From an uncultured archaeon (GTDB taxonomy: Archaea > Iainarchaeota > Iainarchaeia > Iainarchaeales > JAAZKV01): DNA of 64,000 nt. The notes under the pieces are model-generated. The model was not told the DNA's origin and did no database searches. It saw nothing but the letters and a program-made list of their open reading frames with translations. Made by a program: the position numbers and the translations under genes. The stretch is from assembly GCA_964549775.1 (NCBI GenBank), contig CAZJVN010000001.1, positions 21,028-85,027 of the forward strand. Reading direction: 5' to 3'. Positions 1 through 64,000 of the stretch are shown here, piece after piece (position 1 is the stretch's first letter; the number at the start of each line of letters is the position of its first letter).

Positions 1-493
1 TACTAAGTCTGAACTGTGTTATCATTGGATGATGCTTAATGATACTACTGCTGTTACTGAAACAAGGTATAATAATTATTTGATTGTGTATAAATTGATT
101 GATGGCGCTTGGGTTAAACAATCAAATTATCCTTGGAGTATTATTTATCCAACCTCAACAAATGCTTTTTTTAAAAATATTCATTTTGTTTCATCTCAAC
201 CAGGTTCTGCTTTTAATGGATATAATCATATGATGCTTGATGATGAAGGAGTATTAAGAGAAACCAATTTGAATTATGGTATGTTATTACTTAGTAATGG
301 AGTATATTTACCAGACCCTTACCCTGAAAAATTAATTACCTCAACAAACCATCAAATATTAAATACTGAAACTTTATTGGCTTACAAGATGGATAGTGCA
401 ACTCAAAACCCTGGAACAAAAATGCCTGAGGGCAGAGTAAAGTATGATGCTAGTGCTAGAACAAATGCAGTCATACAAATGGAATTAATTTGA
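1..493 (+). CDS. C-terminal fragment of a longer ORF entering from upstream of the window; hypothetical N/T/Y-rich protein, possibly surface-associated
   Basis: Frame of listed ORF 29..493 stays open back to nt 2 (..TKSELCYHW-MMLND..), so the true start is off-window. Composition resembles the big surface proteins at 7-16.5 kb. No recognisable catalytic motif. Confidence 0.35.
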   Translation, partial: TKSELCYHWMMLNDTTAVTETRYNNYLIVYKLIDGAWVKQSNYPWSIIYPTSTNAFFKNIHFVSSQPGSAFNGYNHMMLDDEGVLRETNLNYGMLLLSNGVYLPDPYPEKLITSTNHQILNTETLLAYKMDSATQNPGTKMPEGRVKYDASARTNAVIQMELI

Positions 494-537
494 TTAATTA
501 TAAAAAAAATTAAATTATTTTTAGGAGTTGATGTAAA

Positions 538-684
538 ATGGCATTGTTTGGTCTTGGTACCCCTGAAATAATTTTGTTGCTTGTTGTTGCAGCAATTTTC
601 TTTTTTGGAGCACCAAAAGTAAAAGATTGGTTAAGTACTTTTAATAAAACAAAAAAAGAAGCTAAAAAAATGGTTAAAGAATGA
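538..684 (+). CDS. tatA: Sec-independent (twin-arginine) translocase subunit TatA/E, 48 aa
   Basis: Not in ORF track (<60 aa). ATG at 538. Product MALFGLGTPEIILLLVVAAIFFFGAPKVKDW.. has the TatA pattern (F-G-x-G-x-x-E + TM + FG-x-x-K amphipathic). Stop overlaps the next gene start (ATGA at 681-684). Confidence 0.6.
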   Translation: MALFGLGTPEIILLLVVAAIFFFGAPKVKDWLSTFNKTKKEAKKMVKE

Positions 685-1331
685 ATCTATTAAAATTTCT
701 TGGTGGGCTTTTTTTTACTTGCCTAATTATTGGAGGGTTACTTTCCCAAATCACGCTTGCAATTTTTGTTTCTTTTTTACCAAAAGAAGTTATTTTTGTT
801 GCATTAAATCCTTATGATGGTTTTTTGATTTTGATTTGGTGCGGACTTGCAATAACTTTACTTTTGTTTATGTTTTTTGCAGGATTTAGTTTATCAGTAT
901 ATTACAAAGATGCATTGTATGAGAAAGAAAAAAAATTTATTTTAAAAAATGTTATCCCTTCAGGGGTACTTTTTGTAATAGGTTTAGTTTTTGGTTTCTT
1001 TTTATACACCCAAATAATGTTGCCTTTTTTTGTGGAAACAAATTTACTAATAGGATTAACTAATTATTGGAATTTGTATTCAGTTATTTCTTCAGGAATT
1101 GGCTTAAGTATTGCACTAGGATTATCTTTCCAAATGCCTTTAGTAATTAGAGGATTAATTAAATTCAAATTTGTAGAAGCAAAGTTCTTTAGAGAAAAAA
1201 GACTAATCGTAATCTTTTTGCTTTTACTAATTTCAGGAATTATTACTCCCACTCCTGATGTTTTATCCCAACTAATTGTTGCAATCCCACTGTATTTATT
1301 ATTTGAACTAAGTTTAATTGGGTTAAAGTAA
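681..1331 (+). CDS. tatC: Twin-arginine translocase TatC (compact, 216 aa, about 6 TM)
   Basis: Polytopic membrane protein. C-terminal region IITPTPDVLSQLIVAIPLYLLFELS matches the conserved TatC signature (..TPPDV.SQ...A.P.Y.LFE..). Translationally coupled to tatA. Confidence 0.8.
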   Translation: MNLLKFLGGLFFTCLIIGGLLSQITLAIFVSFLPKEVIFVALNPYDGFLILIWCGLAITLLLFMFFAGFSLSVYYKDALYEKEKKFILKNVIPSGVLFVIGLVFGFFLYTQIMLPFFVETNLLIGLTNYWNLYSVISSGIGLSIALGLSFQMPLVIRGLIKFKFVEAKFFREKRLIVIFLLLLISGIITPTPDVLSQLIVAIPLYLLFELSLIGLK

Positions 1332-1417
1332 TTAAATCAAAAAATTATCCAAATAACTAAAAAGCACAATTTTTATAGTAGTTGATTCTAAATAATGTAC
1401 CTTTGGGGGTTTTTGAA

Positions 1418-1531
1418 ATGTTTGGATTAGGAGTTCAAGAAATAGTAGTTATTTTAATTGTGCTTGCAATTATTTTGTTTTTAGGAAGAAATAAAATTAA
1501 AAAATTCTTAGGAATAGGAAAAAAGAAATAA
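1418..1531 (+). CDS. Second TatA-like small protein, 37 aa
   Basis: ATG 1418, TAA 1529-1531. MFGLGVQEIVVILIVLAIILFLGRNKIKKF: F-G-x-G-x-x-E then TM then FLG-x-x-K, a TatA paralog pattern. Not in ORF track. Confidence 0.45.
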   Translation: MFGLGVQEIVVILIVLAIILFLGRNKIKKFLGIGKKK

Positions 1532-1589
1532 TTTTATTTTAAAAAAAATGTAACTAAAAGAATTAATTGAAATAATTATTCTTTTAATT

Positions 1590-1670
1590 TCATATTGCTT
1601 CTACAGTCCGACCCTGTTCGAACGGCCCAGAATATGCTAACATCCTGGCTTAGCAGCAGGATTAGAAAAT
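1590..1670. ncRNA. GC-rich island in convergent intergenic region; candidate small structured RNA (identity unresolved)
   Basis: About 65 nt at roughly 55% GC (gcttctacagtccgaccctgttcgaacggcccagaatatgctaacatcctggcttagcagcagg) in an otherwise very AT-rich spacer between tatA2 and NAC. Contains the palindrome GTTCGAAC (T-loop-like). A clean tRNA cloverleaf could not be built by eye. Confidence 0.2.
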
Positions 1671-1685
1671 TATTTTAAAAAAAGT

Positions 1686-2030
1686 TTATTCTTTTAGTTT
1701 CATTATTGCTTCTGCAATGTCACCATTAGTTTCTTCTAGTGCTTTTTTTGCTTCTTCGTAAGTTTTTCCACTAGTTTCTGCAACCATTTTAATATCATTT
1801 TCAGGAATACTATCCTCTTCAACCCCTTCACCGATTAGAGTGTAAGTTTTTTTTCCTTGCATTACCATTGCTTGGATTTGTGGTTGAGTGAATATTAGTT
1901 TTTTTCCATTTTCAAGTTCAAATATTACTTTTTCTGTTTTTATTTCTTCAACTTTTATCCCCATTTGTCTCATCATTTGAGCCATTTGTTTTGGGTTTAC
2001 TCCACCAGGAAACATATTTTTCACCTTCAA
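1686..2030 (-). CDS. nac: Nascent polypeptide-associated complex protein (archaeal NAC alpha; NAC domain + C-terminal UBA)
   Basis: 114 aa. NAC-domain pattern ..NPKQMAQMMRQMGI..EKVIFE..GKKLIFTQPQI.. and C-terminal UBA-like EEAKKALEETNGDIAEAIMKL. Confidence 0.85.
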   Translation of the reverse strand: MKVKNMFPGGVNPKQMAQMMRQMGIKVEEIKTEKVIFELENGKKLIFTQPQIQAMVMQGKKTYTLIGEGVEEDSIPENDIKMVAETSGKTYEEAKKALEETNGDIAEAIMKLKE

Positions 2031-2125
2031 AATTCAATTAACAATAATTTTTTGTTTTTACTAATTATTTATAATTTGAAAAGTCTTTTAAAGTAAAAGT
2101 TTCATTCATTACTAGACAAGTATTA

Positions 2126-2776
2126 GTGTTTTTTATGAGCGATGTTATTTCTGATATTAGATCTTTTGAAAAAAAATTCAAAAAACTAAAAAAAGATTCT
2201 CCAAGGTTTGTTGCAGTGGAAAGATACCTTGCTATTGGTGGAGTAATTAAAGCCTACCCTTCTGAAAAAGAATGGCCAAAACTAGGTTACCCTAACAACA
2301 CTGTTCTTGAATCTAAACTAAAAGAGGTTAGAGAGAAGAAAAAAATGTTTAATGAAAAATTAGCGTCTTGGGAGAAAGCCCACAAGAGTGCTTCTAATTA
2401 CCACTTAACTAATCAAATGCTAAAACTAAAAGAACCTCTTTATTGGAAACACATGGCAAAAATGGCTTCCGATCCTGATTACAGAAAAGATGCCGAAGCA
2501 GTAAAATTACCTGCCCATTTAGTTTCAGACAAAAAGTGGCAACCAATGGTAAAAATGTTTGTTAATGATTTGGATTATCGAAAACAATTATCAGAAACTG
2601 TTAGAACAAGTATCGCTTACAAAAAAGATAGAAAAGTCGCAAAGTATGCTGATGAGTTAAAAGATTTTAGAATGCAAACTTCAGATAAACAAATAAAAGA
2701 CTTAGAAAAAAGAATCAAAGAACTTGATGAAACTGAAATGGCTCTAAAAGAACTACAAGCTTGGTCAAAAGAATAA
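2126..2776 (+). CDS. Hypothetical charged / coiled-coil protein (216 aa)
   Basis: Long ORF, K/E-rich with heptad-like C-terminus (KQIKDLEKRIKELDETEMALKEL). No recognisable domain. Confidence 0.45.
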   Translation: MFFMSDVISDIRSFEKKFKKLKKDSPRFVAVERYLAIGGVIKAYPSEKEWPKLGYPNNTVLESKLKEVREKKKMFNEKLASWEKAHKSASNYHLTNQMLKLKEPLYWKHMAKMASDPDYRKDAEAVKLPAHLVSDKKWQPMVKMFVNDLDYRKQLSETVRTSIAYKKDRKVAKYADELKDFRMQTSDKQIKDLEKRIKELDETEMALKELQAWSKE

Positions 2777-2894
2777 TAAAAAAATCTTTTTTTCATATAA
2801 TCTTTTTCAATAAAAAATAATTTTTTTGACCACCGGCACGCTACTCTCGGCGCGTTTATAAATAAAAAAATCTGCATAATAATTAGAACCAAAA

Positions 2895-2926
2895 AGAGTC
2901 CGACAATAATTTGTTTTTCGGACTCT
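2895..2926. terminator. Perfect 9-bp stem hairpin (AGAGTCCGA / TCGGACTCT) with T-rich 14-nt loop; candidate terminator or regulatory stem-loop
   Basis: Inverted repeat read directly: 2895-2903 pairs with 2918-2926. Lies downstream of ORF 2126..2776 and upstream of two SD-preceded small ORFs. Confidence 0.3.
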
Positions 2927-2953
2927 ATTAGTTGGTTCAAAGGAGGAATTAGT

Positions 2954-3031
2954 ATGGTTGAATCAAGATTGTGTAGATTTATTGAAGCTGAAGGAAGGTT
3001 AACCCCAAATTTTTTTTATATTAAATTATAA
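2954..3031 (+). CDS. Micro-ORF (25 aa, MVESRLCRFIEAEGRLTPNFFYIKL) with a perfect Shine-Dalgarno site
   Basis: aGGAGGaattagtATG. The same GGAGGAATT-N3-ATG arrangement recurs at 3160-3175 in front of the next gene. Not in ORF track. May be a leader peptide or small protein. Confidence 0.2.
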   Translation: MVESRLCRFIEAEGRLTPNFFYIKL

Positions 3032-3172
3032 AAAAGATTTTTGAAAAGATTATAAAAAAATTATTTTTATTGTTTTGTTGGTTGGAGAGGAAGATAATAA
3101 TCACCCCACAGTTTTGTTTTCTTCTCCACTAACTCCCAATAATTAAAGTTTAATTGATATGGAGGAATTGTT

Positions 3173-3391
3173 ATGAAACCAGTTAAGAGTATAAAAGTAG
3201 GATCAGTTGAGGTTGCGGTTTGGGAGAACTCTTCAAAAGAAGGAAACAAGTTCTTTACAACAACTTTGAATAGAAATTATAAAGATAAAGAGGAATGGAA
3301 AAAAACCGATTCTTTAAGAGTGGATGATTTGCCTAAAGCAATTTTGGCTCTTGAAGAGGCTTATCGTTTTTCAGCAATAAAAGAAAGTTAA
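3173..3391 (+). CDS. Small hypothetical protein (72 aa), possibly a PC4/YdbC-like (DUF2128-like) ssDNA-binding fold
   Basis: GGAGGaattgttATG RBS. Sequence ..VEVAVWENSSKEGNKFFTTTLNRNYKDKEEWKKTDSLRVDDLPKAILALEEA has the beta-sheet + C-terminal helix layout recalled from YdbC/PC4-like proteins. Assignment is from memory only. Confidence 0.45.
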   Translation: MKPVKSIKVGSVEVAVWENSSKEGNKFFTTTLNRNYKDKEEWKKTDSLRVDDLPKAILALEEAYRFSAIKES

Positions 3392-3470
3392 TTATCCAAT
3401 TAATTTATTTTAAACCAACCAAAAACTCAAAAAACAAAGAGTTTTATATTACCACAATTAAGATTATTGT

Positions 3471-3755
3471 ATGCCAAATAAATTTCCTTCAAAAATTACT
3501 CAAAGAATTGCAGTTGCAAATGATAGAAGAGCTCAATTAATTAATGCTGGACAAAAATTAAGAATGAAATTACAAAAAGGTCCTTCTGTTTATTTTTTAG
3601 ATAAAAATGGAAGTGTTCATTTTGTTAAAAAGAGTGCTGGAGCAAAAGCAGTTAGTAAACTTGGTTGGAAGGAAATTGATTATTTAGAAGATTATAGAAT
3701 AAAACTTTTAGGAAGTCAAAACAGAAAAAAACTTTCTAATTTAACAAAAAAATAA
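3471..3755 (+). CDS. Hypothetical basic protein (94 aa)
   Basis: ORF with lysine-rich C-terminus. No motif recognised. Confidence 0.4.
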   Translation: MPNKFPSKITQRIAVANDRRAQLINAGQKLRMKLQKGPSVYFLDKNGSVHFVKKSAGAKAVSKLGWKEIDYLEDYRIKLLGSQNRKKLSNLTKK

Positions 3756-3844
3756 TTTTCTTTAATCCCTAATAAAACAATTCAAGGATTTATTTGCACC
3801 ACTAAATTAATAAGCATAAAATCAATATTTTTCTTGGTGTTTAA

Positions 3845-4678
3845 ATGGAAACTAAAAAAAATAAAACAGCTATTGTTTACATGGTTGCTGGACTTTCTTC
3901 AAGGTTTGGTGGAAAGATAAAACAATTTGCAAAAGTTGGGAAAAATAGTGAAACCCTAATTGAACTTTCAATGCAGCAAGCAATAAATGCTGGATTTAAT
4001 AAAATAATTTTTATTGTAGGAGATAAAACAGAAAAACCATTTGTGGAAAAATTTGGCAACAATTATTTTAACACCCCAATTTATTATGCAAAACAAATTT
4101 TTGATGAAAAAGTTCGAGAAAGGCCTTGGGGAACTCTTGATGCATTAATCTCTGCAAAAAAACTAATTAATTGTCCTTTTGCTATTTGTAATGGAGATGA
4201 TTTGTACGGAGAAAACGCGCTTAGAACAGTGTGTGATTTTTTAATAAAAAATGAAAACAAAAAAGTAGCTTTAACTATTGGTTATAAATTAAAAAACGCA
4301 ATTCCAAAAAAAGGATCCACAAATAGAGGAATTTACAAATTAGATAAAAATAATTTTGTAAAAGATATTAATGAAATAATTGGAATTGAATTTGATAAAT
4401 TAAAACAATTAAATTTAAACGAAAACGATTTGTGCAGCATGAATCTTTTTGGTTTGAATGAAAATATATTTTCTTTACTTGAAGAAAAATTAATTCTTTT
4501 CAAAAATAATCACAAAAATGAAAAAAGAATTGAATGCTATTTGCCTGTTGAATTAAGTAATTTAATTAAAGAAAAAAAAATTCTAATGAAATTAGCTCCA
4601 ACAAACGATGTTTGGTTAGGAGTAACTAACCCTGAAGATGAAGAAACAATCAAAAAGATTATAAAAGAAAATAAATAA
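3845..4678 (+). CDS. Sugar-phosphate nucleotidyltransferase family protein
   Basis: N-terminal glycine-rich loop MVAGLSSRFGG (equivalent of the GGxGxRL loop) and a GTLDA motif (cf. GTA[HD]A) typical of NDP-sugar pyrophosphorylases. Confidence 0.65.
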   Translation: METKKNKTAIVYMVAGLSSRFGGKIKQFAKVGKNSETLIELSMQQAINAGFNKIIFIVGDKTEKPFVEKFGNNYFNTPIYYAKQIFDEKVRERPWGTLDALISAKKLINCPFAICNGDDLYGENALRTVCDFLIKNENKKVALTIGYKLKNAIPKKGSTNRGIYKLDKNNFVKDINEIIGIEFDKLKQLNLNENDLCSMNLFGLNENIFSLLEEKLILFKNNHKNEKRIECYLPVELSNLIKEKKILMKLAPTNDVWLGVTNPEDEETIKKIIKENK

Positions 4679-4735
4679 CTTTACTTGGCAAGCTACTCCA
4701 GATTCCTTTTTAATCTTCATTAATCAATTTTTTAT

Positions 4736-6850
4736 ATGACTCAAGAAATAAGCGCATTAGTCCTTAAATCAAATAATTTTGAAAAATTTAATCCAATGCA
4801 AGAAAAGTGTTTGAATAAGTTAAATAAAAGTCTTGTTGTTTCAGCACCAACTGCGAGCGGAAAAACTATTGTTGCAGAACTTTTTGTTCTTCAAAGTGTT
4901 TTGATTGAAAAAAAGAAAGTAATTTACACTTGTCCTTTGCGTGCGCTTGCAAGTGAACATTATAAGGATTTTAAAAGAAAATATCCTCAAATTAAATTTT
5001 CTCTTTCTACTGGTGATCTTGATTCTAGTAGTTCTTATTTAAAAAAATTTGATGTAATAATGACTACTTATGAAAAACTTGCAAGTTTACTAAGGCATAA
5101 ATCAGAGTGGTTAAGTGAAGTTGGTTGTATTATTATTGATGAACTTCACGAACTTGATTCTTCGCGTGGACCAGTTCTTGAAATTGCTTTAACTCAATTA
5201 AGAAACAAAAACCCTTCACTAAAAATATTGGGTTTAAGTGCAACTATTCCTAATGCAAAAGAGTTGAGTGAATGGTTAAGTGCAGATTTAGTTGAAAGCG
5301 ATTTTCGTCCAACAAAATTAAAAGAAGGAGTATTTTTTGAAAACGAAATTACTTACCAAAATTTAGAAGTAGAAAATTTTAAAGATGTTGAAGATTTAAT
5401 TAATAATTTAATTAAAGAAAATAAACAAGCGCTTGTTTTTTTAAATTCAAGAAAACGTGCTGAAGGTTTTGCAAAAAAAATAAACAAAATTGTGGCCAAC
5501 AGTTTGAGCGAAAGAGAAATCCAAAAATTAAAAGAAGTTTCAAAAAGAGCATTAAATGTTTTAGAGTCCCCTACTGAACAATGTTCCTCTCTTTCAGAGT
5601 GTATAATGCAAGGGAGTGCCTTTCATCATGCAGGATTATTAAACGAGCAAAGAGAACTTGTTGAAGATAATTTTCGACTTGGACAAATTAAAGTTTTGTG
5701 TTCCACAACAACTCTCTCTGCAGGAATTAATTTGCCAGCAGATTTAGTAATTATTCCAAGTGTTTATCGTTTTGAAAAATTTTCAATGGAATTAATTCCA
5801 GTGAGGGAATATAAACAATGTGCAGGTAGAAGTGGTAGACCAAAATTTTCTAGCGAGGGAAAGAGTGTTATTTTAGCTAGTTCAGAACAACAAAAAGAAC
5901 TCTTAATTGAAAAATACATTAATGGGAGTATTGAAAAAATTGAATCTAAACTTTCAAATATCCCAATTTTACGTACCCACATTTTGGCACTAATCGCAAC
6001 TAATGAAATTTATGATATTAAAAGTATTGAATCCTTTTTTGAAAAAACGCTTTACGCAAAACAGTTTGGGGATTTTTCAGAGTTACTTGAAAAAATAGTT
6101 GAGATCATTTCAGATTTAGAAAAATTTGGTTTTGTTGAAAACAAAAATAACTTTTTTGTTTGTACCCCCTTAGGTAAAAGAGTGAGTGATTTATTTTTAG
6201 ATCCTGAAAGTGCATTTGATTTAATTACTGCATTAAGAAGCAAAAAAACTTTTACAAATATTTCTTACTTATATGCTTGGGTTAATTGTTTTGAATTTTT
6301 TCCACTTTTAAGTGTTCCAAAAAATATTAAACCAATTATTTATGAAGAATTTAGTGAAAGAATGGTGGAACTTCCTTTTAGTGAAGAAAAACTAATTTTA
6401 GAAGAAAATTCGGTTAACAAATATTTTTCTGCATTAATGCTTGAATATTGGATCAAAGAAAAAAAAGAGCAAGAATTATTCAAAGAGTATAATTTAGCTC
6501 CAGGAGTGCTTTTTGGAAAAACTAGAATTATTGAATGGTTATCTTATAGTACAATTGAATTATCAAAAGTTTTAGGTATTGAAAAACACATAATTGTAAG
6601 TAATAAATTGAGTAAGCGAATAAAGTATGGAGTTAAAGAAGAATTATTACAATTAGTTGAATTAAAAGGAGTGGGACGGGTACGTGCGAGGAAATTATTT
6701 AATGCAGGAATAAAAAAACCCACTGAAATCAGAAATAATTTAGCTAAAGTAGAGTCATTGTTAGGAAAAACCGTTTCAGATTCTTTAATTAAACAATTAA
6801 CTTTAAAAAAATCAATTAAAGCTGAATCAACTTTTCAAAAAAGCTTATAA
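4736..6850 (+). CDS. hel308: Ski2-like DNA helicase Hel308/Hjm
   Basis: 704 aa. Walker A APTASGKT, DEAH-type IIDELH, SAT motif, QCAGRSGR motif VI. C-terminal winged-helix and HhH region typical of archaeal Hel308. Confidence 0.85.
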   Translation: MTQEISALVLKSNNFEKFNPMQEKCLNKLNKSLVVSAPTASGKTIVAELFVLQSVLIEKKKVIYTCPLRALASEHYKDFKRKYPQIKFSLSTGDLDSSSSYLKKFDVIMTTYEKLASLLRHKSEWLSEVGCIIIDELHELDSSRGPVLEIALTQLRNKNPSLKILGLSATIPNAKELSEWLSADLVESDFRPTKLKEGVFFENEITYQNLEVENFKDVEDLINNLIKENKQALVFLNSRKRAEGFAKKINKIVANSLSEREIQKLKEVSKRALNVLESPTEQCSSLSECIMQGSAFHHAGLLNEQRELVEDNFRLGQIKVLCSTTTLSAGINLPADLVIIPSVYRFEKFSMELIPVREYKQCAGRSGRPKFSSEGKSVILASSEQQKELLIEKYINGSIEKIESKLSNIPILRTHILALIATNEIYDIKSIESFFEKTLYAKQFGDFSELLEKIVEIISDLEKFGFVENKNNFFVCTPLGKRVSDLFLDPESAFDLITALRSKKTFTNISYLYAWVNCFEFFPLLSVPKNIKPIIYEEFSERMVELPFSEEKLILEENSVNKYFSALMLEYWIKEKKEQELFKEYNLAPGVLFGKTRIIEWLSYSTIELSKVLGIEKHIIVSNKLSKRIKYGVKEELLQLVELKGVGRVRARKLFNAGIKKPTEIRNNLAKVESLLGKTVSDSLIKQLTLKKSIKAESTFQKSL

Positions 6851-6978
6851 ATGACTTAAAACCTATATTTTACGACAATATTTGGATTTTTGGGTAAAAA
6901 AATAAGGTTTTTTGTAATGGGGCAAGAAATTTTTAACAAAAAAATTTTCAAAAAAGCTTATAAATAACTTAAAACCTT
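6832..6978. repeat. Two copies of a 34-bp direct repeat (ttttcaaaaaagcttataaatgacttaaaaccta, 32/34 identical) at 6832-6865 and 6945-6978
   Basis: Read directly. Copy 1 contains the last codons and stop of hel308. Copy 2 lies about 50 bp upstream of the giant gene start. Both carry a TATA-like ttataaat. Confidence 0.6.
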
Positions 6979-6984
6979 AGTTTG

Positions 6985-7030
6985 AAAGAATATAAATAGT
7001 TTTTAGACTTTGTTTTGGTTGGGTTTTTAG
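6985..7030 (+). promoter_or_regulatory. Candidate BRE/TATA promoter (gaaagaaTATAAATAg) for the giant surface-protein operon
   Basis: TATA-like octamer 6991-6998 about 33 bp upstream of ATG 7031, preceded by a purine-rich stretch. Spacing is compatible with a short-leader archaeal transcript. Confidence 0.25.
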
Positions 7031-10000
7031 ATGGTTGGAAATGAGATTTTTCAAAAAATAACCACTTCTATTCAAAATTTTTATTACGCTTTAGAAGACA
7101 AATGGTACAATGTTCTTGACAAAATTGATCCAAAAGTACCAGTATACAAAATAATTGACCCAATTGACAAATTTGTTCCAAGTTTTGTACTATTTTTACT
7201 TTTTTTATTTTTTCTAATCTTACTTGCAGGATATTTAATTAGATTTTCTTCTCCCTACGAAGTAACTTTCACTATTAGTGATGCAAGTAATAACACAAAA
7301 CTTTCAGGAGTACAATTAAGTGGAGCAATTAATGAAAATGAGTTCAAACAAGTAATTACGGACAGTAAAGGAATAGCAACTGTTCAAACAATTGGATCAA
7401 AAAAGAATTTTTATGATATTTTAGCAGCAATCTTTTTTGGAAGTAAAGATCTTTTTATCGCACAGCTTTCAGTAAAAAAAGAAAATTATGTTCCTTGGGA
7501 AAATAAAATTGTTACTTTAGAAGGAAAAACTTATGAAATTGCTTTAAGTAAAGTTCCACAAGAACCTGTAAAATTTAAAGGGGTTGCAGTTGTTGAATTA
7601 TTAGATAAAGATACTCTTCAAAAAATAGTTGATCTTACTGGTTCTTCTTTTATTCAATATGATTGTAAAAACATAAAAATTGCAGGAGCTCCAATAACAG
7701 TTAAAGATGATAGTGACGGAGCAATTGATGGTTCATTTAAACTTGCAAAAGATAATTGTGAATTTATTATAACTAATGCGAGTGCTCCTGGATACGAGTC
7801 TTTAGGAATTTCAGTAAACCTCGACCCTACAAAAGATAAGCACAAAATTTCTTTACAAAAACAATCAGCTGATGAGGGGATTGCTAATGTTTTTGTTTAT
7901 GAATTAAAAGGATCAGAAAAAAAAGCAATTCCCGGGATAAAAGTGTTTTTTAATAAAATTAACACTAATGATTATTCTTTTACTAATAGTTCAGGGGTTG
8001 CACAAAAAACTTTAACTACAGGAGAATATGTAATAACAATTAATGATGAAAATTATTATCCAATAACTCAAACTTCAAACAAAAAAATCATTATTACAAA
8101 AGCCTCTTCTTCTACAATTGAAATTCAATTAACCTTTTTACCCCTAGCTCTAAGAAGATATGTTTACTTTAAAGTAATTGATTCAAACAGTCTTGCAATA
8201 GCGAATGCAAGTGTGTCTTTGATCGAATTACAAAAAGATAAGAATGGAAATTATTTTGGTGCAGATCTCAATTCAAACACAATTCATTACACTCCACTTA
8301 TAACAAATCTAACTGACACTAATGGTTTATTTAGACAACATGGTTTTACTGATACTAACATAAAAGTAATTGCGATTGTTAAAAAAGCTGGGTATTTAAA
8401 TAAAGTATTTTTAGCACAAATAGTAAAATACGATGCAACTTATGAAGTTGTAACTTTAGAAAAATTAGTTCCAGAAAATACTGCTTCTGCAAATATTATT
8501 GTTAAAGAAAAAGATACTAACAAAAGTATTTTTGGAGCAAATGCTTACTTATATTATTCTGCAACAATTGGAGGAGTATTTATAAAAAATATTCCAATAA
8601 CTCAACAAGGAGTAAAAACTGATTATTTAGGGAACGCAAAATACCAATATTTGATTCCTGGAAATTATTCTGCAGGAGCAGATGTAGAAAATAATTATTT
8701 TTCAGGAATTAGTGAAGAAAAATTCATTGATATTAATCAAACAAAAGATTTCAATATATTTGTTAAACTAAATGCAAGTTTGATTTCTTTTAGATTAATT
8801 AATGCTGTTACAAAAAACCCAATAGTTGGAATTATTGAAGTCTACTATTTGAGTGGTTCTTCAAAAGTTCTTATTGAAACTCTAACTACTACAAATAGCG
8901 GATTTGTTAAAAGTAATTTTGCTTTCAAAAAAACTGATAATTTATATTTAGTTGGAAAATCACCAGGGTACGCTAATGGATTTATGTACCATAATGGAAG
9001 TAGTTATCCACTTGCTATTGGCGAAAATAATTTTAGTGTTAAATTGTACCCAAAAAGTGCACTTGATTATAACAATGGAGGTCCTAGTGAAAGGAATACT
9101 TATACCATAGATAATAACCAGCTTTGTTTGAAATCTCCAACAGAAAATAGATGTTTAGACATAACTAACTTAAATGAGAATTATTCTAATGGAATAAAAG
9201 TTGGAAATTTTAGTTGTAATTTACAAACAGATAACTCAATTATTTGCAATAATAATTTGAGGTATTATTATTCTTCAAGAGTGAATATGTTTTTTGATAA
9301 TATTTATTCAACAACTGATAACCATCTTTCAGGATACTCTACTGCAGATTCTTTAGAGCCCGGAAGTTCTTATTCAGCAGTATTTGATGTAGTTGTAGAC
9401 GGAAATGTAAGTTACAGTGAATTATTGTCAATGATTCGACTTGAAGGGGCTGGAAAAATAACAAACATTTTGCCAGACATTTCTCCAAGAACTGGTCAAT
9501 TTGGACACAAATGTGATAACTCTTCACTAGATGGAAACATTAGAACTAGACCTGACAGTTATTATTATCCTACAAGCAGTAGTTGTAATTCTATTGGTGG
9601 AACAGATTCAATAATTGCAAGCATTAAGTGGGCACAAAATCCTTTACCAAAAGGGTCTTATACAGTTAGAGTAAATTTTAAAATAAATGCGAACTCTGAT
9701 GATGAACCATTAAATTTTTATTATCGAGCTAAAGAAAAGAGTCAAAATGGTTCAACTGAAACACTTTTAATGAGTAGACAATTTACTGTTGGAGAAATTT
9801 TAGGAACCGGAATTTATTATAGAATAAATAATAATGGGAAAAATATTATTGTTAAAGAGTCAAGTAATATTAGTTCAAACAATAGATTACTATTTGTTGA
9901 AGACGATGTTAACCCGTTAAGAATTTCTTTAATTAACAGACTTGAAAATTCTCTCTCAAATGCTACACTAACTCTGTATTCTTATTATGGAGATCCTTCT

Positions 10001-12127
10001 TCATTTAATATTTCTTCAAATGGTTCAGGAGATTTATTTTTTGGGTCAGACAAATTGAAAAAAGTTGTTCTTGGAACAAATATTAATTTACCTTCAAAAA
10101 CAAATCAAGAATTTTCTGTTAATGGGTACATTAACAAAAATAGTTCTTCTTGGATGGTTTTAACTCTAACTAGTGGTTCAGCAAGAATTAGTACTGTTTT
10201 TGTAATGGTTACAAGTGAATCAAGTTTATTAGAATTAAAAGATGCTTGCTTTTTAGCAGGAGTAAGTGGACAAGATTTGTACTTAAGATTTGGAACAAAA
10301 TACGGACAAGACAGTATTAGTATCCCAAGTGCAGAAATAAACATTTACAAGAATTGTGATACTGCTCCAAGATCTTTTTCAGAGCAAAAATTAATCCAAT
10401 CAAATACTGGTTCAATTAATACTACTCTTGACGAAAATAAAAGTTATGTTTATGGAAAAGATTGTTTGGAATATAAAATAAATGCTAAAGAGGGAACTTA
10501 TATTTATCCCGAACTTAGTGGAAAAATAATGGCTGGTTCTTGTGGGACTCCTGATCCTGAACTTGCTTGTCTTAGTGTTGATTTGATTTATGAAAATCAA
10601 AATGAAAGTCAAGGATTAATTACAATGGATTGGGACAAGAAAGCAACTATGAGAATTTCAAATCGTTCTTGTTCTGGACCAATAGATGTTGTAATTGAAA
10701 GTGGACTTATTTGTAAAATTGATGGTAAAAATTGTACTGCTCCAACCACAATTAATCAAAAAGCAACAAAAGATTTTGAAATAACTTCAAAGAATGTTAA
10801 TTATATTCCAAGTGAAATGCCAAACTTTAGTGATGTTTTAGGATATTACCCAGTGTATGTTAAAGCTAAATTAACTAATAATCCAAGAAAAGTTTATTCA
10901 ATCGCTAAAACAACAAATATTAGTATCTATAATAGTAAAAGTTGTTTTGCAATTTCAAAAGATTACTTTGATTTCCTTTCTTCAAACGAAGATTCTCCTT
11001 TCGAACTAAAAAATGAATGCCAATACACTTTAATTGGAGATTATTTTGTTCCAAAAGCAAATCTAAGTGCATTTGGTTATGATTTAAATTTAAACATTCC
11101 AATTTACTCAACAGTTCAATTTAAACCTAAACTTTTTATCACTGGTGCACCTTACCGAGTAGAGCAAAGAACTGAAACAGTTTCTTATTGGTTAAATAGC
11201 AAAATTATTGAGGATAGTGAAATTGAATCAGTTACAGTCCCTGGAGAAGATTATGTTAGATATGAAACTTATAATTTTGATTTAACTCAAACTCAAGGAA
11301 AAACTGATAAAATAAAAATAAAATTCAAGGACTTTAATTTTGATATTTACGATTTTGAGGAAGTAACCTCTTCTTTTGATGGAGGCTACCAATATTCAAG
11401 ATTTGCTTATGGGATGGCAATTGACGGAAATATTAAAGTTACTTTCAAGGATGGAAATTCAATTTTTATAAAACCTAGTAAAAATTTTAACATAACTAAT
11501 GCGCCAATTTGTACAAATGTTTCCGCTGAAAACAATGTGGAAAGTTGTAGAATAATTAATTCATTTTTAGACACTACTGAAGACAGGGTTGAAAAAGATA
11601 AAAACTTTGTGAGTGGAGAGTTGATTATCAAATTACCTACAAAGAAAACAATTGATTATATTGATTTTAATATTATTGGTAATCCCATCATGAGTAATTT
11701 AACTGTTAGTTTAAGCACTTTCCAATCAATTGACATGAATATTCCTTATTATGTATTAACAGATACTGATGTAAATTATACTATTGATTTAATCGACAAC
11801 AATAAAGAAATAGCTGCTATTGAAGGAATAGAATACTTAATCAAATCGTTTGATGACATAAACGCTTTTAGAAGCGGAATATTTTCTTCATTACACAATC
11901 CAAAAGTGTACATTATTTCAGGAAATCCTTTAGTTTCTGTTTGGATTGAAGGAGATTTAGTTAAAGCAAAATTCGTTGGACAAGACGTTGCACGATTTAA
12001 TAATGGAAAAATTGACGCTACATTAATTCAAGATTTTGCGCAAGGAAATAGTTTAGGGATAGTTGAAATTACAGATTATGTTTATCAAGTTCCAGGAAAA
12101 ACAATTAGTGGGGTTAATCAAAATTAA
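7031..12127 (+). CDS. Giant (1698 aa) membrane-anchored extracellular protein, probable cell-surface / S-layer-like or adhesin protein
   Basis: About 50-aa N-terminal segment then one hydrophobic helix (FVLFLLFLFFLILLAGYLI). The rest is N/S/T/Y-rich with dozens of N-x-S/T sequons and scattered Cys pairs. No enzymatic motif. Confidence 0.75.
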   Translation: MVGNEIFQKITTSIQNFYYALEDKWYNVLDKIDPKVPVYKIIDPIDKFVPSFVLFLLFLFFLILLAGYLIRFSSPYEVTFTISDASNNTKLSGVQLSGAINENEFKQVITDSKGIATVQTIGSKKNFYDILAAIFFGSKDLFIAQLSVKKENYVPWENKIVTLEGKTYEIALSKVPQEPVKFKGVAVVELLDKDTLQKIVDLTGSSFIQYDCKNIKIAGAPITVKDDSDGAIDGSFKLAKDNCEFIITNASAPGYESLGISVNLDPTKDKHKISLQKQSADEGIANVFVYELKGSEKKAIPGIKVFFNKINTNDYSFTNSSGVAQKTLTTGEYVITINDENYYPITQTSNKKIIITKASSSTIEIQLTFLPLALRRYVYFKVIDSNSLAIANASVSLIELQKDKNGNYFGADLNSNTIHYTPLITNLTDTNGLFRQHGFTDTNIKVIAIVKKAGYLNKVFLAQIVKYDATYEVVTLEKLVPENTASANIIVKEKDTNKSIFGANAYLYYSATIGGVFIKNIPITQQGVKTDYLGNAKYQYLIPGNYSAGADVENNYFSGISEEKFIDINQTKDFNIFVKLNASLISFRLINAVTKNPIVGIIEVYYLSGSSKVLIETLTTTNSGFVKSNFAFKKTDNLYLVGKSPGYANGFMYHNGSSYPLAIGENNFSVKLYPKSALDYNNGGPSERNTYTIDNNQLCLKSPTENRCLDITNLNENYSNGIKVGNFSCNLQTDNSIICNNNLRYYYSSRVNMFFDNIYSTTDNHLSGYSTADSLEPGSSYSAVFDVVVDGNVSYSELLSMIRLEGAGKITNILPDISPRTGQFGHKCDNSSLDGNIRTRPDSYYYPTSSSCNSIGGTDSIIASIKWAQNPLPKGSYTVRVNFKINANSDDEPLNFYYRAKEKSQNGSTETLLMSRQFTVGEILGTGIYYRINNNGKNIIVKESSNISSNNRLLFVEDDVNPLRISLINRLENSLSNATLTLYSYYGDPSSFNISSNGSGDLFFGSDKLKKVVLGTNINLPSKTNQEFSVNGYINKNSSSWMVLTLTSGSARISTVFVMVTSESSLLELKDACFLAGVSGQDLYLRFGTKYGQDSISIPSAEINIYKNCDTAPRSFSEQKLIQSNTGSINTTLDENKSYVYGKDCLEYKINAKEGTYIYPELSGKIMAGSCGTPDPELACLSVDLIYENQNESQGLITMDWDKKATMRISNRSCSGPIDVVIESGLICKIDGKNCTAPTTINQKATKDFEITSKNVNYIPSEMPNFSDVLGYYPVYVKAKLTNNPRKVYSIAKTTNISIYNSKSCFAISKDYFDFLSSNEDSPFELKNECQYTLIGDYFVPKANLSAFGYDLNLNIPIYSTVQFKPKLFITGAPYRVEQRTETVSYWLNSKIIEDSEIESVTVPGEDYVRYETYNFDLTQTQGKTDKIKIKFKDFNFDIYDFEEVTSSFDGGYQYSRFAYGMAIDGNIKVTFKDGNSIFIKPSKNFNITNAPICTNVSAENNVESCRIINSFLDTTEDRVEKDKNFVSGELIIKLPTKKTIDYIDFNIIGNPIMSNLTVSLSTFQSIDMNIPYYVLTDTDVNYTIDLIDNNKEIAAIEGIEYLIKSFDDINAFRSGIFSSLHNPKVYIISGNPLVSVWIEGDLVKAKFVGQDVARFNNGKIDATLIQDFAQGNSLGIVEITDYVYQVPGKTISGVNQN

Positions 12128-12190
12128 TTAAAAAAAGCATGATTAAATAGACATTAAGTGATATATGTTAGTTATTGTTTTGGTGAAAGA

Positions 12191-13858
12191 ATGTTAAAAA
12201 AGTATATTGTTTTGTTGTTAGCAATTCTGCTAATCTGCCCAGTAATATTTTCGCAAGACAATAATAACACTTACTGGGATGGATTTATTAAAATCCATTT
12301 AGATAAACCTGAATTTGATTTAAATGAAAACATTACTGGAACTCTAACTGTAAACAATTTAGAAAATTACCCCCTACTTGGAGGAAAAGTAATTTTAAAT
12401 ATTGCTCAAGGGGAATACAGTTATCCTTCAGAATTTAATAAAAGCAATATTGTTTATGAAAGCACTATTGATTCAATTTGGAGTTTACCAATTTATTCCA
12501 ATGTAATAAATTTTTCTTTACCAAGTCAAGCAAGTGGGGAATATAGAGTGGACGCTTATTTTGAAGTAGGAAAATCAGCTCTTTCTGGATCAAACAATAC
12601 TTTACTAGGTGCAGTTTGGAAAAACTTTTCAGTAAAAGGAACTGATAAAAAAAGAGTGATAATTGATAGAGAAAAAACTTTTTTTGGAGAATATAATGTG
12701 GGGCAAAGAGGCTTTTCTGTTAATAGTGAAGAAAGCGTATCGGGAAAAGTTGTTGTAAAAAATGAATCTAGTGAAAGAAAAACTAATTTAGAGTTATTAA
12801 TTAGTTTTTGTGATTGGGATGTGAGTTATTGTAATACTGAAACAAAAGCAAATAAGTTTACTATTGATTCTATTGAAGCAAATGAAGAAAAAGAAATACA
12901 AGTTGATCTAATTGCTCCAAGTAAAGCTTCACAATATGAAATTAACTTGAAAATTACTAGTGGGGAGTTTATTGAATCAATTTATAAAAATCAAGTAAAC
13001 GTTAATGGAGAAACTGCGAAAATAAAAAAGATATTTATGACAGGACTTGAAAATAATGATTATTCATTTAATGCTCTAATTATTGGAAATACTACTCAAA
13101 CAAATTCGACATTAAATAATTTCATAACAAAATTAGTGTTATTTAGAGAAAATTCAATAGTTGAAGAGTTGACAGAAAATATTGGGACAATGAGTAATGA
13201 TGAATTGATTAAAAAGAATTTCAAAATTAATTCTAGGGACTTTGATAAAGTTTGTTTAACAATAGAAAAAGGAACTGAATTAATAGATGAAGAATGTTTT
13301 AATGTTAATTTAATTGAGTTAACAAAAGCTCATGAAATTAGATTTCCAAATTTTGTTAATGTAGTTTACAATTATGATGAAAAAAATGAAACATTATCAA
13401 TTACTCTAAAGAAAAATGTGATTAATTCAAGAGTTAGAATTATTTCAAAAAGCGAAGTATTATTTGAAGAAGAAGTTTTAGAACAATCAAACATTTATTC
13501 AAAAAGTATTTCTTTACCAAAAGTGACTGCTCAACTTGTAGTTGATGATTGGGATGCAAAAAGACAACAAGTATTTGATTTAGTACTAGACGAAACAGTT
13601 GATGTTAGAGAAACTAGTGAAGTCACTTTGGAAACTAATCAATATATTTGTCAAGAAAACCTTTGTACTGAAGGATTTACTTGTTCAGGAAAAAGTTATG
13701 AAGCAATTGGTGGGATTTGTTGTTTAAGTGAATGTGTTCCTGAGTCAAAAATAGGAAATTCAGAGCTAGTACTACCTTTAATATTTTTTATTGCAATAAT
13801 TATTTTAATAATAGCAGTGTTTGTTATAAGATCAACAATTAAGCGGGTGAAAAAATGA
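12191..13858 (+). CDS. Secreted protein (about 555 aa) with N-terminal signal peptide and C-terminal TM anchor plus basic tail
   Basis: Likely start ATG 12191 (MLKKYIVLLLAILLICPVIFSQ, signal peptide). C-terminus has a Cys-rich patch CQENLCTEGFTCSG..GGICCLSECVP, then LVLPLIFFIAIIILIIAVFVI-RSTIKRVKK. 30-nt gap after the previous gene. Confidence 0.7.
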   Translation: MLKKYIVLLLAILLICPVIFSQDNNNTYWDGFIKIHLDKPEFDLNENITGTLTVNNLENYPLLGGKVILNIAQGEYSYPSEFNKSNIVYESTIDSIWSLPIYSNVINFSLPSQASGEYRVDAYFEVGKSALSGSNNTLLGAVWKNFSVKGTDKKRVIIDREKTFFGEYNVGQRGFSVNSEESVSGKVVVKNESSERKTNLELLISFCDWDVSYCNTETKANKFTIDSIEANEEKEIQVDLIAPSKASQYEINLKITSGEFIESIYKNQVNVNGETAKIKKIFMTGLENNDYSFNALIIGNTTQTNSTLNNFITKLVLFRENSIVEELTENIGTMSNDELIKKNFKINSRDFDKVCLTIEKGTELIDEECFNVNLIELTKAHEIRFPNFVNVVYNYDEKNETLSITLKKNVINSRVRIISKSEVLFEEEVLEQSNIYSKSISLPKVTAQLVVDDWDAKRQQVFDLVLDETVDVRETSEVTLETNQYICQENLCTEGFTCSGKSYEAIGGICCLSECVPESKIGNSELVLPLIFFIAIIILIIAVFVIRSTIKRVKK

Positions 13859-16560
13859 ATTACAAAAAAATAACTTTAATATTTTTCACTTTAATTATTT
13901 TTATTTCTTTAATAAGTTTTTCTCTGGCCTGGTATGCTACAGGTTGTGCAGGTTCTGGTGGGTGTAGAAATGTTTGTAACACTGGAGGAAATGGAAATAG
14001 AAATTGTTGTTCAGGAAGGAATTGGGTTTATTGTGAAGATCATGATGATGGATGTGGAAGAAATGATAACAAATGGATGTATAATATTCTTCAAACAAAC
14101 TCTCCATTATGTGGAGGTGGAGGAACTCCTGACACCGGACCAGTTTGCCCAGGAACTGGCGGTTGTGTTAATTTGGGTATTGTAAATGTAGACCCGGTTA
14201 GGGTAACTACTGAACAATGCCTCATCTCAGAAAATATGACTTTGAATGGAACCACATATTCTTTATTTGGAACTCCTGGATTTAGTTTAACTTTAACTGG
14301 ATTTGATTATTTTAAATGGGACCCTTCAGGAAACACTAAAACATTTTATATGTTAAATATAACTTCAACTACTGATTCAACAAAAAAAGTTTGGAAAACT
14401 AATGTTGCAAATAACGGACCATCAGTAAATTCAACAAAAAGAGCATGCACCACTGACGGTGCTGGATGTACTGTTGCCGGCCATTCATTAGGACAAGGAA
14501 CTTTCCCAAGAATAACCTATGTTTTCACAGACAATAATATAGGAGGTTTTAATTATAATTTAAGTAGAATTGCTAACTCTATACCAGAAACATTTAATTC
14601 CTGGGTGGGACCGGCCGGAATTGTTTCTGAAAAAGAATCGAATGTTTACATTGGCCTTCCTTCATTAGTAATTATGGGACCAACTGATGTTAATACAGGT
14701 TTTTTTGAAAAAAGTGGACAATATGAAAAGAAATTATTTTTCAACTTAATAAACACCTCTCCGCTAGACCTAAATTTAGAAAATTATAGACTAATTTGTA
14801 ATGGGGTCGGAGTAAGTTGTAGTATGGATCCAAATTATGCCGGATTTCAAATACCTAAATTAAATGGAGATTTAATTTTAACTGGAACTTTAAGAGTAGA
14901 CAAAAATAAGTTACCTACTACAGTTGGATTTGTTCTTGATGTTAATTATACTGTTCCTGCATTAAAAGATAAAGATTGTGGGGATTATTATACAGGAAAA
15001 ATTAGTACCTCTCTAAAACCAACTTTATTAAAATTGGGTTTAATGGATAAACAAAAATTCCAAGTCGGATTAATTTCAGAAAGTGATTCAACAAATTGTG
15101 TTGGAGAAAACGGAATGATAGGACAAACAGGAGAAGATTTTGTCCCAAGAGTAAATGTTGGATTTGGAGGAACCATTGATTCAAACAAAAAATTAATTTC
15201 TATTAATGAATGTGATACTTATGATATTAATGGAAGTCCTAATCCAAATTGGGTTTATTGTTCAAGAAAAGAATTTTTAGTTGAACTTGCAAGAAAAATT
15301 GACATTGCTTGGACAATACAAAAAACAATTAATGATTACAAACAATCGCCAAGTACTAGTGATGATTTACTAATAGAAGATTTAGAACTAGAAAAACAAA
15401 AATACTTATCGTTTGAAACAAATATTAGAAAACAATCTTTGTCAAAAGAAAATGTTTTAGCTTCAATAACTAATTTAAATTCAATACTTAATTCGCTAAC
15501 TGTTCAAACAGGTTTAGAAAATTTTGGAACACAAGATAAAATCAAACAAGCTACAAGATTAACAAATTTGTTTTCAAATGTTAATTTTACCTCTCTTGGC
15601 GGAGAGTATTTTGGAGAAATGCCTACTGGGACTTACAAAGTCAATATAAAATTGAGAGACATGAACATTAATACTCCTGATTTGTTTGAAACTGACGATA
15701 AATTGAATCCAAAGATTTCAATAAGTGTAGACTTTAGTACTTTACCAGTTGCACCAGAACTTAATTGGTTCTTTTATGATTATGCTGATGAAGATTTTAG
15801 CACTTTAACTAGCAAACCTCAATTAAACAATTTTAATAGTGTAAATATTATGAATAGGGGAAAATTATTTTCAATTAATCATGATCCAAATAACACCTCA
15901 CCAAGATTTGATTATAATTTTTACCCAAATTATGCTGTCCCTCTTTTTGTTAGATTAAAAACTGACACAAACGGAGATATGAACAATACTTTTTCTACAA
16001 ACATTACCGAACCTATTTATAATTTTAGTTATTGGACTGGATTTGCAAGTAGTTCTGAAGATGGATGTGAAAATATTGCTTCAGAGGAATTAACCACAAA
16101 TTCTGCTTTAATGCCTTATAGAGAAAGTGATTCTGTGAAGACTTTTGGTTCAAACGACTTTTATTTTCCTCAATTTGAGAACAACAAACCAAATAGTACA
16201 ATTTATTTAGAAACTATTTTGTTCTGGCCAAGCACAACAAATGATACAAAAACCATTAATTCACCTTTTGAAATTTACACCAACAATAATTTAAATAATT
16301 CAAAAAACAATGTGATTGTAAATAATATTGTTGAAACTGGAGAAAATAGTTTTTACATAAACAATATTGAGAGAATGTTTGATGCAATTAAAGATGAAAA
16401 GGTTTGTGTATACCAAGGAGTTAGTGCTGTTACAACTAATTGGACTTTGTTTTGGAATACAAAAAAGATTTATGATTCTATTAGTGACCTTAAGATAAAT
16501 GTAATTGAAGAAAATGATGATGCTACTATTTGTGAATCAAGAGAAGCACTTGGTGGATAA
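13855..16560 (+). CDS. Large (901 aa) secreted/surface protein with Cys/Gly-rich N-terminal module
   Basis: Start overlaps previous stop (ATGA). N-terminal TM/signal then CAGSGGCRNVCNTGGNGNRNCCSGRNWVYCEDHDDGCGRN..CGGGGTPDTGPVCPGTGGC, followed by an N/T/S-rich body with many N-x-S/T sequons. Confidence 0.7.
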   Translation: MNYKKITLIFFTLIIFISLISFSLAWYATGCAGSGGCRNVCNTGGNGNRNCCSGRNWVYCEDHDDGCGRNDNKWMYNILQTNSPLCGGGGTPDTGPVCPGTGGCVNLGIVNVDPVRVTTEQCLISENMTLNGTTYSLFGTPGFSLTLTGFDYFKWDPSGNTKTFYMLNITSTTDSTKKVWKTNVANNGPSVNSTKRACTTDGAGCTVAGHSLGQGTFPRITYVFTDNNIGGFNYNLSRIANSIPETFNSWVGPAGIVSEKESNVYIGLPSLVIMGPTDVNTGFFEKSGQYEKKLFFNLINTSPLDLNLENYRLICNGVGVSCSMDPNYAGFQIPKLNGDLILTGTLRVDKNKLPTTVGFVLDVNYTVPALKDKDCGDYYTGKISTSLKPTLLKLGLMDKQKFQVGLISESDSTNCVGENGMIGQTGEDFVPRVNVGFGGTIDSNKKLISINECDTYDINGSPNPNWVYCSRKEFLVELARKIDIAWTIQKTINDYKQSPSTSDDLLIEDLELEKQKYLSFETNIRKQSLSKENVLASITNLNSILNSLTVQTGLENFGTQDKIKQATRLTNLFSNVNFTSLGGEYFGEMPTGTYKVNIKLRDMNINTPDLFETDDKLNPKISISVDFSTLPVAPELNWFFYDYADEDFSTLTSKPQLNNFNSVNIMNRGKLFSINHDPNNTSPRFDYNFYPNYAVPLFVRLKTDTNGDMNNTFSTNITEPIYNFSYWTGFASSSEDGCENIASEELTTNSALMPYRESDSVKTFGSNDFYFPQFENNKPNSTIYLETILFWPSTTNDTKTINSPFEIYTNNNLNNSKNNVIVNNIVETGENSFYINNIERMFDAIKDEKVCVYQGVSAVTTNWTLFWNTKKIYDSISDLKINVIEENDDATICESREALGG

Positions 16561-16566
16561 AAAAAT

Positions 16567-17364
16567 TTAAACAAAAAGCGCTAAGTAAATTAAAAATAGT
16601 GCTAGAACTATTATAAGTAAAATTATTGTTTTTGTTGAAAAGAAACTTAAATCAATTTTTATTTTTGGAATAATTCTTTTAGATTCATTACCTTCTTCAT
16701 TTTTATCTTTTTTTGTAATAGATTCTTTTGTATCTGAAAAGAATTCTTTAGTATAAACTAACCAATTTTTTGGTTTTTTTAAATCGCTAAGAGTGCTTTT
16801 TGTTAATTCCACAATTCCTTTTTCTCTACTAGGAATTTTTTCTAACCCTTCAATTTTTTCATCAACTGCATTTATTTTTAAGTCAAATTCACTTTCGCCC
16901 ATCTTTATTTTTGTTAAATAAAAACCCAAAAGTACTTTTCTTACACTAGTAATTATTACGTTTTGTTTTGGAACATCAAAATAGTCTGCAGTTTTTAGTT
17001 GTATAACTTCGTGTTGTTGTTTTCTGTCAATATTATTCCATTTTTCTTCAAATTTTTCTTTAGGTATTGTTTGAATTGATTTTTTCCAAGTGTATTTAAT
17101 TAAATCTGTAAGTTTTTCTTCGATTTTTATTTTGTGTGCATTTATTACAAGTACTCCATCATGAGTTTCGTTTATTACTCCTTTAGCACTATTTTTGTGT
17201 TCAGTATAATAGTGATAATTGTATAAAAGATAAGGCACTAGAATTAGTGTTGGTTTTTCTATTTCAAACTCGTGCCAATCTTTTTTTTCTAATGCTTCTT
17301 TTATTTTTTGATTTATTTTAGGTATTGAAGCATTTAAGGGTAACAATGGATTACTTAAGTACAT
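16567..17364 (-). CDS. Hypothetical tail-anchored membrane protein (265 aa), co-directional with and immediately downstream of SepF
   Basis: Soluble K/E-rich body and a single C-terminal TM (TIILLIIVLALFLIYLALFV) at the extreme C-terminus. 20-nt gap to SepF. Confidence 0.5.
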   Translation of the reverse strand: MYLSNPLLPLNASIPKINQKIKEALEKKDWHEFEIEKPTLILVPYLLYNYHYYTEHKNSAKGVINETHDGVLVINAHKIKIEEKLTDLIKYTWKKSIQTIPKEKFEEKWNNIDRKQQHEVIQLKTADYFDVPKQNVIITSVRKVLLGFYLTKIKMGESEFDLKINAVDEKIEGLEKIPSREKGIVELTKSTLSDLKKPKNWLVYTKEFFSDTKESITKKDKNEEGNESKRIIPKIKIDLSFFSTKTIILLIIVLALFLIYLALFV

Positions 17365-17383
17365 GCATCCACTGTCCTCTTAA

Positions 17384-17713
17384 TTATTTTTTCTTAATTA
17401 TTTTTACTTTTGCAGGAGTAACTAAAAGTCTTTCTTGAGAGATTGCTGCCATGTCTCCGTCAATCTTTTTTATTTCTCCTTTTATTATTGAAATTAATTC
17501 TCTTAATTTAGTTGCGTTTCTCTTTTTCAAATCTGCTATATTTACTAAAACAATGTTTCCTGCTTTTGCTTCGTTTATTACTGCAGAAGCATCTGCTTCA
17601 ACAATTAAGTCCATTGGTTTAACAAATGCATCAGCATTTTCGTAAGATTCCTCTTCAACTTGATCCATATTATTTAATACGTCTTCTAAGTCAACTGACT
17701 CAGGTTTTGCCAT
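17384..17713 (-). CDS. sepF: Cell division protein SepF homolog (DUF552)
   Basis: Core ..DLIVEADASAVINEAKAGNIVLVNIADLKKRNATKLRELISIIKGEIKKIDGDMAAISQERLLVTP matches the SepF domain pattern (..KaGn.V.vNl..l......R.iDfl.G...algG.i.kI.e..fLftP). ATG at 17713 is preferred over the listed GTG at 17743. Confidence 0.7.
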   Translation of the reverse strand: MAKPESVDLEDVLNNMDQVEEESYENADAFVKPMDLIVEADASAVINEAKAGNIVLVNIADLKKRNATKLRELISIIKGEIKKIDGDMAAISQERLLVTPAKVKIIKKK

Positions 17714-17743
17714 TACATTACTAAAAAAACCCAAAATAACCAC

Positions 17744-18020
17744 CCCGCTTTAAAAGCGACTCTAATACATCTCCTTATACAAAACATATAAAAAGCTCTC
17801 GTTGTTAAGTTTGGATTTCAAACTCTAAAGGTATTAATCAAAGTAAATACACATATTAGTGGAAGTTTTAGTGATTGACTAGCACTTCCATTAATAATTA
17901 TTTGTTTTAAGAATTAATTTATTGTAAATTGTTTATTTTGTTGAAAATTATTTTAATAAAAATTATTTTAGAAAAAATTATTTATTATAAATTATTTTTT
18001 TATGTTGGGGGCGAAGAATT
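17744..18020. other. Candidate chromosomal replication origin (oriC): ORB-like inverted repeat + extreme-AT unwinding element directly upstream of orc1/cdc6
   Basis: 17860-17890 tGGAAGT-N17-ACTTCCa inverted repeat (resembles the GTGGAA core of archaeal mini-ORBs). 17808-17824 AGTTTG-gattt-CAAACT palindrome. 17891-18000 is about 110 nt with about 6% GC, containing four imperfect tandem about 14-nt A-tract units (aaaattattttag..). GGGGG at 18006-18010. Confidence 0.35.
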
Positions 18021-19229
18021 TTGGAAAATATTTTTGAAAAACAATTACTTAAGGGAAGCGTTTTTTTAAATAAAGACATTATTTCTCCTCACCACATTCC
18101 TGATAAACTTCCTTTTAGAGAAAAACAAATTGATTCAATCACTCACTCTTTAGGTCCAGTGCTTAATAATTCTAAACCAAATAATTTATTTGTTTATGGT
18201 AAAACTGGTAGCGGAAAAACTTCTACTGTTAAACATGTTTTAGAACAACTTGATGAGTTTGTTAAAAAGAGGGAGATGAATGTAATTAATTGTTATGTTA
18301 ATTGTAGGAGTCACTCTTCAAAGTACAAAATTTTACTTAAAACCTTAAGAACTCTTTATCCTGAAAAAGAATTTTTAGGGTACAGTTCTTCTTTTGTTTA
18401 TGAAAAAACTTTAGAGTATTGTAGTCAAAAAAAATCTCATTTAATTTTAGTTCTTGACGAGATTGATAAAGTAAAGGATGTTGATGATTTAGTTTATTCT
18501 TTGAGTAGGGGAAATGATGAACTTGAAACGGGTTCAATTACTTTAATTGGTATCTCAAATAATTTAATGTTTAAAGAAAAACTTGATCCTCGTACTAGAA
18601 GTTCTCTTTGTGAAAGAGAAATGGTTTTTGACCCATATAATGCTACAGAACTTAAAGAAATTTTGAGTGAAAGATCAAAAATTGCTTTTAAAGAAGGGTG
18701 TGTTCTTGATTCTGCAATCTCTCTTGCCGCTGCTTTTGCTGCACAAGAATCAGGGGACGCAAGAACTGCAGTAATGTTACTTCAAAGAGCTGGAGAAATA
18801 GCTGACCTTTCACAAAAAACAGTGGTGACTGATGCTGAAGTTTCTAAAGCTAAAGCAAGCGTGGAAGAAGAAATAATTTTATCAATGGTTTCAACACTAC
18901 CAATGCAACAACAATTAGTACTTTATTCAATCGCACAAATGACTACTCAAAAGAAAGGGGTAAAAAAAGTTACGGGAGAAATCGAAGAGGGAGTATTGTT
19001 TAGTGGAGAAATATTTGAAACCTACCTTGATCTTGCAAAAAAATTCAATGAAACTACTATCACTAGTCGATGGTATCGTCAATACATTAACGAACTTGAA
19101 ATGTATGGACTTATCCTTGTAACAAATTCTGGAAAGGGAATCAAAGGACAAACAAGATTAATTAAACTTGGTTTTGATGCTACAAAAATTAAAACTGCGC
19201 TTGAAAGAGAATTATTCAAGAAAGATTAA
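18021..19229 (+). CDS. orc1: Orc1/Cdc6 replication initiator (AAA+ ATPase + C-terminal winged helix)
   Basis: N-terminus ..HIPDKLPFREKQIDSITHSL.., Walker A YGKTGSGKTSTV, Walker B ILVLDEID, sensor/WH region. 402 aa. Confidence 0.9.
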   Translation: MENIFEKQLLKGSVFLNKDIISPHHIPDKLPFREKQIDSITHSLGPVLNNSKPNNLFVYGKTGSGKTSTVKHVLEQLDEFVKKREMNVINCYVNCRSHSSKYKILLKTLRTLYPEKEFLGYSSSFVYEKTLEYCSQKKSHLILVLDEIDKVKDVDDLVYSLSRGNDELETGSITLIGISNNLMFKEKLDPRTRSSLCEREMVFDPYNATELKEILSERSKIAFKEGCVLDSAISLAAAFAAQESGDARTAVMLLQRAGEIADLSQKTVVTDAEVSKAKASVEEEIILSMVSTLPMQQQLVLYSIAQMTTQKKGVKKVTGEIEEGVLFSGEIFETYLDLAKKFNETTITSRWYRQYINELEMYGLILVTNSGKGIKGQTRLIKLGFDATKIKTALERELFKKD

Positions 19230-19248
19230 TTATTAAAAAATTTATTAA

Positions 19249-19977
19249 GTGAATACTATGCCTCTAAGTTATGAACAAGCAAAAGCAAGAGAAAGATACA
19301 AAATTAAAAGAAAATTATTTGGGCATGTTGGAAGTGGTGCTGAGTCAAACGTTTATGCCGCTGATCTTATTTTTAAAAATAAAAGAAAAAGAAAAAATGT
19401 TGTTGTTAAAGAAATGAATGACAAATTAGGCGTGTTTTTTTCACCACACTTAAACGCTCTTGGGTATCGACAAAGAATAATTAATGCCAAAAAAGTTTAT
19501 ACTTTTTTAAAAAGAAAAGGAGTTGCAGTACCATCATTTTTTGTTCCAAGAATAAGAATGTATTCTGGAAGAGAGAGTATCATCATGGAAGATTTGCGAA
19601 TAAACCATGGAAAATTATACCCAATAAATCCAAAAAAAAGCCCAGACCCTTTATTTTTAAAAAAATTATCTGTGAAAAAAGATTATATCTTGATAAAAGA
19701 AATAGCTCGTGATTTTGCCACAATATTAAACGGTGGATTTATTCCACACGCACTTGATTTTTGGATGTTTTATAAAAAAGAAAATAGTTATGGTAGAGTA
19801 ATTAGTGACTTAACTTTATTTACTCACAAAAATGATGAAATATATTCAGCAACTCCTAGAAGTTATTTTACAGAACAAAAACAAGAATTATTAAATGAAT
19901 TTTACCATTTTTTAGGAAAAGAAGAATTTAAATTATTCTTGAAAGAGTATGAATCCCACATAACAACTGAAAAATAG
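19249..19977 (+). CDS. Atypical protein-kinase-like fold protein (possible pseudokinase), 242 aa
   Basis: Gly-rich loop GHVGSGAESNVY, beta3-Lys context NVVVKE, hinge-like IIMEDL. The catalytic-loop region reads HALDFW (no canonical HxDxxxxN) and ISDLT in place of DFG. Confidence 0.35.
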   Translation: MNTMPLSYEQAKARERYKIKRKLFGHVGSGAESNVYAADLIFKNKRKRKNVVVKEMNDKLGVFFSPHLNALGYRQRIINAKKVYTFLKRKGVAVPSFFVPRIRMYSGRESIIMEDLRINHGKLYPINPKKSPDPLFLKKLSVKKDYILIKEIARDFATILNGGFIPHALDFWMFYKKENSYGRVISDLTLFTHKNDEIYSATPRSYFTEQKQELLNEFYHFLGKEEFKLFLKEYESHITTEK

Positions 19978-20009
19978 AAAAAATTATAACAAAAAAAGTT
20001 TAATTAATA

Positions 20010-23000
20010 TTAAGCAAATTCAAATAGCGATTTTTGTTGTACAGTGTCACTTTTGAATACTGAATCTATTTCTTTTTCAACCATGTCAAGTCTTTGGATT
20101 AAATATGAAGATAAATTTTCCTGTCTTGCAATATTTTGAGCAATTTTTAAGTATTTACGAACTGAACCTTCATGAATTGTTAAAATCAAAGAAGACTTTC
20201 CACATTTGTAACATTTTCCGCTTAATGGTATTCTTCTATAAATTTCGTTACATGCAGTGCATCTAAATGTTTGTCGAGAAAATGCTCTTGCATTTCCAAT
20301 AATGTCTGGCAAGAAGTGTGAAACCATTACTCTTTCAAGAGCGTCTTTTGAGTCAACCGCCATTATTTTTTTCTGTAAATTGTTTTGTCTTTGTAGTTTT
20401 TCATCCATTGTTTTTAGTTGAATGTATCTTGACATTTTTGGTCCTTCATCAAACAAATCTGTTTCATGAGTGTAACCTAAACCAGAGTATTGTTCTTTTT
20501 TATCTAAAATTTCTTTTACTGTTTTTATTTCTTTTATATTTGGTTCGCATATTTGTAAAGATTTTTCATAAAGATCTAAAGGATAACTCCAACAGGTTTC
20601 CATTTTGTGTACTTCATCATCAACTTCGGAAGGATCCATTTTTCCCCCACTTCTATTTGCTAAAAACTTTTGTGAAAAATTTAGTAAACCATCCATTAAA
20701 AGAATTACAGAATCTTGATCCCCATCAACGTTTCTTCTCTTTGCGCAAACAAAATAAGGGTGACCAAATCCAAGTCTTGCTTTTGTGTAACCTATTACTC
20801 TTGATACTACTGACGCTGAAGTGTGAGGCGCAAGTCCTAAAACTATCTCTCCAATTAAATCCTCTTTTGTTTTTGCGTTATAAAATCTTTCAACCCCATA
20901 ATATTTTTCAAGCAAATCATCAATAAATTTACTCACTTGAAGCATCCAATCTCCACAAGTATCATTTACAATAATGTCTTGCGGAAAAATTTCTATTATT
21001 TGATCAACAGTAGTTATTTCTTTACCGAAAATGTCTGTTTTGTATCCAAGTTCTTTTATTTTTTCTATTGATAAATTAATTTCTTTTGGCTTGAAGTGTG
21101 TGATTGTTGCATTTAGTAGTTCAAATCTTGAAGTACCATCTCTAAAAATATGAACATCATGTTTTGCTCGAAGTATTCCTTTTTCTAATGGTTCAATTTC
21201 TTTTGCATCAGAAATCATCCCCTTTACTCCTTTAATTAAATCTGGCAAAGGTTCACGAAGATTACTCTTAGCTTTTTCAAGTTCTATTCTTAAATTAAAT
21301 TCGTGTTCTCCTGAAAAAAATGTTTTATTTCCACAACTAGGACATTTATCTGCAAGTACACTTTTTTTACACTCTTTACAGTAGCTCATTAATTTTGTTC
21401 TGACCTTACATTCTTGACAATAAGAGTGGAAAGATTTCTTTTTGCATTTTGGGCAAACATATTCTGCAATTTCTGCAGAAACATTCCCTGTTTCATTATT
21501 GTACTCATCAGTTGCTTTAATTATACTCCTTGTACTTCCACCTTTGAGTCCAATTGGGTAAAGTACATGCGGGTTACCTATCATTTTTCTTGGTTTTGCT
21601 TGTTCAGGTCTACCCATTCTTCCACCAACAAAAGACCCTGCTTTATCTCTTATTTTCATCTCGGAAATTTCTGATAAATAATCAAGAACAGTGTTTGCAG
21701 TAGAATCTTTTTCTTTTTTATCTAAAGCGAAAGTTTGAATTATTGACTCTCCAAACTCGCCAATTAAAATTTTTCCTTGTTTTAATTTATGAGGCAACCC
21801 AATCTTTTCAAGTAGTTTTTTTACTTCAAGATTGTTTTCAACAAGTAATTTCTTCTCATTACTCTCTTCAAGAATTTCACATTTTAATAATTCTTGTCTT
21901 AAAAATTTTACCTCTTTTTCATTTAATGCTTTGTAAAAATGAATATAATTGGGGTGAAGAGAAACACCAGTTGTCCTAGAAATTGCGATTGATTGTTTTT
22001 GTGTAACTGTTCTTGGATTTTTTATTATTTCATCTAAATTAATTTTTTCTCCAAGTTCTTTTTCTAACTTTAACTCGAGTTCTTTTTTTTCTTTTGTAGC
22101 AATAATATTTTTTAGTTCCTCTAACCACCATTCTTCACAATAACCCACAGGCACTAAGGGGTGAGAGGTTTTCTTAAAATCCCCATACGTTGTTAGTATG
22201 TCACCTAAGTAAATAATTTTGTCTACTTGTGCTTTAACAATTTCTGCTTTTTCTTTTGTATTTATTCTTTCAACTGATCCGTCTTTTAGTAAAACTATTG
22301 GACCTTCAATCGTAGTGCATGGAAAAAATTGTGTTGCTTTTCCAGGCCTTTCCATTCGACCGTGTGTTCCTACTGCAATAAATTCATCAGTTAGTATCAT
22401 TGTTCCTGGATTAATTGCTTTTGCCATTATTCCTGTATTTCTTCCCCTTCCGTATCTCAATCTAAATCCTCCCCAAGTACTTGGGTAAGCTAGTATTGGT
22501 CTCCCTGCAGCAAGTCTGTCAAGAAATGCACGGTTTGGTTTTACCTCAATTTTTGTTTGAGTTTTTTCAACTTTAGCTATTTTTTCTAAAAAACTCCAAT
22601 CAAGTCCAAGAGACTTTGCAGTCTCCATTACCCACATTGCTTTTAGTGCAAGTCCTTCAGAAATTACTAGCCCCATTCCCCCACGAATTCTATTTGTTGG
22701 AATTCTTTGTAAATCTCTATGCGCTGAAACTTCAAGTAATTCTGTTGGAACTCCATTTACACAAACTGGGCACCCTCGAATAATTATTCTTATTTCTTCA
22801 TCTTTCATTGTGTATTGTCTTGAAATTACTTCAGTTTGGTATAACCCTATTTCTTCAACATATCTTTCTATTTCATCTTCTGTTGGTTTGTATCTATCAA
22901 GTCCTAAATATTTTCTAGCAAAGTCTGCAAGAATTAATGGAATAACTGTTGAAGACCCTCCAGCTGCACGAATGGGTCCTGCAAAATAAAGATCAATATA

Positions 23001-23453
23001 TTTTGAGCCGTCAGGATTTCTATTTATTTCAATTTTTGGTATTCCATCAAGCGGAGCTACAACTACTCCTTCTGTTTCTATTAGTAGACAAGCTTTGATT
23101 GCAATTTCTACTCTTTTTTGTTCATCAGGAATACTCCACCATTTTTGTGCAAGAATTTCTTCAAATAATTTAAAGTACGCTTTTCTTCTATTTGGTTCTT
23201 CAAGAGCAAGTTCTCTAAATCTTTGAGCAAGCCCTTTTAATCCAATAATTGTTTCTGCTCGATCTGCTAAATCAAGTGCAGGAATTATTTCAACCGAATC
23301 GTTTATGTCAATTCCTTTTGATTTTGCTTTTTGTGCAAGCAAGTATCCTTTTTTTGTATGCTCTTGGAGTAGTTTGAAATATTCTTTTACGTGTGTTTCT
23401 GCCGGAAAAGGAACTTCTTTTTCCAAAAGCGAAATTGTTTCTTCATTATTCAT
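20010..23453 (-). CDS. DNA polymerase II (PolD) large subunit DP2
   Basis: 1147 aa. Characteristic DP2 blocks and C-terminal Zn-finger clusters (CPKCKKKSFHSYCQECK..CKECKK..CPSCGNK; CTACNEIYRRIPLSGKCYKCGK). Length is consistent with an intein-free DP2. Overlaps DP1 by 8 nt. Confidence 0.9.
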   Translation of the reverse strand: MNNEETISLLEKEVPFPAETHVKEYFKLLQEHTKKGYLLAQKAKSKGIDINDSVEIIPALDLADRAETIIGLKGLAQRFRELALEEPNRRKAYFKLFEEILAQKWWSIPDEQKRVEIAIKACLLIETEGVVVAPLDGIPKIEINRNPDGSKYIDLYFAGPIRAAGGSSTVIPLILADFARKYLGLDRYKPTEDEIERYVEEIGLYQTEVISRQYTMKDEEIRIIIRGCPVCVNGVPTELLEVSAHRDLQRIPTNRIRGGMGLVISEGLALKAMWVMETAKSLGLDWSFLEKIAKVEKTQTKIEVKPNRAFLDRLAAGRPILAYPSTWGGFRLRYGRGRNTGIMAKAINPGTMILTDEFIAVGTHGRMERPGKATQFFPCTTIEGPIVLLKDGSVERINTKEKAEIVKAQVDKIIYLGDILTTYGDFKKTSHPLVPVGYCEEWWLEELKNIIATKEKKELELKLEKELGEKINLDEIIKNPRTVTQKQSIAISRTTGVSLHPNYIHFYKALNEKEVKFLRQELLKCEILEESNEKKLLVENNLEVKKLLEKIGLPHKLKQGKILIGEFGESIIQTFALDKKEKDSTANTVLDYLSEISEMKIRDKAGSFVGGRMGRPEQAKPRKMIGNPHVLYPIGLKGGSTRSIIKATDEYNNETGNVSAEIAEYVCPKCKKKSFHSYCQECKVRTKLMSYCKECKKSVLADKCPSCGNKTFFSGEHEFNLRIELEKAKSNLREPLPDLIKGVKGMISDAKEIEPLEKGILRAKHDVHIFRDGTSRFELLNATITHFKPKEINLSIEKIKELGYKTDIFGKEITTVDQIIEIFPQDIIVNDTCGDWMLQVSKFIDDLLEKYYGVERFYNAKTKEDLIGEIVLGLAPHTSASVVSRVIGYTKARLGFGHPYFVCAKRRNVDGDQDSVILLMDGLLNFSQKFLANRSGGKMDPSEVDDEVHKMETCWSYPLDLYEKSLQICEPNIKEIKTVKEILDKKEQYSGLGYTHETDLFDEGPKMSRYIQLKTMDEKLQRQNNLQKKIMAVDSKDALERVMVSHFLPDIIGNARAFSRQTFRCTACNEIYRRIPLSGKCYKCGKSSLILTIHEGSVRKYLKIAQNIARQENLSSYLIQRLDMVEKEIDSVFKSDTVQQKSLFEFA

Positions 23454-24972
23454 TTATTTCACGCTCGGTCGCTTCTCTTAAAAACTGCATTTCTACAATT
23501 TTTCTATTTTTTAAATTAATTATTGGAATCGCACAAGGAGTAGGTACGTGACCTATTTTTTTTTGAAAATCACTTTGTGCTTCCCAAGTTCCAGTGTTAA
23601 GAATTGTTGTTCCTCTATAAGTTGCATAACCATTACAGTGCATATCTCCAAACCAAACAAGATCCGGTTCTTCTTTAATCACCATATAATCTTTTTTTTC
23701 AGGAACGTAAGGATTTTTCCCACCATACTTTGGCATCAAGTCTCTTTTCTTTAATAATTCTATCATCCCTTCTTGGGGCTTACTCATTTCAAGAAAACTA
23801 ACTGAACTAATAAGATCATGTACACTTGGCCCGTGGTAAACCAAATTTTTTAGTCCTTCAGTTTCTATCCATGAAGGAGAGGAAATAAAATGAAAATTAC
23901 TTAATTTGCTTAACCTTGGAACAAATTCTTTATCTATTCCTGGTTGAGGTTCTGCTCTTCTAACCGCATCATGTTGTCCAGGGCAAATAAATACTTGAAT
24001 GTATTCTGGAACTTGTAACATAAAATCTTCAAATCTTTCATACTGTGCGTAAATATCTTTTATTATTAAGTCATCATATTGTCCAGGGTAAACTCCAATT
24101 CCTGAAACATTATCTCCATTAACAAAAAGGTATTGTATTTTTCCAACTTTTTCTTGTTGTTTTTGTGTTAATCCTTTCCCGTTTAAATAATCAAAAAATC
24201 TTTGTAATTGTTCTTCATAACAAAGTTTACTCCCAATGTGAAAATCACTTACCCCGCAAGAATAAATTTCTTCATCTAAAAGTTTTGTTGGTCTTATCGG
24301 TAGGTCCGGCCAATATACTTCTTTAATTATTATAAAATCGTCTCCAACTTTTGCACCCTTAATCCCAACTACATTATCTTCCAATATCCTTTCTGCTTTT
24401 TTCATTATTTCTTTGTCTTTTTCCATTACAAGTGCAATACATTTTGTTTCAAGATCTTCAATCTCGTAAGCAATATGTCCTTTTTTAGTGGTCCATTTTC
24501 TATTAACTATTCCAATCACATCAACTGATTCATTTTTTGGTCTTGATTTTAATTCTTTTATTGGAATTGGAGAAAGGTTGTGTCTTTGTTTTAACATTGT
24601 TGAAAGCAAATCAAATTTGCTTCTAAATAAACGCAGAAAATCGTCAACCGTTCCACTTGACACACTTTTCCCAGTAACATCATTCTCTTCCATTACTCTA
24701 AACTCTGGTTTTCTTTCACTAGCAAAAGCAACAAAACTTTTTTTTATCACTTCAACTTTTTCTGGAGCCACTTGTGATAATTTTGTTCGAGAAAGTTTTT
24801 TTTCTAAAAGCAGTGGTTCAAGAACAAACACTCCCTCAGCACTAAATTCTTCTAAAATTTCTTTCCAGTTATCTTCTTTTGAAATTAATTCAATAGATTC
24901 TTTTGATAAAATTAGTCCTAGATTTTCCGCAGTAGAAAATACTTCTTGAGTTCTTGAGATATCTTTTAGCAA
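23446..24972 (-). CDS. DNA polymerase II (PolD) small subunit DP1 (OB fold + calcineurin-like phosphoesterase/exonuclease)
   Basis: 508 aa. MPP-type motifs (GDxHIG.. ; GDMHCNGYATYRGTTILNTGTW) and upstream OB-fold region. Operonic with DP2. Confidence 0.8.
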   Translation of the reverse strand: MLKDISRTQEVFSTAENLGLILSKESIELISKEDNWKEILEEFSAEGVFVLEPLLLEKKLSRTKLSQVAPEKVEVIKKSFVAFASERKPEFRVMEENDVTGKSVSSGTVDDFLRLFRSKFDLLSTMLKQRHNLSPIPIKELKSRPKNESVDVIGIVNRKWTTKKGHIAYEIEDLETKCIALVMEKDKEIMKKAERILEDNVVGIKGAKVGDDFIIIKEVYWPDLPIRPTKLLDEEIYSCGVSDFHIGSKLCYEEQLQRFFDYLNGKGLTQKQQEKVGKIQYLFVNGDNVSGIGVYPGQYDDLIIKDIYAQYERFEDFMLQVPEYIQVFICPGQHDAVRRAEPQPGIDKEFVPRLSKLSNFHFISSPSWIETEGLKNLVYHGPSVHDLISSVSFLEMSKPQEGMIELLKKRDLMPKYGGKNPYVPEKKDYMVIKEEPDLVWFGDMHCNGYATYRGTTILNTGTWEAQSDFQKKIGHVPTPCAIPIINLKNRKIVEMQFLREATEREINE

Positions 24973-25069
24973 AAAAATCTTCCTTGCAAAAAAACAGTAA
25001 AACTTTTTTCAGCACTCTTTTCTTTTTAGAACTTAACACACAATTTTAACTAAATTTCTTAGTTAAATT

Positions 25070-25312
25070 TTATTTTAGTTTTTCTTTTGCAGATTCAATC
25101 ATAGATATTGATTGCCAAATATCTGTTCTTGTATGATCCGGCATGTTAATATCTGAACTAATATCGTCAAGCAAATAAATTGCTTCACTTAGTGTTGTTA
25201 CTGTGTTTTGTTTTATTTTAGAAAGAGCTTCTTCTACTTTAGCTCTGATGTTTCGTGGAACTAGTCTATCATTAAGTATACTTTCAAGTAACTCAATAAT
25301 ATCTTCATTCAT
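25070..25312 (-). CDS. Small conserved archaeal protein, UPF0147-like (about 80 aa)
   Basis: Helical protein with ..LVPRNIRAKVEEAL.. segment recalled from the UPF0147 family. Start taken at MNEDII. Confidence 0.4.
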   Translation of the reverse strand: MNEDIIELLESILNDRLVPRNIRAKVEEALSKIKQNTVTTLSEAIYLLDDISSDINMPDHTRTDIWQSISMIESAKEKLK

Positions 25313-25455
25313 AAAAAACACCTTGCACCGAAAAAATATATTACTATCCGTATGCTACAAGAAATTAATACACAAATCCTTTTAAACAAAATCTTTAAGA
25401 AACAAAAAAGACACTTTTTTATTTTAAAAAAGAAAATAGAAAAATTAGAGGCAAA

Positions 25456-26427
25456 TTATTTTTTAACTAAAAGTTCTTCTTTTAGGTTGTTTAATCCTTC
25501 CCCTTCCAGAACTATTTTTTGACCAACAAAAGAATTCTTTGCTTCTTCAACCTGATCTTTTGAAGCAAGGTCAGTTTTTGTTATAATCACCCAAATTAAT
25601 TTATTTGAAAAAAGCTTTTTTGTTTCTGCAAATAAATTTATTTGCGCATTAAGGTCAGATAAAGGGTCTACTACAAAAAGAATTGTCCCTTTTAAGTATT
25701 GGAAAGCAGCTATTGCTTTTAACTCAATTTTATTTCTATCCTTAATTGGTCTATCAAGTAAACCAGGAGTATCAATTACTTGTATTTGTAAAAATTTTTT
25801 TGTAAAAAATCCAACATTAAGTCCTTGTGTAGTAAATGGATAAGGAGCTACTTTTGGTTTTGATTCAGTAATTTTATTCATTAAAGTACTTTTTCCAACA
25901 TTTGGAAATCCTGCTAAAATGTAACATTCTTCATTAACATCTATTTTTGGTAGTTCTCTTAATTTTTTTGTAGAATCATTATAGAGTTCAACAGGTTTGT
26001 TTAAGTTTTTCATTAATGAGCCCAGTCTTCCTAAAAATCTTTTTGAAACAATTAGTGCCTTTTTTTCATTCCCATAAACGTATTTCATTTCTTTTAATTC
26101 AATTAATGTATTTCTTCTTAGAGTTTTAACTATTTTTGCGGTTGAAAAGATTGAGGCTAGTGCTTTTCTTGTTTCATCCACATCAATTATGCATTCAAAT
26201 AGTTCTCTAGTAAAGGAAGGTAGTTCTTCAACATTAGGAAAAGTAGTTACTGCTTTTTCTAATTTTTCAATAATATATTCTGAAACCACATCAATTCTTG
26301 CAATTTCTTTCCCCTTTATTGTGTAAAAAAGTGTTTTTTGTTTAGGGTAAGTTGCAGCATTTTTTCTCCCCTTATTTAGTGCAAGATCCAGCAATTTTTG
26401 GGGTTTTTCTATCATTGGTAAATCCAT
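25456..26427 (-). CDS. NOG1-family GTPase (archaeal Nog1 homolog)
   Basis: G1 GFPNVGKST, G2 T-rich FTTQ, G3 DTPGLLDRP, N-terminal NOG1 helical domain. 323 aa. Confidence 0.75.
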   Translation of the reverse strand: MDLPMIEKPQKLLDLALNKGRKNAATYPKQKTLFYTIKGKEIARIDVVSEYIIEKLEKAVTTFPNVEELPSFTRELFECIIDVDETRKALASIFSTAKIVKTLRRNTLIELKEMKYVYGNEKKALIVSKRFLGRLGSLMKNLNKPVELYNDSTKKLRELPKIDVNEECYILAGFPNVGKSTLMNKITESKPKVAPYPFTTQGLNVGFFTKKFLQIQVIDTPGLLDRPIKDRNKIELKAIAAFQYLKGTILFVVDPLSDLNAQINLFAETKKLFSNKLIWVIITKTDLASKDQVEEAKNSFVGQKIVLEGEGLNNLKEELLVKK

Positions 26428-26562
26428 ATTGTTTCAACTCTTAAAAATAAGTTAATTTTTTGCGCTTTGCATAACATATTTAAGGTTAAGGGGTTTTTTA
26501 ATATGTACTAAAGATGAATTATTTACTATATGCCTTTAAATTAAATTAAAAATGGTTTTTTT

Positions 26563-27612
26563 ATGATTAACGATTTGTACACAGGGAGATACAAAAAATT
26601 AATGATTATTCCAATAATCATTTTAATTCCTTTACTAATATTTGCTTTTGTTTATCCAGGACTAAAATTAGGTATTGAACTTACTGGAGGAAATGTGTTA
26701 ATTGTTAGAACTGACAAAGAAATGTCTGCTCAATCAGTTGAAGAGGTTTTGATAAATAATTTTGGTTTAAGCCAAGTAAAGGTTTCAACAATTAATTCTC
26801 CTAATAGTAATGGAGCTTATATCGAGTATAGTAAAGACGCTATTATTGTTCAAGCTGAAGAATTAATTAATTTAGCTCAATTAGCTGTTGAAGAGGAAAA
26901 AGACAGTGAAGCGATTGGTTATTCTGTTCAAGCAATTAAATTACTTTCTGGAAAAGACTCTACGTTTGACAATCCAAAACTTGCCTTAATTGCAGCACAA
27001 GATGAACTTCTTTTAGCTAATGATAATTTTTCTGAAAAAATGAAAGAGGTTTTAATACAAGAATTTAATTTAAGTCCAACTACTGAATTTCAAATTAGAG
27101 AGGTTTCTCCAACACTAGGAAAAGCTTCACTTGAGTCAGGAGCATTTATTGGATTAATTGCATTAATTTTAATTACAATAGTTATTTTTATTTCATTTAG
27201 ACAATTAATCCCAACTGTTGGAATTGTTCAAGCAATGTTTTACGATGTTATAGCTGCTTGTGCAGGAATGGCTTTACTAAATATTCCAGTGTCTCTAATT
27301 ACTCTTTCAGCACTATTAATGATTATTGGTTACTCTGTTGATTCAGACATTATGCTTACTTCAAGAATGTTAAAAGATAAAACTGGAGTTCCTGGAGAAA
27401 AAGCTACAGGGTCTTTAAAGACCGGATTAACTATGGCAGGAACAACAATTGTTGCAATACTTTCAATGATAATAATTTCTTACCTTTATCAAATTGATGT
27501 GATTTTACAAATATCAATAGTTTTACTTTTTGGACTTATTGGAGACTTGATCTCTACTTGGATTATTAATGTAGGAATATTAATGTGGTTTATTGAGGGG
27601 CGAAAAAAATGA
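26563..27612 (+). CDS. secF: Protein-export membrane protein SecF
   Basis: 349 aa. N-terminal TM, periplasmic domain, then about 5 C-terminal TMs with the SecD/F signature (..LSALLMIIGYSVDSDIMLTSRM..). Stop overlaps secD start. Confidence 0.7.
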   Translation: MINDLYTGRYKKLMIIPIIILIPLLIFAFVYPGLKLGIELTGGNVLIVRTDKEMSAQSVEEVLINNFGLSQVKVSTINSPNSNGAYIEYSKDAIIVQAEELINLAQLAVEEEKDSEAIGYSVQAIKLLSGKDSTFDNPKLALIAAQDELLLANDNFSEKMKEVLIQEFNLSPTTEFQIREVSPTLGKASLESGAFIGLIALILITIVIFISFRQLIPTVGIVQAMFYDVIAACAGMALLNIPVSLITLSALLMIIGYSVDSDIMLTSRMLKDKTGVPGEKATGSLKTGLTMAGTTIVAILSMIIISYLYQIDVILQISIVLLFGLIGDLISTWIINVGILMWFIEGRKK

Positions 27613-29225
27613 ATCCACTAATTAAAAATTGGAGATTTATTCTTGTAGCAATATTCTTGCTAATTTCAATATCTTCATTATTATTTTACGGAATTACTTT
27701 TGGAATTGATTTTAAGGGAGGAACCCTTTATCAAATAGAATTACAAAGAGAAGTTTCTGCAACAGAAATTGCAAGAATTAGTACTATTATTCAACAAAGA
27801 ATTGATCCCGGCGGACTACGAGGAGATACTCTTTCTCCAGTTGGAGGAAAGTACATAATGATTCAAACTGCTGAAACTAATCCAACAGAGCTTGATAAAA
27901 TAGAATCAAGAATAAGACAACAAGGAAAATTTGAAGCAGTACTAAATGGAGAATTATTATTTACTGGAGATGAAATAAAAAGAATATCAAGAAAAGACGG
28001 GTATGGAGTTTCAAAAAATGGGAATGTGTATGAATGGAATTTACCTTTTGTTTTAAATGAAGCTTCTGCAAAACGATTTTCAGAAATGACTTTCCATCAA
28101 TGTACAGCAGTTTCTTTTACCCCTCAAGGAAAACCAGTTTATAATTGTGAAAAAACAATGTTCTTTTTAGATAAACCAAATGCACTTGTAGTACTAACTC
28201 AAGACCAATATGATTTTGATGAAGAAGAATTATTACTTGGAAATACTTTCCTAAATATCCCTGAAGGAACTAGTATTAGTGAAGTCATTGAAGATTCAAA
28301 AGTAGATGTATTAATTTATGACGGGACTGACTTTAATTCAATTTATTTGACAGAAGTATTAAAAGAAACAAATCAAGCAATTGTTTCTACTGATTTAAGT
28401 CAAAAAGCAATTGAAGACTTAAATAATTTTGGATTTATTGTAACAAAATCAACTGCCTCAAAAGATACTCCTTGGATTTGGAGTACCTTAAATGCTAAAC
28501 AAATTATTCGACTAAGTGAAGGAATAACAAATGAGGATGTTACTGATATTTCTCAAGCAAAAATATTTACTCAATTAAACATTAGTGGATCAAGAGAGAC
28601 AGCACAAATTGCCTTCCAAGACCTAGAAGAATTAGCAATATTACTTGAGTCAGGTTCACTACCAACTCCAGTTAAGAGTATTTCTAAAGAAACAATTTCT
28701 CCTTCACTAGGAAGTTCTTTTTTCATGAATGTTATAATAATGGGAATAGTTGCAATAATTTTTGTTTCTTTAGTGATAATTATAAGATACAAAAAAGCAA
28801 TTCTTGCTGTACCAATAATAGCTACTCTTCTTTTTGAAATAATAATTATGCTTGGAATACTTTCATTACCAATAATAAAACAACCACTTAATTTAGCCGC
28901 ATTTGCAGGAATTATAGCTGCGATAGGAACAAGTGTGGATTCAGAAGTAATTATTGTTGATGAAATAGTCGGAAAAGCAAGAAAGGAACACCTTTCTTTA
29001 ATTCAAAAAGTTAAAGAAGGATTATTCATCATCACTACTTCAGTATTAACAATGATAGCAGTAATGGGACCAATAGTTTTATTTTCAAGAACAATGCCTG
29101 GAATAAGCAACTTGTATGGATTTGCAGTAGTAGCAATTCTTGGAGGACTAATTGGAGTGTTAATTACAAGACCTGCTTTCACAAAAGTAGTTGAAATGAT
29201 TTCGGACAAAATAGATAAAAACTAA
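27609..29225 (+). CDS. secD: Protein-export membrane protein SecD
   Basis: 538 aa. Large extracytoplasmic loop then C-terminal TM bundle with ..AGIIAAIGTSVDSEVIIVDEI.. (SecD/F motif). Translationally coupled to secF. Confidence 0.75.
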   Translation: MNPLIKNWRFILVAIFLLISISSLLFYGITFGIDFKGGTLYQIELQREVSATEIARISTIIQQRIDPGGLRGDTLSPVGGKYIMIQTAETNPTELDKIESRIRQQGKFEAVLNGELLFTGDEIKRISRKDGYGVSKNGNVYEWNLPFVLNEASAKRFSEMTFHQCTAVSFTPQGKPVYNCEKTMFFLDKPNALVVLTQDQYDFDEEELLLGNTFLNIPEGTSISEVIEDSKVDVLIYDGTDFNSIYLTEVLKETNQAIVSTDLSQKAIEDLNNFGFIVTKSTASKDTPWIWSTLNAKQIIRLSEGITNEDVTDISQAKIFTQLNISGSRETAQIAFQDLEELAILLESGSLPTPVKSISKETISPSLGSSFFMNVIIMGIVAIIFVSLVIIIRYKKAILAVPIIATLLFEIIIMLGILSLPIIKQPLNLAAFAGIIAAIGTSVDSEVIIVDEIVGKARKEHLSLIQKVKEGLFIITTSVLTMIAVMGPIVLFSRTMPGISNLYGFAVVAILGGLIGVLITRPAFTKVVEMISDKIDKN

Positions 29226-29273
29226 TAAATAAAAAACTATTAACTTACAAAAAAACCAATTTTTAATTAAATA

Positions 29274-29849
29274 TTAAATTAATTCATAAAGCTCTTTTTT
29301 GTAAAGATATTTTAATCCAAAAATCAAAATTAACAAAATAAGTCCACTCATTAAAAACCAAGTCAATGAATGAACTAAATCTGCATCAAATCCAATCATT
29401 GCAGAATAAACTACTAGAATCAATCTTGGGATATTTAGTAGAAAAATTATCCCCCCTCCAATTAACACTAAGCTAACTTTTTTTACTAATTCTAACTTTT
29501 TTAGTGAAAAAACAATGGCGATCAGTATACTAATACTAAAAAAACCAAGGCAAGCATTAGAAATAGTAAAAACAGTTTTACCAACTAATACTTGGTTATT
29601 AATCACACTTAACCCTAAAAAACTTGAAACAATACCTGCTAGCACAGTACTAATGAAAGAAAGATCAATTATTTCAATTAGATAAATTAAAATGAAGAAA
29701 ATTAGAAAGAACTTTATTGAAAAGAAAATTAATTTTTTTAATTGAGAATTAGATTTATTCACAACATTTTTGGTGTTTTTAACAAAAGGTTTTATCTTTT
29801 TTTTAGAAGAAAACTTTTTTTTAATGAGGTTTTTTTTAATTTTGTTCAA
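29274..29849 (-). CDS. Small polytopic membrane protein, possibly a compact exosortase/archaeosortase-family protein
   Basis: K-rich N-terminus then about 5 TMs. TISNACLG (Cys in an ACxG-like context) and NIPRLILV (N-x-x-R) are spaced as recalled for the exosortase catalytic Cys/Arg. Low certainty. Confidence 0.3.
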   Translation of the reverse strand: MNKIKKNLIKKKFSSKKKIKPFVKNTKNVVNKSNSQLKKLIFFSIKFFLIFFILIYLIEIIDLSFISTVLAGIVSSFLGLSVINNQVLVGKTVFTISNACLGFFSISILIAIVFSLKKLELVKKVSLVLIGGGIIFLLNIPRLILVVYSAMIGFDADLVHSLTWFLMSGLILLILIFGLKYLYKKELYELI

Positions 29850-29854
29850 CTATT

Positions 29855-30364
29855 TCACCAAGGTACTTTTTTCAATTTTAATTTATACGCAATAATGTTA
29901 GTGGCAGAGTGCATAAAAATTGTAATAATTAGTAATGCTAAAATTACTTCAAGTTCGGGAAATCTTACAAATGAACTCAAAATTAGTCCGCCTAAAATGA
30001 AATCCCATTGATCTGCAACAGCCCAATGTGACCCTCTTTCGAGACCAATTCTTCGTTTTAAGAAACTCTTAACTATGTCTCCAAGCATTGCTCCAACTGA
30101 TAAAAAAACTATGAAAGTAAAATATTGATTTATTGATTGAGATAATGGAACTAAAAAATAAATAAGGGTTCCTGCTGAAGCCCCTACTAAAATTCCACTA
30201 AAAGTACCTAAAATTGTTTTCCCATCGCCAAAAATTCTTTGCCCAAACAACTTTTTTCCAAAATCAAGCGGAACGGTTCCGTGCAACATTATGGGCGCAG
30301 CATTAGCAAAATACATTGGAACTGCATAAATTAGAAACATAAAAAACAAATTAATTAAGTCCAA
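29855..30364 (-). CDS. carS: CDP-archaeol synthase CarS (CDP-2,3-bis-O-geranylgeranyl-sn-glycerol synthase)
   Basis: 169 aa, 5 TMs. ..FGDGKTILGTFSGILVGA.. and ..AVADQWDFILGGL.. match the CarS/DUF46 family pattern. Confidence 0.65.
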   Translation of the reverse strand: MDLINLFFMFLIYAVPMYFANAAPIMLHGTVPLDFGKKLFGQRIFGDGKTILGTFSGILVGASAGTLIYFLVPLSQSINQYFTFIVFLSVGAMLGDIVKSFLKRRIGLERGSHWAVADQWDFILGGLILSSFVRFPELEVILALLIITIFMHSATNIIAYKLKLKKVPW

Positions 30365-30393
30365 AAAAATTCAACCCCTAAAAAATAATCATA

Positions 30394-31089
30394 TTAAATT
30401 ATTAAAAAATAAATTATTATTACAAATACTGCTCCTGATGTTGATCCTAGAAGATTTACTTGCATGTTGTTTAATAACTTTCTTGTTTCAAACACTGCCC
30501 CAAATATAGAATCTACATTTGAACCAACTATCCCTGCAATAAAAATCAGTAAAGCAAATCCAAAATTTTGGTGAGACAAATAGTAAAGTAAAGCAATAAC
30601 AAGTCCCCCAAAAGCAGCTGCGCATTCTCCAAGTAAAGTTATCCCCCCATCTGTCCCTCTTGGAACTTTTTTTAGTGTGGTTATCATAATGGGATCTTTT
30701 TTTGAGTAATACCCAATTTCTGAAGACAAAGTGTCTGCTAAAGCTGCTGAAATTGCTGCAAAAAATGCTAACTCAAAAAGAACCGTACTTTCTGGAAAAA
30801 TTACTATTAAAATAATTGATATTAAAGCTGGTAAAGAATTCCCGACCACATTGAATACATTTCGTTTTTCGTGTTTCTTTTTTGGATAATTACTTGCAAT
30901 TTCTCCAATAATAAAAAATGTTACAACTGTAAAAAAAGCAATTGTGGGATTAGGAGCATAACTTATTGCAGCCAAACCCACTACATTAGCCACTAGCACT
31001 CCTTCAAAATCTAGTAACTTTTTATAATAAGAAAATAAAGAAAATACTATTAAGAAAAAAACAACTAAAAGCAATTCTTCAATATACAT
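30394..31089 (-). CDS. DUF92/TMEM19-family integral membrane protein (polyprenol/phytol-kinase-like superfamily)
   Basis: 231 aa polytopic. ..VPRGTDGGITLLGECAAAFGGL.. matches the DUF92 conserved block (R-G-x-D-G-G-[IV]-[ST]..G). Confidence 0.55.
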   Translation of the reverse strand: MYIEELLLVVFFLIVFSLFSYYKKLLDFEGVLVANVVGLAAISYAPNPTIAFFTVVTFFIIGEIASNYPKKKHEKRNVFNVVGNSLPALISIILIVIFPESTVLFELAFFAAISAALADTLSSEIGYYSKKDPIMITTLKKVPRGTDGGITLLGECAAAFGGLVIALLYYLSHQNFGFALLIFIAGIVGSNVDSIFGAVFETRKLLNNMQVNLLGSTSGAVFVIIIYFLII

Positions 31090-31257
31090 ATCAACTAACT
31101 TAATTAGTTAAAACTAATTTATATAACTTATACTATACAAAAAATTAGTGAAAAAAATAGTTTTCGTAGTGAAAAAATTTTAAAAAATCTGTTAAAAGAA
31201 ATAGATTTAGAGAAATTAATTTAATTAATTAAATCTAATTAACTTAATTTAACTAAA

Positions 31258-31872
31258 TTAATTTTTTTTCTCAGTAAATATTCCTTTTGCTGGAATAACT
31301 TTTTTAACTAAGAACACTTTTCCAGTTTTTTTTGCTAATTCACTTAATAAGTTTCCTAAAAGCAATTCTTTTGATACTTCTTCAAAGTCTTTTCCGGCTA
31401 AAGTAAATAATTCTTTTTGCATTATTTCTCTTATACCTGCTTCTTGTCTTCTTGTAGCTTTTTTGTCAGTTATTGCTACAATAGTGAATCTTGCTTCCCC
31501 ATTAGCTACAGGAATTTTTTCAATTAATGTAACTTTACTGTTTCTTCTTCTAATTGATCTTCCTAAAGATCCTTTATTCATTTCGAATTTTGATAATTTT
31601 GTAGAAACATTTTGTCCTTGTATGTCTGATACTTTTAAGTAAATATACCAATCTCTTTTCATTCTGTTTCCAGTTAATGTGTCAAGAGTTGTTCTTATTG
31701 TTCTATTAGCTAAATTTTTTGGTTTTTCTGCTGGTGTTTCTGCAATTGGTTTTCTGTCAAATAAAGGAGATGCGTTAATTGTGAACCATTTTTTCTTTTT
31801 CCATTTATCCACTACTCTTCTTGATCCTTTTCCTGCAGCCGCTGCTTGTGGTTTTACTTGTTGTTCTGCCAT
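31258..31872 (-). CDS. rps3ae: 30S ribosomal protein S3Ae (eS1)
   Basis: 204 aa, N-terminal ..KGSRRVVDKWKKKKWFTI.. and overall archaeal S3Ae pattern. Confidence 0.85.
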   Translation of the reverse strand: MAEQQVKPQAAAAGKGSRRVVDKWKKKKWFTINASPLFDRKPIAETPAEKPKNLANRTIRTTLDTLTGNRMKRDWYIYLKVSDIQGQNVSTKLSKFEMNKGSLGRSIRRRNSKVTLIEKIPVANGEARFTIVAITDKKATRRQEAGIREIMQKELFTLAGKDFEEVSKELLLGNLLSELAKKTGKVFLVKKVIPAKGIFTEKKN

Positions 31873-31885
31873 AAAATCATCCCAT

Positions 31886-32005
31886 TTATTTTAAAAATTC
31901 ATTAATTCTTTTTAATCCTTCAATTCCTTTTTCTTCTAAAATAATTTCTTCCCCTTTTTCACTCTTCTTTTTCAATTTTGCTTTTATTATAAGTCTTTCA
32001 ACCAT
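31886..32005 (-). CDS. Candidate 39-aa K/E-rich micro-protein between rps15 and rps3ae
   Basis: ATG 32005 to TAA 31886: MVERLIIKAKLKKKSEKGEEIILEEKGIEGLKRINEFLK. Exactly fills the intergenic gap. Not in ORF track. Could be a chance ORF. Confidence 0.2.
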   Translation of the reverse strand: MVERLIIKAKLKKKSEKGEEIILEEKGIEGLKRINEFLK

Positions 32006-32010
32006 AAAAA

Positions 32011-32445
32011 TTATTTAACAAGTAATGCTGCTTGTTCTGCAGAGTATTTCCAATCAAGTGGAAGTTTTCCTTTTTTAGAATAATATTTACCTAATTTTCT
32101 TATTTTTGAAACAGTTATCTCATATCCTCTTTTAGCAGAGAAGTCTTTTTTGTTTTTAGTTAAGTGTTTTTCTAGTATTACACTTCTTCTAATTAAATTT
32201 ATTAAATCTTCAGGCATTTCTCCTAAAAGCTTGTTTTCTTGTAAAACTCCTTGGATACTTTTACCGTTTGATAATTCAAAAAAATCTTTTACTCCATACT
32301 CATCTCTTAAAATTAGTCCAATTTTACTTGGAGAGTGCCCAGCGTTTGCTAGTGATAAGATTACTTCTTCAGCTTCTTCTAAAGGAATTTGTTTAGTAAC
32401 TTCTTTCCCTTTTTTTGATTCTTTCTTTTTAGCCATTTCAATCAC
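32011..32445 (-). CDS. rps15: 30S ribosomal protein S15 (uS15 / S13e)
   Basis: 144 aa. N-terminal S13e-type extension and C-terminal S15 helix-hairpin (..EITVSKIRKLGKYYSKKGKLPLDWKY..). Confidence 0.85.
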   Translation of the reverse strand: MIEMAKKKESKKGKEVTKQIPLEEAEEVILSLANAGHSPSKIGLILRDEYGVKDFFELSNGKSIQGVLQENKLLGEMPEDLINLIRRSVILEKHLTKNKKDFSAKRGYEITVSKIRKLGKYYSKKGKLPLDWKYSAEQAALLVK

Positions 32446-32612
32446 TTTAACCTTTCCATCCTTTTGGCATGGAAAAGAACAACAAAATTATGACATAATT
32501 CTCATAGCTAAGGTTTAAAAAGCTTGAGTCAAAGTTTTAAAAAATAACTAAAAAACGAAACTAAATTGAATTTGATAAAAAAAATCCACCCAAATCAAAA
32601 AAAGTTGAAAAA

Positions 32613-33236
32613 TCAATGATATCTTGCTCGTTTTTCTATTTTTTCCATTTGTTTTAGTAAATCAACATCAGGAGAATAACCTTTCATTACTAACGCCCAC
32701 CCCTTTTTTATCCCAGAATGGGTAGCGTTAAAGGTTTTTTTAAATACAATTAAATCAGTAGCTTTGTCTTCTAATTTTTTTGAAAAATAACCTAAACCAA
32801 AATCAATAAAAAAAATCTTTTCTTTATTTTTAGACCCTTTTTTTTCTAAAAAATATAATAAATTTGATGTAGTTAAATCTCCATGAATTACACCTAAGTT
32901 ATGCATTTTTTTTATTTCTTGACCCATAACTAAACACAAGTCTTTATTTTTTTCAATAACTTCTTTCACTGGAACACCTTCTACAAATTCCATTATTATT
33001 TCTGAAGAGTTTTCATTTACAAAAAATATTTGAGGAACATTAATTACTTTTGACGCTTCTTTTATTAATTTTGTTTCAGCACGAGTTCTTTTTTTTCTAA
33101 TAGACAGATCAAGAGAGAAATTTCTATAATTTTTTTGCGTTCTTTTTTTGTTAAGTGCTTTTTTTTGCTCAAAAATTGTTTCTATTAATTCAGCTTCTGC
33201 CCCTTTTTTATAAAATTTTTCCAAAATCATCACCAT
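32613..33236 (-). CDS. bud32: KEOPS complex kinase Bud32/PRPK (Kae1-associated kinase)
   Basis: 207 aa. ..LIKEASKVINVPQI.., catalytic HGDLTTSN, DFGL. Minimal RIO/Bud32-type kinase. Confidence 0.75.
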   Translation of the reverse strand: MVMILEKFYKKGAEAELIETIFEQKKALNKKRTQKNYRNFSLDLSIRKKRTRAETKLIKEASKVINVPQIFFVNENSSEIIMEFVEGVPVKEVIEKNKDLCLVMGQEIKKMHNLGVIHGDLTTSNLLYFLEKKGSKNKEKIFFIDFGLGYFSKKLEDKATDLIVFKKTFNATHSGIKKGWALVMKGYSPDVDLLKQMEKIEKRARYH

Positions 33237-33340
33237 TAATTTACAATTTTTTATAAAATAATTAACAATTAAAATTTAATTAATGACAAAACTTGTTTAA
33301 CAAAAAATTACTTAATAAAATATTTAATTAAAAAAAGTAA

Positions 33341-33835
33341 TTAATTTAAATTTGAACAAGCTTGTTTTAGTTCTGTTTTTATTTGCTGAGCTACAGTCAA
33401 GTATTCTTCAATCATTTCTTTTTGTCCAACTCTTAATAATTCTTGTTCGTTTTTACTTAATGAATTAATTTTTTCAATTGCTTTAATTGCTGCACTCTCT
33501 GACAATTTTGCTGCTTGGTAAGATTTTATCAAGTAAGGCGATTTGCAGTTTTCTGAAATTATTTGAATATTTGACGCTTGTTTCATGGACATTAAAACAT
33601 AATAAAATGATTGAGCTGAATATAGTTCAGCATTAGCTAAATTAGAATTCATATTTTCAAGAACTAAATCATTAATGTAAGCTAACATTATTTCATCATT
33701 TTGAGAAAATGCTGTTTGCATTGAATATTTTTCTTTTAAATGATTAATTCTTGCCGAGTCATTTGTGCCAGTTTCAATACACCCAAAAGTTAGCAAAATC
33801 AACAATATTGTTATTATTGCAACTGTTTTTTTCAT
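33341..33835 (-). CDS. Hypothetical secreted lipoprotein (164 aa)
   Basis: Signal peptide MKKTVAIITILLILLTFG-C (lipobox-like) then helical body. No domain recognised. Confidence 0.5.
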   Translation of the reverse strand: MKKTVAIITILLILLTFGCIETGTNDSARINHLKEKYSMQTAFSQNDEIMLAYINDLVLENMNSNLANAELYSAQSFYYVLMSMKQASNIQIISENCKSPYLIKSYQAAKLSESAAIKAIEKINSLSKNEQELLRVGQKEMIEEYLTVAQQIKTELKQACSNLN

Positions 33836-33895
33836 AATAATATAAGGATTAGTTAGTATTAAATTCTTTCTTAGCTTTAAAAAATGCGATAATTT

Positions 33896-35035
33896 TTATT
33901 CACCAAATATCTTTTCAAAAAGCCCTTTTCTTTTTTTTGAAGAATTTTCTTCGTTTTTTAATTGCTCCAGTATTTCTTTTTGTTTTTTTGATAATTTTGA
34001 AGGAGTTTCGATTATTACTTTTATATATTCATCCCCAATTTCGCTAGACTCTAATTTTTTTATTCCTTTTCCTTTCATTTTGAATATTGTTCCTGTTTGA
34101 GTTCCCGCAGGTATTTTTAAATCAGCTTTTCCTTTTAGTGTTGGTACTTCCACAGTTGCTCCAAGTGCTGCTTCTGAAAAACTTATTGGAATTTCTGCGT
34201 AAATATCTTCATCGTCTCTTTTGAATATTTCATGTTTTTCTACTAGAATTACTAAAAATAAATCTCCTGAACCGTGTTTTCCTTCATTTCCTTTTCCTTG
34301 TAATCTTAAATGATTTCCTGAATTTATTCCAGCTGGAATTTTTATACTTAATTTTTCTGCCTTCTCTTTTAATCCAATCCCTGCACATTTTGTACATTGT
34401 TTTTCTGCAACTTTTCCTCTCCCTTTACATTTGTGGCAAGTAGTTTGCATTTGGAATATTCCAAATGGGGTTCTTTGTTGTTTTATTTCGACTCCTCGAC
34501 CGTTACAAACTGTGCAATTTTTTAATTCTCCTTCAGAACCACTCCCTCCACAATTTTCACATTTAACAAATCTATCATAATTTATTTCTTTATTTACCCC
34601 AAAAGCAGCTTCTTCAAATTTAAGTGTTAAAGTTATTTTTATGTTTGAACCCAAATCTTTTTTTTCTCTTCTTTGTCCACGTGAGGAACCAAATATATCA
34701 TTTATGTCATCAAAACCAAATCCGCTAAATCCTGAAAAATTATTAAAAAGATCTTCAAAATCAAAATCGGTTCCGTGCCCAAATCCTTGCTGTTTGTATC
34801 CTGAAAAGTTTTTGTATGCTTCCCCGTAGTTGTCATAATTTTGTTTTTTTTCAGGATCTGATAAAACGGAGTAGGCTTCATTTATTTCTTTAAACTTTTT
34901 TTCAGATTCTGCTTCTTTTGAAACATCAGGGTGGTATTTTTTTGCGAGTTCTTTGTATGCTTTTTTTATTTCATCAATAGAGGCATTTTTTTTTACTCCT
35001 AAAATGTCGTAATAATTTTCAGGCACAAAAATCAA
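33896..35035 (-). CDS. dnaJ: Chaperone DnaJ (Hsp40), type I with CxxCxGxG zinc-finger repeats
   Basis: J-domain (YYDILGV..HPD), G/F region, four CxxCxGxG repeats, C-terminal domains. Listed start is TTG; GTG 9 nt downstream is also possible. Confidence 0.9.
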
Positions 35036-35238
35036 CTCTTTTTTCCCAAGGCTTTTTAATTAGTTAAATTATATTCAAAAGGTTTAAGAAGTTGGTTTAT
35101 ACTAGCTAATAAAATTAGCTAGCAAACCAATTTCCTTTTTGTTGATTATTGTTTTGAATATTATTTTTTTCTTTTATTGACTCATTATCTTTTTCTTTTA
35201 CTTTTTTGTCTTCTTTTTGAATTTCACTTTGAGGTGAT

Positions 35239-37101
35239 TCACTTTTTATCTGATTTTTCTTCGAAATCTGCGTCAACAACTTTTTCATCCCCTTCACTTC
35301 CTTTTGATTCTTGACCCTTGTTGTTTTCTTGTGGATTTTGTCCTTGTTGCGCTTTTTGATAAACTTCTGTTCCTACTTCTTGCAGTATTTTGTTTAGTTC
35401 TTCCATTTTTGTTTTTATTTTTGAACTTTCTTTTTTGTCTTTTGCTAATTCGTCTTTTAGTTCTTTTAATGTTTCATTTATTTTATTTTTATGCGCTTCA
35501 GAAATTTTGTCTTTTAGTTCTTCTAACATTTTTTCTGTACTATATACTGTTGCATCAGCATTGTTGAAGAGTTCTATTTCTTCTTTTACTTTTTTGTCTT
35601 CTTCTGCGTGAACTTCTGCTTCTTTTTTCATTTTTTCTATTTCTGCGTCGTTTAGTTTTTGTGAGGCAACAATTTTGATACTTGTTTCTTTTCCAGTACC
35701 AGTATCCTTTGCTGTTACATGCACTATTCCATTTGCATCAATATCAAATGATACTTCAATTTGAGGCATTCCTCTTGGCGCAGGTAAAATTCCCGTTAAT
35801 TGGAATCTTCCTAGTGATTTATTGTCTTTTGCAAGAGGTCTTTCTCCTTGGATAATGTTGATATCAACTGTTGATTGATTGTCTGCTGCTGTTGAGAACA
35901 CTTGACTCTTTTTTGTTGGGATTGTGGTGTTTCTATCAATTATTTTTGTTGATACTCCTCCAAGTGTTTCTATTCCTAAACTTAGTGGAGTTACATCAAG
36001 TAACAGTACATCTTTTACTTCTCCTGCTAATACTCCTGCTTGAACTGCTGCACCAATTGCAACACATTCCATTGGATCTATCCCTCTTTCAGGTTCGATT
36101 CCAGTTATTTTTTTTACAAAGTTTTGTACTATTGGCATTCTTGTTGGCCCTCCAACTAAAATTACCTTATTTATTTCTGCCGCAGTTAATTTTGCGTCTG
36201 CTAGAGCTTGTGTTATTGGTTTTTCACATCGAGTAATTATTGGTTTTATTAATTCTTCAAGTTTTGCTCTGTTAATTTTTATTGATAAGTGTTTTGGGCC
36301 TGTTGAATCTGCTGTAATGTAAGGCAAATTTATATCTGTTTCAAGAACTGTAGATAATTCTATTTTTGCTTTTTCTGCAGCTTCTCTTACTCTTTGTAAA
36401 GCCATGGAATCTTTTTTCAAATCTAGTCCTTGTTCTTTTTTGAATTCTTCACACAAGTAGTCTAAAATGATTTCATCCATATCTGTTCCACCAAGTTCAG
36501 TGTCTCCTGAAGTTGATTTTACTTCAAATACTCCTGAACCTAGTTCCATTATGGTTACATCAAGTGTTCCTCCACCTAAATCAAATACTAAAATTTTTGA
36601 GTCTTTGTTTTGTTTGTCAAGCCCATATGCTAGTGAAGCTGCTGTTGGTTCATTAATTATTCTTATTACTTCAAGACCTGCTATGGCTCCTGCGTCTTTT
36701 GTTGCTTGTCTTTGGTTATCATCAAAGTATGCTGGAACAGTAATTACTGCTTTTTCTACTTTGTCTCCCAAAAAGCTTTCTGCGTCTCTTTTTATTTTTT
36801 GTAAAATGAATGCTGATATTTGTTGTGGTGTGTATTCTTTTGCATCAATTTTGTATTTGTGACTTGTCCCCATTTTTCTTTTTGCTCTTGTAATTGTTCG
36901 ATCAGGATTTGTTACTGCTTGTCTTCTTGCTGGTTCTCCAACTAAAACTTTTCCATCTTTTGAGAATGCAACGTAACTTGGAAACGCTTTTCCATAAACT
37001 GTGTTTCCTTCTGCTGAGGGAATAATTTTTCCTTTTCCTCCTTCAAGCACTGCTGCTGCACTATTACTTGTTCCTAAATCTATTCCAATTATTTTACTCA
37101 T
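35239..37101 (-). CDS. dnaK: Chaperone DnaK (Hsp70)
   Basis: [18 protein letters not shown], full NBD + SBD + acidic C-terminus. ATG 37101 preceded by GGTGAT. Confidence 0.95.
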
Positions 37102-37187
37102 ACAAATCACCACTCCATTTTTTAAAAAATAACTTTTTTAAAAATAAATAACTCCTAATTTCTTGATAAACCCATTAATCTTTTTTT

Positions 37188-37724
37188 TCACAAACAAATT
37201 TTTTTTCCACTTGAAATACTTACTTTTGTTGGTCTTAGTACTTTTTTATTTAAAAAATATCCATTCAATAATACTTTCACTACTTTATCTTCTCCAAATT
37301 CTGAATCTTCTTTCATCAAACAATCCATTGTTTCATGATCAAAGTTTTTTCCTTCACTTACTTGTATTTTTTCTAACCCGTTTTTTTTCAAAATTGCATA
37401 TAATTGTTCATAAATTAAAACAAATTCTTTATTGTGTTTTACCCCTTGTTCAAGTGTGTCAAGAACTGGAAGTAATTGCTCAATTAAGGAAGCATTTGCA
37501 AATTCCTTAAATTCCAAATTATTTTTGTGTGTTCTTTTTTGATAATTTTCAAACTCTGCTTGAAGTCTTTGCAATGTTTCTGTTAATTCTTTGATTTTTA
37601 TTTGATCCTTATTTGATTCTTGATTATTGTTTTTATCTTGAGTATTATTTACTTCTTGATTTTTACTTATTTCTTTCTCTATTTCTTTTGACTCATTTTT
37701 TGCATTTAATTCAACTTCAACCAT
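37188..37724 (-). CDS. grpE: Nucleotide exchange factor GrpE
   Basis: 178 aa. Coiled-coil N-terminal half and C-terminal beta-domain (..KVSISSG..) typical of GrpE. First gene of grpE-dnaK-dnaJ. Confidence 0.8.
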   Translation of the reverse strand: MVEVELNAKNESKEIEKEISKNQEVNNTQDKNNNQESNKDQIKIKELTETLQRLQAEFENYQKRTHKNNLEFKEFANASLIEQLLPVLDTLEQGVKHNKEFVLIYEQLYAILKKNGLEKIQVSEGKNFDHETMDCLMKEDSEFGEDKVVKVLLNGYFLNKKVLRPTKVSISSGKKICL

Positions 37725-37892
37725 AAAAAAACACTAATCAATATATGGTGCCGAAATATTTAATAATCTTTCCCAAGTGTCTAAATAGTTTGAACAATAA
37801 TGCTACTGTTTAGACAATCTTTTTAAATTGATTGGTGTTTAATATTAATACAAGTCAAAATCAAATGAAAATATACATTAACCGGTGTTTTT

Positions 37893-38402
37893 ATGAAAAA
37901 ATCAACAATTAATTTTTCAAATACTCAAGATGCACCAAATGCGCTTCCAATTTTAAAAAGCCCACTTAAACAAGAAACCCCTAAACGAAGTAAGTTTAGA
38001 TTAACTATTAGAAAAGTCGATCTTTCCACTAATCAAGATTTTGATAATAAAATTGCTTGGATTTGTTCCTCACTTGGTTTTTTTGAAATGATTGATAAAA
38101 ACAAAAATGCCGCCGCAATATTTAAAGAAATATTTTTAGCAACCTCTATTGGACAAGTGCTAACTAGCACTACAATTGCTCAAAGAATTGGAATGAGTCG
38201 AGGGAGTACAATTAATCATTTAAATAATCTAACAAGAGCTGGATTAATTGAAAAAAACGGAAAATATTATTATGCAAGAAGTAAAACCATGGTTGGAACA
38301 ATTAATGAAATCGAAGATGATTTAGCACACATTTTTTCCAGAATAAAAAAAGTTGCTGAAAATATTGATGCTGAAACAGGAAGTATAATTAGAATGAAAT
38401 AA
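37893..38402 (+). CDS. Winged-helix (HTH) transcriptional regulator, divergent from the grpE-dnaK-dnaJ operon
   Basis: 169 aa. ..TIAQRIGMSRGSTINHLNNLTRAGLIEKNGKYYY.. is a typical wHTH recognition helix + wing. Confidence 0.5.
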   Translation: MKKSTINFSNTQDAPNALPILKSPLKQETPKRSKFRLTIRKVDLSTNQDFDNKIAWICSSLGFFEMIDKNKNAAAIFKEIFLATSIGQVLTSTTIAQRIGMSRGSTINHLNNLTRAGLIEKNGKYYYARSKTMVGTINEIEDDLAHIFSRIKKVAENIDAETGSIIRMK

Positions 38403-38523
38403 AATGTATACTAAAAAAATTAATTCAATATTAAAAAATAAGTTGAGATTAAAAGAGTGAATTTTTTTAGGATTTTTTCTAAACAAATGATTTTTAAATT
38501 CTAAAATCCTTGTTTTTGTTGTT

Positions 38524-40569
38524 ATGAGTAATAAGTTAGATAAGTTATTTTCTCCAACAAGTGTAGCTATTGTTGGTGCATCAAACACTCCTGGGAAAGT
38601 GGGTTATTCAATTTTAAAAAACCTTATTGAAGCAGAATTTATTGGAGAAATTTACCCAGTAAATATTAATGATAAAATGGTCCAAGGAATTAAATCATTC
38701 TCTAGTTTAGTAGAAATTAAAAAAAATATTGATTTAACAATTATTTGTGTTCCTGCGCCAGTAGTTATTAAAGTAATGCAAGATTGTGTTAAAGCAAATG
38801 CTAAAAATGTAGTAATTATTACTTCAGGTTTTGCTGAAACTGGAGCGGAAGGAAAAAAATTGCAAGAGGAATTAGAAAAAATTGTTATTGAAAACAAAAT
38901 TAATGTTGTTGGACCAAACACTCTCGGAGTAGTTAATACTGAAAATGGACTTAATGCTTCCTTTGCCTCAACTTTCCCTAGACAAGGAGATATTGCTTTA
39001 GTTTCTCAATCAGGAGCCTTATGTACTGCAGTTCTTGATTGGGCAAGACAAGAAAAAATTGGTTTTAGCAAATTCATTAGTACGGGTAATAAAGCTTTTT
39101 TGTCAGAATGTGATTACTTTAATTATTTACAACATGACCCAAAAACAAAAGCAGTTTTTGTTTATATGGAATCAGTAAAAAATTATAAAAAGTTTTTGAA
39201 AGAAGCTAGTGAACTTGCGAAAAAGAAACCAGTCATTTTATTAAAATCTGGAAGAAGTCTTGAAGGGCAAAAAGCCGCATCTTCTCACACTGGTGCTTTA
39301 AGTGTGGATGATGAAATTTTTTCTATTGCTTGTAAAAAAACAAATATTATTAGAGTAAACTCAATTGAAGGTTTTTTTGATTTAGCAAAAATGGTTTCTA
39401 AAATAAAAAAAATTAAAGGATTCAAACTTGCAGTAGTTACTAACGCTGGAGGACCAGGAGTGATAGTAGCTGATAGTGCTGCTGCTCATAAATTTCCTCT
39501 ACCTGAATTTAGTCCAAAAACAATTCAAGCAGTAAAAGAAATTAATCCTCATTCTTCTAATCCGTTAGACTTAATTGGGGATGCAAAGCCAATTGATTAT
39601 AGAACAGCGTTAAAAGTTCTTCAAGAGGATTCAAACATTGATTTAATTTATTGTTTACTTACTCCTCAAAGTATGACTAACCCTGAAAGAGTAGCTGATG
39701 TAGTAATTTCTTTAAACAAAAAGAAACCAATAATTTGTTCGTTTATTGGAGGAACTTCTGTTTCACATCCTAGAAGATTTTTAAAAGAAAACGGGGTCCT
39801 TGAATTTGAAACTCCTGAACGAGGAATAAAAACACTTGCAAGAATGAAAGAATACTACCAAAAAAGAGAGATAAAAAAAATATTTGAACAAAAAATTGTT
39901 GTTAATAAAGATGTTAAAAAATCATTAACTGGAAAAAATAAATTAAATTTAAAAGAATCTTTTGATTTATTAAAAAAATACAATATCCCTACTTGTCAAA
40001 CAATATTTGTTTATTCAATAAGGGATATTGAAGAAAAAATTAGTTTAATCAAATTCCCAGTTGCACTAAAAACTGCTTCTGGGCTTGCTCACAAAACAGA
40101 TTTTGGCCTTGTAAAAGCAAATATTCAATCAAAAGAAGAGTTATTTATTGAAGCTGACAAAATGTTTACTATTTCAAAAGAACAAAACGTGGAAACTTGT
40201 TTAGCTGTTCAAGAAATGATTAAAGGGGAAGAATTGTTAGTGTCTTCAATTAGTAATGAGTTTGGAAAAATTATTACCTTTGGTTTAGGTGGAATATTTG
40301 TTGAAGTAATGAAAGACATTTCTCAAAAAATTGCTCCAATAAATGAATCAGATATTGAGGAAATGTTAACTGAAGTTAAGGGGGCAAAGATTTTACAAGG
40401 AATTAGAACAAAAAAGAAATATGACATTAATTCTTTAAAAAAATTGATTAAATCTTTATCAGATTTAGCTTTAACTTACCCTGAAATTAATGAGATTGAA
40501 TTTAACCCCATAATTATAACTGAAAACGGAGCATTTGTAGTAGATGCAGTAATTACAATTAAAAAATAA
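38524..40569 (+). CDS. acd: Acetyl-CoA synthetase (ADP-forming), fused alpha-beta (NDP-forming acyl-CoA synthetase)
   Basis: 681 aa. CoA-binding N-terminus (AIVGAS..PGKVGY), succinyl-CoA-synthetase-like ligase-CoA domain with active His context (SSHTGAL), C-terminal ATP-grasp. Confidence 0.85.
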   Translation: MSNKLDKLFSPTSVAIVGASNTPGKVGYSILKNLIEAEFIGEIYPVNINDKMVQGIKSFSSLVEIKKNIDLTIICVPAPVVIKVMQDCVKANAKNVVIITSGFAETGAEGKKLQEELEKIVIENKINVVGPNTLGVVNTENGLNASFASTFPRQGDIALVSQSGALCTAVLDWARQEKIGFSKFISTGNKAFLSECDYFNYLQHDPKTKAVFVYMESVKNYKKFLKEASELAKKKPVILLKSGRSLEGQKAASSHTGALSVDDEIFSIACKKTNIIRVNSIEGFFDLAKMVSKIKKIKGFKLAVVTNAGGPGVIVADSAAAHKFPLPEFSPKTIQAVKEINPHSSNPLDLIGDAKPIDYRTALKVLQEDSNIDLIYCLLTPQSMTNPERVADVVISLNKKKPIICSFIGGTSVSHPRRFLKENGVLEFETPERGIKTLARMKEYYQKREIKKIFEQKIVVNKDVKKSLTGKNKLNLKESFDLLKKYNIPTCQTIFVYSIRDIEEKISLIKFPVALKTASGLAHKTDFGLVKANIQSKEELFIEADKMFTISKEQNVETCLAVQEMIKGEELLVSSISNEFGKIITFGLGGIFVEVMKDISQKIAPINESDIEEMLTEVKGAKILQGIRTKKKYDINSLKKLIKSLSDLALTYPEINEIEFNPIIITENGAFVVDAVITIKK

Positions 40570-40651
40570 AAAATTAAAATAATTAGCTAATCACTATTTA
40601 TTTTTTCTCAAAAACATCAATCATAATAATACTTCTATTAAATAATTAATT

Positions 40652-41614
40652 ATGACCAAAATTGGTTCTTTAAGTATTAATGAAGGGGCATTTCTTGCCC
40701 CAATGGCAGATTATAGCAACATTGCTTTTCGAACACTTTGTAAAGAATATGGAGCAGCTCTTGTTTATACTGAATTAATTTCGGTTAAAGGATTGATTCA
40801 TAAAAATAAAAAAACTCCTAAATTACTAAAAGTTAGTGATCAAGAAAAGCCAATATTTTTACAATTATTTGGAAATAACCCTATTGAATTTAGTAAAGCT
40901 ATTGATTTTGTTGAAAAAAATTATCCTAATAATTTTTCAGGGTATGATCTTAATGCTGGTTGTAGTGTGCCTAAAGCAAAAAAAGGAAAATATGGTTCAT
41001 ATTTACTAAATTACCCAAAATTGATTGGAGAAATAATTAAAGAAATGAAAAAATCTACCTCCAAACCAATTACTCTAAAAATGAGAATTGGTCTTGAAAA
41101 AGAAACTTTTATGGAATGCGCAAAAATTGCAGAAAATGAAGGAGTGGACGCAATTTGTTTACATGCCCGACTTGGAACTGAAGGATATTCTGGCAAAGCC
41201 AATTGGTTAAAGATTTTTGAAATTAAAGATGAAATTAATATTCCAATTATTGGAAATGGGGACATCACTTCTGCTGAAAAAGTAATTGAAATGAAAAAAC
41301 AAACTAGCTGTGATTTTGTAATGATCGGACGAGGAAGTATTGGGAATGCTTTTTTATTTAAACAAACAAAAGAGGCTCTTTTAAAAAAGAAGATTAGTGA
41401 GAGAACTTTTGAACAAAAACTAATTGAGGCCAATAGATTTATTGAATTAAGTAAAGAATTTGGTTTGGAAATGAATGATACTAAACGGTATTTTATTAGC
41501 TGGGTTAAAGGAATGAAAAGTGCTCCTGAATTAAGAAACGAAATTGTTTTTACTAAAGACTTAAATGATTTAGAAAAAGTTATTTCAAAAGCTAAACCAA
41601 TAGAAGAACTTTAA
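40652..41614 (+). CDS. dus: tRNA-dihydrouridine synthase (Dus family, FMN-dependent TIM barrel)
   Basis: 320 aa. ..LAPMADYSNIAFR.., DLNAGCSVPKA (catalytic Cys context), GNGDI. Confidence 0.8.
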   Translation: MTKIGSLSINEGAFLAPMADYSNIAFRTLCKEYGAALVYTELISVKGLIHKNKKTPKLLKVSDQEKPIFLQLFGNNPIEFSKAIDFVEKNYPNNFSGYDLNAGCSVPKAKKGKYGSYLLNYPKLIGEIIKEMKKSTSKPITLKMRIGLEKETFMECAKIAENEGVDAICLHARLGTEGYSGKANWLKIFEIKDEINIPIIGNGDITSAEKVIEMKKQTSCDFVMIGRGSIGNAFLFKQTKEALLKKKISERTFEQKLIEANRFIELSKEFGLEMNDTKRYFISWVKGMKSAPELRNEIVFTKDLNDLEKVISKAKPIEEL

Positions 41615-41643
41615 AAAATTAATTAATTTAATTTTTAAAAAAA

Positions 41644-41796
41644 TTAACTTTCAATATAATTTTTTCTTGGGGCAGTTGGTTTTTTTATAAATCCGAGGTT
41701 AGATTGCTTGAATTTGTGTTTACATTTTTCTGAACAAAATTTAACATCATTTTTTACTTCAAATATTACCCCGCAAGAAGCACACATTTTTTTCAT
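41644..41796 (-). CDS. 50-aa zinc-ribbon protein (MKKMCASCGVIFEVKNDVKFCSEKCKHKFKQ..)
   Basis: ATG 41796 to TAA 41644, not in ORF track. CxxC..(14)..CxxxC arrangement. Confidence 0.4.
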   Translation of the reverse strand: MKKMCASCGVIFEVKNDVKFCSEKCKHKFKQSNLGFIKKPTAPRKNYIES

Positions 41797-41934
41797 TTTA
41801 CCAACCATCCACCACTAACAACTCTAATGTTTTATTAGATTTGAAAGTATTTATGATGTATTAAGAACAGCTTTTAAATCACACTATTTTTTTAACGAAA
41901 GGAGTTATTTAAACCTTAAAGTTATAATAATGTT

Positions 41935-42651
41935 ATGCCTGAAGAACAAATTCAACAAAAAAGTGAACCAAAACCAGTTGTAGGAGTGGTTGTAAGCTCT
42001 ATTGATAAAGCTGATCAAAAAGAAACTGAAATAAAAAAAAGAATACTTAATGAAGCTGAAACTTGGTTAAAAAAGAAACAAACTATACTAAAATTATCCC
42101 AAATTACTCTAACTCTTGATACTTATGAAGACCTTTTTTCAGATTTTGATCCAAGACCATTTAATGAAAGAGCACTATCAATTGATTTTTTATCAGAAAT
42201 AAAGGGTGCAAGTAAAGAAAAAGCAAATGGTGCACTTGAACTAAAATTTTTGGTTCCAAAAACGAAAAGAAACCCAAAGGACGAAATTTTAATTAATAAA
42301 AGATTAAGAAGCCACTTTAGAAAACACTATGAAATTGTTAGAAAGGAAGTTAGTAGATTAAAGAAAATTGGAATGAGTATGGTAGGGATTGGATTTTTTT
42401 TAGGAATTTTAGTAGTACTAGTATTAGAAAATGTTAGCCACAATATTGACCATTCAGTTATTTTCCAAAATCCATTAGCTTGGTTATTAATGATTTTTCC
42501 AAGCGTAATTTTAGTTTTAATGGAACCTGCTTCGTGGTTTTTGATTTGGGAAGGATTTAATAAAATTGTTTTTGACTGGGAAGAAAAAAAACCAGATTTG
42601 GAATTTTACGAAAAAATGACTAAATGTGAAATTGTTTTTGAAGAGTACTAA
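41935..42651 (+). CDS. Hypothetical membrane protein (238 aa, 2 C-terminal TMs)
   Basis: Soluble charged N-terminal half and two hydrophobic helices. No motif. Confidence 0.5.
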   Translation: MPEEQIQQKSEPKPVVGVVVSSIDKADQKETEIKKRILNEAETWLKKKQTILKLSQITLTLDTYEDLFSDFDPRPFNERALSIDFLSEIKGASKEKANGALELKFLVPKTKRNPKDEILINKRLRSHFRKHYEIVRKEVSRLKKIGMSMVGIGFFLGILVVLVLENVSHNIDHSVIFQNPLAWLLMIFPSVILVLMEPASWFLIWEGFNKIVFDWEEKKPDLEFYEKMTKCEIVFEEY

Positions 42652-42686
42652 GTTATTTAAAAATAATTATTTAAAAATAGATAAAA

Positions 42687-42708
42687 GCACCACAAGCGCG
42701 GTGCTTAA
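42687..42708. terminator. GC-rich hairpin (AAGCACC-acaagcgc-GGTGCTT) between convergent genes; likely bidirectional terminator
   Basis: 7-bp perfect inverted repeat read directly, flanked by A/T runs, between the stop at 42651 (+) and the stop at 42719 (-). Confidence 0.3.
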
Positions 42709-42718
42709 ATAAAATTAT

Positions 42719-42871
42719 TTATTCTTCTTCTGCGAATGCTTTTATTGCATCCATATTTTCAACAATTAATTTTGCCTTTCCTTTACCAAATTGAAATGGA
42801 AAATTATCAGTTTCATTTCTCTTTAGTATTATCATTTTGTTTCCTTTAAATTCACCATATTCTACAACCAT
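42719..42871 (-). CDS. Candidate 50-aa small protein (MVVEYGEFKGNKMIILKRNETDNFPFQFGKGKAKLIVENMDAIKAFAEEE)
   Basis: ATG 42871 to TAA 42719, not in ORF track. Followed by the hairpin above. Confidence 0.3.
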   Translation of the reverse strand: MVVEYGEFKGNKMIILKRNETDNFPFQFGKGKAKLIVENMDAIKAFAEEE

Positions 42872-42973
42872 TTTTACATCACCTTTTTTGATTAAAAAAT
42901 CAATTTATTCTAAAAGATTGTTGGTTCTTAACATTTAAAAAACTACTTAAAGTTATGTGCCAATAAGTTAATT

Positions 42974-43729
42974 ATGATTGAAAAAATTGCTATTGTGTGT
43001 TCTTTACAAGATGAGGCAAGTGTTAATATTTCAAGGGAATTAAAAAAACTAGGAATTCCTTCTTGGGCCAATTTTTATGAATTTACTGAAGACACAATTT
43101 TTTTGCCTTTAGAAAAATTAACTGAAAAAAACATTATTGTTGTTTCTAAACATGAAAGTAAAGCACAAAAAAAATCCCTAACTGTTCACAGCATTGGTAA
43201 TTTTGGAAAAGCTGAATATGGAGGATTAGAGAGAAAACTTTGTGGAACCCTACCAAAAATTGGATCTAATTATTTACGTGCATTAAACCAAAAAAAATCA
43301 GAACTTAATTTAATGGAGTTTGAAATTTGTTATGAGGTTACCCATCATGGCCCCTTTGTTGATAAAAATGTTGTTTTTATAGAAATTGGGAGTTCAAAAA
43401 TTGAATGGATTAACCCATTGTTTGGAAAATTAATTGCCGAAATTATAATAAATAGTACTTTTACTGAAAATAAGGATGTTATTGGCATTGGCCTCGGAGG
43501 AACTCACTATGCCCCGGAATTTACTAAATTAGTTTTAAAAGAAAATTATGCTTTGGGACACATTTGTCCAAGCTATAATTTAGAAAACATTGATTTAGAA
43601 ATGTTAGAGCAAATGTTGTCTAAAAGTAATGCTTCAATTATTATTTTAGATTGGAAAGGACTTAAAAGTTTTAAACAAACCATCCTTGAGTTATGCGAAA
43701 AAACTAATATACCTACAAAAAAGATTTAA
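42974..43729 (+). CDS. Probable archaeal-type D-aminoacyl-tRNA deacylase (DtdA/DTD2)
   Basis: 251 aa. N-terminus ..IAIVCSLQDEASVNISRELKKLG.. follows the pattern recalled for the archaeal D-Tyr-tRNA deacylase family. Confidence 0.45.
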   Translation: MIEKIAIVCSLQDEASVNISRELKKLGIPSWANFYEFTEDTIFLPLEKLTEKNIIVVSKHESKAQKKSLTVHSIGNFGKAEYGGLERKLCGTLPKIGSNYLRALNQKKSELNLMEFEICYEVTHHGPFVDKNVVFIEIGSSKIEWINPLFGKLIAEIIINSTFTENKDVIGIGLGGTHYAPEFTKLVLKENYALGHICPSYNLENIDLEMLEQMLSKSNASIIILDWKGLKSFKQTILELCEKTNIPTKKI

Positions 43730-43834
43730 TATTATTGTAAAATAGTAACAAATATACAGCGTGGAAAATCTCATTTTTCATTAAAAGAAACAAATATTAG
43801 GCACTTTAATCATATTATTATTAGGTGATATTAA

Positions 43835-44083
43835 GTGGATTTTTCAAAAATAGTAAATAAATTTGATGTAATGGATATTGCTCTGATTAAGTTAGGAGTA
43901 TTGTTTTTTGCATTCTGGATTGTTTCAGCATCGGCAACAATCGCTAACTGGGTTATTGCAATGAATCATTGGATCTTTTTTGCAGCATTTGTTATTTTAA
44001 TAGCAAGACCTCTTTATAGAGCTTATTTTAAAAAAGAAAAGAAATTAATTGTTAAAAAAGTGGTTAAGAAAAAAAGAAAGTAA
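43835..44083 (+). CDS. Small membrane protein (82 aa, 2 TM, K-rich tail)
   Basis: ORF with two hydrophobic helices. No motif. Confidence 0.35.
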   Translation: MDFSKIVNKFDVMDIALIKLGVLFFAFWIVSASATIANWVIAMNHWIFFAAFVILIARPLYRAYFKKEKKLIVKKVVKKKRK

Positions 44084-44172
44084 GATATTCTTACTTTCTT
44101 ATTTAATTAATTTTTTAAAAAATAAGCGGGTTTTTAATGTTTTGTCTTTAATAAGTTATTAAGGTGATTTGA

Positions 44173-44469
44173 ATGGGTGGAACATTAACTTATAATTCTC
44201 AAAAGAGATTCAAAACAGCAAATGAATCGGTTATTTCTTTAGCAGGAGAATTTCCTAAATGTAAAGGACTATACCCTGATTGCCCAGAAGAACCTTCATT
44301 AGCAAATCCAATGTGCAGAACTTGCCCAAAAACTGAAGGAATGAAAAAACCAAAACTAGAAGAAATTGAAGAACAAAGAAAAGAAAAAAAGAATGAAGAA
44401 CCAGAAGTTTTAATTGAAGAAGATAAACCTGTTGAAACTTTAGAAGAAGCTAATAAAGAAACTAATTAA
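44173..44469 (+). CDS. Hypothetical acidic protein with a 4-Cys cluster (98 aa)
   Basis: CKGLYPDCPEE..CRTCP then an E/K-rich tail. RBS-like aaGGTGAtttgaATG. Confidence 0.4.
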   Translation: MGGTLTYNSQKRFKTANESVISLAGEFPKCKGLYPDCPEEPSLANPMCRTCPKTEGMKKPKLEEIEEQRKEKKNEEPEVLIEEDKPVETLEEANKETN

Positions 44470-44512
44470 TTTTTTCATTTTGTGAAAAAGCTACTTTTCT
44501 TTTTCACTTATT

Positions 44513-45070
44513 TTATTTTTTATTTTTGTTTAAATAATATTCCTTAAATTTTTCAAGAGCTCTCTTTCTGTGACTTATCTCATTTTTTTCTTTTGAATGC
44601 ATTTCTGCAAATGTTTTTGTTTTGCCTTCCGGAATAAATATTGGATCCCAACCAAACCCTGATTCACCTTTTGGTTTCACTATTTTTCCTTTAATAGTTC
44701 CTTCAAAAAATAGTATTTCTTTTCCATTTGAATAACCAATCATGGTTTTTGCTTCAGCCCCAAATAAACCAGCTTTATTAGCTAACTCAAATATTCCTTT
44801 TCTGTCCAAAGCTTTTACAAACCATTTAATTAATGGACCTGGCAATTTCCAATTAAGTGCTTCTAGTGAGAGAGAGGTGTCTTCAACTAGTAACTCCCCT
44901 TGTTGATATTTTGATGCTTCAATTAATTTAAATTTTATTACTTCTTTTGAATCAATACTTTGAATCTCGGGTAATTCAATATCTTTTTGATAAACTTTTA
45001 TTTCTGGTGAAAGAATACTATTAAATTCTTCTAATTTATGTTCATTTCCTGTAATAAAATATAGTTCCAT
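44513..45070 (-). CDS. Non-canonical purine NTP pyrophosphatase (Ham1/ITPase/RdgB)
   Basis: ..YFITGNEHKLEEF.. N-terminus, ..FGWDPIF.P..KTFAEM.. C-terminal Ham1 motifs. Start at MELYF. Confidence 0.8.
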   Translation of the reverse strand: MELYFITGNEHKLEEFNSILSPEIKVYQKDIELPEIQSIDSKEVIKFKLIEASKYQQGELLVEDTSLSLEALNWKLPGPLIKWFVKALDRKGIFELANKAGLFGAEAKTMIGYSNGKEILFFEGTIKGKIVKPKGESGFGWDPIFIPEGKTKTFAEMHSKEKNEISHRKRALEKFKEYYLNKNKK

Positions 45071-45138
45071 CAAGACCACCAAAATATTGTCCAACAAATT
45101 GAGTTTAATATTATTTAGCTTTTTAAAAATTATATTAA

Positions 45139-46062
45139 TTAAAACAAAGTGTCGAATATTTTTTTACCGTTTGATTCTTCTAAGTATTTCCATCTTTCGT
45201 CAACATATTTTTGTATTTTTTCAACAAGATCGGGAGTCAAATGTTTGAATCTTCCTTGCATCATCAAGTATTGTTCAACTGGTTTTTTTTCTGCTGGAGT
45301 GTAATTTAATTTCATTACCCCATTTTCAATTTCATATAATGGATAAACAGTTGTGTCTTGTGCTATTCTTGATAAATCAATTACAATTGAGGAATCAATT
45401 TTCCATCCAGGAATGCATGGAACAAATACTGAAATAAATGAGGGCCCATCAGTGTTGAGTGCTTTTTGTACTTTGTTTTTTAAATCAAATAAATTTGATA
45501 CGCTTGCAGTTGCAACATATTTTGCTCCGTGTGCTGCAATAATATAAGGTAAAGGTTTTTTTGGTTGAGTTTTTCCATGAATTACACTTCCATTTGGGCT
45601 TGTTGTTGTTGCAGCGTAAGGAAAAGTTGCTCCGCTTCTTTGTATTCCTGTATTTTGGTAAGCTTCATTGTCTGTTGCTATGTAAAGTATTTTGTGTCCT
45701 CGTTCTACAGCTCCGCTTATTGCTCCAAAGCCAATATCAAACATTGCTCCATCTCCACCAATTGCGATTACATTTGTTTTTGTATTTCCTTTTGATAAAA
45801 GCGATGCTTTTACTCCACTTGCAACAGCTGCTGCATTTTCAAATGCGCAGTGCACCCAAGGTACTTCCCATGCTGATTCTGGATAAGGGGTTGAAACTAC
45901 TTCCATACACCCAGTAGCCATTACAATCATTGTGTCTGCCCCTGCAGCTTTTAGTATGTGTCTTATTGCTAGTGCTTCTCCACATCCAGCACAAGCTCTG
46001 TGTCCGCTTGCAAAATATTCTTTTTCGTCTAAACCCAAAATTACCATAATCATCAATTCCAT
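45139..46062 (-). CDS. porB: Pyruvate:ferredoxin oxidoreductase beta subunit (TPP-binding)
   Basis: CAGCGEA.., TPP motif IAIGGDGAMFDIGFGAISGAVERGHKILYIATDNEAYQNTG. Confidence 0.85.
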   Translation of the reverse strand: MELMIMVILGLDEKEYFASGHRACAGCGEALAIRHILKAAGADTMIVMATGCMEVVSTPYPESAWEVPWVHCAFENAAAVASGVKASLLSKGNTKTNVIAIGGDGAMFDIGFGAISGAVERGHKILYIATDNEAYQNTGIQRSGATFPYAATTTSPNGSVIHGKTQPKKPLPYIIAAHGAKYVATASVSNLFDLKNKVQKALNTDGPSFISVFVPCIPGWKIDSSIVIDLSRIAQDTTVYPLYEIENGVMKLNYTPAEKKPVEQYLMMQGRFKHLTPDLVEKIQKYVDERWKYLEESNGKKIFDTLF

Positions 46063-46079
46063 TTTTGTTTTTTAAAAAA

Positions 46080-47234
46080 TTATTTTAACCAAACTCCTTC
46101 TTGTCCTTTTTCAATTATTTCAAATGCTTTTTTTATTCTTGTTCGATCAATATCTCTCCCACCAAGTCCCGCAATAAATCCAGTCACTTTTACTTTTTCT
46201 TCTTTTAGTGCAGCCTTGATGTCAGTACATAATGGCCCTTCATATCCAATTGAAACGTGTCTATCTATTACCCCTAAATTTTTTAATTTTTTTGTTGCAG
46301 AAATTATTTCTTCTTTTGGAAAGGGTCTCATTGATTTTATTCTAATTATTCCTGCTTTTTTTCCAGATTTTTGTAATTCTTCAAGAACCATTCTTGCAGT
46401 TCCAGTTACTCCACCAACTGTAACAAGAGCATATTCTGCATCTTTCATTTCTATTAACTCAATTAATCCGCCACCATATTCTCTTCCAAATTCTTTTGCA
46501 AATTCTTCATGAACTTTTTGTATTTCCTCTTTAGCTTCACTCATTGCATTTTGTTCTATTTCTTTAAATTCAAAGTAAGTGTTTGGTTGAGCAAATGCTC
46601 CAAAAGTTTTTGGGTTTTTTACATCTAAAAAATGTTCAGGGGTGTATTCTGGCAAAAATGAATCTACTTTTTCGCTAGTTTCAATTATCACTGGCTCGTA
46701 CACGTGGGTTAGAGAAAATCCATCCATGCAAACCATTACTGGGAGTAATACATTTTTTTTCTCTGCAATTTTGTAAGCCATTATTGTTGTGTCAAATGCT
46801 TCTTGTACATTTTCGCAGTAAAGTTGTATCCATCCTTGGTCTTTTTCACTCATTGTGTCAGAGTGATCGTTCCAAATATTTAGTGGGCCTGATAGTGCTC
46901 TATTTGCTACTACCATTACTGCAGGCATTCTTGATGCTGAAACAATTGGAATTATTTCATGCATTAGTGCAAGACCTTGTGAGGCTGTTGCAGTAAATGC
47001 TCTTGATCCTGCCGCGTACGCCCCATAAAGTGCACTAATTGCAGAGTGTTCACTTTCGACATGAATTAATTGAGCGTCAATTTCTCCATTAGCAATATAT
47101 TCTGATAATTTTTCTGGAATTAATGTACTTGGAGTGATTGGGTACATTGGTAAAACTTTTGGTCTACAAAGTTTTACTGCATTAGCAACTGCTTCTGAAC
47201 CAGACATAACTTTTGTTTCACTCATAAAAATCAC
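46080..47234 (-). CDS. porA: Pyruvate:ferredoxin oxidoreductase alpha subunit
   Basis: 384 aa. N-terminal ..MSGSEAVANAVKLCRPKV..YPITPST.. typical of PorA/KorA. Confidence 0.85.
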   Translation of the reverse strand: MIFMSETKVMSGSEAVANAVKLCRPKVLPMYPITPSTLIPEKLSEYIANGEIDAQLIHVESEHSAISALYGAYAAGSRAFTATASQGLALMHEIIPIVSASRMPAVMVVANRALSGPLNIWNDHSDTMSEKDQGWIQLYCENVQEAFDTTIMAYKIAEKKNVLLPVMVCMDGFSLTHVYEPVIIETSEKVDSFLPEYTPEHFLDVKNPKTFGAFAQPNTYFEFKEIEQNAMSEAKEEIQKVHEEFAKEFGREYGGGLIELIEMKDAEYALVTVGGVTGTARMVLEELQKSGKKAGIIRIKSMRPFPKEEIISATKKLKNLGVIDRHVSIGYEGPLCTDIKAALKEEKVKVTGFIAGLGGRDIDRTRIKKAFEIIEKGQEGVWLK

Positions 47235-47270
47235 TATTTTTATTTCCCCAAATTAATTTATTCAAATATT

Positions 47271-47603
47271 TTATTTTTCTTCAACCTTATATGCAATGCA
47301 TTTTACTGGGCATTCTTTTGCACAAATTAAACATCCTTTACAATATTCATAATTTACTTGAAATTTTCCGTCTTTGTCTTTATAGATTGCACCGTCAGGA
47401 CAATTTAACCAGCATTTTCCACATTTTATACATTTTGCTTGATCAATTTCTGGTTTAAATGTTCTCCAATCCCCAGTTTTGTATTTCTTTGATGAGCCTG
47501 CTTCAAGTACTGTTGCTCCAAGGTTTAGTATTATCCCTGAAGAAGTTTTCTCAACTTTTGAAACTTCTTTTTTGTTGTCCTTTTTTTCAACCATAAAATT
47601 CAC
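47271..47603 (-). CDS. porD: Pyruvate:ferredoxin oxidoreductase delta subunit (2x[4Fe-4S] ferredoxin)
   Basis: Two CxxCxxCxxxCP motifs (CIKCGKCWLNCP; CKGCLICAKECP). Confidence 0.8.
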   Translation of the reverse strand: MNFMVEKKDNKKEVSKVEKTSSGIILNLGATVLEAGSSKKYKTGDWRTFKPEIDQAKCIKCGKCWLNCPDGAIYKDKDGKFQVNYEYCKGCLICAKECPVKCIAYKVEEK

Positions 47604-47626
47604 TTTTTTTATTTACCAAAAATTAT

Positions 47627-48172
47627 TTATTTTTTTAACGAGTCTTCATAAACTTGTTTTATTGCAGACAAATTTTTTTCAAGCATTGTTCCTTTTGAAC
47701 CCATTTGTTGTTTGATTGCATTTTCTAGGGACTCTATTGTTACTTCTTTTGTTAATGCACTAAATGCTCCAAGTGCAGCAATATTTACAAAAGGTTTTCC
47801 TATTTTACTTATTGCAATTGCTGAAATATCTACACACTTTATTTTTGCTTTTGTATTTAATTTAAATTCTTCCGGTTTTTTATGAGAATTAATTATTATT
47901 AAATCACTAATATTTTCAGTTAATCCGTTTAGAAGTGTTGCATCAAGCACTATTGCATAATTTGCGTCATAAACTTGTTCTCTAAGAGTAATTTTTTTCT
48001 CATCAATTCTTGCATAACTTCTTACGGGGGCCCCAGTTCTTTCTACTCCAAAATTTGGAAAAGCTTGAGAATGTTTTTTGTCAAAGAACGCTGCTATCGC
48101 TATTATTTGTGAACTTGTAACAGCTCCTTGCCCCCCTCTTCCTAGTACTATTATTTGTTTCATTTTTTGCAT
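47627..48172 (-). CDS. porG: Pyruvate:ferredoxin oxidoreductase gamma subunit
   Basis: 181 aa. ..IVLGRGGQGAVTSSQI.. (GxGGQG) motif of POR gamma. First gene of porGDAB. Confidence 0.8.
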   Translation of the reverse strand: MQKMKQIIVLGRGGQGAVTSSQIIAIAAFFDKKHSQAFPNFGVERTGAPVRSYARIDEKKITLREQVYDANYAIVLDATLLNGLTENISDLIIINSHKKPEEFKLNTKAKIKCVDISAIAISKIGKPFVNIAALGAFSALTKEVTIESLENAIKQQMGSKGTMLEKNLSAIKQVYEDSLKK

Positions 48173-48291
48173 CTCAATTTGTTTAACTTAATAAAAAGAA
48201 AATATCAACAAACCTTTAAAAATTAAACTAACGAACAAGACTTCGTCAATTGTACTATGCTTTTATTTTTTTAAATTTATAAAAAAAATAA

Positions 48292-49092
48292 TTATAACTT
48301 AATTTTTGTAGAAATTAATTCTTTTCCAAGTAGTGCTTTTTCTAAATTTCCTTTTGTAAATAAATTAAATATTTGTGCTTCGCTTCCATTTAGTTGTTCT
48401 GCTAATTTTTCTAGTTTTCCTTTCATCCCACCAGTTACATCAACTGAATTTGATTCGCTCGCCATTTTTATTACTTCATTAAAATTTTCTTTATTAATTT
48501 CTTTTATTAACTTTGCAGCAGGATTAATTTTTGGGTCAGCAGTATAAATTCCATTCACATCAGTCCCTAATAGTATTTTGTCAGGTTTCATTAATTTTGT
48601 TATTTGTGCAATTGCTGTATCTCCACTCATTACACTCCATTTTAGTGTTCTGTCTTTTACCATTATTCCTGTTGTTATTGGAATCTCTCCTCCACGCAAT
48701 GCTTTTTCATACTCTTCTATTTCATAAGTTATTACTTTTTTGTTATCTTGTTTACAAACCCAATAACCTGGTATGTGTCTTGTTTTTAGTTTTTGTTTTT
48801 CAAGTGTTTCTATTACTTGGTCAGCAACATAATCGCAATCTTTAATTGTTTTTTCAGTCCCTTCTTCTTGCTTTTTTGTTTTTATTCCATCATTTAAGTC
48901 ATATTCTTTTACATTTGTGTGACCAAATGGACCAACCCCACAAATAATAATTAAATTAAAATCTCTTTCTTTTAGCGCGAATGCAATTTCTTTTGCTGCA
49001 TCATCTATCACAGCAATATTCATTTCAAATTTGTTGTCAGCTTTTTTGGTTATTGAAGAACCACCAAGTTTTAATAAAATTAATTCTTTCAT
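48292..49092 (-). CDS. ipk: Isopentenyl phosphate kinase (IPK; amino-acid-kinase fold)
   Basis: 266 aa. ..LLKLGGSSITKK.. and ..ICGVGPFGH.. match IPK. Confidence 0.8.
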   Translation of the reverse strand: MKELILLKLGGSSITKKADNKFEMNIAVIDDAAKEIAFALKERDFNLIIICGVGPFGHTNVKEYDLNDGIKTKKQEEGTEKTIKDCDYVADQVIETLEKQKLKTRHIPGYWVCKQDNKKVITYEIEEYEKALRGGEIPITTGIMVKDRTLKWSVMSGDTAIAQITKLMKPDKILLGTDVNGIYTADPKINPAAKLIKEINKENFNEVIKMASESNSVDVTGGMKGKLEKLAEQLNGSEAQIFNLFTKGNLEKALLGKELISTKIKL

Positions 49093-49122
49093 CCACCCAC
49101 CAAATTTAATTTAAAAAAATAG

Positions 49123-49515
49123 TTATTCTAAAATTATTTTTGCGCTAGTCGCATTAACAATTACTTTTTGTCCGTTTTTTATTTTTGAAATATCAATTTT
49201 GTCTACACATGGAATTTCCGAAATAATTGCCCCCACTGCAACTATTGTTTCGCATTCTTTATTTATTAATGCGATTGGTGCTGTTCCTTGTTTTTTCATT
49301 CTGTAAAGCGCGTAACTTCCAACAGTTGAACCTTTTCCTTGTGGGAAAACTAAAATTTTTCCACTAATACTTTTTCCTTCAAGTTCGTGTCCTTTTTCTG
49401 TAACTACTCCGTTCGCAGGATCTACTCCTCCAAAGAAACTTATTCCTTGTGTGGTGACAAGTGCTTCCCCTTCTGCATTCCCTTTACAAATTTTTCTTCC
49501 AATCATTTCAACCAT
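49123..49515 (-). CDS. AcnX-type small subunit (DUF126 swivel domain), inferred phosphomevalonate dehydratase small subunit
   Basis: About 130 aa. G-rich core ..GGVDPANGVV..GKILVFPQGKGSTVGSYALYRM.. matches DUF126. Adjacent to the DUF521 gene. Confidence 0.7.
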   Translation of the reverse strand: MVEMIGRKICKGNAEGEALVTTQGISFFGGVDPANGVVTEKGHELEGKSISGKILVFPQGKGSTVGSYALYRMKKQGTAPIALINKECETIVAVGAIISEIPCVDKIDISKIKNGQKVIVNATSAKIILE

Positions 49516-49553
49516 AAAATTCACTTTTTTTATTTACCAAAAATTAATTTAAT

Positions 49554-50729
49554 TTATTTACATGCCTCTTCAACTAACTTTTCTAAAGGAAGAATTTTTG
49601 TTTTTGATTGATTTTTTGAGTATGCGTAGTAGCACCCTTTTGCCGAGTCTGTTGCAAGGCATTTGAATCTTCCTTTTATTGGAGCCACTACACAACAAGT
49701 GTCTGCTGCAAATTTTGCTCCAGCTGCTTCAATTATTTTAGAGTACCCTGCGGTGTCAGCTATTCTTTTTGTTGGTCTTGCTGTAGTTATCCAAAATTCT
49801 TTTGTAACTTTTTTTCCTTTTAAAAGTTCTGCCACTTTTGCTATTTCATTTATACTTGCGTGTGGGCAACCAATACTTACAAAATCCACTTCACAATCAT
49901 CCATTGTCATTTCTTTTAATGCTTTATCAATATCTTCTCTTATTACTATCATTTCTTCTTTGGGAGTAGGAGTTTTGTTTGGAGTTATTCCTTTTATGTG
50001 GAAAATTGCTGCACCCCCATAAGTTGCAATACTTGCTGAAAAAGATTTTAGTTCTTCAATTGTAGCTTCTTTTATTCCTATAATTAAAACTGGTTTTGCT
50101 TTTACTTTTTCCCCAATTACTTTCCCAAGGGCTCCAAATTCGTTTGTTCCTTTTATTTTTGCTTTTAATTTTACTTTTATTTGTGCATTTCTATTTTCAT
50201 CTAAATGCATTCCATAAAGCGGGGTCTTTCCAGTTAATGCACTTGCAAGTGCACTTGGTCCACCTTCTCTATTTGTTTTTGCTCCAAGAACTGAATTTGC
50301 ATACGCTACTGCGCTACTTTCACTCCAAGCAATGTGTTGACCAAAGTGAGGATTGTTTCCAATTAAGTATGGGGTACAAGTACAAGTTGGTAGTACTCCC
50401 ATTTTTGTAAATGCGTCTATTACTAATTTTTGTTTTACTGCAAAATCTTCACTTATTCCAAGTGCTTGGTAATTTTCTAAATCCATTCCTGCAGGGTTTA
50501 ATGTTGTTAATACTCTCACTTTTCCATCTTTTGCTAAGTCATCTAAAAATTCTAGCCCAGCGTCTCCTAAATTGTCATAACTTACTCCTGCAATTTGTAC
50601 ACTAGTTACATCGACTAAATTCTTTGCCCCATAAATTTCTCCTAAGGCGACAAGTATTTCCATACTTTTTCTTAGCGCGGGTCCGTTTTTTCCTTCAAGC
50701 ATTTTTTGTTCGGCTTTTGTTAATTCCAT
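49554..50729 (-). CDS. AcnX-type large subunit (DUF521, aconitase-X), inferred phosphomevalonate dehydratase large subunit
   Basis: 391 aa, Cys-containing aconitase-like core (..TCTCTPY.., ..SIGCPHAS..). Genomic context between the UbiD-like decarboxylase and IPK. Confidence 0.75.
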   Translation of the reverse strand: MELTKAEQKMLEGKNGPALRKSMEILVALGEIYGAKNLVDVTSVQIAGVSYDNLGDAGLEFLDDLAKDGKVRVLTTLNPAGMDLENYQALGISEDFAVKQKLVIDAFTKMGVLPTCTCTPYLIGNNPHFGQHIAWSESSAVAYANSVLGAKTNREGGPSALASALTGKTPLYGMHLDENRNAQIKVKLKAKIKGTNEFGALGKVIGEKVKAKPVLIIGIKEATIEELKSFSASIATYGGAAIFHIKGITPNKTPTPKEEMIVIREDIDKALKEMTMDDCEVDFVSIGCPHASINEIAKVAELLKGKKVTKEFWITTARPTKRIADTAGYSKIIEAAGAKFAADTCCVVAPIKGRFKCLATDSAKGCYYAYSKNQSKTKILPLEKLVEEACK

Positions 50730-50774
50730 TTTTTCACCAATTCAATTTTTAAAAACCATCATTAAATTTATTTT

Positions 50775-52049
50775 CTATAAATAATCTTTTATGTTATATT
50801 TTGGAAATTCGGTTCTTGTCATTTTTGCAACTTTGTCTAGTCTCATTGTTAAATCAAATCCTGCTTTTGCTGTTTCTCTTGTTATTTGGTCTGCACTTGC
50901 ATCAAGTGAAGATCCTTTTTGTTTTGTGAATAAATAAAAGTTTTTGTCCGCTTGGAAACGTGTAGCCATTGCCCACTCTACTTCTAAAGGGTCATAAATA
51001 TTTATGTCTTTATCCACGATGAAAAAATGTTTTCCTGATGTGTGTCCTTTCATTGCTGCATCAATTGCTTTTTTCCCATCTTCTTCATTTTGTTTATTAA
51101 TTTTTACAATCACGTGAAACCATGAGCTTCCGCCAGGATTAACACTCACGTCAATTACATCTACCCCTGCTTTTTTTACACAATCAAATACTGTTGGTTC
51201 TCTTGGCATCCCCATTAGAATTTTATGTTCAAATCCTCCTGGTAAGAGTGCGTGGTAAATATAATTTGGTCTTACATAAATTTTGTCAACTGTAAAAACT
51301 GGTTCTTGTCTCACTATATCGCTTGTTCCTGTTAAATCAACAAATGATCCTTCAGCATGTTTTTCATTTAGTGATAAATTTCCTTCCATTATTATTTCTG
51401 CGTCAGAGGGAAGTATTGCGTCAAAAGTTTTTGCTTTAATTACTTCAATCGGTTTAATTGAATTGGCAATTTCAAGTTCATTTACTCCTAAAGGTGGTGC
51501 CATTGCCGCAGCTAAAGCAGTTTCTCCTCCAATTCCAATACAATATGCTGCTCGCATTCCCCCATTATTTTTTTTCAACAACTCCATTGTATTTCTTTCA
51601 AGGATTCTAAGCGCAATTTTATTTTTTCCAATAATCATTCCTCTGTGATAACAAACATTTTGACCAACTACTGAATCTTTTACTATAATAATTCCACTTG
51701 AAATATATGCTCCCCCATCTTTTGAGGTGTGCGTTAAAATTGGTAATTTTTCTAAATCTACTTCAATTTCAGTATGATCGGTCGAATTAACTTCTTTTGG
51801 TTTTGTGGGGGCATTTAGTGCTTTAGTCATTATTGGTACAAGATCTTTTACCTCGCAACTTAAGTATTTTGCTACTTTTTCTTTTGAAGCGAAAACATTT
51901 GCAACTATTTTATTTTTTGATTCTTTTACATTTTCAAAAATTATGCTTTTGTCTCCAGCGGAGTAAATTATTCCACTCGCTTCTAAATTTTTTGAAACAG
52001 GCTTTGTTATTGTATAGTCCGCTTTTGTTACAAATTCTCTAAAACTCAT
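50775..52049 (-). CDS. UbiD-family decarboxylase, inferred trans-anhydromevalonate-5-phosphate decarboxylase
   Basis: About 425 aa UbiD fold (shorter than canonical UbiD), immediately downstream of UbiX. Context within the mevalonate operon. Confidence 0.7.
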   Translation of the reverse strand: MSFREFVTKADYTITKPVSKNLEASGIIYSAGDKSIIFENVKESKNKIVANVFASKEKVAKYLSCEVKDLVPIMTKALNAPTKPKEVNSTDHTEIEVDLEKLPILTHTSKDGGAYISSGIIIVKDSVVGQNVCYHRGMIIGKNKIALRILERNTMELLKKNNGGMRAAYCIGIGGETALAAAMAPPLGVNELEIANSIKPIEVIKAKTFDAILPSDAEIIMEGNLSLNEKHAEGSFVDLTGTSDIVRQEPVFTVDKIYVRPNYIYHALLPGGFEHKILMGMPREPTVFDCVKKAGVDVIDVSVNPGGSSWFHVIVKINKQNEEDGKKAIDAAMKGHTSGKHFFIVDKDINIYDPLEVEWAMATRFQADKNFYLFTKQKGSSLDASADQITRETAKAGFDLTMRLDKVAKMTRTEFPKYNIKDYL

Positions 52050-52071
52050 AAAAATCACCTTTAAACTAACA

Positions 52072-52629
52072 TTAAATCTTGTTCCATCTATTGAATTTGT
52101 TGTTAGAAACTCCTAATAAATCTAATGCTTTTCCAACAATAAAATCTTCAACATCTTCTATTTTTTTTGGTTTGTGATAAAACGCTGGACTCAAAGGAAA
52201 AATTATTGCGCCATATAAGGATAGTTTCCATAAATTTTCAAGTACAGGCCCACTTAGTGGAGTTTCTCTTACCCCAATTATTAATTTATTTCTTGTTTTG
52301 AGCATATTGTCTGAACATCTAGTAATTAGATTATTTGTGTGTGCGTGAAGTATTTCTGAAACTGTTTTTATTGATGCAGGAATAATTATCATTCCATCTA
52401 CTAAAAAGGAACTAGAGGATATGCTTGAGGATAAATCATCATTGGAATAATTTTTTGTTGCAAGTTTTTTTATTTGAGAAATTTTTGTTTTTGTTTCTTC
52501 TTTAATTACTTCATTAGCCCATTCGCTAATAATTAAGTGTGTCTCAATTTTTTTTTGTTTTAATTCCTTTAAAAGAGCCACTGCATAATTTGCTCCACTT
52601 GCTCCAGTTATTGCAATAATTATTTTCAT
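52072..52629 (-). CDS. ubiX: Flavin prenyltransferase UbiX (prenyl-FMN synthase)
   Basis: 185 aa. MKIIIAITGASGANYAVALLKEL.. flavoprotein N-terminus. Confidence 0.85.
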   Translation of the reverse strand: MKIIIAITGASGANYAVALLKELKQKKIETHLIISEWANEVIKEETKTKISQIKKLATKNYSNDDLSSSISSSSFLVDGMIIIPASIKTVSEILHAHTNNLITRCSDNMLKTRNKLIIGVRETPLSGPVLENLWKLSLYGAIIFPLSPAFYHKPKKIEDVEDFIVGKALDLLGVSNNKFNRWNKI

Positions 52630-52639
52630 AAAAATAATT

Positions 52640-53584
52640 TTAATTTATTTTTACTTTTATTGAATTGTAATTTTTTGCAGAGTACATTGTCATTAGTTTA
52701 TCTTGTTGTGCTTCATTGTAACACAATATTAGAACATTTCCGCCCATTCCTGCCCCAGTTATTTTTGCTCCTCGTGCATTTTCATAACTAGCAATTTTTA
52801 TTATTTCATCTATTTCTTTTGTTGAAATATTTAGTTCTTTTAATAATAAGTGATTTTGATTCATTAGTTTTCCAATCTCTTCTACTCCGCCGAATTGAAC
52901 TTCTTTTTTTGCCTTAGTTACAATACTTTTGTATTCTAAAAATAATTTTTCATATTTTTTTGGATTCTTTTCTTTGTCTTCTTTTACCATTTGAACTGCT
53001 TGTTTAGTATCATGTTTTATCCCTGTGTCAACTAATAAACATAAAAGTGCTTTTCCACATTTAAATGGACGAATTATGTTTTCTCCACCTTTCATATTTT
53101 TTTCAAACCATATTACTGTCCCATACGTTGCGCAAGAGTTATCTATCCCGCTTGGGTTTCCATGATTTATTTTTTCTGCTCTAAAAGCAGCTTCATTAAT
53201 TTTGTCTTGTTTCCACCCTAAATCAAATATTTGGTTTAATGCTCCCGCCATTGCTACTGATAGTGCTGCTGAGTAACCTAACCCTCCTCCAGCAGGTAGA
53301 TTTGCATTAATGTTTATTTTTAGTCCTTCGAGTTTTAAAAATTCTTCTCCTTCAAGTATCGCTTTTAGTATTTTTGATTTTATGTGATCAGGTTGTTCTT
53401 TTAGTGAAACTTTTTCTTTGAATATTTTATCATCAAATATCACATCATTAGAATCTTTTAGTTGTTGTATTTCTACTTCTACATATTTATCTATCCCTGC
53501 GGCAATCCCGGGTAAACCATAAACTACAAAGTGTTCTCCAAAAAGAATTACTTTTCCATACCCTTTTGCTTTTGAGCTAGCCAT
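52640..53584 (-). CDS. mvk: Mevalonate kinase (GHMP kinase)
   Basis: ..KVILFGEHFVVYG.. and GHMP motif PAGGGLGYSAA. Confidence 0.85.
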   Translation of the reverse strand: MASSKAKGYGKVILFGEHFVVYGLPGIAAGIDKYVEVEIQQLKDSNDVIFDDKIFKEKVSLKEQPDHIKSKILKAILEGEEFLKLEGLKININANLPAGGGLGYSAALSVAMAGALNQIFDLGWKQDKINEAAFRAEKINHGNPSGIDNSCATYGTVIWFEKNMKGGENIIRPFKCGKALLCLLVDTGIKHDTKQAVQMVKEDKEKNPKKYEKLFLEYKSIVTKAKKEVQFGGVEEIGKLMNQNHLLLKELNISTKEIDEIIKIASYENARGAKITGAGMGGNVLILCYNEAQQDKLMTMYSAKNYNSIKVKIN

Positions 53585-53689
53585 AATTTGTTACCTACTA
53601 ATATTATTGAATTTAATGTTTATAAAAGTGCCTTTGAAAAAATTAATTAAAGGCAAAATAATTTTGAAATAACTTTAAAATTGATTTTT

Positions 53690-54094
53690 TTAGAATTTTG
53701 GAATGAATTTTGTTCCATAGTGAATTATTCCTTTTTGTCCACTTTTATAGAATTTTCTAAATACTGCTTCAACTTCTTGTCCAATTTTTAGTTCTTCATA
53801 TTTGCAATCAATTACTTGCCCAGTTATTTTTGCTCCTTCTTTTAATTCAATTATTGCTACACAGTATGGAGCCATTTGGGAGAATACTTCTGGACCAGAA
53901 TGAACTTGAGTGTAAGAAATTATTTTTCCGCTTCCAGAAAAATCCATTTCTGCATAATCTAAATTTCCGCAAGTACACATTCCTTTTTTTTCAAAATATG
54001 TTGCCCCGCATTTTGTGCATTTATACCCGCGTAATTTGTATCGGTCGTTGTAATTTCGCCATCTTAGTATTGGACTTTCTCGGAACATATTCAT
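53690..54094 (-). CDS. DUF35 OB-fold/Zn-ribbon protein (scaffold of archaeal thiolase/HMGCS complex)
   Basis: 134 aa. Zn ribbon CTKCGATYFEKKGMCTCGN and C-terminal OB fold. Confidence 0.75.
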   Translation of the reverse strand: MNMFRESPILRWRNYNDRYKLRGYKCTKCGATYFEKKGMCTCGNLDYAEMDFSGSGKIISYTQVHSGPEVFSQMAPYCVAIIELKEGAKITGQVIDCKYEELKIGQEVEAVFRKFYKSGQKGIIHYGTKFIPKF

Positions 54095-54131
54095 TTCACC
54101 ATTTTAATTTTTTCAAAATTTAAAATCAATC

Positions 54132-54335
54132 CTAGTATTTTCTTTTATATTCACTTCTTTTTACAAGTGGTTCTTCAGCAGCTTTTGCTTCTCTCCACTT
54201 TTTTGCTCGTAAATATAATGGTTCGTTATCTTCTTGTATTTCTTTTTCTTCAAGAGTTTTTCCCAGTCTAACCACTGGTTCTTCTTCTGTTTGTTTTGCT
54301 TTGAATGCTGACTTAACTCTATCTAGTATTCCCAT
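54132..54335 (-). CDS. Small basic hypothetical protein (67 aa) between thiolase and DUF35 genes
   Basis: MGILDRVKSAFKAKQTEEEPVVRLGK..LYLRAKKWREAKAAEEPLVKRSEYKRKY. Fills most of a 282-nt gap inside an otherwise tightly packed operon. Confidence 0.4.
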   Translation of the reverse strand: MGILDRVKSAFKAKQTEEEPVVRLGKTLEEKEIQEDNEPLYLRAKKWREAKAAEEPLVKRSEYKRKY

Positions 54336-54376
54336 AAAATCACCCTTTATGAAAATTTTGTCTTCATAAAAATAAT

Positions 54377-55531
54377 TTATTTCATTCTCTTAAACACGTG
54401 TATGCAAGCTGTTGCTCCGCTTCCACCAACGTTGTGTGTTACTCCTATTTTTGCATCTTTTACTTGTCTTTTTCCGGCTTCTCCTCGAAGTTGTGTTGTT
54501 GCTTCAATTGCTTGTTTAATTCCTGTTGCTCCTACTGGATGTCCGCATGCTTTTAATCCACCAGAAGTATTTACTGGGTGACTAGCATCAAAGTAAGTTT
54601 GTTTTTCTTTGTAAAGTTTTCTTGCTTCTCCGTGTTTTGCAAGGGCTAGTGCTTCTACTGCGTATATTTCTGCTATTGAAAAACAATCATGCACTTCTGC
54701 AAATGAAATATCTTTTGGAGTAATTTTTGCTTGAGCATAAGCTGATTCTGCTGCTATTCTTCCTGCTTTTATTTCTAAGAGTGATTCTCTTCTTGCAAGT
54801 GAGAGTGTGTCTGTTGCAAGAGCTGAAGCTGTAATGTAAACTTCGCTTCCCATTTTTTTTGCCACAGTTTCGTTTGCAATAATTATTGTTGCTGCTCCGT
54901 CTGTTATTGGTGAACAATCCATTAGTGTTAGTGGATCTGCTACCATTGTAGAATTTATTACATCGTCAAGGGTTAATTCGTTTTTGAATTGTGAGTAATC
55001 GTTTCTTGCTCCGTGGAAGTGATTTTTTACTGACACTTCTGCTAGTTCTTCTCTAGTTAAACCAAATTTGTGCATGTAAGCTTTTGCTAGTAATGCGTAA
55101 AGTCCTGGGAAAGTTAATCCATTGAATCCTTCAAGTTCTTCGTCTCCTGCTCCCATTAGTGCAGTTGTTACTTGCTCAGTAGAAACATCTGTCATTTTTT
55201 CTACTCCATTAACCATTACAATATTTGCTGCTCCGCTTTCAATTGCTTGCACTCCTTGTCTTAGTGCGATTGATCCAGAAGCACATGCTCCTTCTACTCT
55301 TATTGAGGGTTTGTCTAAATTTAGATTTTCAGTAGCCATTGCTCCAACGTGAAGTTGTCCTGAGAGTGAATCTCCACACATGTTTCCAGTAAACATTGAA
55401 TCGATTTGTTCTGGAACGATTTTTGCATCATTTAGTGCACGAAGTTGTGAGTCAAGTAATAATTCTCTAAGCCCTCTATCCCAAATTTCACCGAACTTGG
55501 TGATACCAATTCCTAAAACACCGACTTTCAT
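54377..55531 (-). CDS. Acetyl-CoA C-acetyltransferase (archaeal-type thiolase)
   Basis: MKVGVLGIGITKFGE.. start, catalytic Cys context (EGACASGS), C-terminal His/Cys thiolase motifs. Confidence 0.85.
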   Translation of the reverse strand: MKVGVLGIGITKFGEIWDRGLRELLLDSQLRALNDAKIVPEQIDSMFTGNMCGDSLSGQLHVGAMATENLNLDKPSIRVEGACASGSIALRQGVQAIESGAANIVMVNGVEKMTDVSTEQVTTALMGAGDEELEGFNGLTFPGLYALLAKAYMHKFGLTREELAEVSVKNHFHGARNDYSQFKNELTLDDVINSTMVADPLTLMDCSPITDGAATIIIANETVAKKMGSEVYITASALATDTLSLARRESLLEIKAGRIAAESAYAQAKITPKDISFAEVHDCFSIAEIYAVEALALAKHGEARKLYKEKQTYFDASHPVNTSGGLKACGHPVGATGIKQAIEATTQLRGEAGKRQVKDAKIGVTHNVGGSGATACIHVFKRMK

Positions 55532-55806
55532 TTTTTTTCACCTAATGAAATAAAAATATATGAAATTACTGGCATAATTAATAACATTATGTAATAGTTA
55601 ACTACTTGATTGATTGACGCACAATAATACTCACAAGAAGCAAATAATATTAACCAAGAATAATTTTGTTCACAAACAAATCCTGCAGGGACAACTCCAC
55701 AATATGTGAATAAGGATAATAAAACAAATAAAATTATCTCAACTATAACAATCCCCACAAAGACGAATGCTTTATTTTTTGTAATATTAAAATTCATAAT
55801 CATCAA
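55528..55806 (-). CDS. Small 3-TM membrane protein (92 aa) with Cys pairs, between HMGCS and thiolase
   Basis: Fills the 280-nt HMGCS-thiolase gap exactly, 4-nt ATGA overlap with thiolase start. Hydrophobic helices plus YCGVVPAGFVCEQ..SCEYYCAS. A chance 92-codon ORF is unlikely in DNA this AT-rich. Confidence 0.45.
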   Translation of the reverse strand: MMIMNFNITKNKAFVFVGIVIVEIILFVLLSLFTYCGVVPAGFVCEQNYSWLILFASCEYYCASINQVVNYYIMLLIMPVISYIFISLGEKK

Positions 55807-55810
55807 ATCC

Positions 55811-56860
55811 TTAATGTATTAACTCCATGTGTGATTCGTATTCTGGGTAGGTTAAGTATTCTTTTCTTTTTACATAGTCCTCTGTTGTTTTTGCTTTTTT
55901 TTGCGCAGCAGTGATTTTATCTGTTGCAGTAAAAATAAATGAATCGCTTCCAGATCCTGATCCATAAGATGTCACTAAAATTTTGTCGCCTGGTTTTGCA
56001 ATATCAAGTACACAAGTTAAACCAAGTATTGAACTTCCAGAGTAAGTGTTTCCTATTTTTGTTACAATTAATCCTGGATTAATTTGTTCTTTTGTTACCC
56101 CAAACATTTTTGCTACTCTAAGTGGAAATTTTCCGTTCGGCATGTGGAACACTACATATTTAAAATCAGTAATTTTCATTTTTGTTTTTTCTAAGATATT
56201 TTTTGTTGCATTTACTACGTGTTTAAAATATGCGGGTTCCCCAGTGAATCTCCCTGCATGACTTGGATATGGTTCTAGTGCCCTTCTCCAAAAATCTGGA
56301 GTATCTGATGTAAATGAAAGTGTTGCATCAAGTGTTGCAACTGCATCTTTGTTTTCTCCAATTATAAATGCTGCTCCGCCAGCGGCTGCAGAGTATTCTA
56401 GCGCGTTTCCTGGTTCGGCTTGACTAGTATCTGAACCAATACTTAAACCGTATTTTATCATTTTTGAATCAACTAGCCCTGCGTTTATTTGAATTGTTGC
56501 ACTTCCTGCTTTGCATGCAAACTGAGTGTCAAGAGCCGTGTAATTATTTCCAATATCAAGTGCTTCTCCAACAATTGAAGAAGTTGGTTTTACTGCATAA
56601 GGAGGAGATTCACTCCCAACATACACTGCTCCAATTTCTTTTCTGTTAATATTTGCTCTTAGTAATGCATTTCTTGCTGCAGCCACTGCAATAGTTGCTG
56701 TGTCCTCGTCTTTTCCTGGGACACTCTTTTCAACTAACCCAAGTCCGTTTTTTATTGATTCGGGTGTAGTATGTTGTACTTTTGCTATTTCTTCTACAGT
56801 TATTCTGTATTTTGGAATGTATGCTCCCCAACCAATTATTCCTGCCATGATATTATTCAC
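55811..56860 (-). CDS. Hydroxymethylglutaryl-CoA synthase (archaeal HMGCS)
   Basis: ..GIIGWGAYIPKYRI.., catalytic Cys context (TQFACKAGS), C-terminal GSGSGSD. Confidence 0.85.
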   Translation of the reverse strand: MNNIMAGIIGWGAYIPKYRITVEEIAKVQHTTPESIKNGLGLVEKSVPGKDEDTATIAVAAARNALLRANINRKEIGAVYVGSESPPYAVKPTSSIVGEALDIGNNYTALDTQFACKAGSATIQINAGLVDSKMIKYGLSIGSDTSQAEPGNALEYSAAAGGAAFIIGENKDAVATLDATLSFTSDTPDFWRRALEPYPSHAGRFTGEPAYFKHVVNATKNILEKTKMKITDFKYVVFHMPNGKFPLRVAKMFGVTKEQINPGLIVTKIGNTYSGSSILGLTCVLDIAKPGDKILVTSYGSGSGSDSFIFTATDKITAAQKKAKTTEDYVKRKEYLTYPEYESHMELIH

Positions 56861-56888
56861 TCTCTTTCGTTTTATAAGTCTAACTTTT

Positions 56889-58187
56889 CTATTTTTTTCT
56901 CAATTTTTTTATTATCTCTTCTGCTTTAGCTTGATTTATTTCTTTTGAAGTGATCATTTCTTCTGCAACTTTGTCAATTTCATTTTCGCTTGCTCCAGCT
57001 CCTGCAGCTAATGCTCGAGCGTGTAACTTCATGTGTCCTTGTTGAATTCCTACTGTTGCAAGTGCTCTTAGTGCGGCAAAATTTTGTGCTAACCCCACGC
57101 ATGCTGCTATGCTTGTTAGTTCTTTTGAATTTTTTACTCCAAGAATTTTTAGTGATAATTGCGCCATGGGGTTTAGTTTTGCTGTTCCTCCAATTGTTGC
57201 AAGAACAATTGGTAATTCTATCTCTCCAACCAAGTCTCCTTTTTTATTTTTATAATATTTGGTTAGTGGAAGATATTTCCCTTTTTCTTTATAAGCCGCA
57301 AAAGAATGTACTCCTGCTTCAACCCCTCTAAAATCATTTCCAGTAGCAATTGTTAGTGCGTCAATTCCATTCATTATTCCTTTGTTATGAGTTGCTGCTC
57401 TAAATGGAGAACTTATTGCAAATTCGTAAGCGTCTAAAATATTTTCAATTATTTGTTCTCCACTTAAACCAAATTGACCGCTTCCTTCTAGTTTTTCTTT
57501 TGTCCAAATTGTACTAGCTCTTGCTTTTCTATGAATTGCAAGATTTGAAATAATTCTAAGAAGTGCTTTTCCTCCAGAAATTTTTTCAACTAAAGGAGTT
57601 ATTTTTTCTGTCATTGTATTTATTGCATTTGCCCCCATTGCATCACGAACATCCACTAATAATTGTAATTCTATCATCTCTCCGCGTGTTGTTTTTAGTA
57701 CCTCTCCTTTTAGGTCACGCGGCCCTCCTCCAAATTTTACTAAAACTGAATCTACTTTTTCTGCTTCTGCCAAAATTTCTTTTTTTGAATCAAGAATTTT
57801 CTTTAATGCACTTTTTGCATTCTTCATTTTTACTAATTGTATTTGTCCTATCATTACTGGTTCATCACTGGATGTGGAAAATCCACTAGATAATTTTGCG
57901 GCGTTACTTGCAGCCGCGACCACACTTGGTTCTTCAAGAACAAATGGAACCAAATATTCTTTTCCATCAATAACAAAATTTGTTGCAATTCCATAAGGTA
58001 GAGAAAATGTACCCACTACATTTTCTATCATTTTGTCTGCGTTAGATAAAGGTAAATTACTTTCTTTAAGTAAAGTGTTTTTTTCTTCAATAGTTAATGC
58101 ATATTCTTTTGATAGAATTTCTTGTCTTTCTTTTATTGTCTTTTTGTAAAATCCATCAAAATTTTTTGAATTCAAATTAATCACCAA
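56889..58187 (-). CDS. hmgA: HMG-CoA reductase (class I, NADPH-dependent)
   Basis: 432 aa. ..DAMGANAINTM.., ..GTIGG.., C-terminal GHMKLHARA. Confidence 0.9.
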   Translation of the reverse strand: MVINLNSKNFDGFYKKTIKERQEILSKEYALTIEEKNTLLKESNLPLSNADKMIENVVGTFSLPYGIATNFVIDGKEYLVPFVLEEPSVVAAASNAAKLSSGFSTSSDEPVMIGQIQLVKMKNAKSALKKILDSKKEILAEAEKVDSVLVKFGGGPRDLKGEVLKTTRGEMIELQLLVDVRDAMGANAINTMTEKITPLVEKISGGKALLRIISNLAIHRKARASTIWTKEKLEGSGQFGLSGEQIIENILDAYEFAISSPFRAATHNKGIMNGIDALTIATGNDFRGVEAGVHSFAAYKEKGKYLPLTKYYKNKKGDLVGEIELPIVLATIGGTAKLNPMAQLSLKILGVKNSKELTSIAACVGLAQNFAALRALATVGIQQGHMKLHARALAAGAGASENEIDKVAEEMITSKEINQAKAEEIIKKLRKK

Positions 58188-58221
58188 AAAAATTTAAAAT
58201 TAAAAACTTCTTTTATAAAAT

Positions 58222-59559
58222 TTATTCTCCGTTTTTTTGTTTATTTTTTTCTAACTCCTGTTCTATTAATTGTCTTTGTTTTGCTTCTGCTTCTGCTTTA
58301 TCTTTTTTATTAAAATAATGGATTATTGATTTTGCAGCGTCTCTTCCTGTGGATATTGCTTCAATCACTGTTTTTGGTCCGTGTACACAATCTCCGCCTG
58401 CAAATAAATTTGGCACAATGGTTTGTTTATTTTTGTTTACTAGTATGCATCCGTCTGGTCCAATTTTTATTACATCTTTTAAAGAATCATTATCATGTTG
58501 TTGCCCAATTGCTACTATTACTTTATCCGCTTCAATTGATCCACTTTCTCCATTTTTATAATATACCTTTTCTACATGTTCTTTTCCTTCAAATTTTTCC
58601 ACTTGAACACCAAAAATAAATTTTACTCCTTCCTCTTCTGCTTCGATATAATCTTTTTCAGTTACTGACTTGTGAGCTTCTTCTTTTGATGCATAAGTTA
58701 TACAAGTTACTTTTCCGCCTAAACGTACTGCACTTCTTGCAGCGTCTATTCCAACATAGCCTGCTCCTATTACAACTACTTTTTCTCCTGGAGAAATCAT
58801 TGGTAGTGAACTTTGATTTAAATTTACTAAAAATTTCATTGCGTTCATTATTCCTTTAAGTTCGCTTCCCTCATTATTTAGCATTTTTGGTTTTCCTACT
58901 CCAGTCCCCATAAATACTACGTCATATTTTTTTACTAGTTCTTCTAAAATATCTGCGTCAATTTTTACGTTGGGTTCAAAGTCTACCCCGAGATCATGTA
59001 ATCCTGATATTTTTCTTGATACTATTTCTTTTGGTAGTCTGAATTCTGGAACTCCATATTTTATTACTCCCCCAAAAGTGTTTGTTCCTTCCATTACGGT
59101 TACATTTGCTCCATAAATTGATAAAAGTGCGGCCACTGTTAATCCACTTGGACCTGAACCTATTACTGCTACTTTTTTTTCATTATTCTTTTCTCGTTTT
59201 GGAAAAATTGTGTTATCCCCAATGTATCTTTCTATTGCTCCAATTGAGATTGGATCTTTTTTTGAATTAAGAATGCAAGCCCCTTCGCATTGTTTTTCAT
59301 GTTGACAAATTCTTCCACAAATACTTGGGAAAAAATTACTTTCTCTTATTATTTCTCCTGCTTCATTAGTGTTTCCTTCTCTAAAGGCTTTAAGAAATGC
59401 GGGAATATTTACTTTTGCGGGGCAACCTTCCACGCATTTTGGTAATTTACATTGAAGACAACGGTTTGCCTCAATTATTGCTTCTTCTTTAGTAAAACCT
59501 AGTTCTACCTCTTTAAAGGAATTTTTTCTTTCATCTAAAGGCAATAGCGGTACTTTCAT
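58222..59559 (-). CDS. GltD/NfnB/SudA-like NAD(P)H-dependent Fe-S flavoprotein (glutamate-synthase small-subunit family)
   Basis: 445 aa. N-terminal 2x[4Fe-4S] Cys clusters (CLQCKLPKCVEGCP; CGRICQHEKQCEGAC), then FAD (VAVIGSGPSG) and NAD(P) (VVVIGAGYVGID) Rossmann motifs. 35 nt upstream of hmgA. Confidence 0.75.
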   Translation of the reverse strand: MKVPLLPLDERKNSFKEVELGFTKEEAIIEANRCLQCKLPKCVEGCPAKVNIPAFLKAFREGNTNEAGEIIRESNFFPSICGRICQHEKQCEGACILNSKKDPISIGAIERYIGDNTIFPKREKNNEKKVAVIGSGPSGLTVAALLSIYGANVTVMEGTNTFGGVIKYGVPEFRLPKEIVSRKISGLHDLGVDFEPNVKIDADILEELVKKYDVVFMGTGVGKPKMLNNEGSELKGIMNAMKFLVNLNQSSLPMISPGEKVVVIGAGYVGIDAARSAVRLGGKVTCITYASKEEAHKSVTEKDYIEAEEEGVKFIFGVQVEKFEGKEHVEKVYYKNGESGSIEADKVIVAIGQQHDNDSLKDVIKIGPDGCILVNKNKQTIVPNLFAGGDCVHGPKTVIEAISTGRDAAKSIIHYFNKKDKAEAEAKQRQLIEQELEKNKQKNGE

Positions 59560-59590
59560 TAATAATCCCTTTTAGTTTTAAAATTTTTAA

Positions 59591-59615
59591 CTAGCCTTTT
59601 TATAAAAAAGGTTAG
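59591..59615. promoter_or_regulatory. Imperfect 25-bp palindrome/hairpin (ctagcctttttataaaaaaggttag) in the putative promoter region of the gltD-like/HMGR operon
   Basis: Read directly. Sits 30-55 nt upstream (minus-strand sense) of the ATG at 59559. A second perfect palindrome CGTCAATTGACG lies at 59682-59693. Confidence 0.25.
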
Positions 59616-59763
59616 CTCACCAACAGTAAGATGAATAAGGGGTTTAAGTATAAAAACCTATCCAAACAACGAAGAGCAAAACGTCAATTGACGAAAGAAA
59701 CTGGTTTTTTGAGCAATGTGGCCTTTTTTTAATAATTATTTGAATTATTTGATCTTTAAAATT

Positions 59764-60363
59764 TTATTTTTCTATTTTTTTGTTTTGTTCTTTTTTTAAA
59801 AGTAGTTTTTTCCAATCAAATAAAAAAAATGCTAAAATTGATACAACCCCTATTATTTCAATTGTTATGATCCAAATAGTTGCGCTCCCTGCGAGAGTTG
59901 TTTCAAGAGAGGTAAATATTTTTTCTGAAGTGAATACCAAAAATAAATAACTTATACTTCTTCCAACAAAAAATCCTGCGATAATTTCTCTTAGCCTTAT
60001 TTTTGTTGTTCCTACTGCAATAAAGAGTGAATTTGAAGGGAAAGGGAGTAGAGAAAAAATAACACTAAAAATAAATTTTTTCCAACTCTTTCCTTTTAAC
60101 TTGTTTCGAATTATCCCCATTTCTTCTTTTTTATCTTGACTTGCTAATTTATAAAAAACTTTTCTTGATAATATCGCAAGTACATATCTTCCGCAAGTCG
60201 AAGCTGTTACCCCTATAAAAATTAAAATAAGCAAATTTTGAGGGTTTGCAATATAAAAATAAGCGAGAACAATCCATGTTGGAGGGGCAAAAACAGGGAC
60301 AACATTTAACCCAAAAATAATTAACCATTCAAAAATTAGTTGTATTAGATCCATAATTATCAA
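59764..60363 (-). CDS. DedA/TVP38-like membrane protein (candidate)
   Basis: 199 aa, about 5 TMs. ..LLPFPSNSLFIAVGTTKIRLREIIAGFFVGRSISY.. resembles the DedA re-entrant loop motifs (conserved R/G). Confidence 0.4.
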   Translation of the reverse strand: MIIMDLIQLIFEWLIIFGLNVVPVFAPPTWIVLAYFYIANPQNLLILIFIGVTASTCGRYVLAILSRKVFYKLASQDKKEEMGIIRNKLKGKSWKKFIFSVIFSLLPFPSNSLFIAVGTTKIRLREIIAGFFVGRSISYLFLVFTSEKIFTSLETTLAGSATIWIITIEIIGVVSILAFFLFDWKKLLLKKEQNKKIEK

Positions 60364-60376
60364 AAAAGTAAACTAA

Positions 60377-61423
60377 TTATTGTTTTAACCAGTCTTTTAA
60401 TTTCCCTAAAACTACATATTCTTGTTTTTGTAGTTGAGAAATATTTTTACACCCTAACAAAAATGAAGTTATTTGCATTTCTTTTTTGAAATTTTCTAAA
60501 TAAGTTATAATTTCTTTTGAACCATTTTTTGTTTGTGCTTTTAAAATTGGTAAAGCATTTCCGACCATGTCTGCTCCAAGCACTATTGCTTTTGTTGCTT
60601 CAAGTCCGTTTCTTATTCCACCTGAAGCAATTATTTTTTTGTTTGTTCCATGTAGCGCGTTTTTTGTTTCAATTATTGATACTGCTGTTGGTATTCCAAT
60701 ATCTCTAAATTCACCACCAAAACTTTTTTTGTGTCGTAAAGAATCTACTCTTGTCCAACTTGTTCCGCCCGCTCCTTGTGTATCAATTGCAGAAATTTTT
60801 GTTTCACGTAACATCATTGCGGTTTCATAACTTACTCCGTGTCCAACTTCTTTTACATAAACTGGTACACTTAGTGTGTCAGAATATTCTATAATTTTTT
60901 CTACCACTCCTGAAAAGTCTAAATTTCCTTCAGGTTGCATTGCTTCTTGTGCTGCATTAATATGGATTGCAAGAGCATTTGCTTCTATTGCAGAAAGCGC
61001 ACTATCCACCTCTTTTGGATCATATTCTTTTAATTGCGCTGCACCTAAGTTTCCTGAAATAAAAATATCAGGAGCCACATCACGAACAAAATAAGTTTCT
61101 GTGAGTGAAGGTTGCTCAAGCATTGCTCTCATGCTTCCAAGACCCATCCCCACTCCTACTTCTTGAGCCGCAAGTGCAATATCTAAATTCACTTTTTTTG
61201 ATACTTGCGCTCCGCCAGTAATTGCTGAAACTAAAAATGGAAAAGAAAACTTTTTACCCAAAAATTCTGTAGACAAATTAATGTCAGAAAAGTTTATTTG
61301 TGGTAAAGCTAAGTAATTTAGTTCGATAAATTCAAGCAAGGTTGTTTTTTCTTTAAAGGAGACATCTTTTTTTGAACAAAGATCTAAGTGTTCTTTTTTT
61401 CTTTTTTCTATTTGAGAAATCAT
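60377..61423 (-). CDS. fni: Isopentenyl-diphosphate delta-isomerase type 2 (FMN-dependent, IDI-2)
   Basis: 348 aa TIM barrel. ..KKEHLDLC.., ..SAITGG.., ..ASGGIRNGLEATKAIVLGADMVG... Confidence 0.85.
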   Translation of the reverse strand: MISQIEKRKKEHLDLCSKKDVSFKEKTTLLEFIELNYLALPQINFSDINLSTEFLGKKFSFPFLVSAITGGAQVSKKVNLDIALAAQEVGVGMGLGSMRAMLEQPSLTETYFVRDVAPDIFISGNLGAAQLKEYDPKEVDSALSAIEANALAIHINAAQEAMQPEGNLDFSGVVEKIIEYSDTLSVPVYVKEVGHGVSYETAMMLRETKISAIDTQGAGGTSWTRVDSLRHKKSFGGEFRDIGIPTAVSIIETKNALHGTNKKIIASGGIRNGLEATKAIVLGADMVGNALPILKAQTKNGSKEIITYLENFKKEMQITSFLLGCKNISQLQKQEYVVLGKLKDWLKQ

Positions 61424-61449
61424 AAAATCACTTAAATAAATTTACTAAA

Positions 61450-62238
61450 TTATATTCTTCTTCTTTCTTCATTAATCATTCTTGAGAATTCCCCATATTT
61501 TTCACCAATTTCTTCTTGTATAATTTTTCCTATAGCGTCTTGCATTGCGATAAAAACGAAATGATTTGTAAAAGAAACTAATTTTGGAGAAGGGGTCGAT
61601 TTTGGATTAATTACTAATTGAGCTTTTGTTATTTCTGCAATTAATGATTCGTTTGCAGGATTTTTTAGCATAAGTACAAGAGAAGGATCACTTTTGTTTC
61701 TTGTTTTTCCATCAAAAGCTTCAATAAATAAATTAATTACTCCGTGGTTATTTGAAAATAATCTAACAATTAAAGGTTTATTTTTTTTTGTAAAAGAATG
61801 AAACTCCTCAACCACCTCTACTGGTGCGATTCCTCTCGCTTTTGCTAAAATTGAAGCAGCTTTTCTTAATCGAAATAAATAAAGAATATTTGTTAACTTT
61901 GTTCCCCTAAAACCAAGTCCTAATAAAACTTTTTTTCGAGCATTCATTACTTGTTCATTTTTTTGAACAAACGCTTTTCCTACAAGTTCTTTTACCTCTC
62001 CAAAAGCAGGGGTTTGGGTTATGAAAGCTTCTTTTCTATTTTTTTCTTTTAATTCTCTTTTCTTTGCTTCGACTTCTTTAAGTAAACTTAGATTTATTTT
62101 TTCTCTAACTTCCTTTCCTTTTTTTTGAGAAATAGTTATTATTGTATCATCTTTTGAAGCGTTTCTTATTTTTATCCTTGAAGTTGGATTAGTTTTTGGT
62201 TTTTTGTAAACTGGCATAAAATCACATTTTTCTTTCAA
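61450..62238 (-). CDS. Conserved hypothetical protein (about 255-262 aa) embedded between GGPP synthase and IDI-2
   Basis: Basic N-terminus, no motif recognised (..GIAPVEVVEEFHSF..FIEAFDGKTRNKSDPSLVLMLKNP..). Likely ATG at 62217 (MPVYKK) giving a 4-nt gap to GGPPS. Confidence 0.5.
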   Translation of the reverse strand: MKEKCDFMPVYKKPKTNPTSRIKIRNASKDDTIITISQKKGKEVREKINLSLLKEVEAKKRELKEKNRKEAFITQTPAFGEVKELVGKAFVQKNEQVMNARKKVLLGLGFRGTKLTNILYLFRLRKAASILAKARGIAPVEVVEEFHSFTKKNKPLIVRLFSNNHGVINLFIEAFDGKTRNKSDPSLVLMLKNPANESLIAEITKAQLVINPKSTPSPKLVSFTNHFVFIAMQDAIGKIIQEEIGEKYGEFSRMINEERRRI

Positions 62239-63316
62239 CTAAATATTCTGCAAATTTTTGTAACATTATTTTTGCATTGCTTTTTGGTAAAGTTTTGTCT
62301 AGTTTTTTCCAAGCAGTTTCAACTAATTTTTCTGCTTTCTTTTTTGAATATTTTATTCCATCATATTTATTTATTAGGTCTAAAGCTTCTTGTAATATTT
62401 TTTCATCAGTGGCGTGAGAGTCAAGGATTTCTATTAATCTTTTTTTATCTTCTTCACTTGCTACTTGTAGAGTTCTTATTACAATTAGGGTTCTTTTTCC
62501 TTCATGTATATCTCCACAAATACTTCCTTTTCCTTCTTTAAATTTGCTTTCAGTTAATTCTAGTATGTCATCTTGTATTTGAAATCCTACTCCTACAATT
62601 TGCCCAAAATCGGCCAACGCATTTTGTTGACTCTTGTTTGCTCCCCCAATTATTGCTCCAAGTTCGCAAGCAAATCTAGTCAATACTCCAGTTTTACATA
62701 AACACATGTTCAAGTATTGTTTTTCGTTCGGAGTGTATCCTCCTTTGTGCCAAGCAATGTCCCATGCTTGTCCACTCGATACTCTTAACATTTCTGTTAA
62801 ATACAAGTCTTGTATTGCTGCTTTCTTTTTTTCACTTAATTTAAATTCATTTGTAATTATTTTTGCCATTGGCCAATAATACATTATTGTTCCAGTATTC
62901 ACTGCTGTATCTACTCCAAATATTTTGTGTACACAAGCTTTTCCCCTTCTTGCAATTGAATCATCTTCCACATCATCGCACATTAATGTTCCGTTGTGAA
63001 TGATTTCAACTATTGGAGCTAATTTTTTTGCTTTATCATATTCTCCTCCAACTGCTTCTGCTGAAAGACAAGCTAAAACGGGTCTAAATCTTTTTCCCCC
63101 TCTGTCGAGTAAATCCCAAATTGGTTCATTTACTCCTTTTGTGTAAGCAACTAAGTCAAGTTCAAAAACGGTTTTTCCAAGAACACTTTCTATCCATTTT
63201 TTATTAGCTGTTCTTGGGATGTAATTTTCTATTTCTTTTTCTATTTCTGGGACTTTTAATTTTAAAAATTCTTTAATCTCCATTTTTGTTTCTTTATCAG
63301 TTACTTTATATCCCAA
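62222..63316 (-). CDS. Short-chain (E)-polyprenyl diphosphate synthase, probable geranylgeranyl diphosphate synthase
   Basis: FARM DDVEDDSIARRG and SARM GFQIQDDILE. 364 aa. Confidence 0.8.
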   Translation of the reverse strand: MGYKVTDKETKMEIKEFLKLKVPEIEKEIENYIPRTANKKWIESVLGKTVFELDLVAYTKGVNEPIWDLLDRGGKRFRPVLACLSAEAVGGEYDKAKKLAPIVEIIHNGTLMCDDVEDDSIARRGKACVHKIFGVDTAVNTGTIMYYWPMAKIITNEFKLSEKKKAAIQDLYLTEMLRVSSGQAWDIAWHKGGYTPNEKQYLNMCLCKTGVLTRFACELGAIIGGANKSQQNALADFGQIVGVGFQIQDDILELTESKFKEGKGSICGDIHEGKRTLIVIRTLQVASEEDKKRLIEILDSHATDEKILQEALDLINKYDGIKYSKKKAEKLVETAWKKLDKTLPKSNAKIMLQKFAEYLVERKM

Positions 63317-63420
63317 AAAAATCTCCCCCTTTAATTAAGTTCTAAAAAATTTAGTTCTTTTAGCCTTAATTAAATTATGGTTAGATGTGTTATTAAAAGT
63401 TATTAATGGACAAAATTGGA

Positions 63421-64000
63421 TTAAATTTGATTGTTTAAAAACTGTAAATCAAATTTTTTTTCAAGTAGTTCTAAAAATTCTTTAATCCTTTCTTCATTAA
63501 CTTTACAACCTGCCGCAATTTTGTGCCCCCCTCCTTCTACCCCACTTAACTCTGACGAAATTTCTTTGAACGCTTTACCCAAATTAATTCCTTTCCTTAG
63601 TAAAGAAGAGGTTGCTCTTCCTGAAACTTTTATTGTACCATCAGAATTCTTTGCAAGTGCAATTATTGGTTTATCTTCTCTAATTACTGATCCATAAAGC
63701 ATTCCTGCAATTATTCCAACTAAAGAATCTTGTATTTGGTCACTCGCATCAAAAAAATAATAATTTTTTCTTTCCTCAACTCCCTTTTCGAAAACAAATT
63801 GTATTCCTTTTGCAAGGGCAGTTCTATGCTCTTGAATTAACCCTAACAACTCTCCATATTCTTCAGCAAGATTTCTATTACCTAAGCAAACTTTTAAACC
63901 AATTTCTGGTCTTGCATGTCTCCCGCAAGAATTTAGTGCAGTCGCAAATTCTTTTGCATCACGAAGAGGAGATTTTCTTTCTTCTAAAAGTAAAGTGTAA
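63421..64000 (-). CDS. DHH-family phosphoesterase (RecJ/GAN-like), C-terminal DHHA1 part; N-terminus lies beyond the window
   Basis: DHHA1 signature GGGHKIAAG. The listed start is a TTG; the frame stays open upstream to the window edge (..YTLLLEERKSPLRDAKEF..LAEEYGELLGLIQEH..). Confidence 0.55.
   Translation of the reverse strand, partial: YTLLLEERKSPLRDAKEFATALNSCGRHARPEIGLKVCLGNRNLAEEYGELLGLIQEHRTALAKGIQFVFEKGVEERKNYYFFDASDQIQDSLVGIIAGMLYGSVIREDKPIIALAKNSDGTIKVSGRATSSLLRKGINLGKAFKEISSELSGVEGGGHKIAAGCKVNEERIKEFLELLEKKFDLQFLNNQI

Follow-up and report, generated by a model that had tools for sequence, protein, structure and literature searches.

The mevalonate operon and its described counterparts

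[quoted passage not shown] The known complexes are tripartite and soluble (PMC12960953, which cites PMC5879682), and the physical complex with its shared CoA-binding site is known from other species only. The DNA that we analyzed, a stretch of 64 kb referred to in its entirety as the window, comes from an Iainarchaeota-like DPANN genome and resembles the described systems in that it encodes all three proteins adjacently, with the expected Pfam domains and within a full mevalonate operon of the archaeal type. The capacity of DPANN archaea for lipid synthesis of their own is debated. The genomes with this locus derive from anaerobic-digester and groundwater samples.

All genes of the array lie on the minus strand, in the order HMGR, HMGCS, TM92, thiolase, S67, DUF35, MVK, UbiX and UbiD. 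The first mevalonate gene encodes HMG-CoA reductase (HMGR, 56889..58187; Pfam HMG-CoA_red, E 1.7e-102) and is followed by an HMGCS of the archaeal type (55811..56860; Pfam HMG_CoA_synt_N/C and ACP_syn_III_C), which is 78–94% identical to HMGCS from Iainarchaeota relatives. The neighboring genes for thiolase (54377..55531; Pfam Thiolase_N and Thiolase_C_1) and for the DUF35 protein with its zinc ribbon and OB fold (53690..54094; Pfam OB_ChsH2_C and zf-ChsH2) were, like HMGCS, recognized by Pfam matches above the gathering score. Judging from the N-termini of its relatives, the true start of DUF35 is probably the ATG at 54088 (MFRESP). Further downstream lie mevalonate kinase (MVK, 52640..53584; Pfam GHMP kinase), UbiX (52072-52629) and a UbiD-like decarboxylase (50775-52058), the latter two assigned by gene call and Pfam on the near-identical relative L001. 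The operon also comprises AcnX and a gene of the amino-acid-kinase fold, which is probably isopentenyl phosphate kinase.

The locus differs from the described complexes at two junctions of about 280 nt, each of which holds one ORF on the operon strand. Between thiolase and DUF35, the window and one clade of Iainarchaeota-like archaea carry a fourth, conserved small gene, S67 (54132..54335, minus strand), and the HMGCS-thiolase junction harbors variable extra genes, namely TM92 in the window (55528..55806, minus strand) and a family of 165–296 aa in many relatives. The first-pass annotation had placed the two ORFs exactly there, as ORF calls confirmed, and had given the gaps elsewhere in the array as 5–50 nt; we measured 4–45 nt, with the exception of 105 nt between DUF35 and MVK. 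Its further suggestion was that the ORFs encode an extra subunit of the soluble complex or a tether to the membrane. The reading that we prefer, with a probability of roughly 0.6, is that two unrelated small genes have come to lie in the operon, S67 being a probable accessory partner of the complex and TM92 a passenger.

S67 in the thiolase-DUF35 slot

S67 encodes a highly charged, helical protein of 67 aa, with the Shine-Dalgarno motif GGGTGA (54340..54345, minus strand, read from the sequence) 4 nt upstream of its ATG. It had been called strongly basic, but with 17 lysine and arginine against 14 aspartate and glutamate residues (31 of 67 charged), a net charge of +3 and a pI of 9.2 it is only mildly so. 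A profile search yielded 51 homologous public clusters of 58–92 aa, none of which has a name or a Pfam domain; close orthologues are 87–91% identical. The family is previously undescribed, and we define it by its length (58–92 aa), the motif G-[IL]-[LF]-x-K at the N-terminus, an invariant core and a gene position flanked by thiolase and DUF35, with all three genes on one strand. S67 of the window has all these features and matches the family HMM with E 1.3e-25, the HMM having been built with the window ORF included. Across 43 aligned sequences, six columns are invariant (A44, R48, E49, P56, K59 and R60), which lie in the conserved core A44-x-K46-x-R48-E49 and the subsequent P56-x-x-K59-R60. 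The conserved C-terminal half is rich in lysine and arginine (KKWRE...PLVKR..YKRKY), and the N-terminus reads MG-[IL]-[LFI]-[DE]-[KR]-[VI]-K-x-x-F-G-K-K, with residues 3–10 predicted to be helical. The AF2 model consists of four short helices without a globular fold (pTM 0.38), among which helix 40–54 reaches a pLDDT of about 90.

Scans of both junction ORFs, their family members and neighboring uncharacterized ORFs against Pfam, NCBIfam and PHROGs gave nothing at or near threshold, the S67 profile had a single chance match (E 0.69) among PDB sequences, and Foldseek returned 0 matches of the S67 model in the PDB. A paralogue of S67 was found neither elsewhere in the 64-kb window nor in the fetched loci. 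An origin of S67 by splitting off from DUF35 was rejected (hhalign probability ≤0.4%), and by the same comparison S67 is unrelated to TM92 and to the 165–296 aa junction family (probabilities ≤0.4%). Helix alpha0 of PspA/Vipp1 and the membrane-targeting sequence of SepF are small N-terminal amphipathic helices that bind membranes. With its predicted N-terminal helix S67 bears a possible likeness to these proteins, which is a lead only; neither sequence nor fold matched, and the hydrophobic moment of the N-terminus averaged 0.51 over the family versus 0.53 in shuffled sequences, with 0 of 43 members significant.

The position of S67 is strictly kept. Every member with readable flanks lies in the order thiolase, S67, sometimes another small ORF, and DUF35; in one clade the slot holds S67 in 21 of 21 distinct loci, despite differing neighborhoods, and even the most divergent members have kept it although their downstream genes differ. 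In the thiolase tree, 19 distinct S67-bearing loci form a single, monophyletic clade, whereas in those loci of the sister clade and outgroups that have no unrelated ORF between the two genes, the stop codon of thiolase directly adjoins the start of DUF35 or overlaps with it (gaps of -7 to +5). S67 probably had a single origin, at the base of one clade, after which it was retained in its slot. The expectation of the first-pass annotation that a genuine gene should be conserved in relatives with the same operon was borne out for S67. Its dN/dS was 0.08–0.29 at dS 0.5–0.7, and the same pairs of genomes gave 0.04–0.16 for thiolase, DUF35 and MVK; the gene is under purifying selection, with a constraint similar to that of the flanking enzymes. 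Other small basic ORFs also accumulate in the thiolase-DUF35 gap of relatives.

Our best guess is that S67 partners the thiolase/HMGCS/DUF35 complex in an accessory role. This role is deduced from synteny, and the linkage is compatible with an accessory subunit. The proposal of an extra subunit stands for S67 to the extent that its retention in 21 loci agrees with, but does not demonstrate, binding. S67 might dock via helix 40–54 and the conserved motif onto the whole assembly or onto one of its subunits. Against a partner function it counts that in compact operons gene order can stay conserved without physical interaction. The N-termini of DUF35 are alike with or without S67 in the operon, and a compensating change is therefore not visible. 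By its clade-wide occurrence within the thiolase/DUF35 set, S67 is a candidate for a fourth component or a regulator. The second of these roles, in which S67 would be a regulatory or nucleic-acid-binding protein that might either autoregulate the operon by binding RNA or couple the translation of DUF35, appears unlikely. Its 31 charged residues, the Lys/Arg-rich C-terminal half, the lack of a globular fold and the other small basic ORFs in the same gap of relatives would suit such a function, but no nucleic-acid-binding family was matched in Pfam, NCBIfam, PHROGs or the PDB, and a regulator of the operon would not predict strict linkage to thiolase and DUF35 over a place at the 5' end of the operon.

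TM92 at the HMGCS-thiolase junction

The ORF of TM92 comprises 92 aa from a TTG at 55806, or 89 aa (MNF...) from the ATG at 55797, which is likely the start, in agreement with its homologues and with the gene as called by NCBI. Instead of the three transmembrane segments assigned by the first-pass annotation, the protein has two hydrophobic helices, with Kyte-Doolittle peaks at residues 10–31 and 64–86 and values <1.0 in the middle stretch, and with helices 7–30 and 62–86 in the AlphaFold model, separated by a disordered loop. The mean pLDDT of 59.5 was too low for a fold search. The loop carries four cysteines and would be located outside, with both ends of the protein predicted to be cytoplasmic. 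A phmmer search of 1.8 billion proteins retrieved full-length homologues with E 9.5e-8 to 4e-4 (P0053, P0055, P0057 and P0058), in which the MNF, Cys, Pro and Tyr positions are conserved. Proteins of 84–113 aa are assigned here to the TM92 family if they begin with MNF, have two hydrophobic helices with P-x-x-x-Y in the second, and carry Cys both where helix 1 ends and in the loop; phmmer, alignment and a local HMM all place TM92 of the window within it. The ORF of L025 is included only by an HMM of which it is itself a part, and its pairwise comparison with TM92 gave weak support (z = 3.3, 14 of 2000 shuffles). The same pairwise test gave no support for the ORF of L017. Descent of TM92 from the 165–296 aa junction gene, as its remnant, was rejected (hhalign probability ≤0.4%).

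The stop codon of TM92 (55528-55530) overlaps the ATG of thiolase (55529-55531) as ATGA, and the Shine-Dalgarno motif of thiolase, GGTGA (55538..55542, minus strand, read from the sequence), lies within the last codons of TM92 (SLGEKK); the relative L058 has the same overlap and Shine-Dalgarno layout. Because the ribosome-binding site of thiolase is situated in these codons and stop and start overlap, TM92 is probably coupled translationally to thiolase, and it would be co-transcribed with the operon. The ATGA overlap, to which the first-pass annotation had drawn attention, is real but carries little information: thiolase begins with ATGAAA in nearly all relatives (ATGAAT in a few), therefore any ORF in the frame of TM92 ends at that TGA and the overlap arises automatically.

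In the nearest relatives of the window, whose thiolases are 88–90% identical, TM92 is absent and the TAA of HMGCS is separated from the thiolase ATG by 13 nt. The best homologue of TM92, P0053, lies at this junction in L058, which belongs to the sister clade, and L042 and L049, the nearest relatives of L058, lack TM92 again; the ORF-free junctions in the nearest relatives of the window and of L058 measure 11–13 nt. Conservation with the operon, found for S67, therefore does not extend to TM92, the family of which also occurs in unrelated contexts. Besides the HMGCS-thiolase junction of the window, L058 and L025, members were found between POR gamma and delta in L059 (the POR genes being 69–81% identical to those of the window), after RNA polymerase subunit D in L060, after DUF35 in L057 and, in L063, among small membrane ORFs of an envelope-gene cluster next to a protein of 1207 aa whose C-terminus carries a membrane anchor; this is a small sample of eight places, partly biased towards mevalonate loci. 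Absence from the nearest relatives together with presence in POR, RNA polymerase and envelope contexts is not the distribution of a dedicated partner. TM92 does not count among the conserved components of the enzyme complex, and most likely it is a passenger gene at the junction rather than a dedicated tether. It cautions that a small membrane ORF may be no more than a patchy passenger even when it is translationally coupled and lies within a conserved operon.

The junction itself behaves as a hot spot of gene insertion and loss. At this one site, close relatives in three separate lineages differ patchily in whether TM92 is present. Other hydrophobic ORFs at this junction, of 66 aa in L017, 103 aa in L067 (ending LLEKK) and 179 aa in L047, are apparently unrelated to the TM92 family; kinship with TM92 was not detectable for those of L017 and L067. 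In the MAGs behind L001/L016, L013 and L028, scaffold gaps fall exactly at the HMGCS-thiolase junction, which suggests heterogeneity of the populations. The recurrence of small hydrophobic ORFs in several lineages could mean that a membrane peptide is selected for there, which would speak against a pure passenger status.

An alternative, which we consider unlikely, would make TM92 a selfish or addictive membrane gene, toxin- or holin-like, that spreads between junctions and genomes; the conserved genes on either side might allow this by homologous recombination. The patchiness at one site in three lineages, the occurrence of the family in several unrelated operons and the scaffold gaps would be in line with such mobility, as would 15 nt, TTGATGATTATGAAT, that the start of TM92 shares with the thiolase start region of L042 and L049. 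On the other hand, the gene has no terminal inverted repeats and no second copy or paralogue in the 64-kb window, antitoxin or lysis genes are absent nearby, and collections of viruses, phages and plasmids held no genuine match: tblastn against the phage and plasmid collections found none, and the sole hit of the viral-contig scan, L062, was spurious and off-frame. TM92 shares with class II holins and type I toxins its small size, the pair of hydrophobic helices, the short termini with charged residues and a C-terminal end rich in lysine, but it lacks the phage or lysis context of the holins as well as any PHROG, phage or plasmid match. With 89 aa, in a family of two-helix proteins of 84–113 aa, it is also larger than typical type I toxins (<60 aa), its neighbors are metabolic genes, and the conserved Cys-bearing loop is atypical of both groups.

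Similarly doubtful is a combined scenario in which S67 is a fourth subunit and the hydrophobic junction genes, TM92 and the 165–296 aa family, recruit the complex, or the polycistronic mRNA that encodes it, to the membrane; if true, the first steps of archaeal lipid synthesis would be membrane-associated in one clade. Still less probable is that S67 and TM92 are both additional subunits, with TM92 tethering the soluble complex, or by co-translational insertion its mRNA, at the lipid-making membrane. The tight coupling of TM92 translation to thiolase and the small hydrophobic ORFs at the same junction of several lineages (the TM92 family, L017, L067 and L047) would be explained, but the ORF-free junctions of 11–13 nt in the nearest relatives of the window and, separately, of L058, the family members in the POR operon, by the RNA polymerase subunit and in the envelope-gene cluster, and the lack of detectable kinship of the L017 and L067 ORFs with TM92 all argue against it, as does the tripartite and soluble nature of the known complexes (PMC12960953).

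Coding status of the two junctions

TM92 and S67 are both protein-coding genes, as the first-pass annotation had supposed, although they are not unannotated: the NCBI source assembly already calls both as unnamed proteins, of 89 aa (TM92) and 67 aa (S67). A stop-free run as long as that of TM92 occurred in 4 of 5000 shuffles of the spacer at junction 1, and one as long as that of S67 in 7 of 5000 at junction 2. S67 has normal codon usage, with an in-frame score of 0.71 versus a gene mean of 0.49. The score of TM92, 0.098, is the highest of the six frames, yet below the 5th percentile of real genes. An Rfam scan of the region gave CRISPR-DR as the sole match, within the thiolase gene and at 21.8 bits versus a threshold of 36 bits, and promoter-like and terminator-like sites were present at chance level only. 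That the spacers do not code for protein but are leaders, internal promoters or structured RNA in which ORFs occur by accident, a reading to which only the low codon score of TM92 lends weight, is refuted for practical purposes because both ORFs are conserved at the protein level, and it is further contradicted by the purifying selection on S67, by ORF lengths that no more than 7 of 5000 shuffles attained and by the outcome of the Rfam and promoter/terminator scans.

The coding strand of TM92 is unusually T-rich compared to the neighboring genes, visible as a reversal of the AT skew at 55500-55800. In yeast, membrane ORFs have been described to emerge de novo from thymine-rich intergenic DNA, and the T-rich strand of TM92 and the unrelated hydrophobic ORFs at the junction of its relatives resemble this situation. 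TM92 was nevertheless not born at its present site, because diverged full-length homologues exist in other genomes and contexts.

The operon and its two interposed genes

The genes for HMG-CoA synthase (HMGCS), thiolase and DUF35 are part of a long minus-strand array in the window, in which HMG-CoA reductase (HMGR, 56889-58187), HMGCS (55811-56860), a 92-codon ORF (TM92, 55528-55806), thiolase (54377-55531), a 67-codon ORF (S67, 54132-54335), DUF35 (53690-54094) and mevalonate kinase (MVK, 52640-53584) are followed by UbiX and a UbiD-like decarboxylase. After the UbiX/UbiD-like region, near-identical relatives carry AcnX subunits and a gene of the amino-acid-kinase fold, probably isopentenyl phosphate kinase, indicating that the window holds a complete archaeal-type mevalonate operon. 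The G+C content is about 33%, and the closest public genomes are MAGs of DPANN archaea labelled Candidatus Iainarchaeum or "archaeon". The described thiolase/HMGCS/DUF35 complexes are tripartite (PMC12960953, citing Voegeli et al. 2018).

The first-pass annotation had recognized both small ORFs in junctions of about 280 nt and regarded them as likely genuine genes, which our analysis confirmed with homologues at the protein level for S67 and TM92, although both were already present as nameless gene calls in the NCBI assembly and not, as believed, unannotated. The remaining gaps in the array are indeed small (4-45 nt), except for one of 105 nt. The proposal of an extra subunit or membrane tether was half right: S67, conserved throughout its clade, is a reasonable candidate partner of the complex, whereas TM92 is patchy and probably not a conserved subunit.

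Stop-free runs of ORF length on the operon strand occurred in only 4 and 7 of 5000 shuffles of the two spacers, and protein-level conservation of S67 and TM92 rules out accidental ORFs. An Rfam scan gave a single, sub-threshold match inside the thiolase gene, and promoter-like and terminator-like sites were at the level of shuffled sequences in a scan that models bacterial signals only. In the thiolase-S67 spacer, on the minus strand at 54346-54372, an 8-bp inverted repeat, TTTATGAA...TTCATAAA, follows the thiolase stop and precedes the ribosome-binding site of S67; it could form a hairpin. DUF35 translation probably begins not at the listed first codon but at the third (54088-54094; MFRESP), in agreement with 132-aa relatives and at a normal distance to a GGTGA site.

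S67 is a conserved fourth gene of the set

A word-indexed search returned three close S67 homologues (87-91% identical, each 67 aa), all encoded between thiolase and DUF35. Among 44 further loci obtained by scanning species-representative genomes and metagenome contigs with the thiolase, many contained an ORF of 58-80 aa with 37-72% identity to S67 in the same slot. A profile built from 15 S67-type proteins retrieved 51 clusters, all of 58-92 aa, nameless and without Pfam domains. Even around the most divergent members fetched (P0052, P0050, P0046, P0048 and P0043), the order was thiolase, S67, sometimes one further small ORF, and DUF35, and it persisted where the downstream genes were unrelated (ilvD, glycosyltransferase). 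The expected conservation and synteny were thus found across the clade.

A neighbour-joining tree of thiolase groups the 19 distinct loci with S67 into one clade. Where no unrelated ORF lies between the two genes, thiolase stop and DUF35 start touch or overlap (gaps of -7 to +5) in the sister Iainarchaeota clade and in the outgroups, which comprise Woesearchaeota-like archaea and bacterial MAGs. A single gain with no observed loss is the simplest history. The N-termini of DUF35 are alike in loci with and without S67, and the idea that S67 is a detached piece of DUF35 was rejected (hhalign probability 0.4%).

The dN/dS of S67 was 0.08-0.24 between the window and three orthologues and reached 0.29 when the orthologues were compared with one another (dS 0.5-0.7), compared to 0.04-0.16 for thiolase, DUF35 and MVK in the same genome pairs. 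In frame, S67 codon usage scored 0.71, compared with a mean of 0.49 for genes, while the remaining five frames were negative; a ribosome-binding site (GGGTGA) precedes the ORF by 4 nt. Across 43 sequences, A44, R48, E49, P56, K59 and R60 are invariant and F11, R23 and K46 almost so. Conservation, synteny, dN/dS, codon usage and invariant residues together establish S67 as a real, selected small protein. Instead of strongly basic, as first described, it is mildly basic and highly charged (17 K+R versus 14 D+E, pI 9.2).

AlphaFold2 with the 43-sequence alignment predicted helices at residues 3-10, 28-36, 40-54 (pLDDT about 90) and 60-66 without a compact fold (pTM 0.38), and this helical but non-globular model would fit a peptide whose folding takes place on a partner. 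Because its position between the genes of two complex subunits is strict and clade-wide, S67 is most likely an accessory partner of the thiolase/HMGCS/DUF35 complex. The main rival is a regulatory or RNA-binding function; searches of Pfam, NCBIfam, PHROGs and PDB sequences, and Foldseek against the PDB, returned no match to S67. PspA and SepF bind membranes through amphipathic helices, and the N-terminal MG-I-L-D-K-V-K motif of S67 recalls these, but we do not rely on this likeness since the hydrophobic moment of the motif was not above that of shuffled sequences. In this clade, then, the thiolase/HMGCS/DUF35 set has a fourth conserved gene, the uncharacterised S67.

Further small, very basic ORFs (50-107 aa) build up in the operon junctions of relatives, in the thiolase-DUF35 gap (L015 4838-5143, L035 3656-3979, L017 4899-5051, L028/L031, L053 4239-4463, L066 3726-4046) and between HMGR and HMGCS (L001 3472-3681); by eye, the L015 ORF and the L035 ORF appear related. 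In a Woesearchaeota relative, a 113-aa ORF (L021 4527-4868) that presumably resembles the four-helix-bundle proteins of 23S rRNA intervening sequences fills the thiolase-DUF35 gap and, if so, would be another unrelated passenger at this slot.

TM92 is a patchy membrane gene

TM92 retrieved only itself in the word-indexed search, but exhaustive phmmer against 1.8 billion representatives yielded four full-length homologues (P0053, P0055, P0057 and P0058; two long repetitive proteins with only local matches were left out), the best being P0053 (E 9.5e-8, 43% identity). They have the MNF start in common with TM92, along with Cys, Pro and Tyr residues that align. Two further members, L025 3241-3504 and L057 4665-4928, were identified in retrieved loci, and both score against a local family HMM that contains them. 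At 0.098 the TM92 codon score is low: it leads the six frames and exceeds the 95th percentile for off-frame values, yet does not reach the 5th percentile for real genes. The homologues and the L025 and L057 members nevertheless indicate a real protein. Two hydrophobic helices (residues 10-31 and 64-86) replace the three transmembrane segments originally assigned, and the Cys reported earlier lie in the loop between them. The positive-inside rule predicts cytoplasmic Lys-bearing ends and an outward-facing loop with the four Cys. The ATGA overlap with thiolase exists, but any ORF in this frame stops at the TGA of the ATGAAA thiolase start; since nearly all relatives have ATGAAA (a few ATGAAT), the overlap is automatic.

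The nearest relatives (L002, L005, L006, L033; L009, L034), with thiolases 88-90% identical to that of the window, have no ORF at this junction: the HMGCS TAA is followed by 13 nt with AGGTGA and then by the thiolase ATG. Relative to these genomes, the window holds about 267 extra nucleotides from the stop codon to the AGGTGA ribosome-binding site. P0053 lies in the HMGCS-thiolase junction of L058, from the S67-less sister clade, whose nearest relatives L042 and L049 have a junction of 11 nt; a diverged copy occupies the same junction in L025, also of the sister clade. Other members have different neighbours: in L059 one separates the gamma and delta genes of POR (2-oxoacid:ferredoxin oxidoreductase), in L060 one follows RNA polymerase subunit D, in L057 one follows DUF35, and in L063 one belongs to a cluster of small membrane ORFs next to a 1207-aa protein whose C terminus carries a membrane anchor. 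The L059 POR genes are 69-81% identical to those of the window (45139-48172, order gamma-delta-alpha-beta), where the gamma-delta gap is just 23 nt. A tandem repeat of about 54 nt (L059 ~1245-1360) lies directly 3' of the TM92-family ORF, before the delta start. The window contained no second copy, and virus, phage and plasmid collections gave no match.

The distribution of TM92, a small membrane gene carried along in the operon, is patchy; it agrees with a passenger gene that comes and goes at operon junctions, but not with a conserved subunit. Its recurrence at the same site across lineages might be brought about by homologous recombination via the highly conserved flanking genes. Fifteen nucleotides spanning the TM92 start (TTGATGATTATGAAT, 55797-55811) are identical to the thiolase start region of the ORF-less L042 (~486-500) and L049. 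The identity may be the scar of a deletion or an insertion, or it may reflect shared ribosome-binding-site constraints.

Variable content of the HMGCS-thiolase junction

Within the group, the content of the junction varies to an unusual degree: it is empty or holds the TM92 family or other ORFs, including small hydrophobic ones of 66 aa (L017/L036), 103 aa (L067) and 179 aa (L047) without detectable similarity. Such recurrence could mean that hydrophobic peptides are selected here, or equally that T-rich spacer DNA tends to encode hydrophobic ORFs; we assign the tether a low probability. Most S67-bearing genomes carry a family of 165-296 aa at the junction (L010 2519-3379, L012 2677-3441, L053 1865-2647, L055 1944-2780, L057 2266-2763; also L013, L014, L028, L031, L037, L039 and L040) that matched nothing in Pfam, NCBIfam or PHROGs. 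This family does not occur in the subclade of the window itself and may have been gained together with S67.

In L015 and L020, a conserved segment in the roughly 60 nt that precede the thiolase ATG, missing in the window, could form two hairpins (TTTTGCAATAGCAAAA and CAACCGGCTGGGCGGTTG) and is also readable as a conserved ORF of 27-28 codons that terminates at the ATGA of thiolase. Scaffold gaps (N runs) fall exactly at the junction in three independent MAGs (L001/L016, ~4780-4878 of L001; L013; L028), which hints at assembly breaks where variants with an insert and variants lacking it coexist in the population. A duplicated 5' thiolase fragment, a 36-codon ORF starting MKIGVLGIGITKFGE (L010 3394-3504, L028 3394-3504, L039 2394-2504), separates the junction gene from the true start of thiolase and looks like a rearrangement scar.

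What the first reader, a model, noticed from the sequence alone, without database searches (positions are those of the whole stretch)
58222..59559. GltD/NfnB-like Fe-S flavoprotein directly upstream of HMG-CoA reductase: possible ferredoxin-to-NADPH bridge between POR and HMGR
A stand-alone glutamate-synthase-small-subunit-family protein (2x[4Fe-4S], FAD, NAD(P)H) heads the HMGR-HMGCS-thiolase operon. No NfnA/SudB-type partner gene is adjacent. Class I HMGR consumes 2 NADPH per mevalonate, and POR in the same array produces reduced ferredoxin. A dedicated electron bridge co-transcribed with HMGR would make the array a self-contained pyruvate-to-isoprenoid module. This is inference from context; members of this family have diverse roles.
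Basis: inference. Interest (0 to 1): 0.55.

Follow-up and report, generated by a model that had tools for sequence, protein, structure and literature searches.

The report
Partner-less NfnB-like reductase paired with HMGR
In a group of tiny DPANN archaea, the gene for an iron-sulfur flavoprotein normally used to move electrons between ferredoxin and NADP(H) has lost its usual partner, sits directly in front of the HMG-CoA reductase gene and apparently shares its promoter, which suggests a dedicated supplier of reducing power for membrane-lipid synthesis.

Summary
The ORF at 58222-59559 (minus strand, 445 aa) is real. It is a GltD-family Fe-S flavoprotein (Fer4_20 + Pyr_redox_2), closest in sequence and predicted fold to the large subunit of Nfn (NfnB/NfnL/SudA), not to the GOGAT small subunit.

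It belongs to a small monophyletic archaeal clade (NJ bootstrap 100/100, about 100 clusters). In every resolvable locus (44-87% identity, five upstream contexts) the clade gene lies upstream of a class II HMG-CoA reductase. None of these loci has nfnA. All 77 canonical relatives sampled have nfnA directly upstream and none has HMGR nearby.

A conserved palindrome plus BRE/TATA element precedes the gene. A second copy precedes HMGCS where HMGCS is split off. It is never found in front of HMGR, so the two genes look like one transcription unit.

The HMGR is class II, not class I. Both proteins carry NADH-type rather than NADPH-type signatures.

Most likely function: a non-bifurcating ferredoxin:NAD(P)+ oxidoreductase feeding HMGR, probably with NADH. 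This is inferred and no activity was tested. NAD-kinase genes beside HMGR in two loci argue for caution on the cofactor. It is a new variant of the recently described stand-alone NfnB-like Fnor enzymes.

The parts
59682..59693 (.). Perfect 12-bp palindrome CGTCAATTGACG, a putative operator of a mevalonate-pathway regulator
   Evidence: The same palindrome (up to 2 mismatches) lies at the same position upstream of the GltD-like gene in about 30 related loci. A second copy lies upstream of HMGCS wherever HMGCS is separated from HMGR. Chance expectation is 0.8 per 64 kb. The surrounding block is conserved in the alignment.
59648..59665 (-). BRE/TATA-like box TTGGATAGGTTTTTATAC, 16 nt downstream of the palindrome and 88 nt upstream of the ATG
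   Evidence: It keeps a fixed 16-nt spacing from the palindrome in the related loci and is conserved in the alignment. Its promoter function is inferred from the archaeal TATA consensus and was not tested.
58222..59559 (-). Partner-less NfnB/NfnL-like Fe-S flavoprotein (445 aa): two [4Fe-4S] sites, FAD, and a remodelled nicotinamide pocket
   Evidence: Pfam Fer4_20 + Pyr_redox_2. PDB sequence hits: 5vj7_A 1.6e-89, 5jca_L 1.8e-88, 4ylf_B 2.9e-83. AF2 model pLDDT 81.9; best fold match 5jca_L, TM 0.75. Clade signatures.
58176..58221 (-). 46-nt intergenic spacer with Shine-Dalgarno-like GGTGA (58185-58181) 5 nt before the HMGR start; no copy of the palindrome/TATA element
   Evidence: A GGTG/GGAG/GAGG motif sits 5-12 nt upstream of the aligned HMGR start in nearly all loci. 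The element is absent between the two genes in all loci.
56889..58175 (-). Class II HMG-CoA reductase (start probably TTG 58175; the ORF can be read from 58187)
   Evidence: TIGR00532 439 bits above its cut-off; class I model far below cut-off. 1qax 3e-115. Cofactor helix D146-S-V-L-V-K-F152 matches the NADH-type Dx(V/L)xxxL rather than (H/Y)xSxxxR.
55811..56860 (-). Archaeal HMG-CoA synthase
   Evidence: NF003274 524.8 bits, TIGR00748 489.6 bits.
54377..55531 (-). Archaeal acetoacetyl-CoA thiolase
   Evidence: NF004720 513 bits. Pfam Thiolase_N and Thiolase_C_1.
53690..54094 (-). DUF35/ChsH2-type OB-fold protein, the scaffold of the archaeal thiolase/HMGCS complex
   Evidence: Pfam OB_ChsH2_C and zf-ChsH2. 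The scaffold role is from established knowledge and was not tested here.
45139..48172 (-). Four-subunit pyruvate:ferredoxin oxidoreductase (gamma, delta, alpha, beta), a plausible source of reduced ferredoxin and acetyl-CoA. This is context, not shown to be coupled.
   Evidence: Pfam POR, Fer4 dicluster, POR_N + PFOR_II, TPP_enzyme_C. Same strand, at the end of the same gene array.

Best explanation
The gene encodes a partner-less descendant of the Nfn large subunit (NfnB/NfnL/SudA branch of the GltD family). It keeps the two [4Fe-4S] clusters and the FAD but has lost the NfnA subunit.

It most likely works as a simple, non-bifurcating ferredoxin:NAD(P)+ oxidoreductase:
- Reduced ferredoxin donates single electrons through the two clusters to FAD. 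In this organism the ferredoxin can be made by the POR encoded at the end of the same gene array.
- FADH- then hands a hydride to the nicotinamide cofactor, which HMGR consumes (2 per mevalonate).
- Both proteins carry NADH-type rather than NADPH-type sequence signatures, so the shuttle cofactor is predicted to be NAD(H).

Shown: family, fold, cofactor-ligand conservation, loss of nfnA, monophyly, conserved pairing with HMGR, the conserved promoter element and the sequence signatures.

Inferred: direction of electron flow, ferredoxin as partner, the cofactor, and dedication to HMGR.
For: Family and fold:
- Sequence is closest to NfnL/NfnB and so is the predicted fold.
- Cluster ligands are retained: C34/37/42/46, C81/85/91/95 and E110, which aligns with Pf E126. 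The FAD-N5 arginine R174 (Pf R201) is invariant.

Gene context:
- nfnA is directly upstream in 77/77 canonical loci. It is absent from all clade loci and from the 64-kb window.
- The clade is monophyletic, 100/100 NJ bootstraps.
- HMGR is the next gene in 22 distinct loci. In 2 more it lies downstream on the same strand after an insertion. There are no counter-examples. The loci span 44-87% identity and upstream neighbours IDI2, PPDK, an HTH protein, a Cas4-like protein and PTA. Gaps run from a 14-bp overlap to about 200 bp.
- The composite palindrome + TATA element lies upstream of the GltD-like gene and upstream of a split-off HMGCS, never upstream of HMGR. An SD precedes HMGR.

Precedent for the activity:
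- Isolated NfnB and stand-alone NfnB homologues catalyse Fd-to-NADP+ reduction (PMC12221290).

Cofactor:
- GxGxxG in 32/32 clade members against GxGxxA in 98/98 others. YRR in 0/32 against 97/98. PAR in 0/32 against 97/98. The loop carrying Pf R382 is shortened.
- The two arginines bind the 2'-phosphate of NADP+ in NfnB (PMC6405883).
- All 20 aligned linked HMGRs have D-x-(V/I/M/T)-L-x-x-F; L127 has the same helix and L128 reads D-A-V-L-S-K-L, with Leu at the last position. Dx(V/L)xxxL marks NADH enzymes and (H/Y)xSxxxR marks NADPH enzymes (PMC13488460). The Asp is the NADH determinant (PMC12292504).
- The best PDB matches are the NADH-using P. mevalonii, D. acidovorans and B. cenocepacia enzymes.

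Physiology:
- The window encodes POR and ADP-forming acetyl-CoA synthetase, a ferredoxin-centred fermentative metabolism.
- Iainarchaeota are described as ferredoxin-dependent fermenters (PMC11216029).
Against: - There is no biochemical or transcript evidence.
- In the window's own subclade the residue at the second-Arg position is variable (A/E/S/G/D) rather than a conserved acid, so dual specificity is possible.
- An NAD-kinase gene sits just upstream of HMGR in L126, which lacks the flavoprotein. An NADK-like gene lies between the flavoprotein and HMGR in L127. This hints that NADP(H) matters to HMGR in these lineages.
- HMGRs of related archaea that lack the flavoprotein (L125, L126) carry the same Asp motif. 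The motif therefore does not co-vary with presence of the flavoprotein.
- No conserved ferredoxin gene lies in the neighbourhoods.
- The rest of each genome could not be searched for nfnA or gltB.
- The motif rules for HMGR come from bacterial enzymes.
Confidence: 0.5

Rival explanations
1. The protein is an NADPH-linked stand-alone Fnor of the Cac_0764 kind that makes NADPH from reduced ferredoxin. HMGR, and possibly other anabolic enzymes, use NADPH. Adjacency reflects only that lipid synthesis is the main NADPH sink.
For: - All characterised stand-alone NfnB-like Fnors and isolated NfnBs are NADPH-linked, with NADH activity at least 10-fold lower (PMC12221290).
- The protein shares two of that class's three criteria: no nfnA, and Pf Arg333 replaced by Thr.
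- NAD-kinase genes lie next to HMGR in L126 and L127.
- A. fulgidus class II HMGR is listed among the NADPH-preferring enzymes that use both cofactors, and is cited as the one other HMGR with comparable cofactor plasticity.
Against: - The 2'-phosphate-binding arginines (Pf R324/R325) are absent in 32/32 clade members, and the fingerprint is GxGxxG rather than GxGxxA. [quoted passage not shown]
- The N-terminus is long (first Cys at 34 against Pf 42), not 25-31 residues shorter as in cluster 2.
- The HMGR helix is of the NADH type.
Confidence: 0.2
2. The enzyme serves another redox client of the isoprenoid-lipid pathway rather than HMGR. One option is keeping the FMN of type-2 IPP isomerase reduced. 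Another is running NADH-to-ferredoxin to feed geranylgeranyl reductase.
For: - IDI2 is the upstream neighbour in many subclade-a loci.
- GltD-type modules deliver electrons to FMN barrels in GOGAT and DPD (established knowledge). IDI2 gives a weak Glu_synthase hit.
- A GGR gene and a 56-aa 2x[4Fe-4S] ferredoxin lie 7 kb upstream in L001.
Against: - The IDI2 adjacency is not conserved. It is absent in L087, L089-L091, L119, L120, L122 and L128 and interrupted in the window, L002 and L084. The HMGR adjacency always holds.
- IDI2 has no Fe-S relay, and its reaction is redox-neutral.
- NADH-to-ferredoxin is uphill without bifurcation, and POR already supplies reduced ferredoxin.
Confidence: 0.1
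3. It is still the large subunit of a bifurcating Nfn (or Xfn) whose small subunit is encoded elsewhere in the genome.
For: - It has the NfnB-like long N-terminus, the Glu-ligated proximal cluster and the N5 arginine.
- Only 64 kb of the genome, and at most 17 kb of each related contig, could be inspected.
Against: - nfnA is immediately upstream in 77/77 canonical loci and in none of about 30 clade loci.
- Pf Arg333, proposed to be needed for the bifurcating semiquinone, is Thr/Ser here.
- The NADPH site is remodelled.
Confidence: 0.05
4. It is a glutamate synthase component: either the small subunit of GOGAT or a Pyrococcus KOD1 GltA-type homotetramer.
For: - Databases label relatives 'glutamate synthase small chain'.
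- The best NCBIfam model is TIGR01316 gltA.
Against: - TIGR01316 scores 363.6 bits against a cut-off of 471.75. TIGR01317 and TIGR01318 are far below their cut-offs.
- GOGAT small subunits are more distant (1e-65) than NfnB (1e-89).
- No gltB occurs in the window or in any locus.
- The conserved context is mevalonate, not nitrogen, metabolism.
Confidence: 0.03

Closest known systems
[quoted passage not shown]
   Same: - Best sequence and fold match: 36-40% identity in the Foldseek alignments, TM 0.75-0.77.
- Same domain order.
- Same cluster motifs, RCx2Cx4Cx3CP and GR.C..E.QCx3C...G..ER including the Glu ligand.
- Same FAD-N5 arginine.
- Comparably long N-terminus.
   Different: - No NfnA partner gene.
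- GxGxxG instead of GxGxxA.
- Both 2'-phosphate arginines are lost, and Arg333 is Thr.
- The loop carrying R382 is deleted.
- It is encoded with HMGR under a mevalonate-pathway promoter.
Cac_0764-type 'cluster 2' stand-alone Fnor (Huang et al., JBC 2025, PMC12221290)
   Same: - A stand-alone Fer4_20 + Pyr_redox_2 protein without nfnA.
- Arg333 is not conserved (Thr/Ser).
- The expected chemistry is non-energy-conserving electron transfer between ferredoxin and a nicotinamide cofactor.
   Different: - The N-terminus is not shortened.
- The NADP(H)-contacting basic residues are not retained.
- NAD(H) is predicted instead of NADPH.
- It is archaeal (DPANN) and tied to one pathway gene.
GltD, small subunit of NADPH-glutamate synthase (A. 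brasilense 6S6S_G / 2VDC_G), and the N-terminal half of dihydropyrimidine dehydrogenase
   Same: Same superfamily and fold. Each is an NAD(P)H/FAD/2x[4Fe-4S] electron-input module.
   Different: - More distant (1e-65 for GltD, 1e-28 for DPD).
- Those modules hand electrons to an FMN-containing catalytic partner. HMGR has no flavin or Fe-S centre, so any coupling must pass through a free or channelled nicotinamide cofactor.
Class II HMG-CoA reductases using NADH (P. mevalonii 1QAX, D. acidovorans 6DIO, B. cenocepacia 6P7K)
   Same: - The linked reductase matches them best (3e-115 to 5e-109).
- It shares the catalytic motifs and the Asp-containing cofactor helix.
   Different: - The last position of the helix motif is Phe instead of Leu.
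- It is set in an archaeal biosynthetic mevalonate operon, not a catabolic one.
- The cofactor preference is untested.

Membership tests
GltD/NfnB/DPD-type Fe-S flavoprotein superfamily | N-terminal Fer4_20 domain followed by a Pyr_redox_2 FAD/NAD(P) domain | tested here: met
   Pfam Fer4_20 E 1.6e-38 and Pyr_redox_2 E 1.4e-39. Fold match to 5jca_L, 4ylf_B, 6s6s_E and 1gt8.
NfnB/NfnL (bifurcating Nfn large subunit) | Ligands of the two [4Fe-4S] clusters, including the site-differentiated Glu (Pf E126), and the Arg at FAD N5 (Pf R201 / Tm R187) | tested here: met
   C34, C37, C42, C46, C81, C85, C91, C95, E110 and R174 are invariant in the 29-sequence clade alignment. Residues were mapped through the phmmer alignment to 5jca_L. 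Motifs are as listed in PMC6405883.
NfnB/NfnL (bifurcating Nfn large subunit) | An nfnA gene immediately upstream | tested here: not met
   tblastn with an NfnA query hits 77/77 canonical loci directly upstream. It gives no hit in the window or in any clade locus.
NfnB/NfnL (bifurcating Nfn large subunit) | Conserved Arg333 (Pf numbering) next to the bifurcating FAD | tested here: not met
   It aligns with T300 in the window protein. The PAR motif is present in 0/32 clade members against 97/98 others. The criterion comes from PMC12221290.
NfnB/NfnL (bifurcating Nfn large subunit) | Two conserved arginines binding the 2'-phosphate of NADP(H), and a GxGxxA fingerprint | tested here: not met
   YRR is replaced by T-Y-A in the window (Pf Y323/R324/R325 = T288/Y289/A290); the basic pair is absent across the clade. 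YRR 0/32 and GxGxxG 32/32 in the clade, against YRR 97/98 and GxGxxA 98/98 elsewhere. The role of the arginines is stated in PMC6405883.
Cac_0764-type stand-alone Fnor (cluster 2 of PMC12221290) | No nfnA nearby, and Arg333 not conserved | tested here: met
.
Cac_0764-type stand-alone Fnor (cluster 2 of PMC12221290) | N-terminus 25-31 residues shorter than in NfnB | tested here: not met
   The first cluster cysteine is at residue 34, against 42 in PfNfnI-B. That is only 8 residues shorter.
Cac_0764-type stand-alone Fnor (cluster 2 of PMC12221290) | NADPH-linked ferredoxin oxidation, with NADP(H)-contacting residues kept basic or polar | not testable with these tools
   Activity cannot be measured here. 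At the sequence level, positions Pf R324/R325 are Y/A and the R382 loop is deleted, which argues against it.
Cac_0764-type stand-alone Fnor (cluster 2 of PMC12221290) | Phylogenetic placement inside that cluster | not tested
In the NJ tree the clade is separated from all sampled NfnB-type sequences.
Glutamate synthase small subunit / homotetrameric GltA (TIGR01317, TIGR01318, TIGR01316) | Score above the curated NCBIfam cut-off, and a gltB partner | tested here: not met
   TIGR01316 scores 363.6 bits (cut-off 471.75), TIGR01318 283.5 (482.95) and TIGR01317 225.1 (447.7). No gltB occurs in the window or the related loci. The rest of the genome is not testable.
Class II HMG-CoA reductase (the linked gene) | TIGR00532 above its cut-off, plus the catalytic motifs EEPSVVAA, DAMGAN, HNKGIMNG and GHMKLHA | tested here: met
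   439 bits against a cut-off of 259.95. The motifs are present in the window and in divergent loci.
NADH-preferring class II HMGR | Cofactor-helix motif Dx(V/L)xxxL, as opposed to (H/Y)xSxxxR for NADPH | tested here: inconclusive
   The window has D146-S-V148-L-V-K-F152, so Asp and Val match and the last position is Phe. L128 has the full motif D-A-V-L-S-K-L. The rule comes from bacterial enzymes. Activity is untested.

The most novel reading that the evidence does not exclude
The flavoprotein and HMGR form a physical complex that makes HMG-CoA reduction effectively ferredoxin-driven. A bound or channelled NAD(H) would be re-reduced in situ by electrons arriving through the two [4Fe-4S] clusters and FAD. 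The committed step of archaeal lipid synthesis would then be pulled by low-potential electrons and become independent of the cellular NAD(P)H pool. Such a ferredoxin-dependent HMG-CoA reductase system has not been described.
Probability: 0.15. Interest if true: 0.8.

Novelty: new variant of a known kind. Interest (0 to 1): 0.6.

Why it matters
HMG-CoA reduction is the committed, reductant-hungry step of isoprenoid and archaeal membrane-lipid synthesis. No dedicated reductant-supply enzyme is known for it.

A conserved, co-promoted ferredoxin:NAD(P)+ oxidoreductase would add an accessory enzyme to the archaeal mevalonate pathway. It would explain how ferredoxin-centred fermenters with tiny genomes (Iainarchaeota and relatives) fund lipid synthesis.

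It would also extend the newly recognised stand-alone NfnB-like Fnor class to archaea, to an apparently NAD-type pocket, and to a pathway-dedicated role.

The natural NADPH-to-NADH switch (GxGxxA to GxGxxG, loss of three arginines and a loop) is a ready-made guide for engineering cofactor specificity in Nfn/GltD-type enzymes and for ferredoxin-driven mevalonate pathways.

The palindromic operator gives a handle on an unknown regulator of archaeal lipid synthesis.

Tried and rejected
Searches that gave little:
- The exact look-up of the window protein's contig found nothing on record. The 28 kb of the contig outside the window could not be read.
It returned only 4 clade loci and 77 distant NfnAB loci. 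The distant loci became the control set.
- Cluster look-up gave no taxonomic names for the divergent subclades. Their phyla remain unknown.
- Rfam and tRNA scans of the window found nothing.

Ideas tested and dropped:
- I looked for GltD-like/HMGR fusion proteins among the 120 best HMGR homologues and found none.
- I looked for a conserved ferredoxin gene next to the pair. Only L001 has one, next to GGR.
- I tested whether the unknown 262-aa ORF (61450-62238) is the NADK-like protein of L127. There is no similarity.
- From memory I thought Tsac_1705 was a GltD-like NADH-Fnor. The literature shows it is PyrK-like, so I dropped it as an analogue.
- L097 first looked like a counter-example with no HMGR downstream. 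Like L088, it carries an inserted HMGL-like gene, and the contig ends inside that gene.
- The bacterial promoter/terminator scanner was not used because it does not model archaeal signals.

Literature:
- Four literature searches found no paper linking NfnB/GltD-like proteins with HMGR.
Full report
**What is there**

The ORF at 58222-59559 (minus strand, ATG start, 445 aa) is real. It is identical to a protein predicted on a 92,569-bp NCBI contig.
- Pfam finds Fer4_20 (residues 12-117, E 1.6e-38) and Pyr_redox_2 (128-405, E 1.4e-39).
- The window has about 29% G+C and is archaeal. It carries Cdc6/Orc1, both PolD subunits, ribosomal S3Ae, CDP-archaeol synthase and SecDF.
- The closest homologues (53-84% identity) are labelled Candidatus Diapherotrites or Ca. 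Iainarchaeum, which is DPANN phylum Iainarchaeota.

On the minus strand the gene sits in an 18-kb single-strand array:
- GGPP synthase, an unknown 262-aa ORF, type-2 IPP isomerase, a VTT/DedA membrane protein, then a 204-bp gap.
- The GltD-like gene, HMGR, HMGCS, a 92-aa membrane ORF, thiolase and DUF35.
- Mevalonate kinase, UbiX, UbiD-type decarboxylase, aconitase-X large and small subunits, and isopentenyl-phosphate kinase.
- The four POR subunits.

**Corrections to the observation**

- The HMGR is class II. TIGR00532 scores 439 bits against a cut-off of 260. The class I model TIGR00533 scores 52 bits against 442. P. mevalonii HMGR is the best solved match at 3e-115.
- The starts of 25 homologues align with residue 5 of the listed ORF. 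A GGTGA Shine-Dalgarno motif sits 5 nt before that TTG. HMGR therefore most likely starts at 58175, and the spacer to the GltD-like stop codon is 46 nt.

**Which branch of the family**

- By sequence the protein is nearest the large subunit of Nfn: P. furiosus NfnII/Xfn 1.6e-89, NfnI 1.8e-88, T. maritima NfnB 2.9e-83. GOGAT small subunits (about 1e-65) and DPD (4e-28) follow.
- An AlphaFold2 model built on a 29-sequence alignment (pLDDT 81.9) gives the same order by fold. 5jca_L is first at TM 0.75.
- No NCBIfam glutamate-synthase model reaches its cut-off.
- The eight cluster cysteines are invariant in the clade. So are the Glu that ligates the proximal cluster (E110, Pf E126) and the arginine on FAD N5 (R174, Pf R201 / Tm R187).

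**The partner is missing and HMGR takes its place**

I used an NfnA sequence taken from a Desulfitobacterium locus as a tblastn probe.
- It found nfnA immediately upstream in 77 of 77 distant loci at 36-42% identity. These come from bacteria, Bathyarchaeia, Thorarchaeota and Methanosarcinales.
- It found none in the clade loci or in the whole 64-kb window.
- None of those 77 loci has HMGR nearby.

Every clade locus with readable downstream sequence has a class II HMGR as the next gene on the same strand.
- This holds for 22 distinct loci including the window.
- Two more have insertions: an HMGL-like gene in L088 and an NADK-like gene in L127.
- One, L097, is cut inside such an insertion.

The pairing persists in divergent lineages with different upstream neighbours:

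| Protein | Identity | Spacing to HMGR | Upstream neighbour |
|---|---|---|---|
| P0080 | 53% | 8-bp gap | IDI2 |
| P0086 | 50% | 14-bp overlap | PPDK |
| P0094 | 45% | 11-bp gap | Cas4-like gene |
| P0099 | 44% | 40-bp gap | HTH gene |
| P0243 | not computed vs the window (46% to P0086) | 48-bp gap | PTA |

- The IDI2 adjacency is much less constant.
- In an NJ tree the HMGR-linked sequences, plus 11 database hits sharing their motifs, form one clade in 100 of 100 bootstraps.
- A profile search shows the clade is small, about 100 clusters at 90% identity.
- Other partner-less relatives (P0110, P0115; next to nrdDG) lie outside the clade and keep the canonical motifs.
- From the HMGR side the association is not universal. 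A Micrarchaeota-labelled HMGR (L125) and another archaeal HMGR (L126) lack the flavoprotein.

**One transcription unit**

The 204-bp region upstream of the gene holds an unusually conserved block.
- It consists of a perfect palindrome CGTCAATTGACG (59682-59693), then 16 nt, then TTGGATAGGTTTTTATAC (59648-59665), a BRE/TATA-like box.
- The same composite, with the same spacing, lies upstream of the GltD-like gene in about 30 loci of the window's subclade.
- A second copy lies upstream of HMGCS exactly in those loci where other genes separate HMGCS from HMGR: L001, L002, L003, L084, L089, L091, L093 and L127.
- It is never found between the GltD-like gene and HMGR.
- About 0.8 matches to the palindrome at up to 2 mismatches are expected per 64 kb by chance.
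- HMGR is instead preceded by a Shine-Dalgarno-like motif in nearly all loci.

This is sequence evidence, not transcript evidence. It says that the flavoprotein and HMGR share a mevalonate-specific promoter.

**The cofactor pocket has been rebuilt**

All 78 canonical-type sequences from the fetched loci and 20 further database homologues outside the clade show GGGNVAMDAAR...YRR(S/T)E.E(M/L)PAR. That is a GxGxxA fingerprint (98/98), the YRR pair (97/98) and the PAR arginine (97/98).

The 32 clade members differ at each feature:
- GxGxxG in 32/32.
- No YRR (0/32) and no PAR (0/32).
- A segment about 16 residues shorter that removes the GEPDESGRRRP loop.

Mapped to P. furiosus NfnI-B through the alignment:
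- R324/R325 become Y289/A290.
- R333 becomes T300.
- R382 is deleted.

In the model these residues follow strand 283-287 of the second Rossmann fold.

The literature bears on these positions as follows:
- Two conserved arginines of NfnB hydrogen-bond the 2'-phosphate of NADP+ (PMC6405883).
- R325 and R382 contact NADP(H), and R333 is proposed to support bifurcation (PMC12221290).
- GxGxxA with arginines versus GxGxxG with an acid is the textbook NADP/NAD distinction in Rossmann folds (established knowledge).
- The divergent subclades have Glu at the second-Arg position (T-R/L-E-S, A-L-E-S). The window's subclade has variable small or acidic residues there.

**The linked HMGR points the same way**

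- Miller and Kung's cofactor-helix rule, as quoted in PMC13488460, is Dx(V/L)xxxL for NADH enzymes and (H/Y)xSxxxR for NADPH enzymes.
- The Asp is the experimentally verified NADH determinant. D154K in R. pomeroyi gives a 53.7-fold gain with NADPH (PMC12292504).
- The window HMGR reads D146-S-V-L-V-K-F152. All 20 aligned linked HMGRs read D-x-(V/I/M/T)-L-x-x-F.
- L128 has the exact NADH motif D-A-V-L-S-K-L.
- The three best solved matches are the NADH-using enzymes of P. mevalonii, D. acidovorans and B. cenocepacia. The NADPH-preferring S. pneumoniae enzyme scores lower and has Y/S/R at these positions.

**Most likely mechanism**

- HMGR has no flavin or Fe-S centre. Electrons from a GltD-type module can therefore reach it only as a hydride on a nicotinamide cofactor.
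- Isolated NfnB subunits and stand-alone NfnB homologues catalyse ferredoxin-dependent NADP+ reduction, an exergonic reaction (PMC12221290).
- I therefore read the protein as a non-bifurcating ferredoxin:NAD(P)+ oxidoreductase whose product is consumed by the co-transcribed HMGR. NAD(H) is the predicted carrier.
- In this organism POR and an ADP-forming acetyl-CoA synthetase (38524-40569) indicate pyruvate fermentation with ferredoxin as the main reductant. This agrees with descriptions of Iainarchaeota as ferredoxin/H2 fermenters.
- Three pyruvates give three acetyl-CoA and six electrons on ferredoxin. One mevalonate needs four electrons (established stoichiometry).

Confidence in this overall role is about 0.5. 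Given the role, I put NADH over NADPH at about 0.6.

**Reasons for caution**

- Nothing has been measured.
- The window's own subclade lacks a conserved acidic residue in the pocket.
- A bona fide NAD kinase lies just upstream of HMGR in L126. An NADK-like gene lies between the flavoprotein and HMGR in L127.
- The Asp motif is also present in HMGRs without the flavoprotein.
- No ferredoxin gene is conserved nearby.
- The rest of the genomes could not be searched.

**Comparison with what is known**

- The closest described class is the Cac_0764-type stand-alone Fnor (PMC12221290).
- The present clade meets two of that class's three criteria: no nfnA, and Arg333 not conserved.
- It fails the short-N-terminus criterion, because its first Cys is at residue 34 against 42 in Pf.
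- It also lacks the basic NADP(H) contacts.
- It is not a bifurcating NfnB by three tested criteria, and not a GOGAT subunit (see the membership table).
- Searches of the paper library found no report linking NfnB/GltD-like proteins with HMGR. Surveys of archaeal mevalonate genes do not mention it either.
- I file it as a new variant of a known kind.

**Verdict**

The link to HMGR is strong. The ferredoxin-to-nicotinamide bridge is plausible. NADPH and class I are wrong or unlikely. The POR coupling is untested.

Noticed in passing
window 59648-59693; also L001 7871-7916 and 12030-12041, L002 12074-12120, L089 7144-7190, L117 5923-5968: A conserved composite element lies upstream of the flavoprotein gene and of split-off HMGCS genes in many related archaea. 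It is the palindrome CGTCAATTGACG, then 16 nt, then TTGGA(T/A)AGGTTTTTATAC. It looks like the operator and promoter of an unknown mevalonate-pathway regulator.
   Followed up: yes
L126 2453-3217; L127 3175-3972: A NAD kinase gene lies just upstream of HMGR in a lineage without the flavoprotein (L126). A diverged NADK-like gene with GTDGT and TGTGSTS motifs is inserted between the flavoprotein and HMGR in L127. This hints that NADP supply is also tied to HMGR in some lineages.
   Followed up: partly
C-termini of P0003, P0005, P0008, P0011-P0050 and others; window 58222-58300: About 40 clade members carry a C-terminal extension ending in a strongly conserved ...P-K-(I/V)-D-x-(S/T)-N-K-D-I motif. 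Another subclade ends ...NEFSNFKVL. The window protein has a K/E-rich helical tail without the motif. This may be a docking peptide; its function is unknown.
   Followed up: partly
window 58175-58187: The HMGR start codon is probably the TTG at 58175 (preceded by GGTGA), not the first in-frame TTG at 58187. The database entry P0123 starts at the GTG at 58184.
   Followed up: yes
L088 7920-9035; L097 about 1450-2553: A 371-aa HMGL-like (isopropylmalate/citramalate synthase or HMG-CoA-lyase family) gene is inserted between the flavoprotein gene and HMGR in two loci.
   Followed up: no
L117 1668-4127: The GGPP synthase homologue is 819 aa long and carries Hint/intein and LAGLIDADG hits. This indicates an intein inside a polyprenyl synthase.
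   Followed up: no
window 59764-60363 and 55528-55806: A VTT/DedA-family membrane protein lies between IDI2 and the flavoprotein gene and is conserved in L082, L083 and L086. A 92-aa membrane ORF overlaps the thiolase start. DedA proteins have been implicated in polyprenyl-phosphate translocation (from memory), which would fit the isoprenoid context.
   Followed up: no
window 61450-62238: A 262-aa ORF with no Pfam hit lies between GGPP synthase and IDI2 and overlaps the GGPPS stop by 17 nt. Homologues at 47% identity occupy the same position in L082 and L086.
   Followed up: partly
window 7031-16560: Three consecutive large ORFs (1698, 566 and 901 aa) have no Pfam match at E<=1e-5.
   Followed up: no
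L123 5001-6401; L124 5001-6389: A different group of partner-less NfnB-like proteins (P0110/P0115 type) keeps the canonical GxGxxA/YRR/PAR motifs. These genes lie convergent to nrdG-nrdD and downstream of a 3-hydroxyisobutyrate-dehydrogenase-like gene. They have neither nfnA nor HMGR nearby.
   Followed up: partly
window 38524-40569 and 45139-48172: ADP-forming acetyl-CoA synthetase and four-subunit POR occur in the same window. This gives a pyruvate-to-acetate ATP-yielding route that makes reduced ferredoxin.
   Followed up: partly
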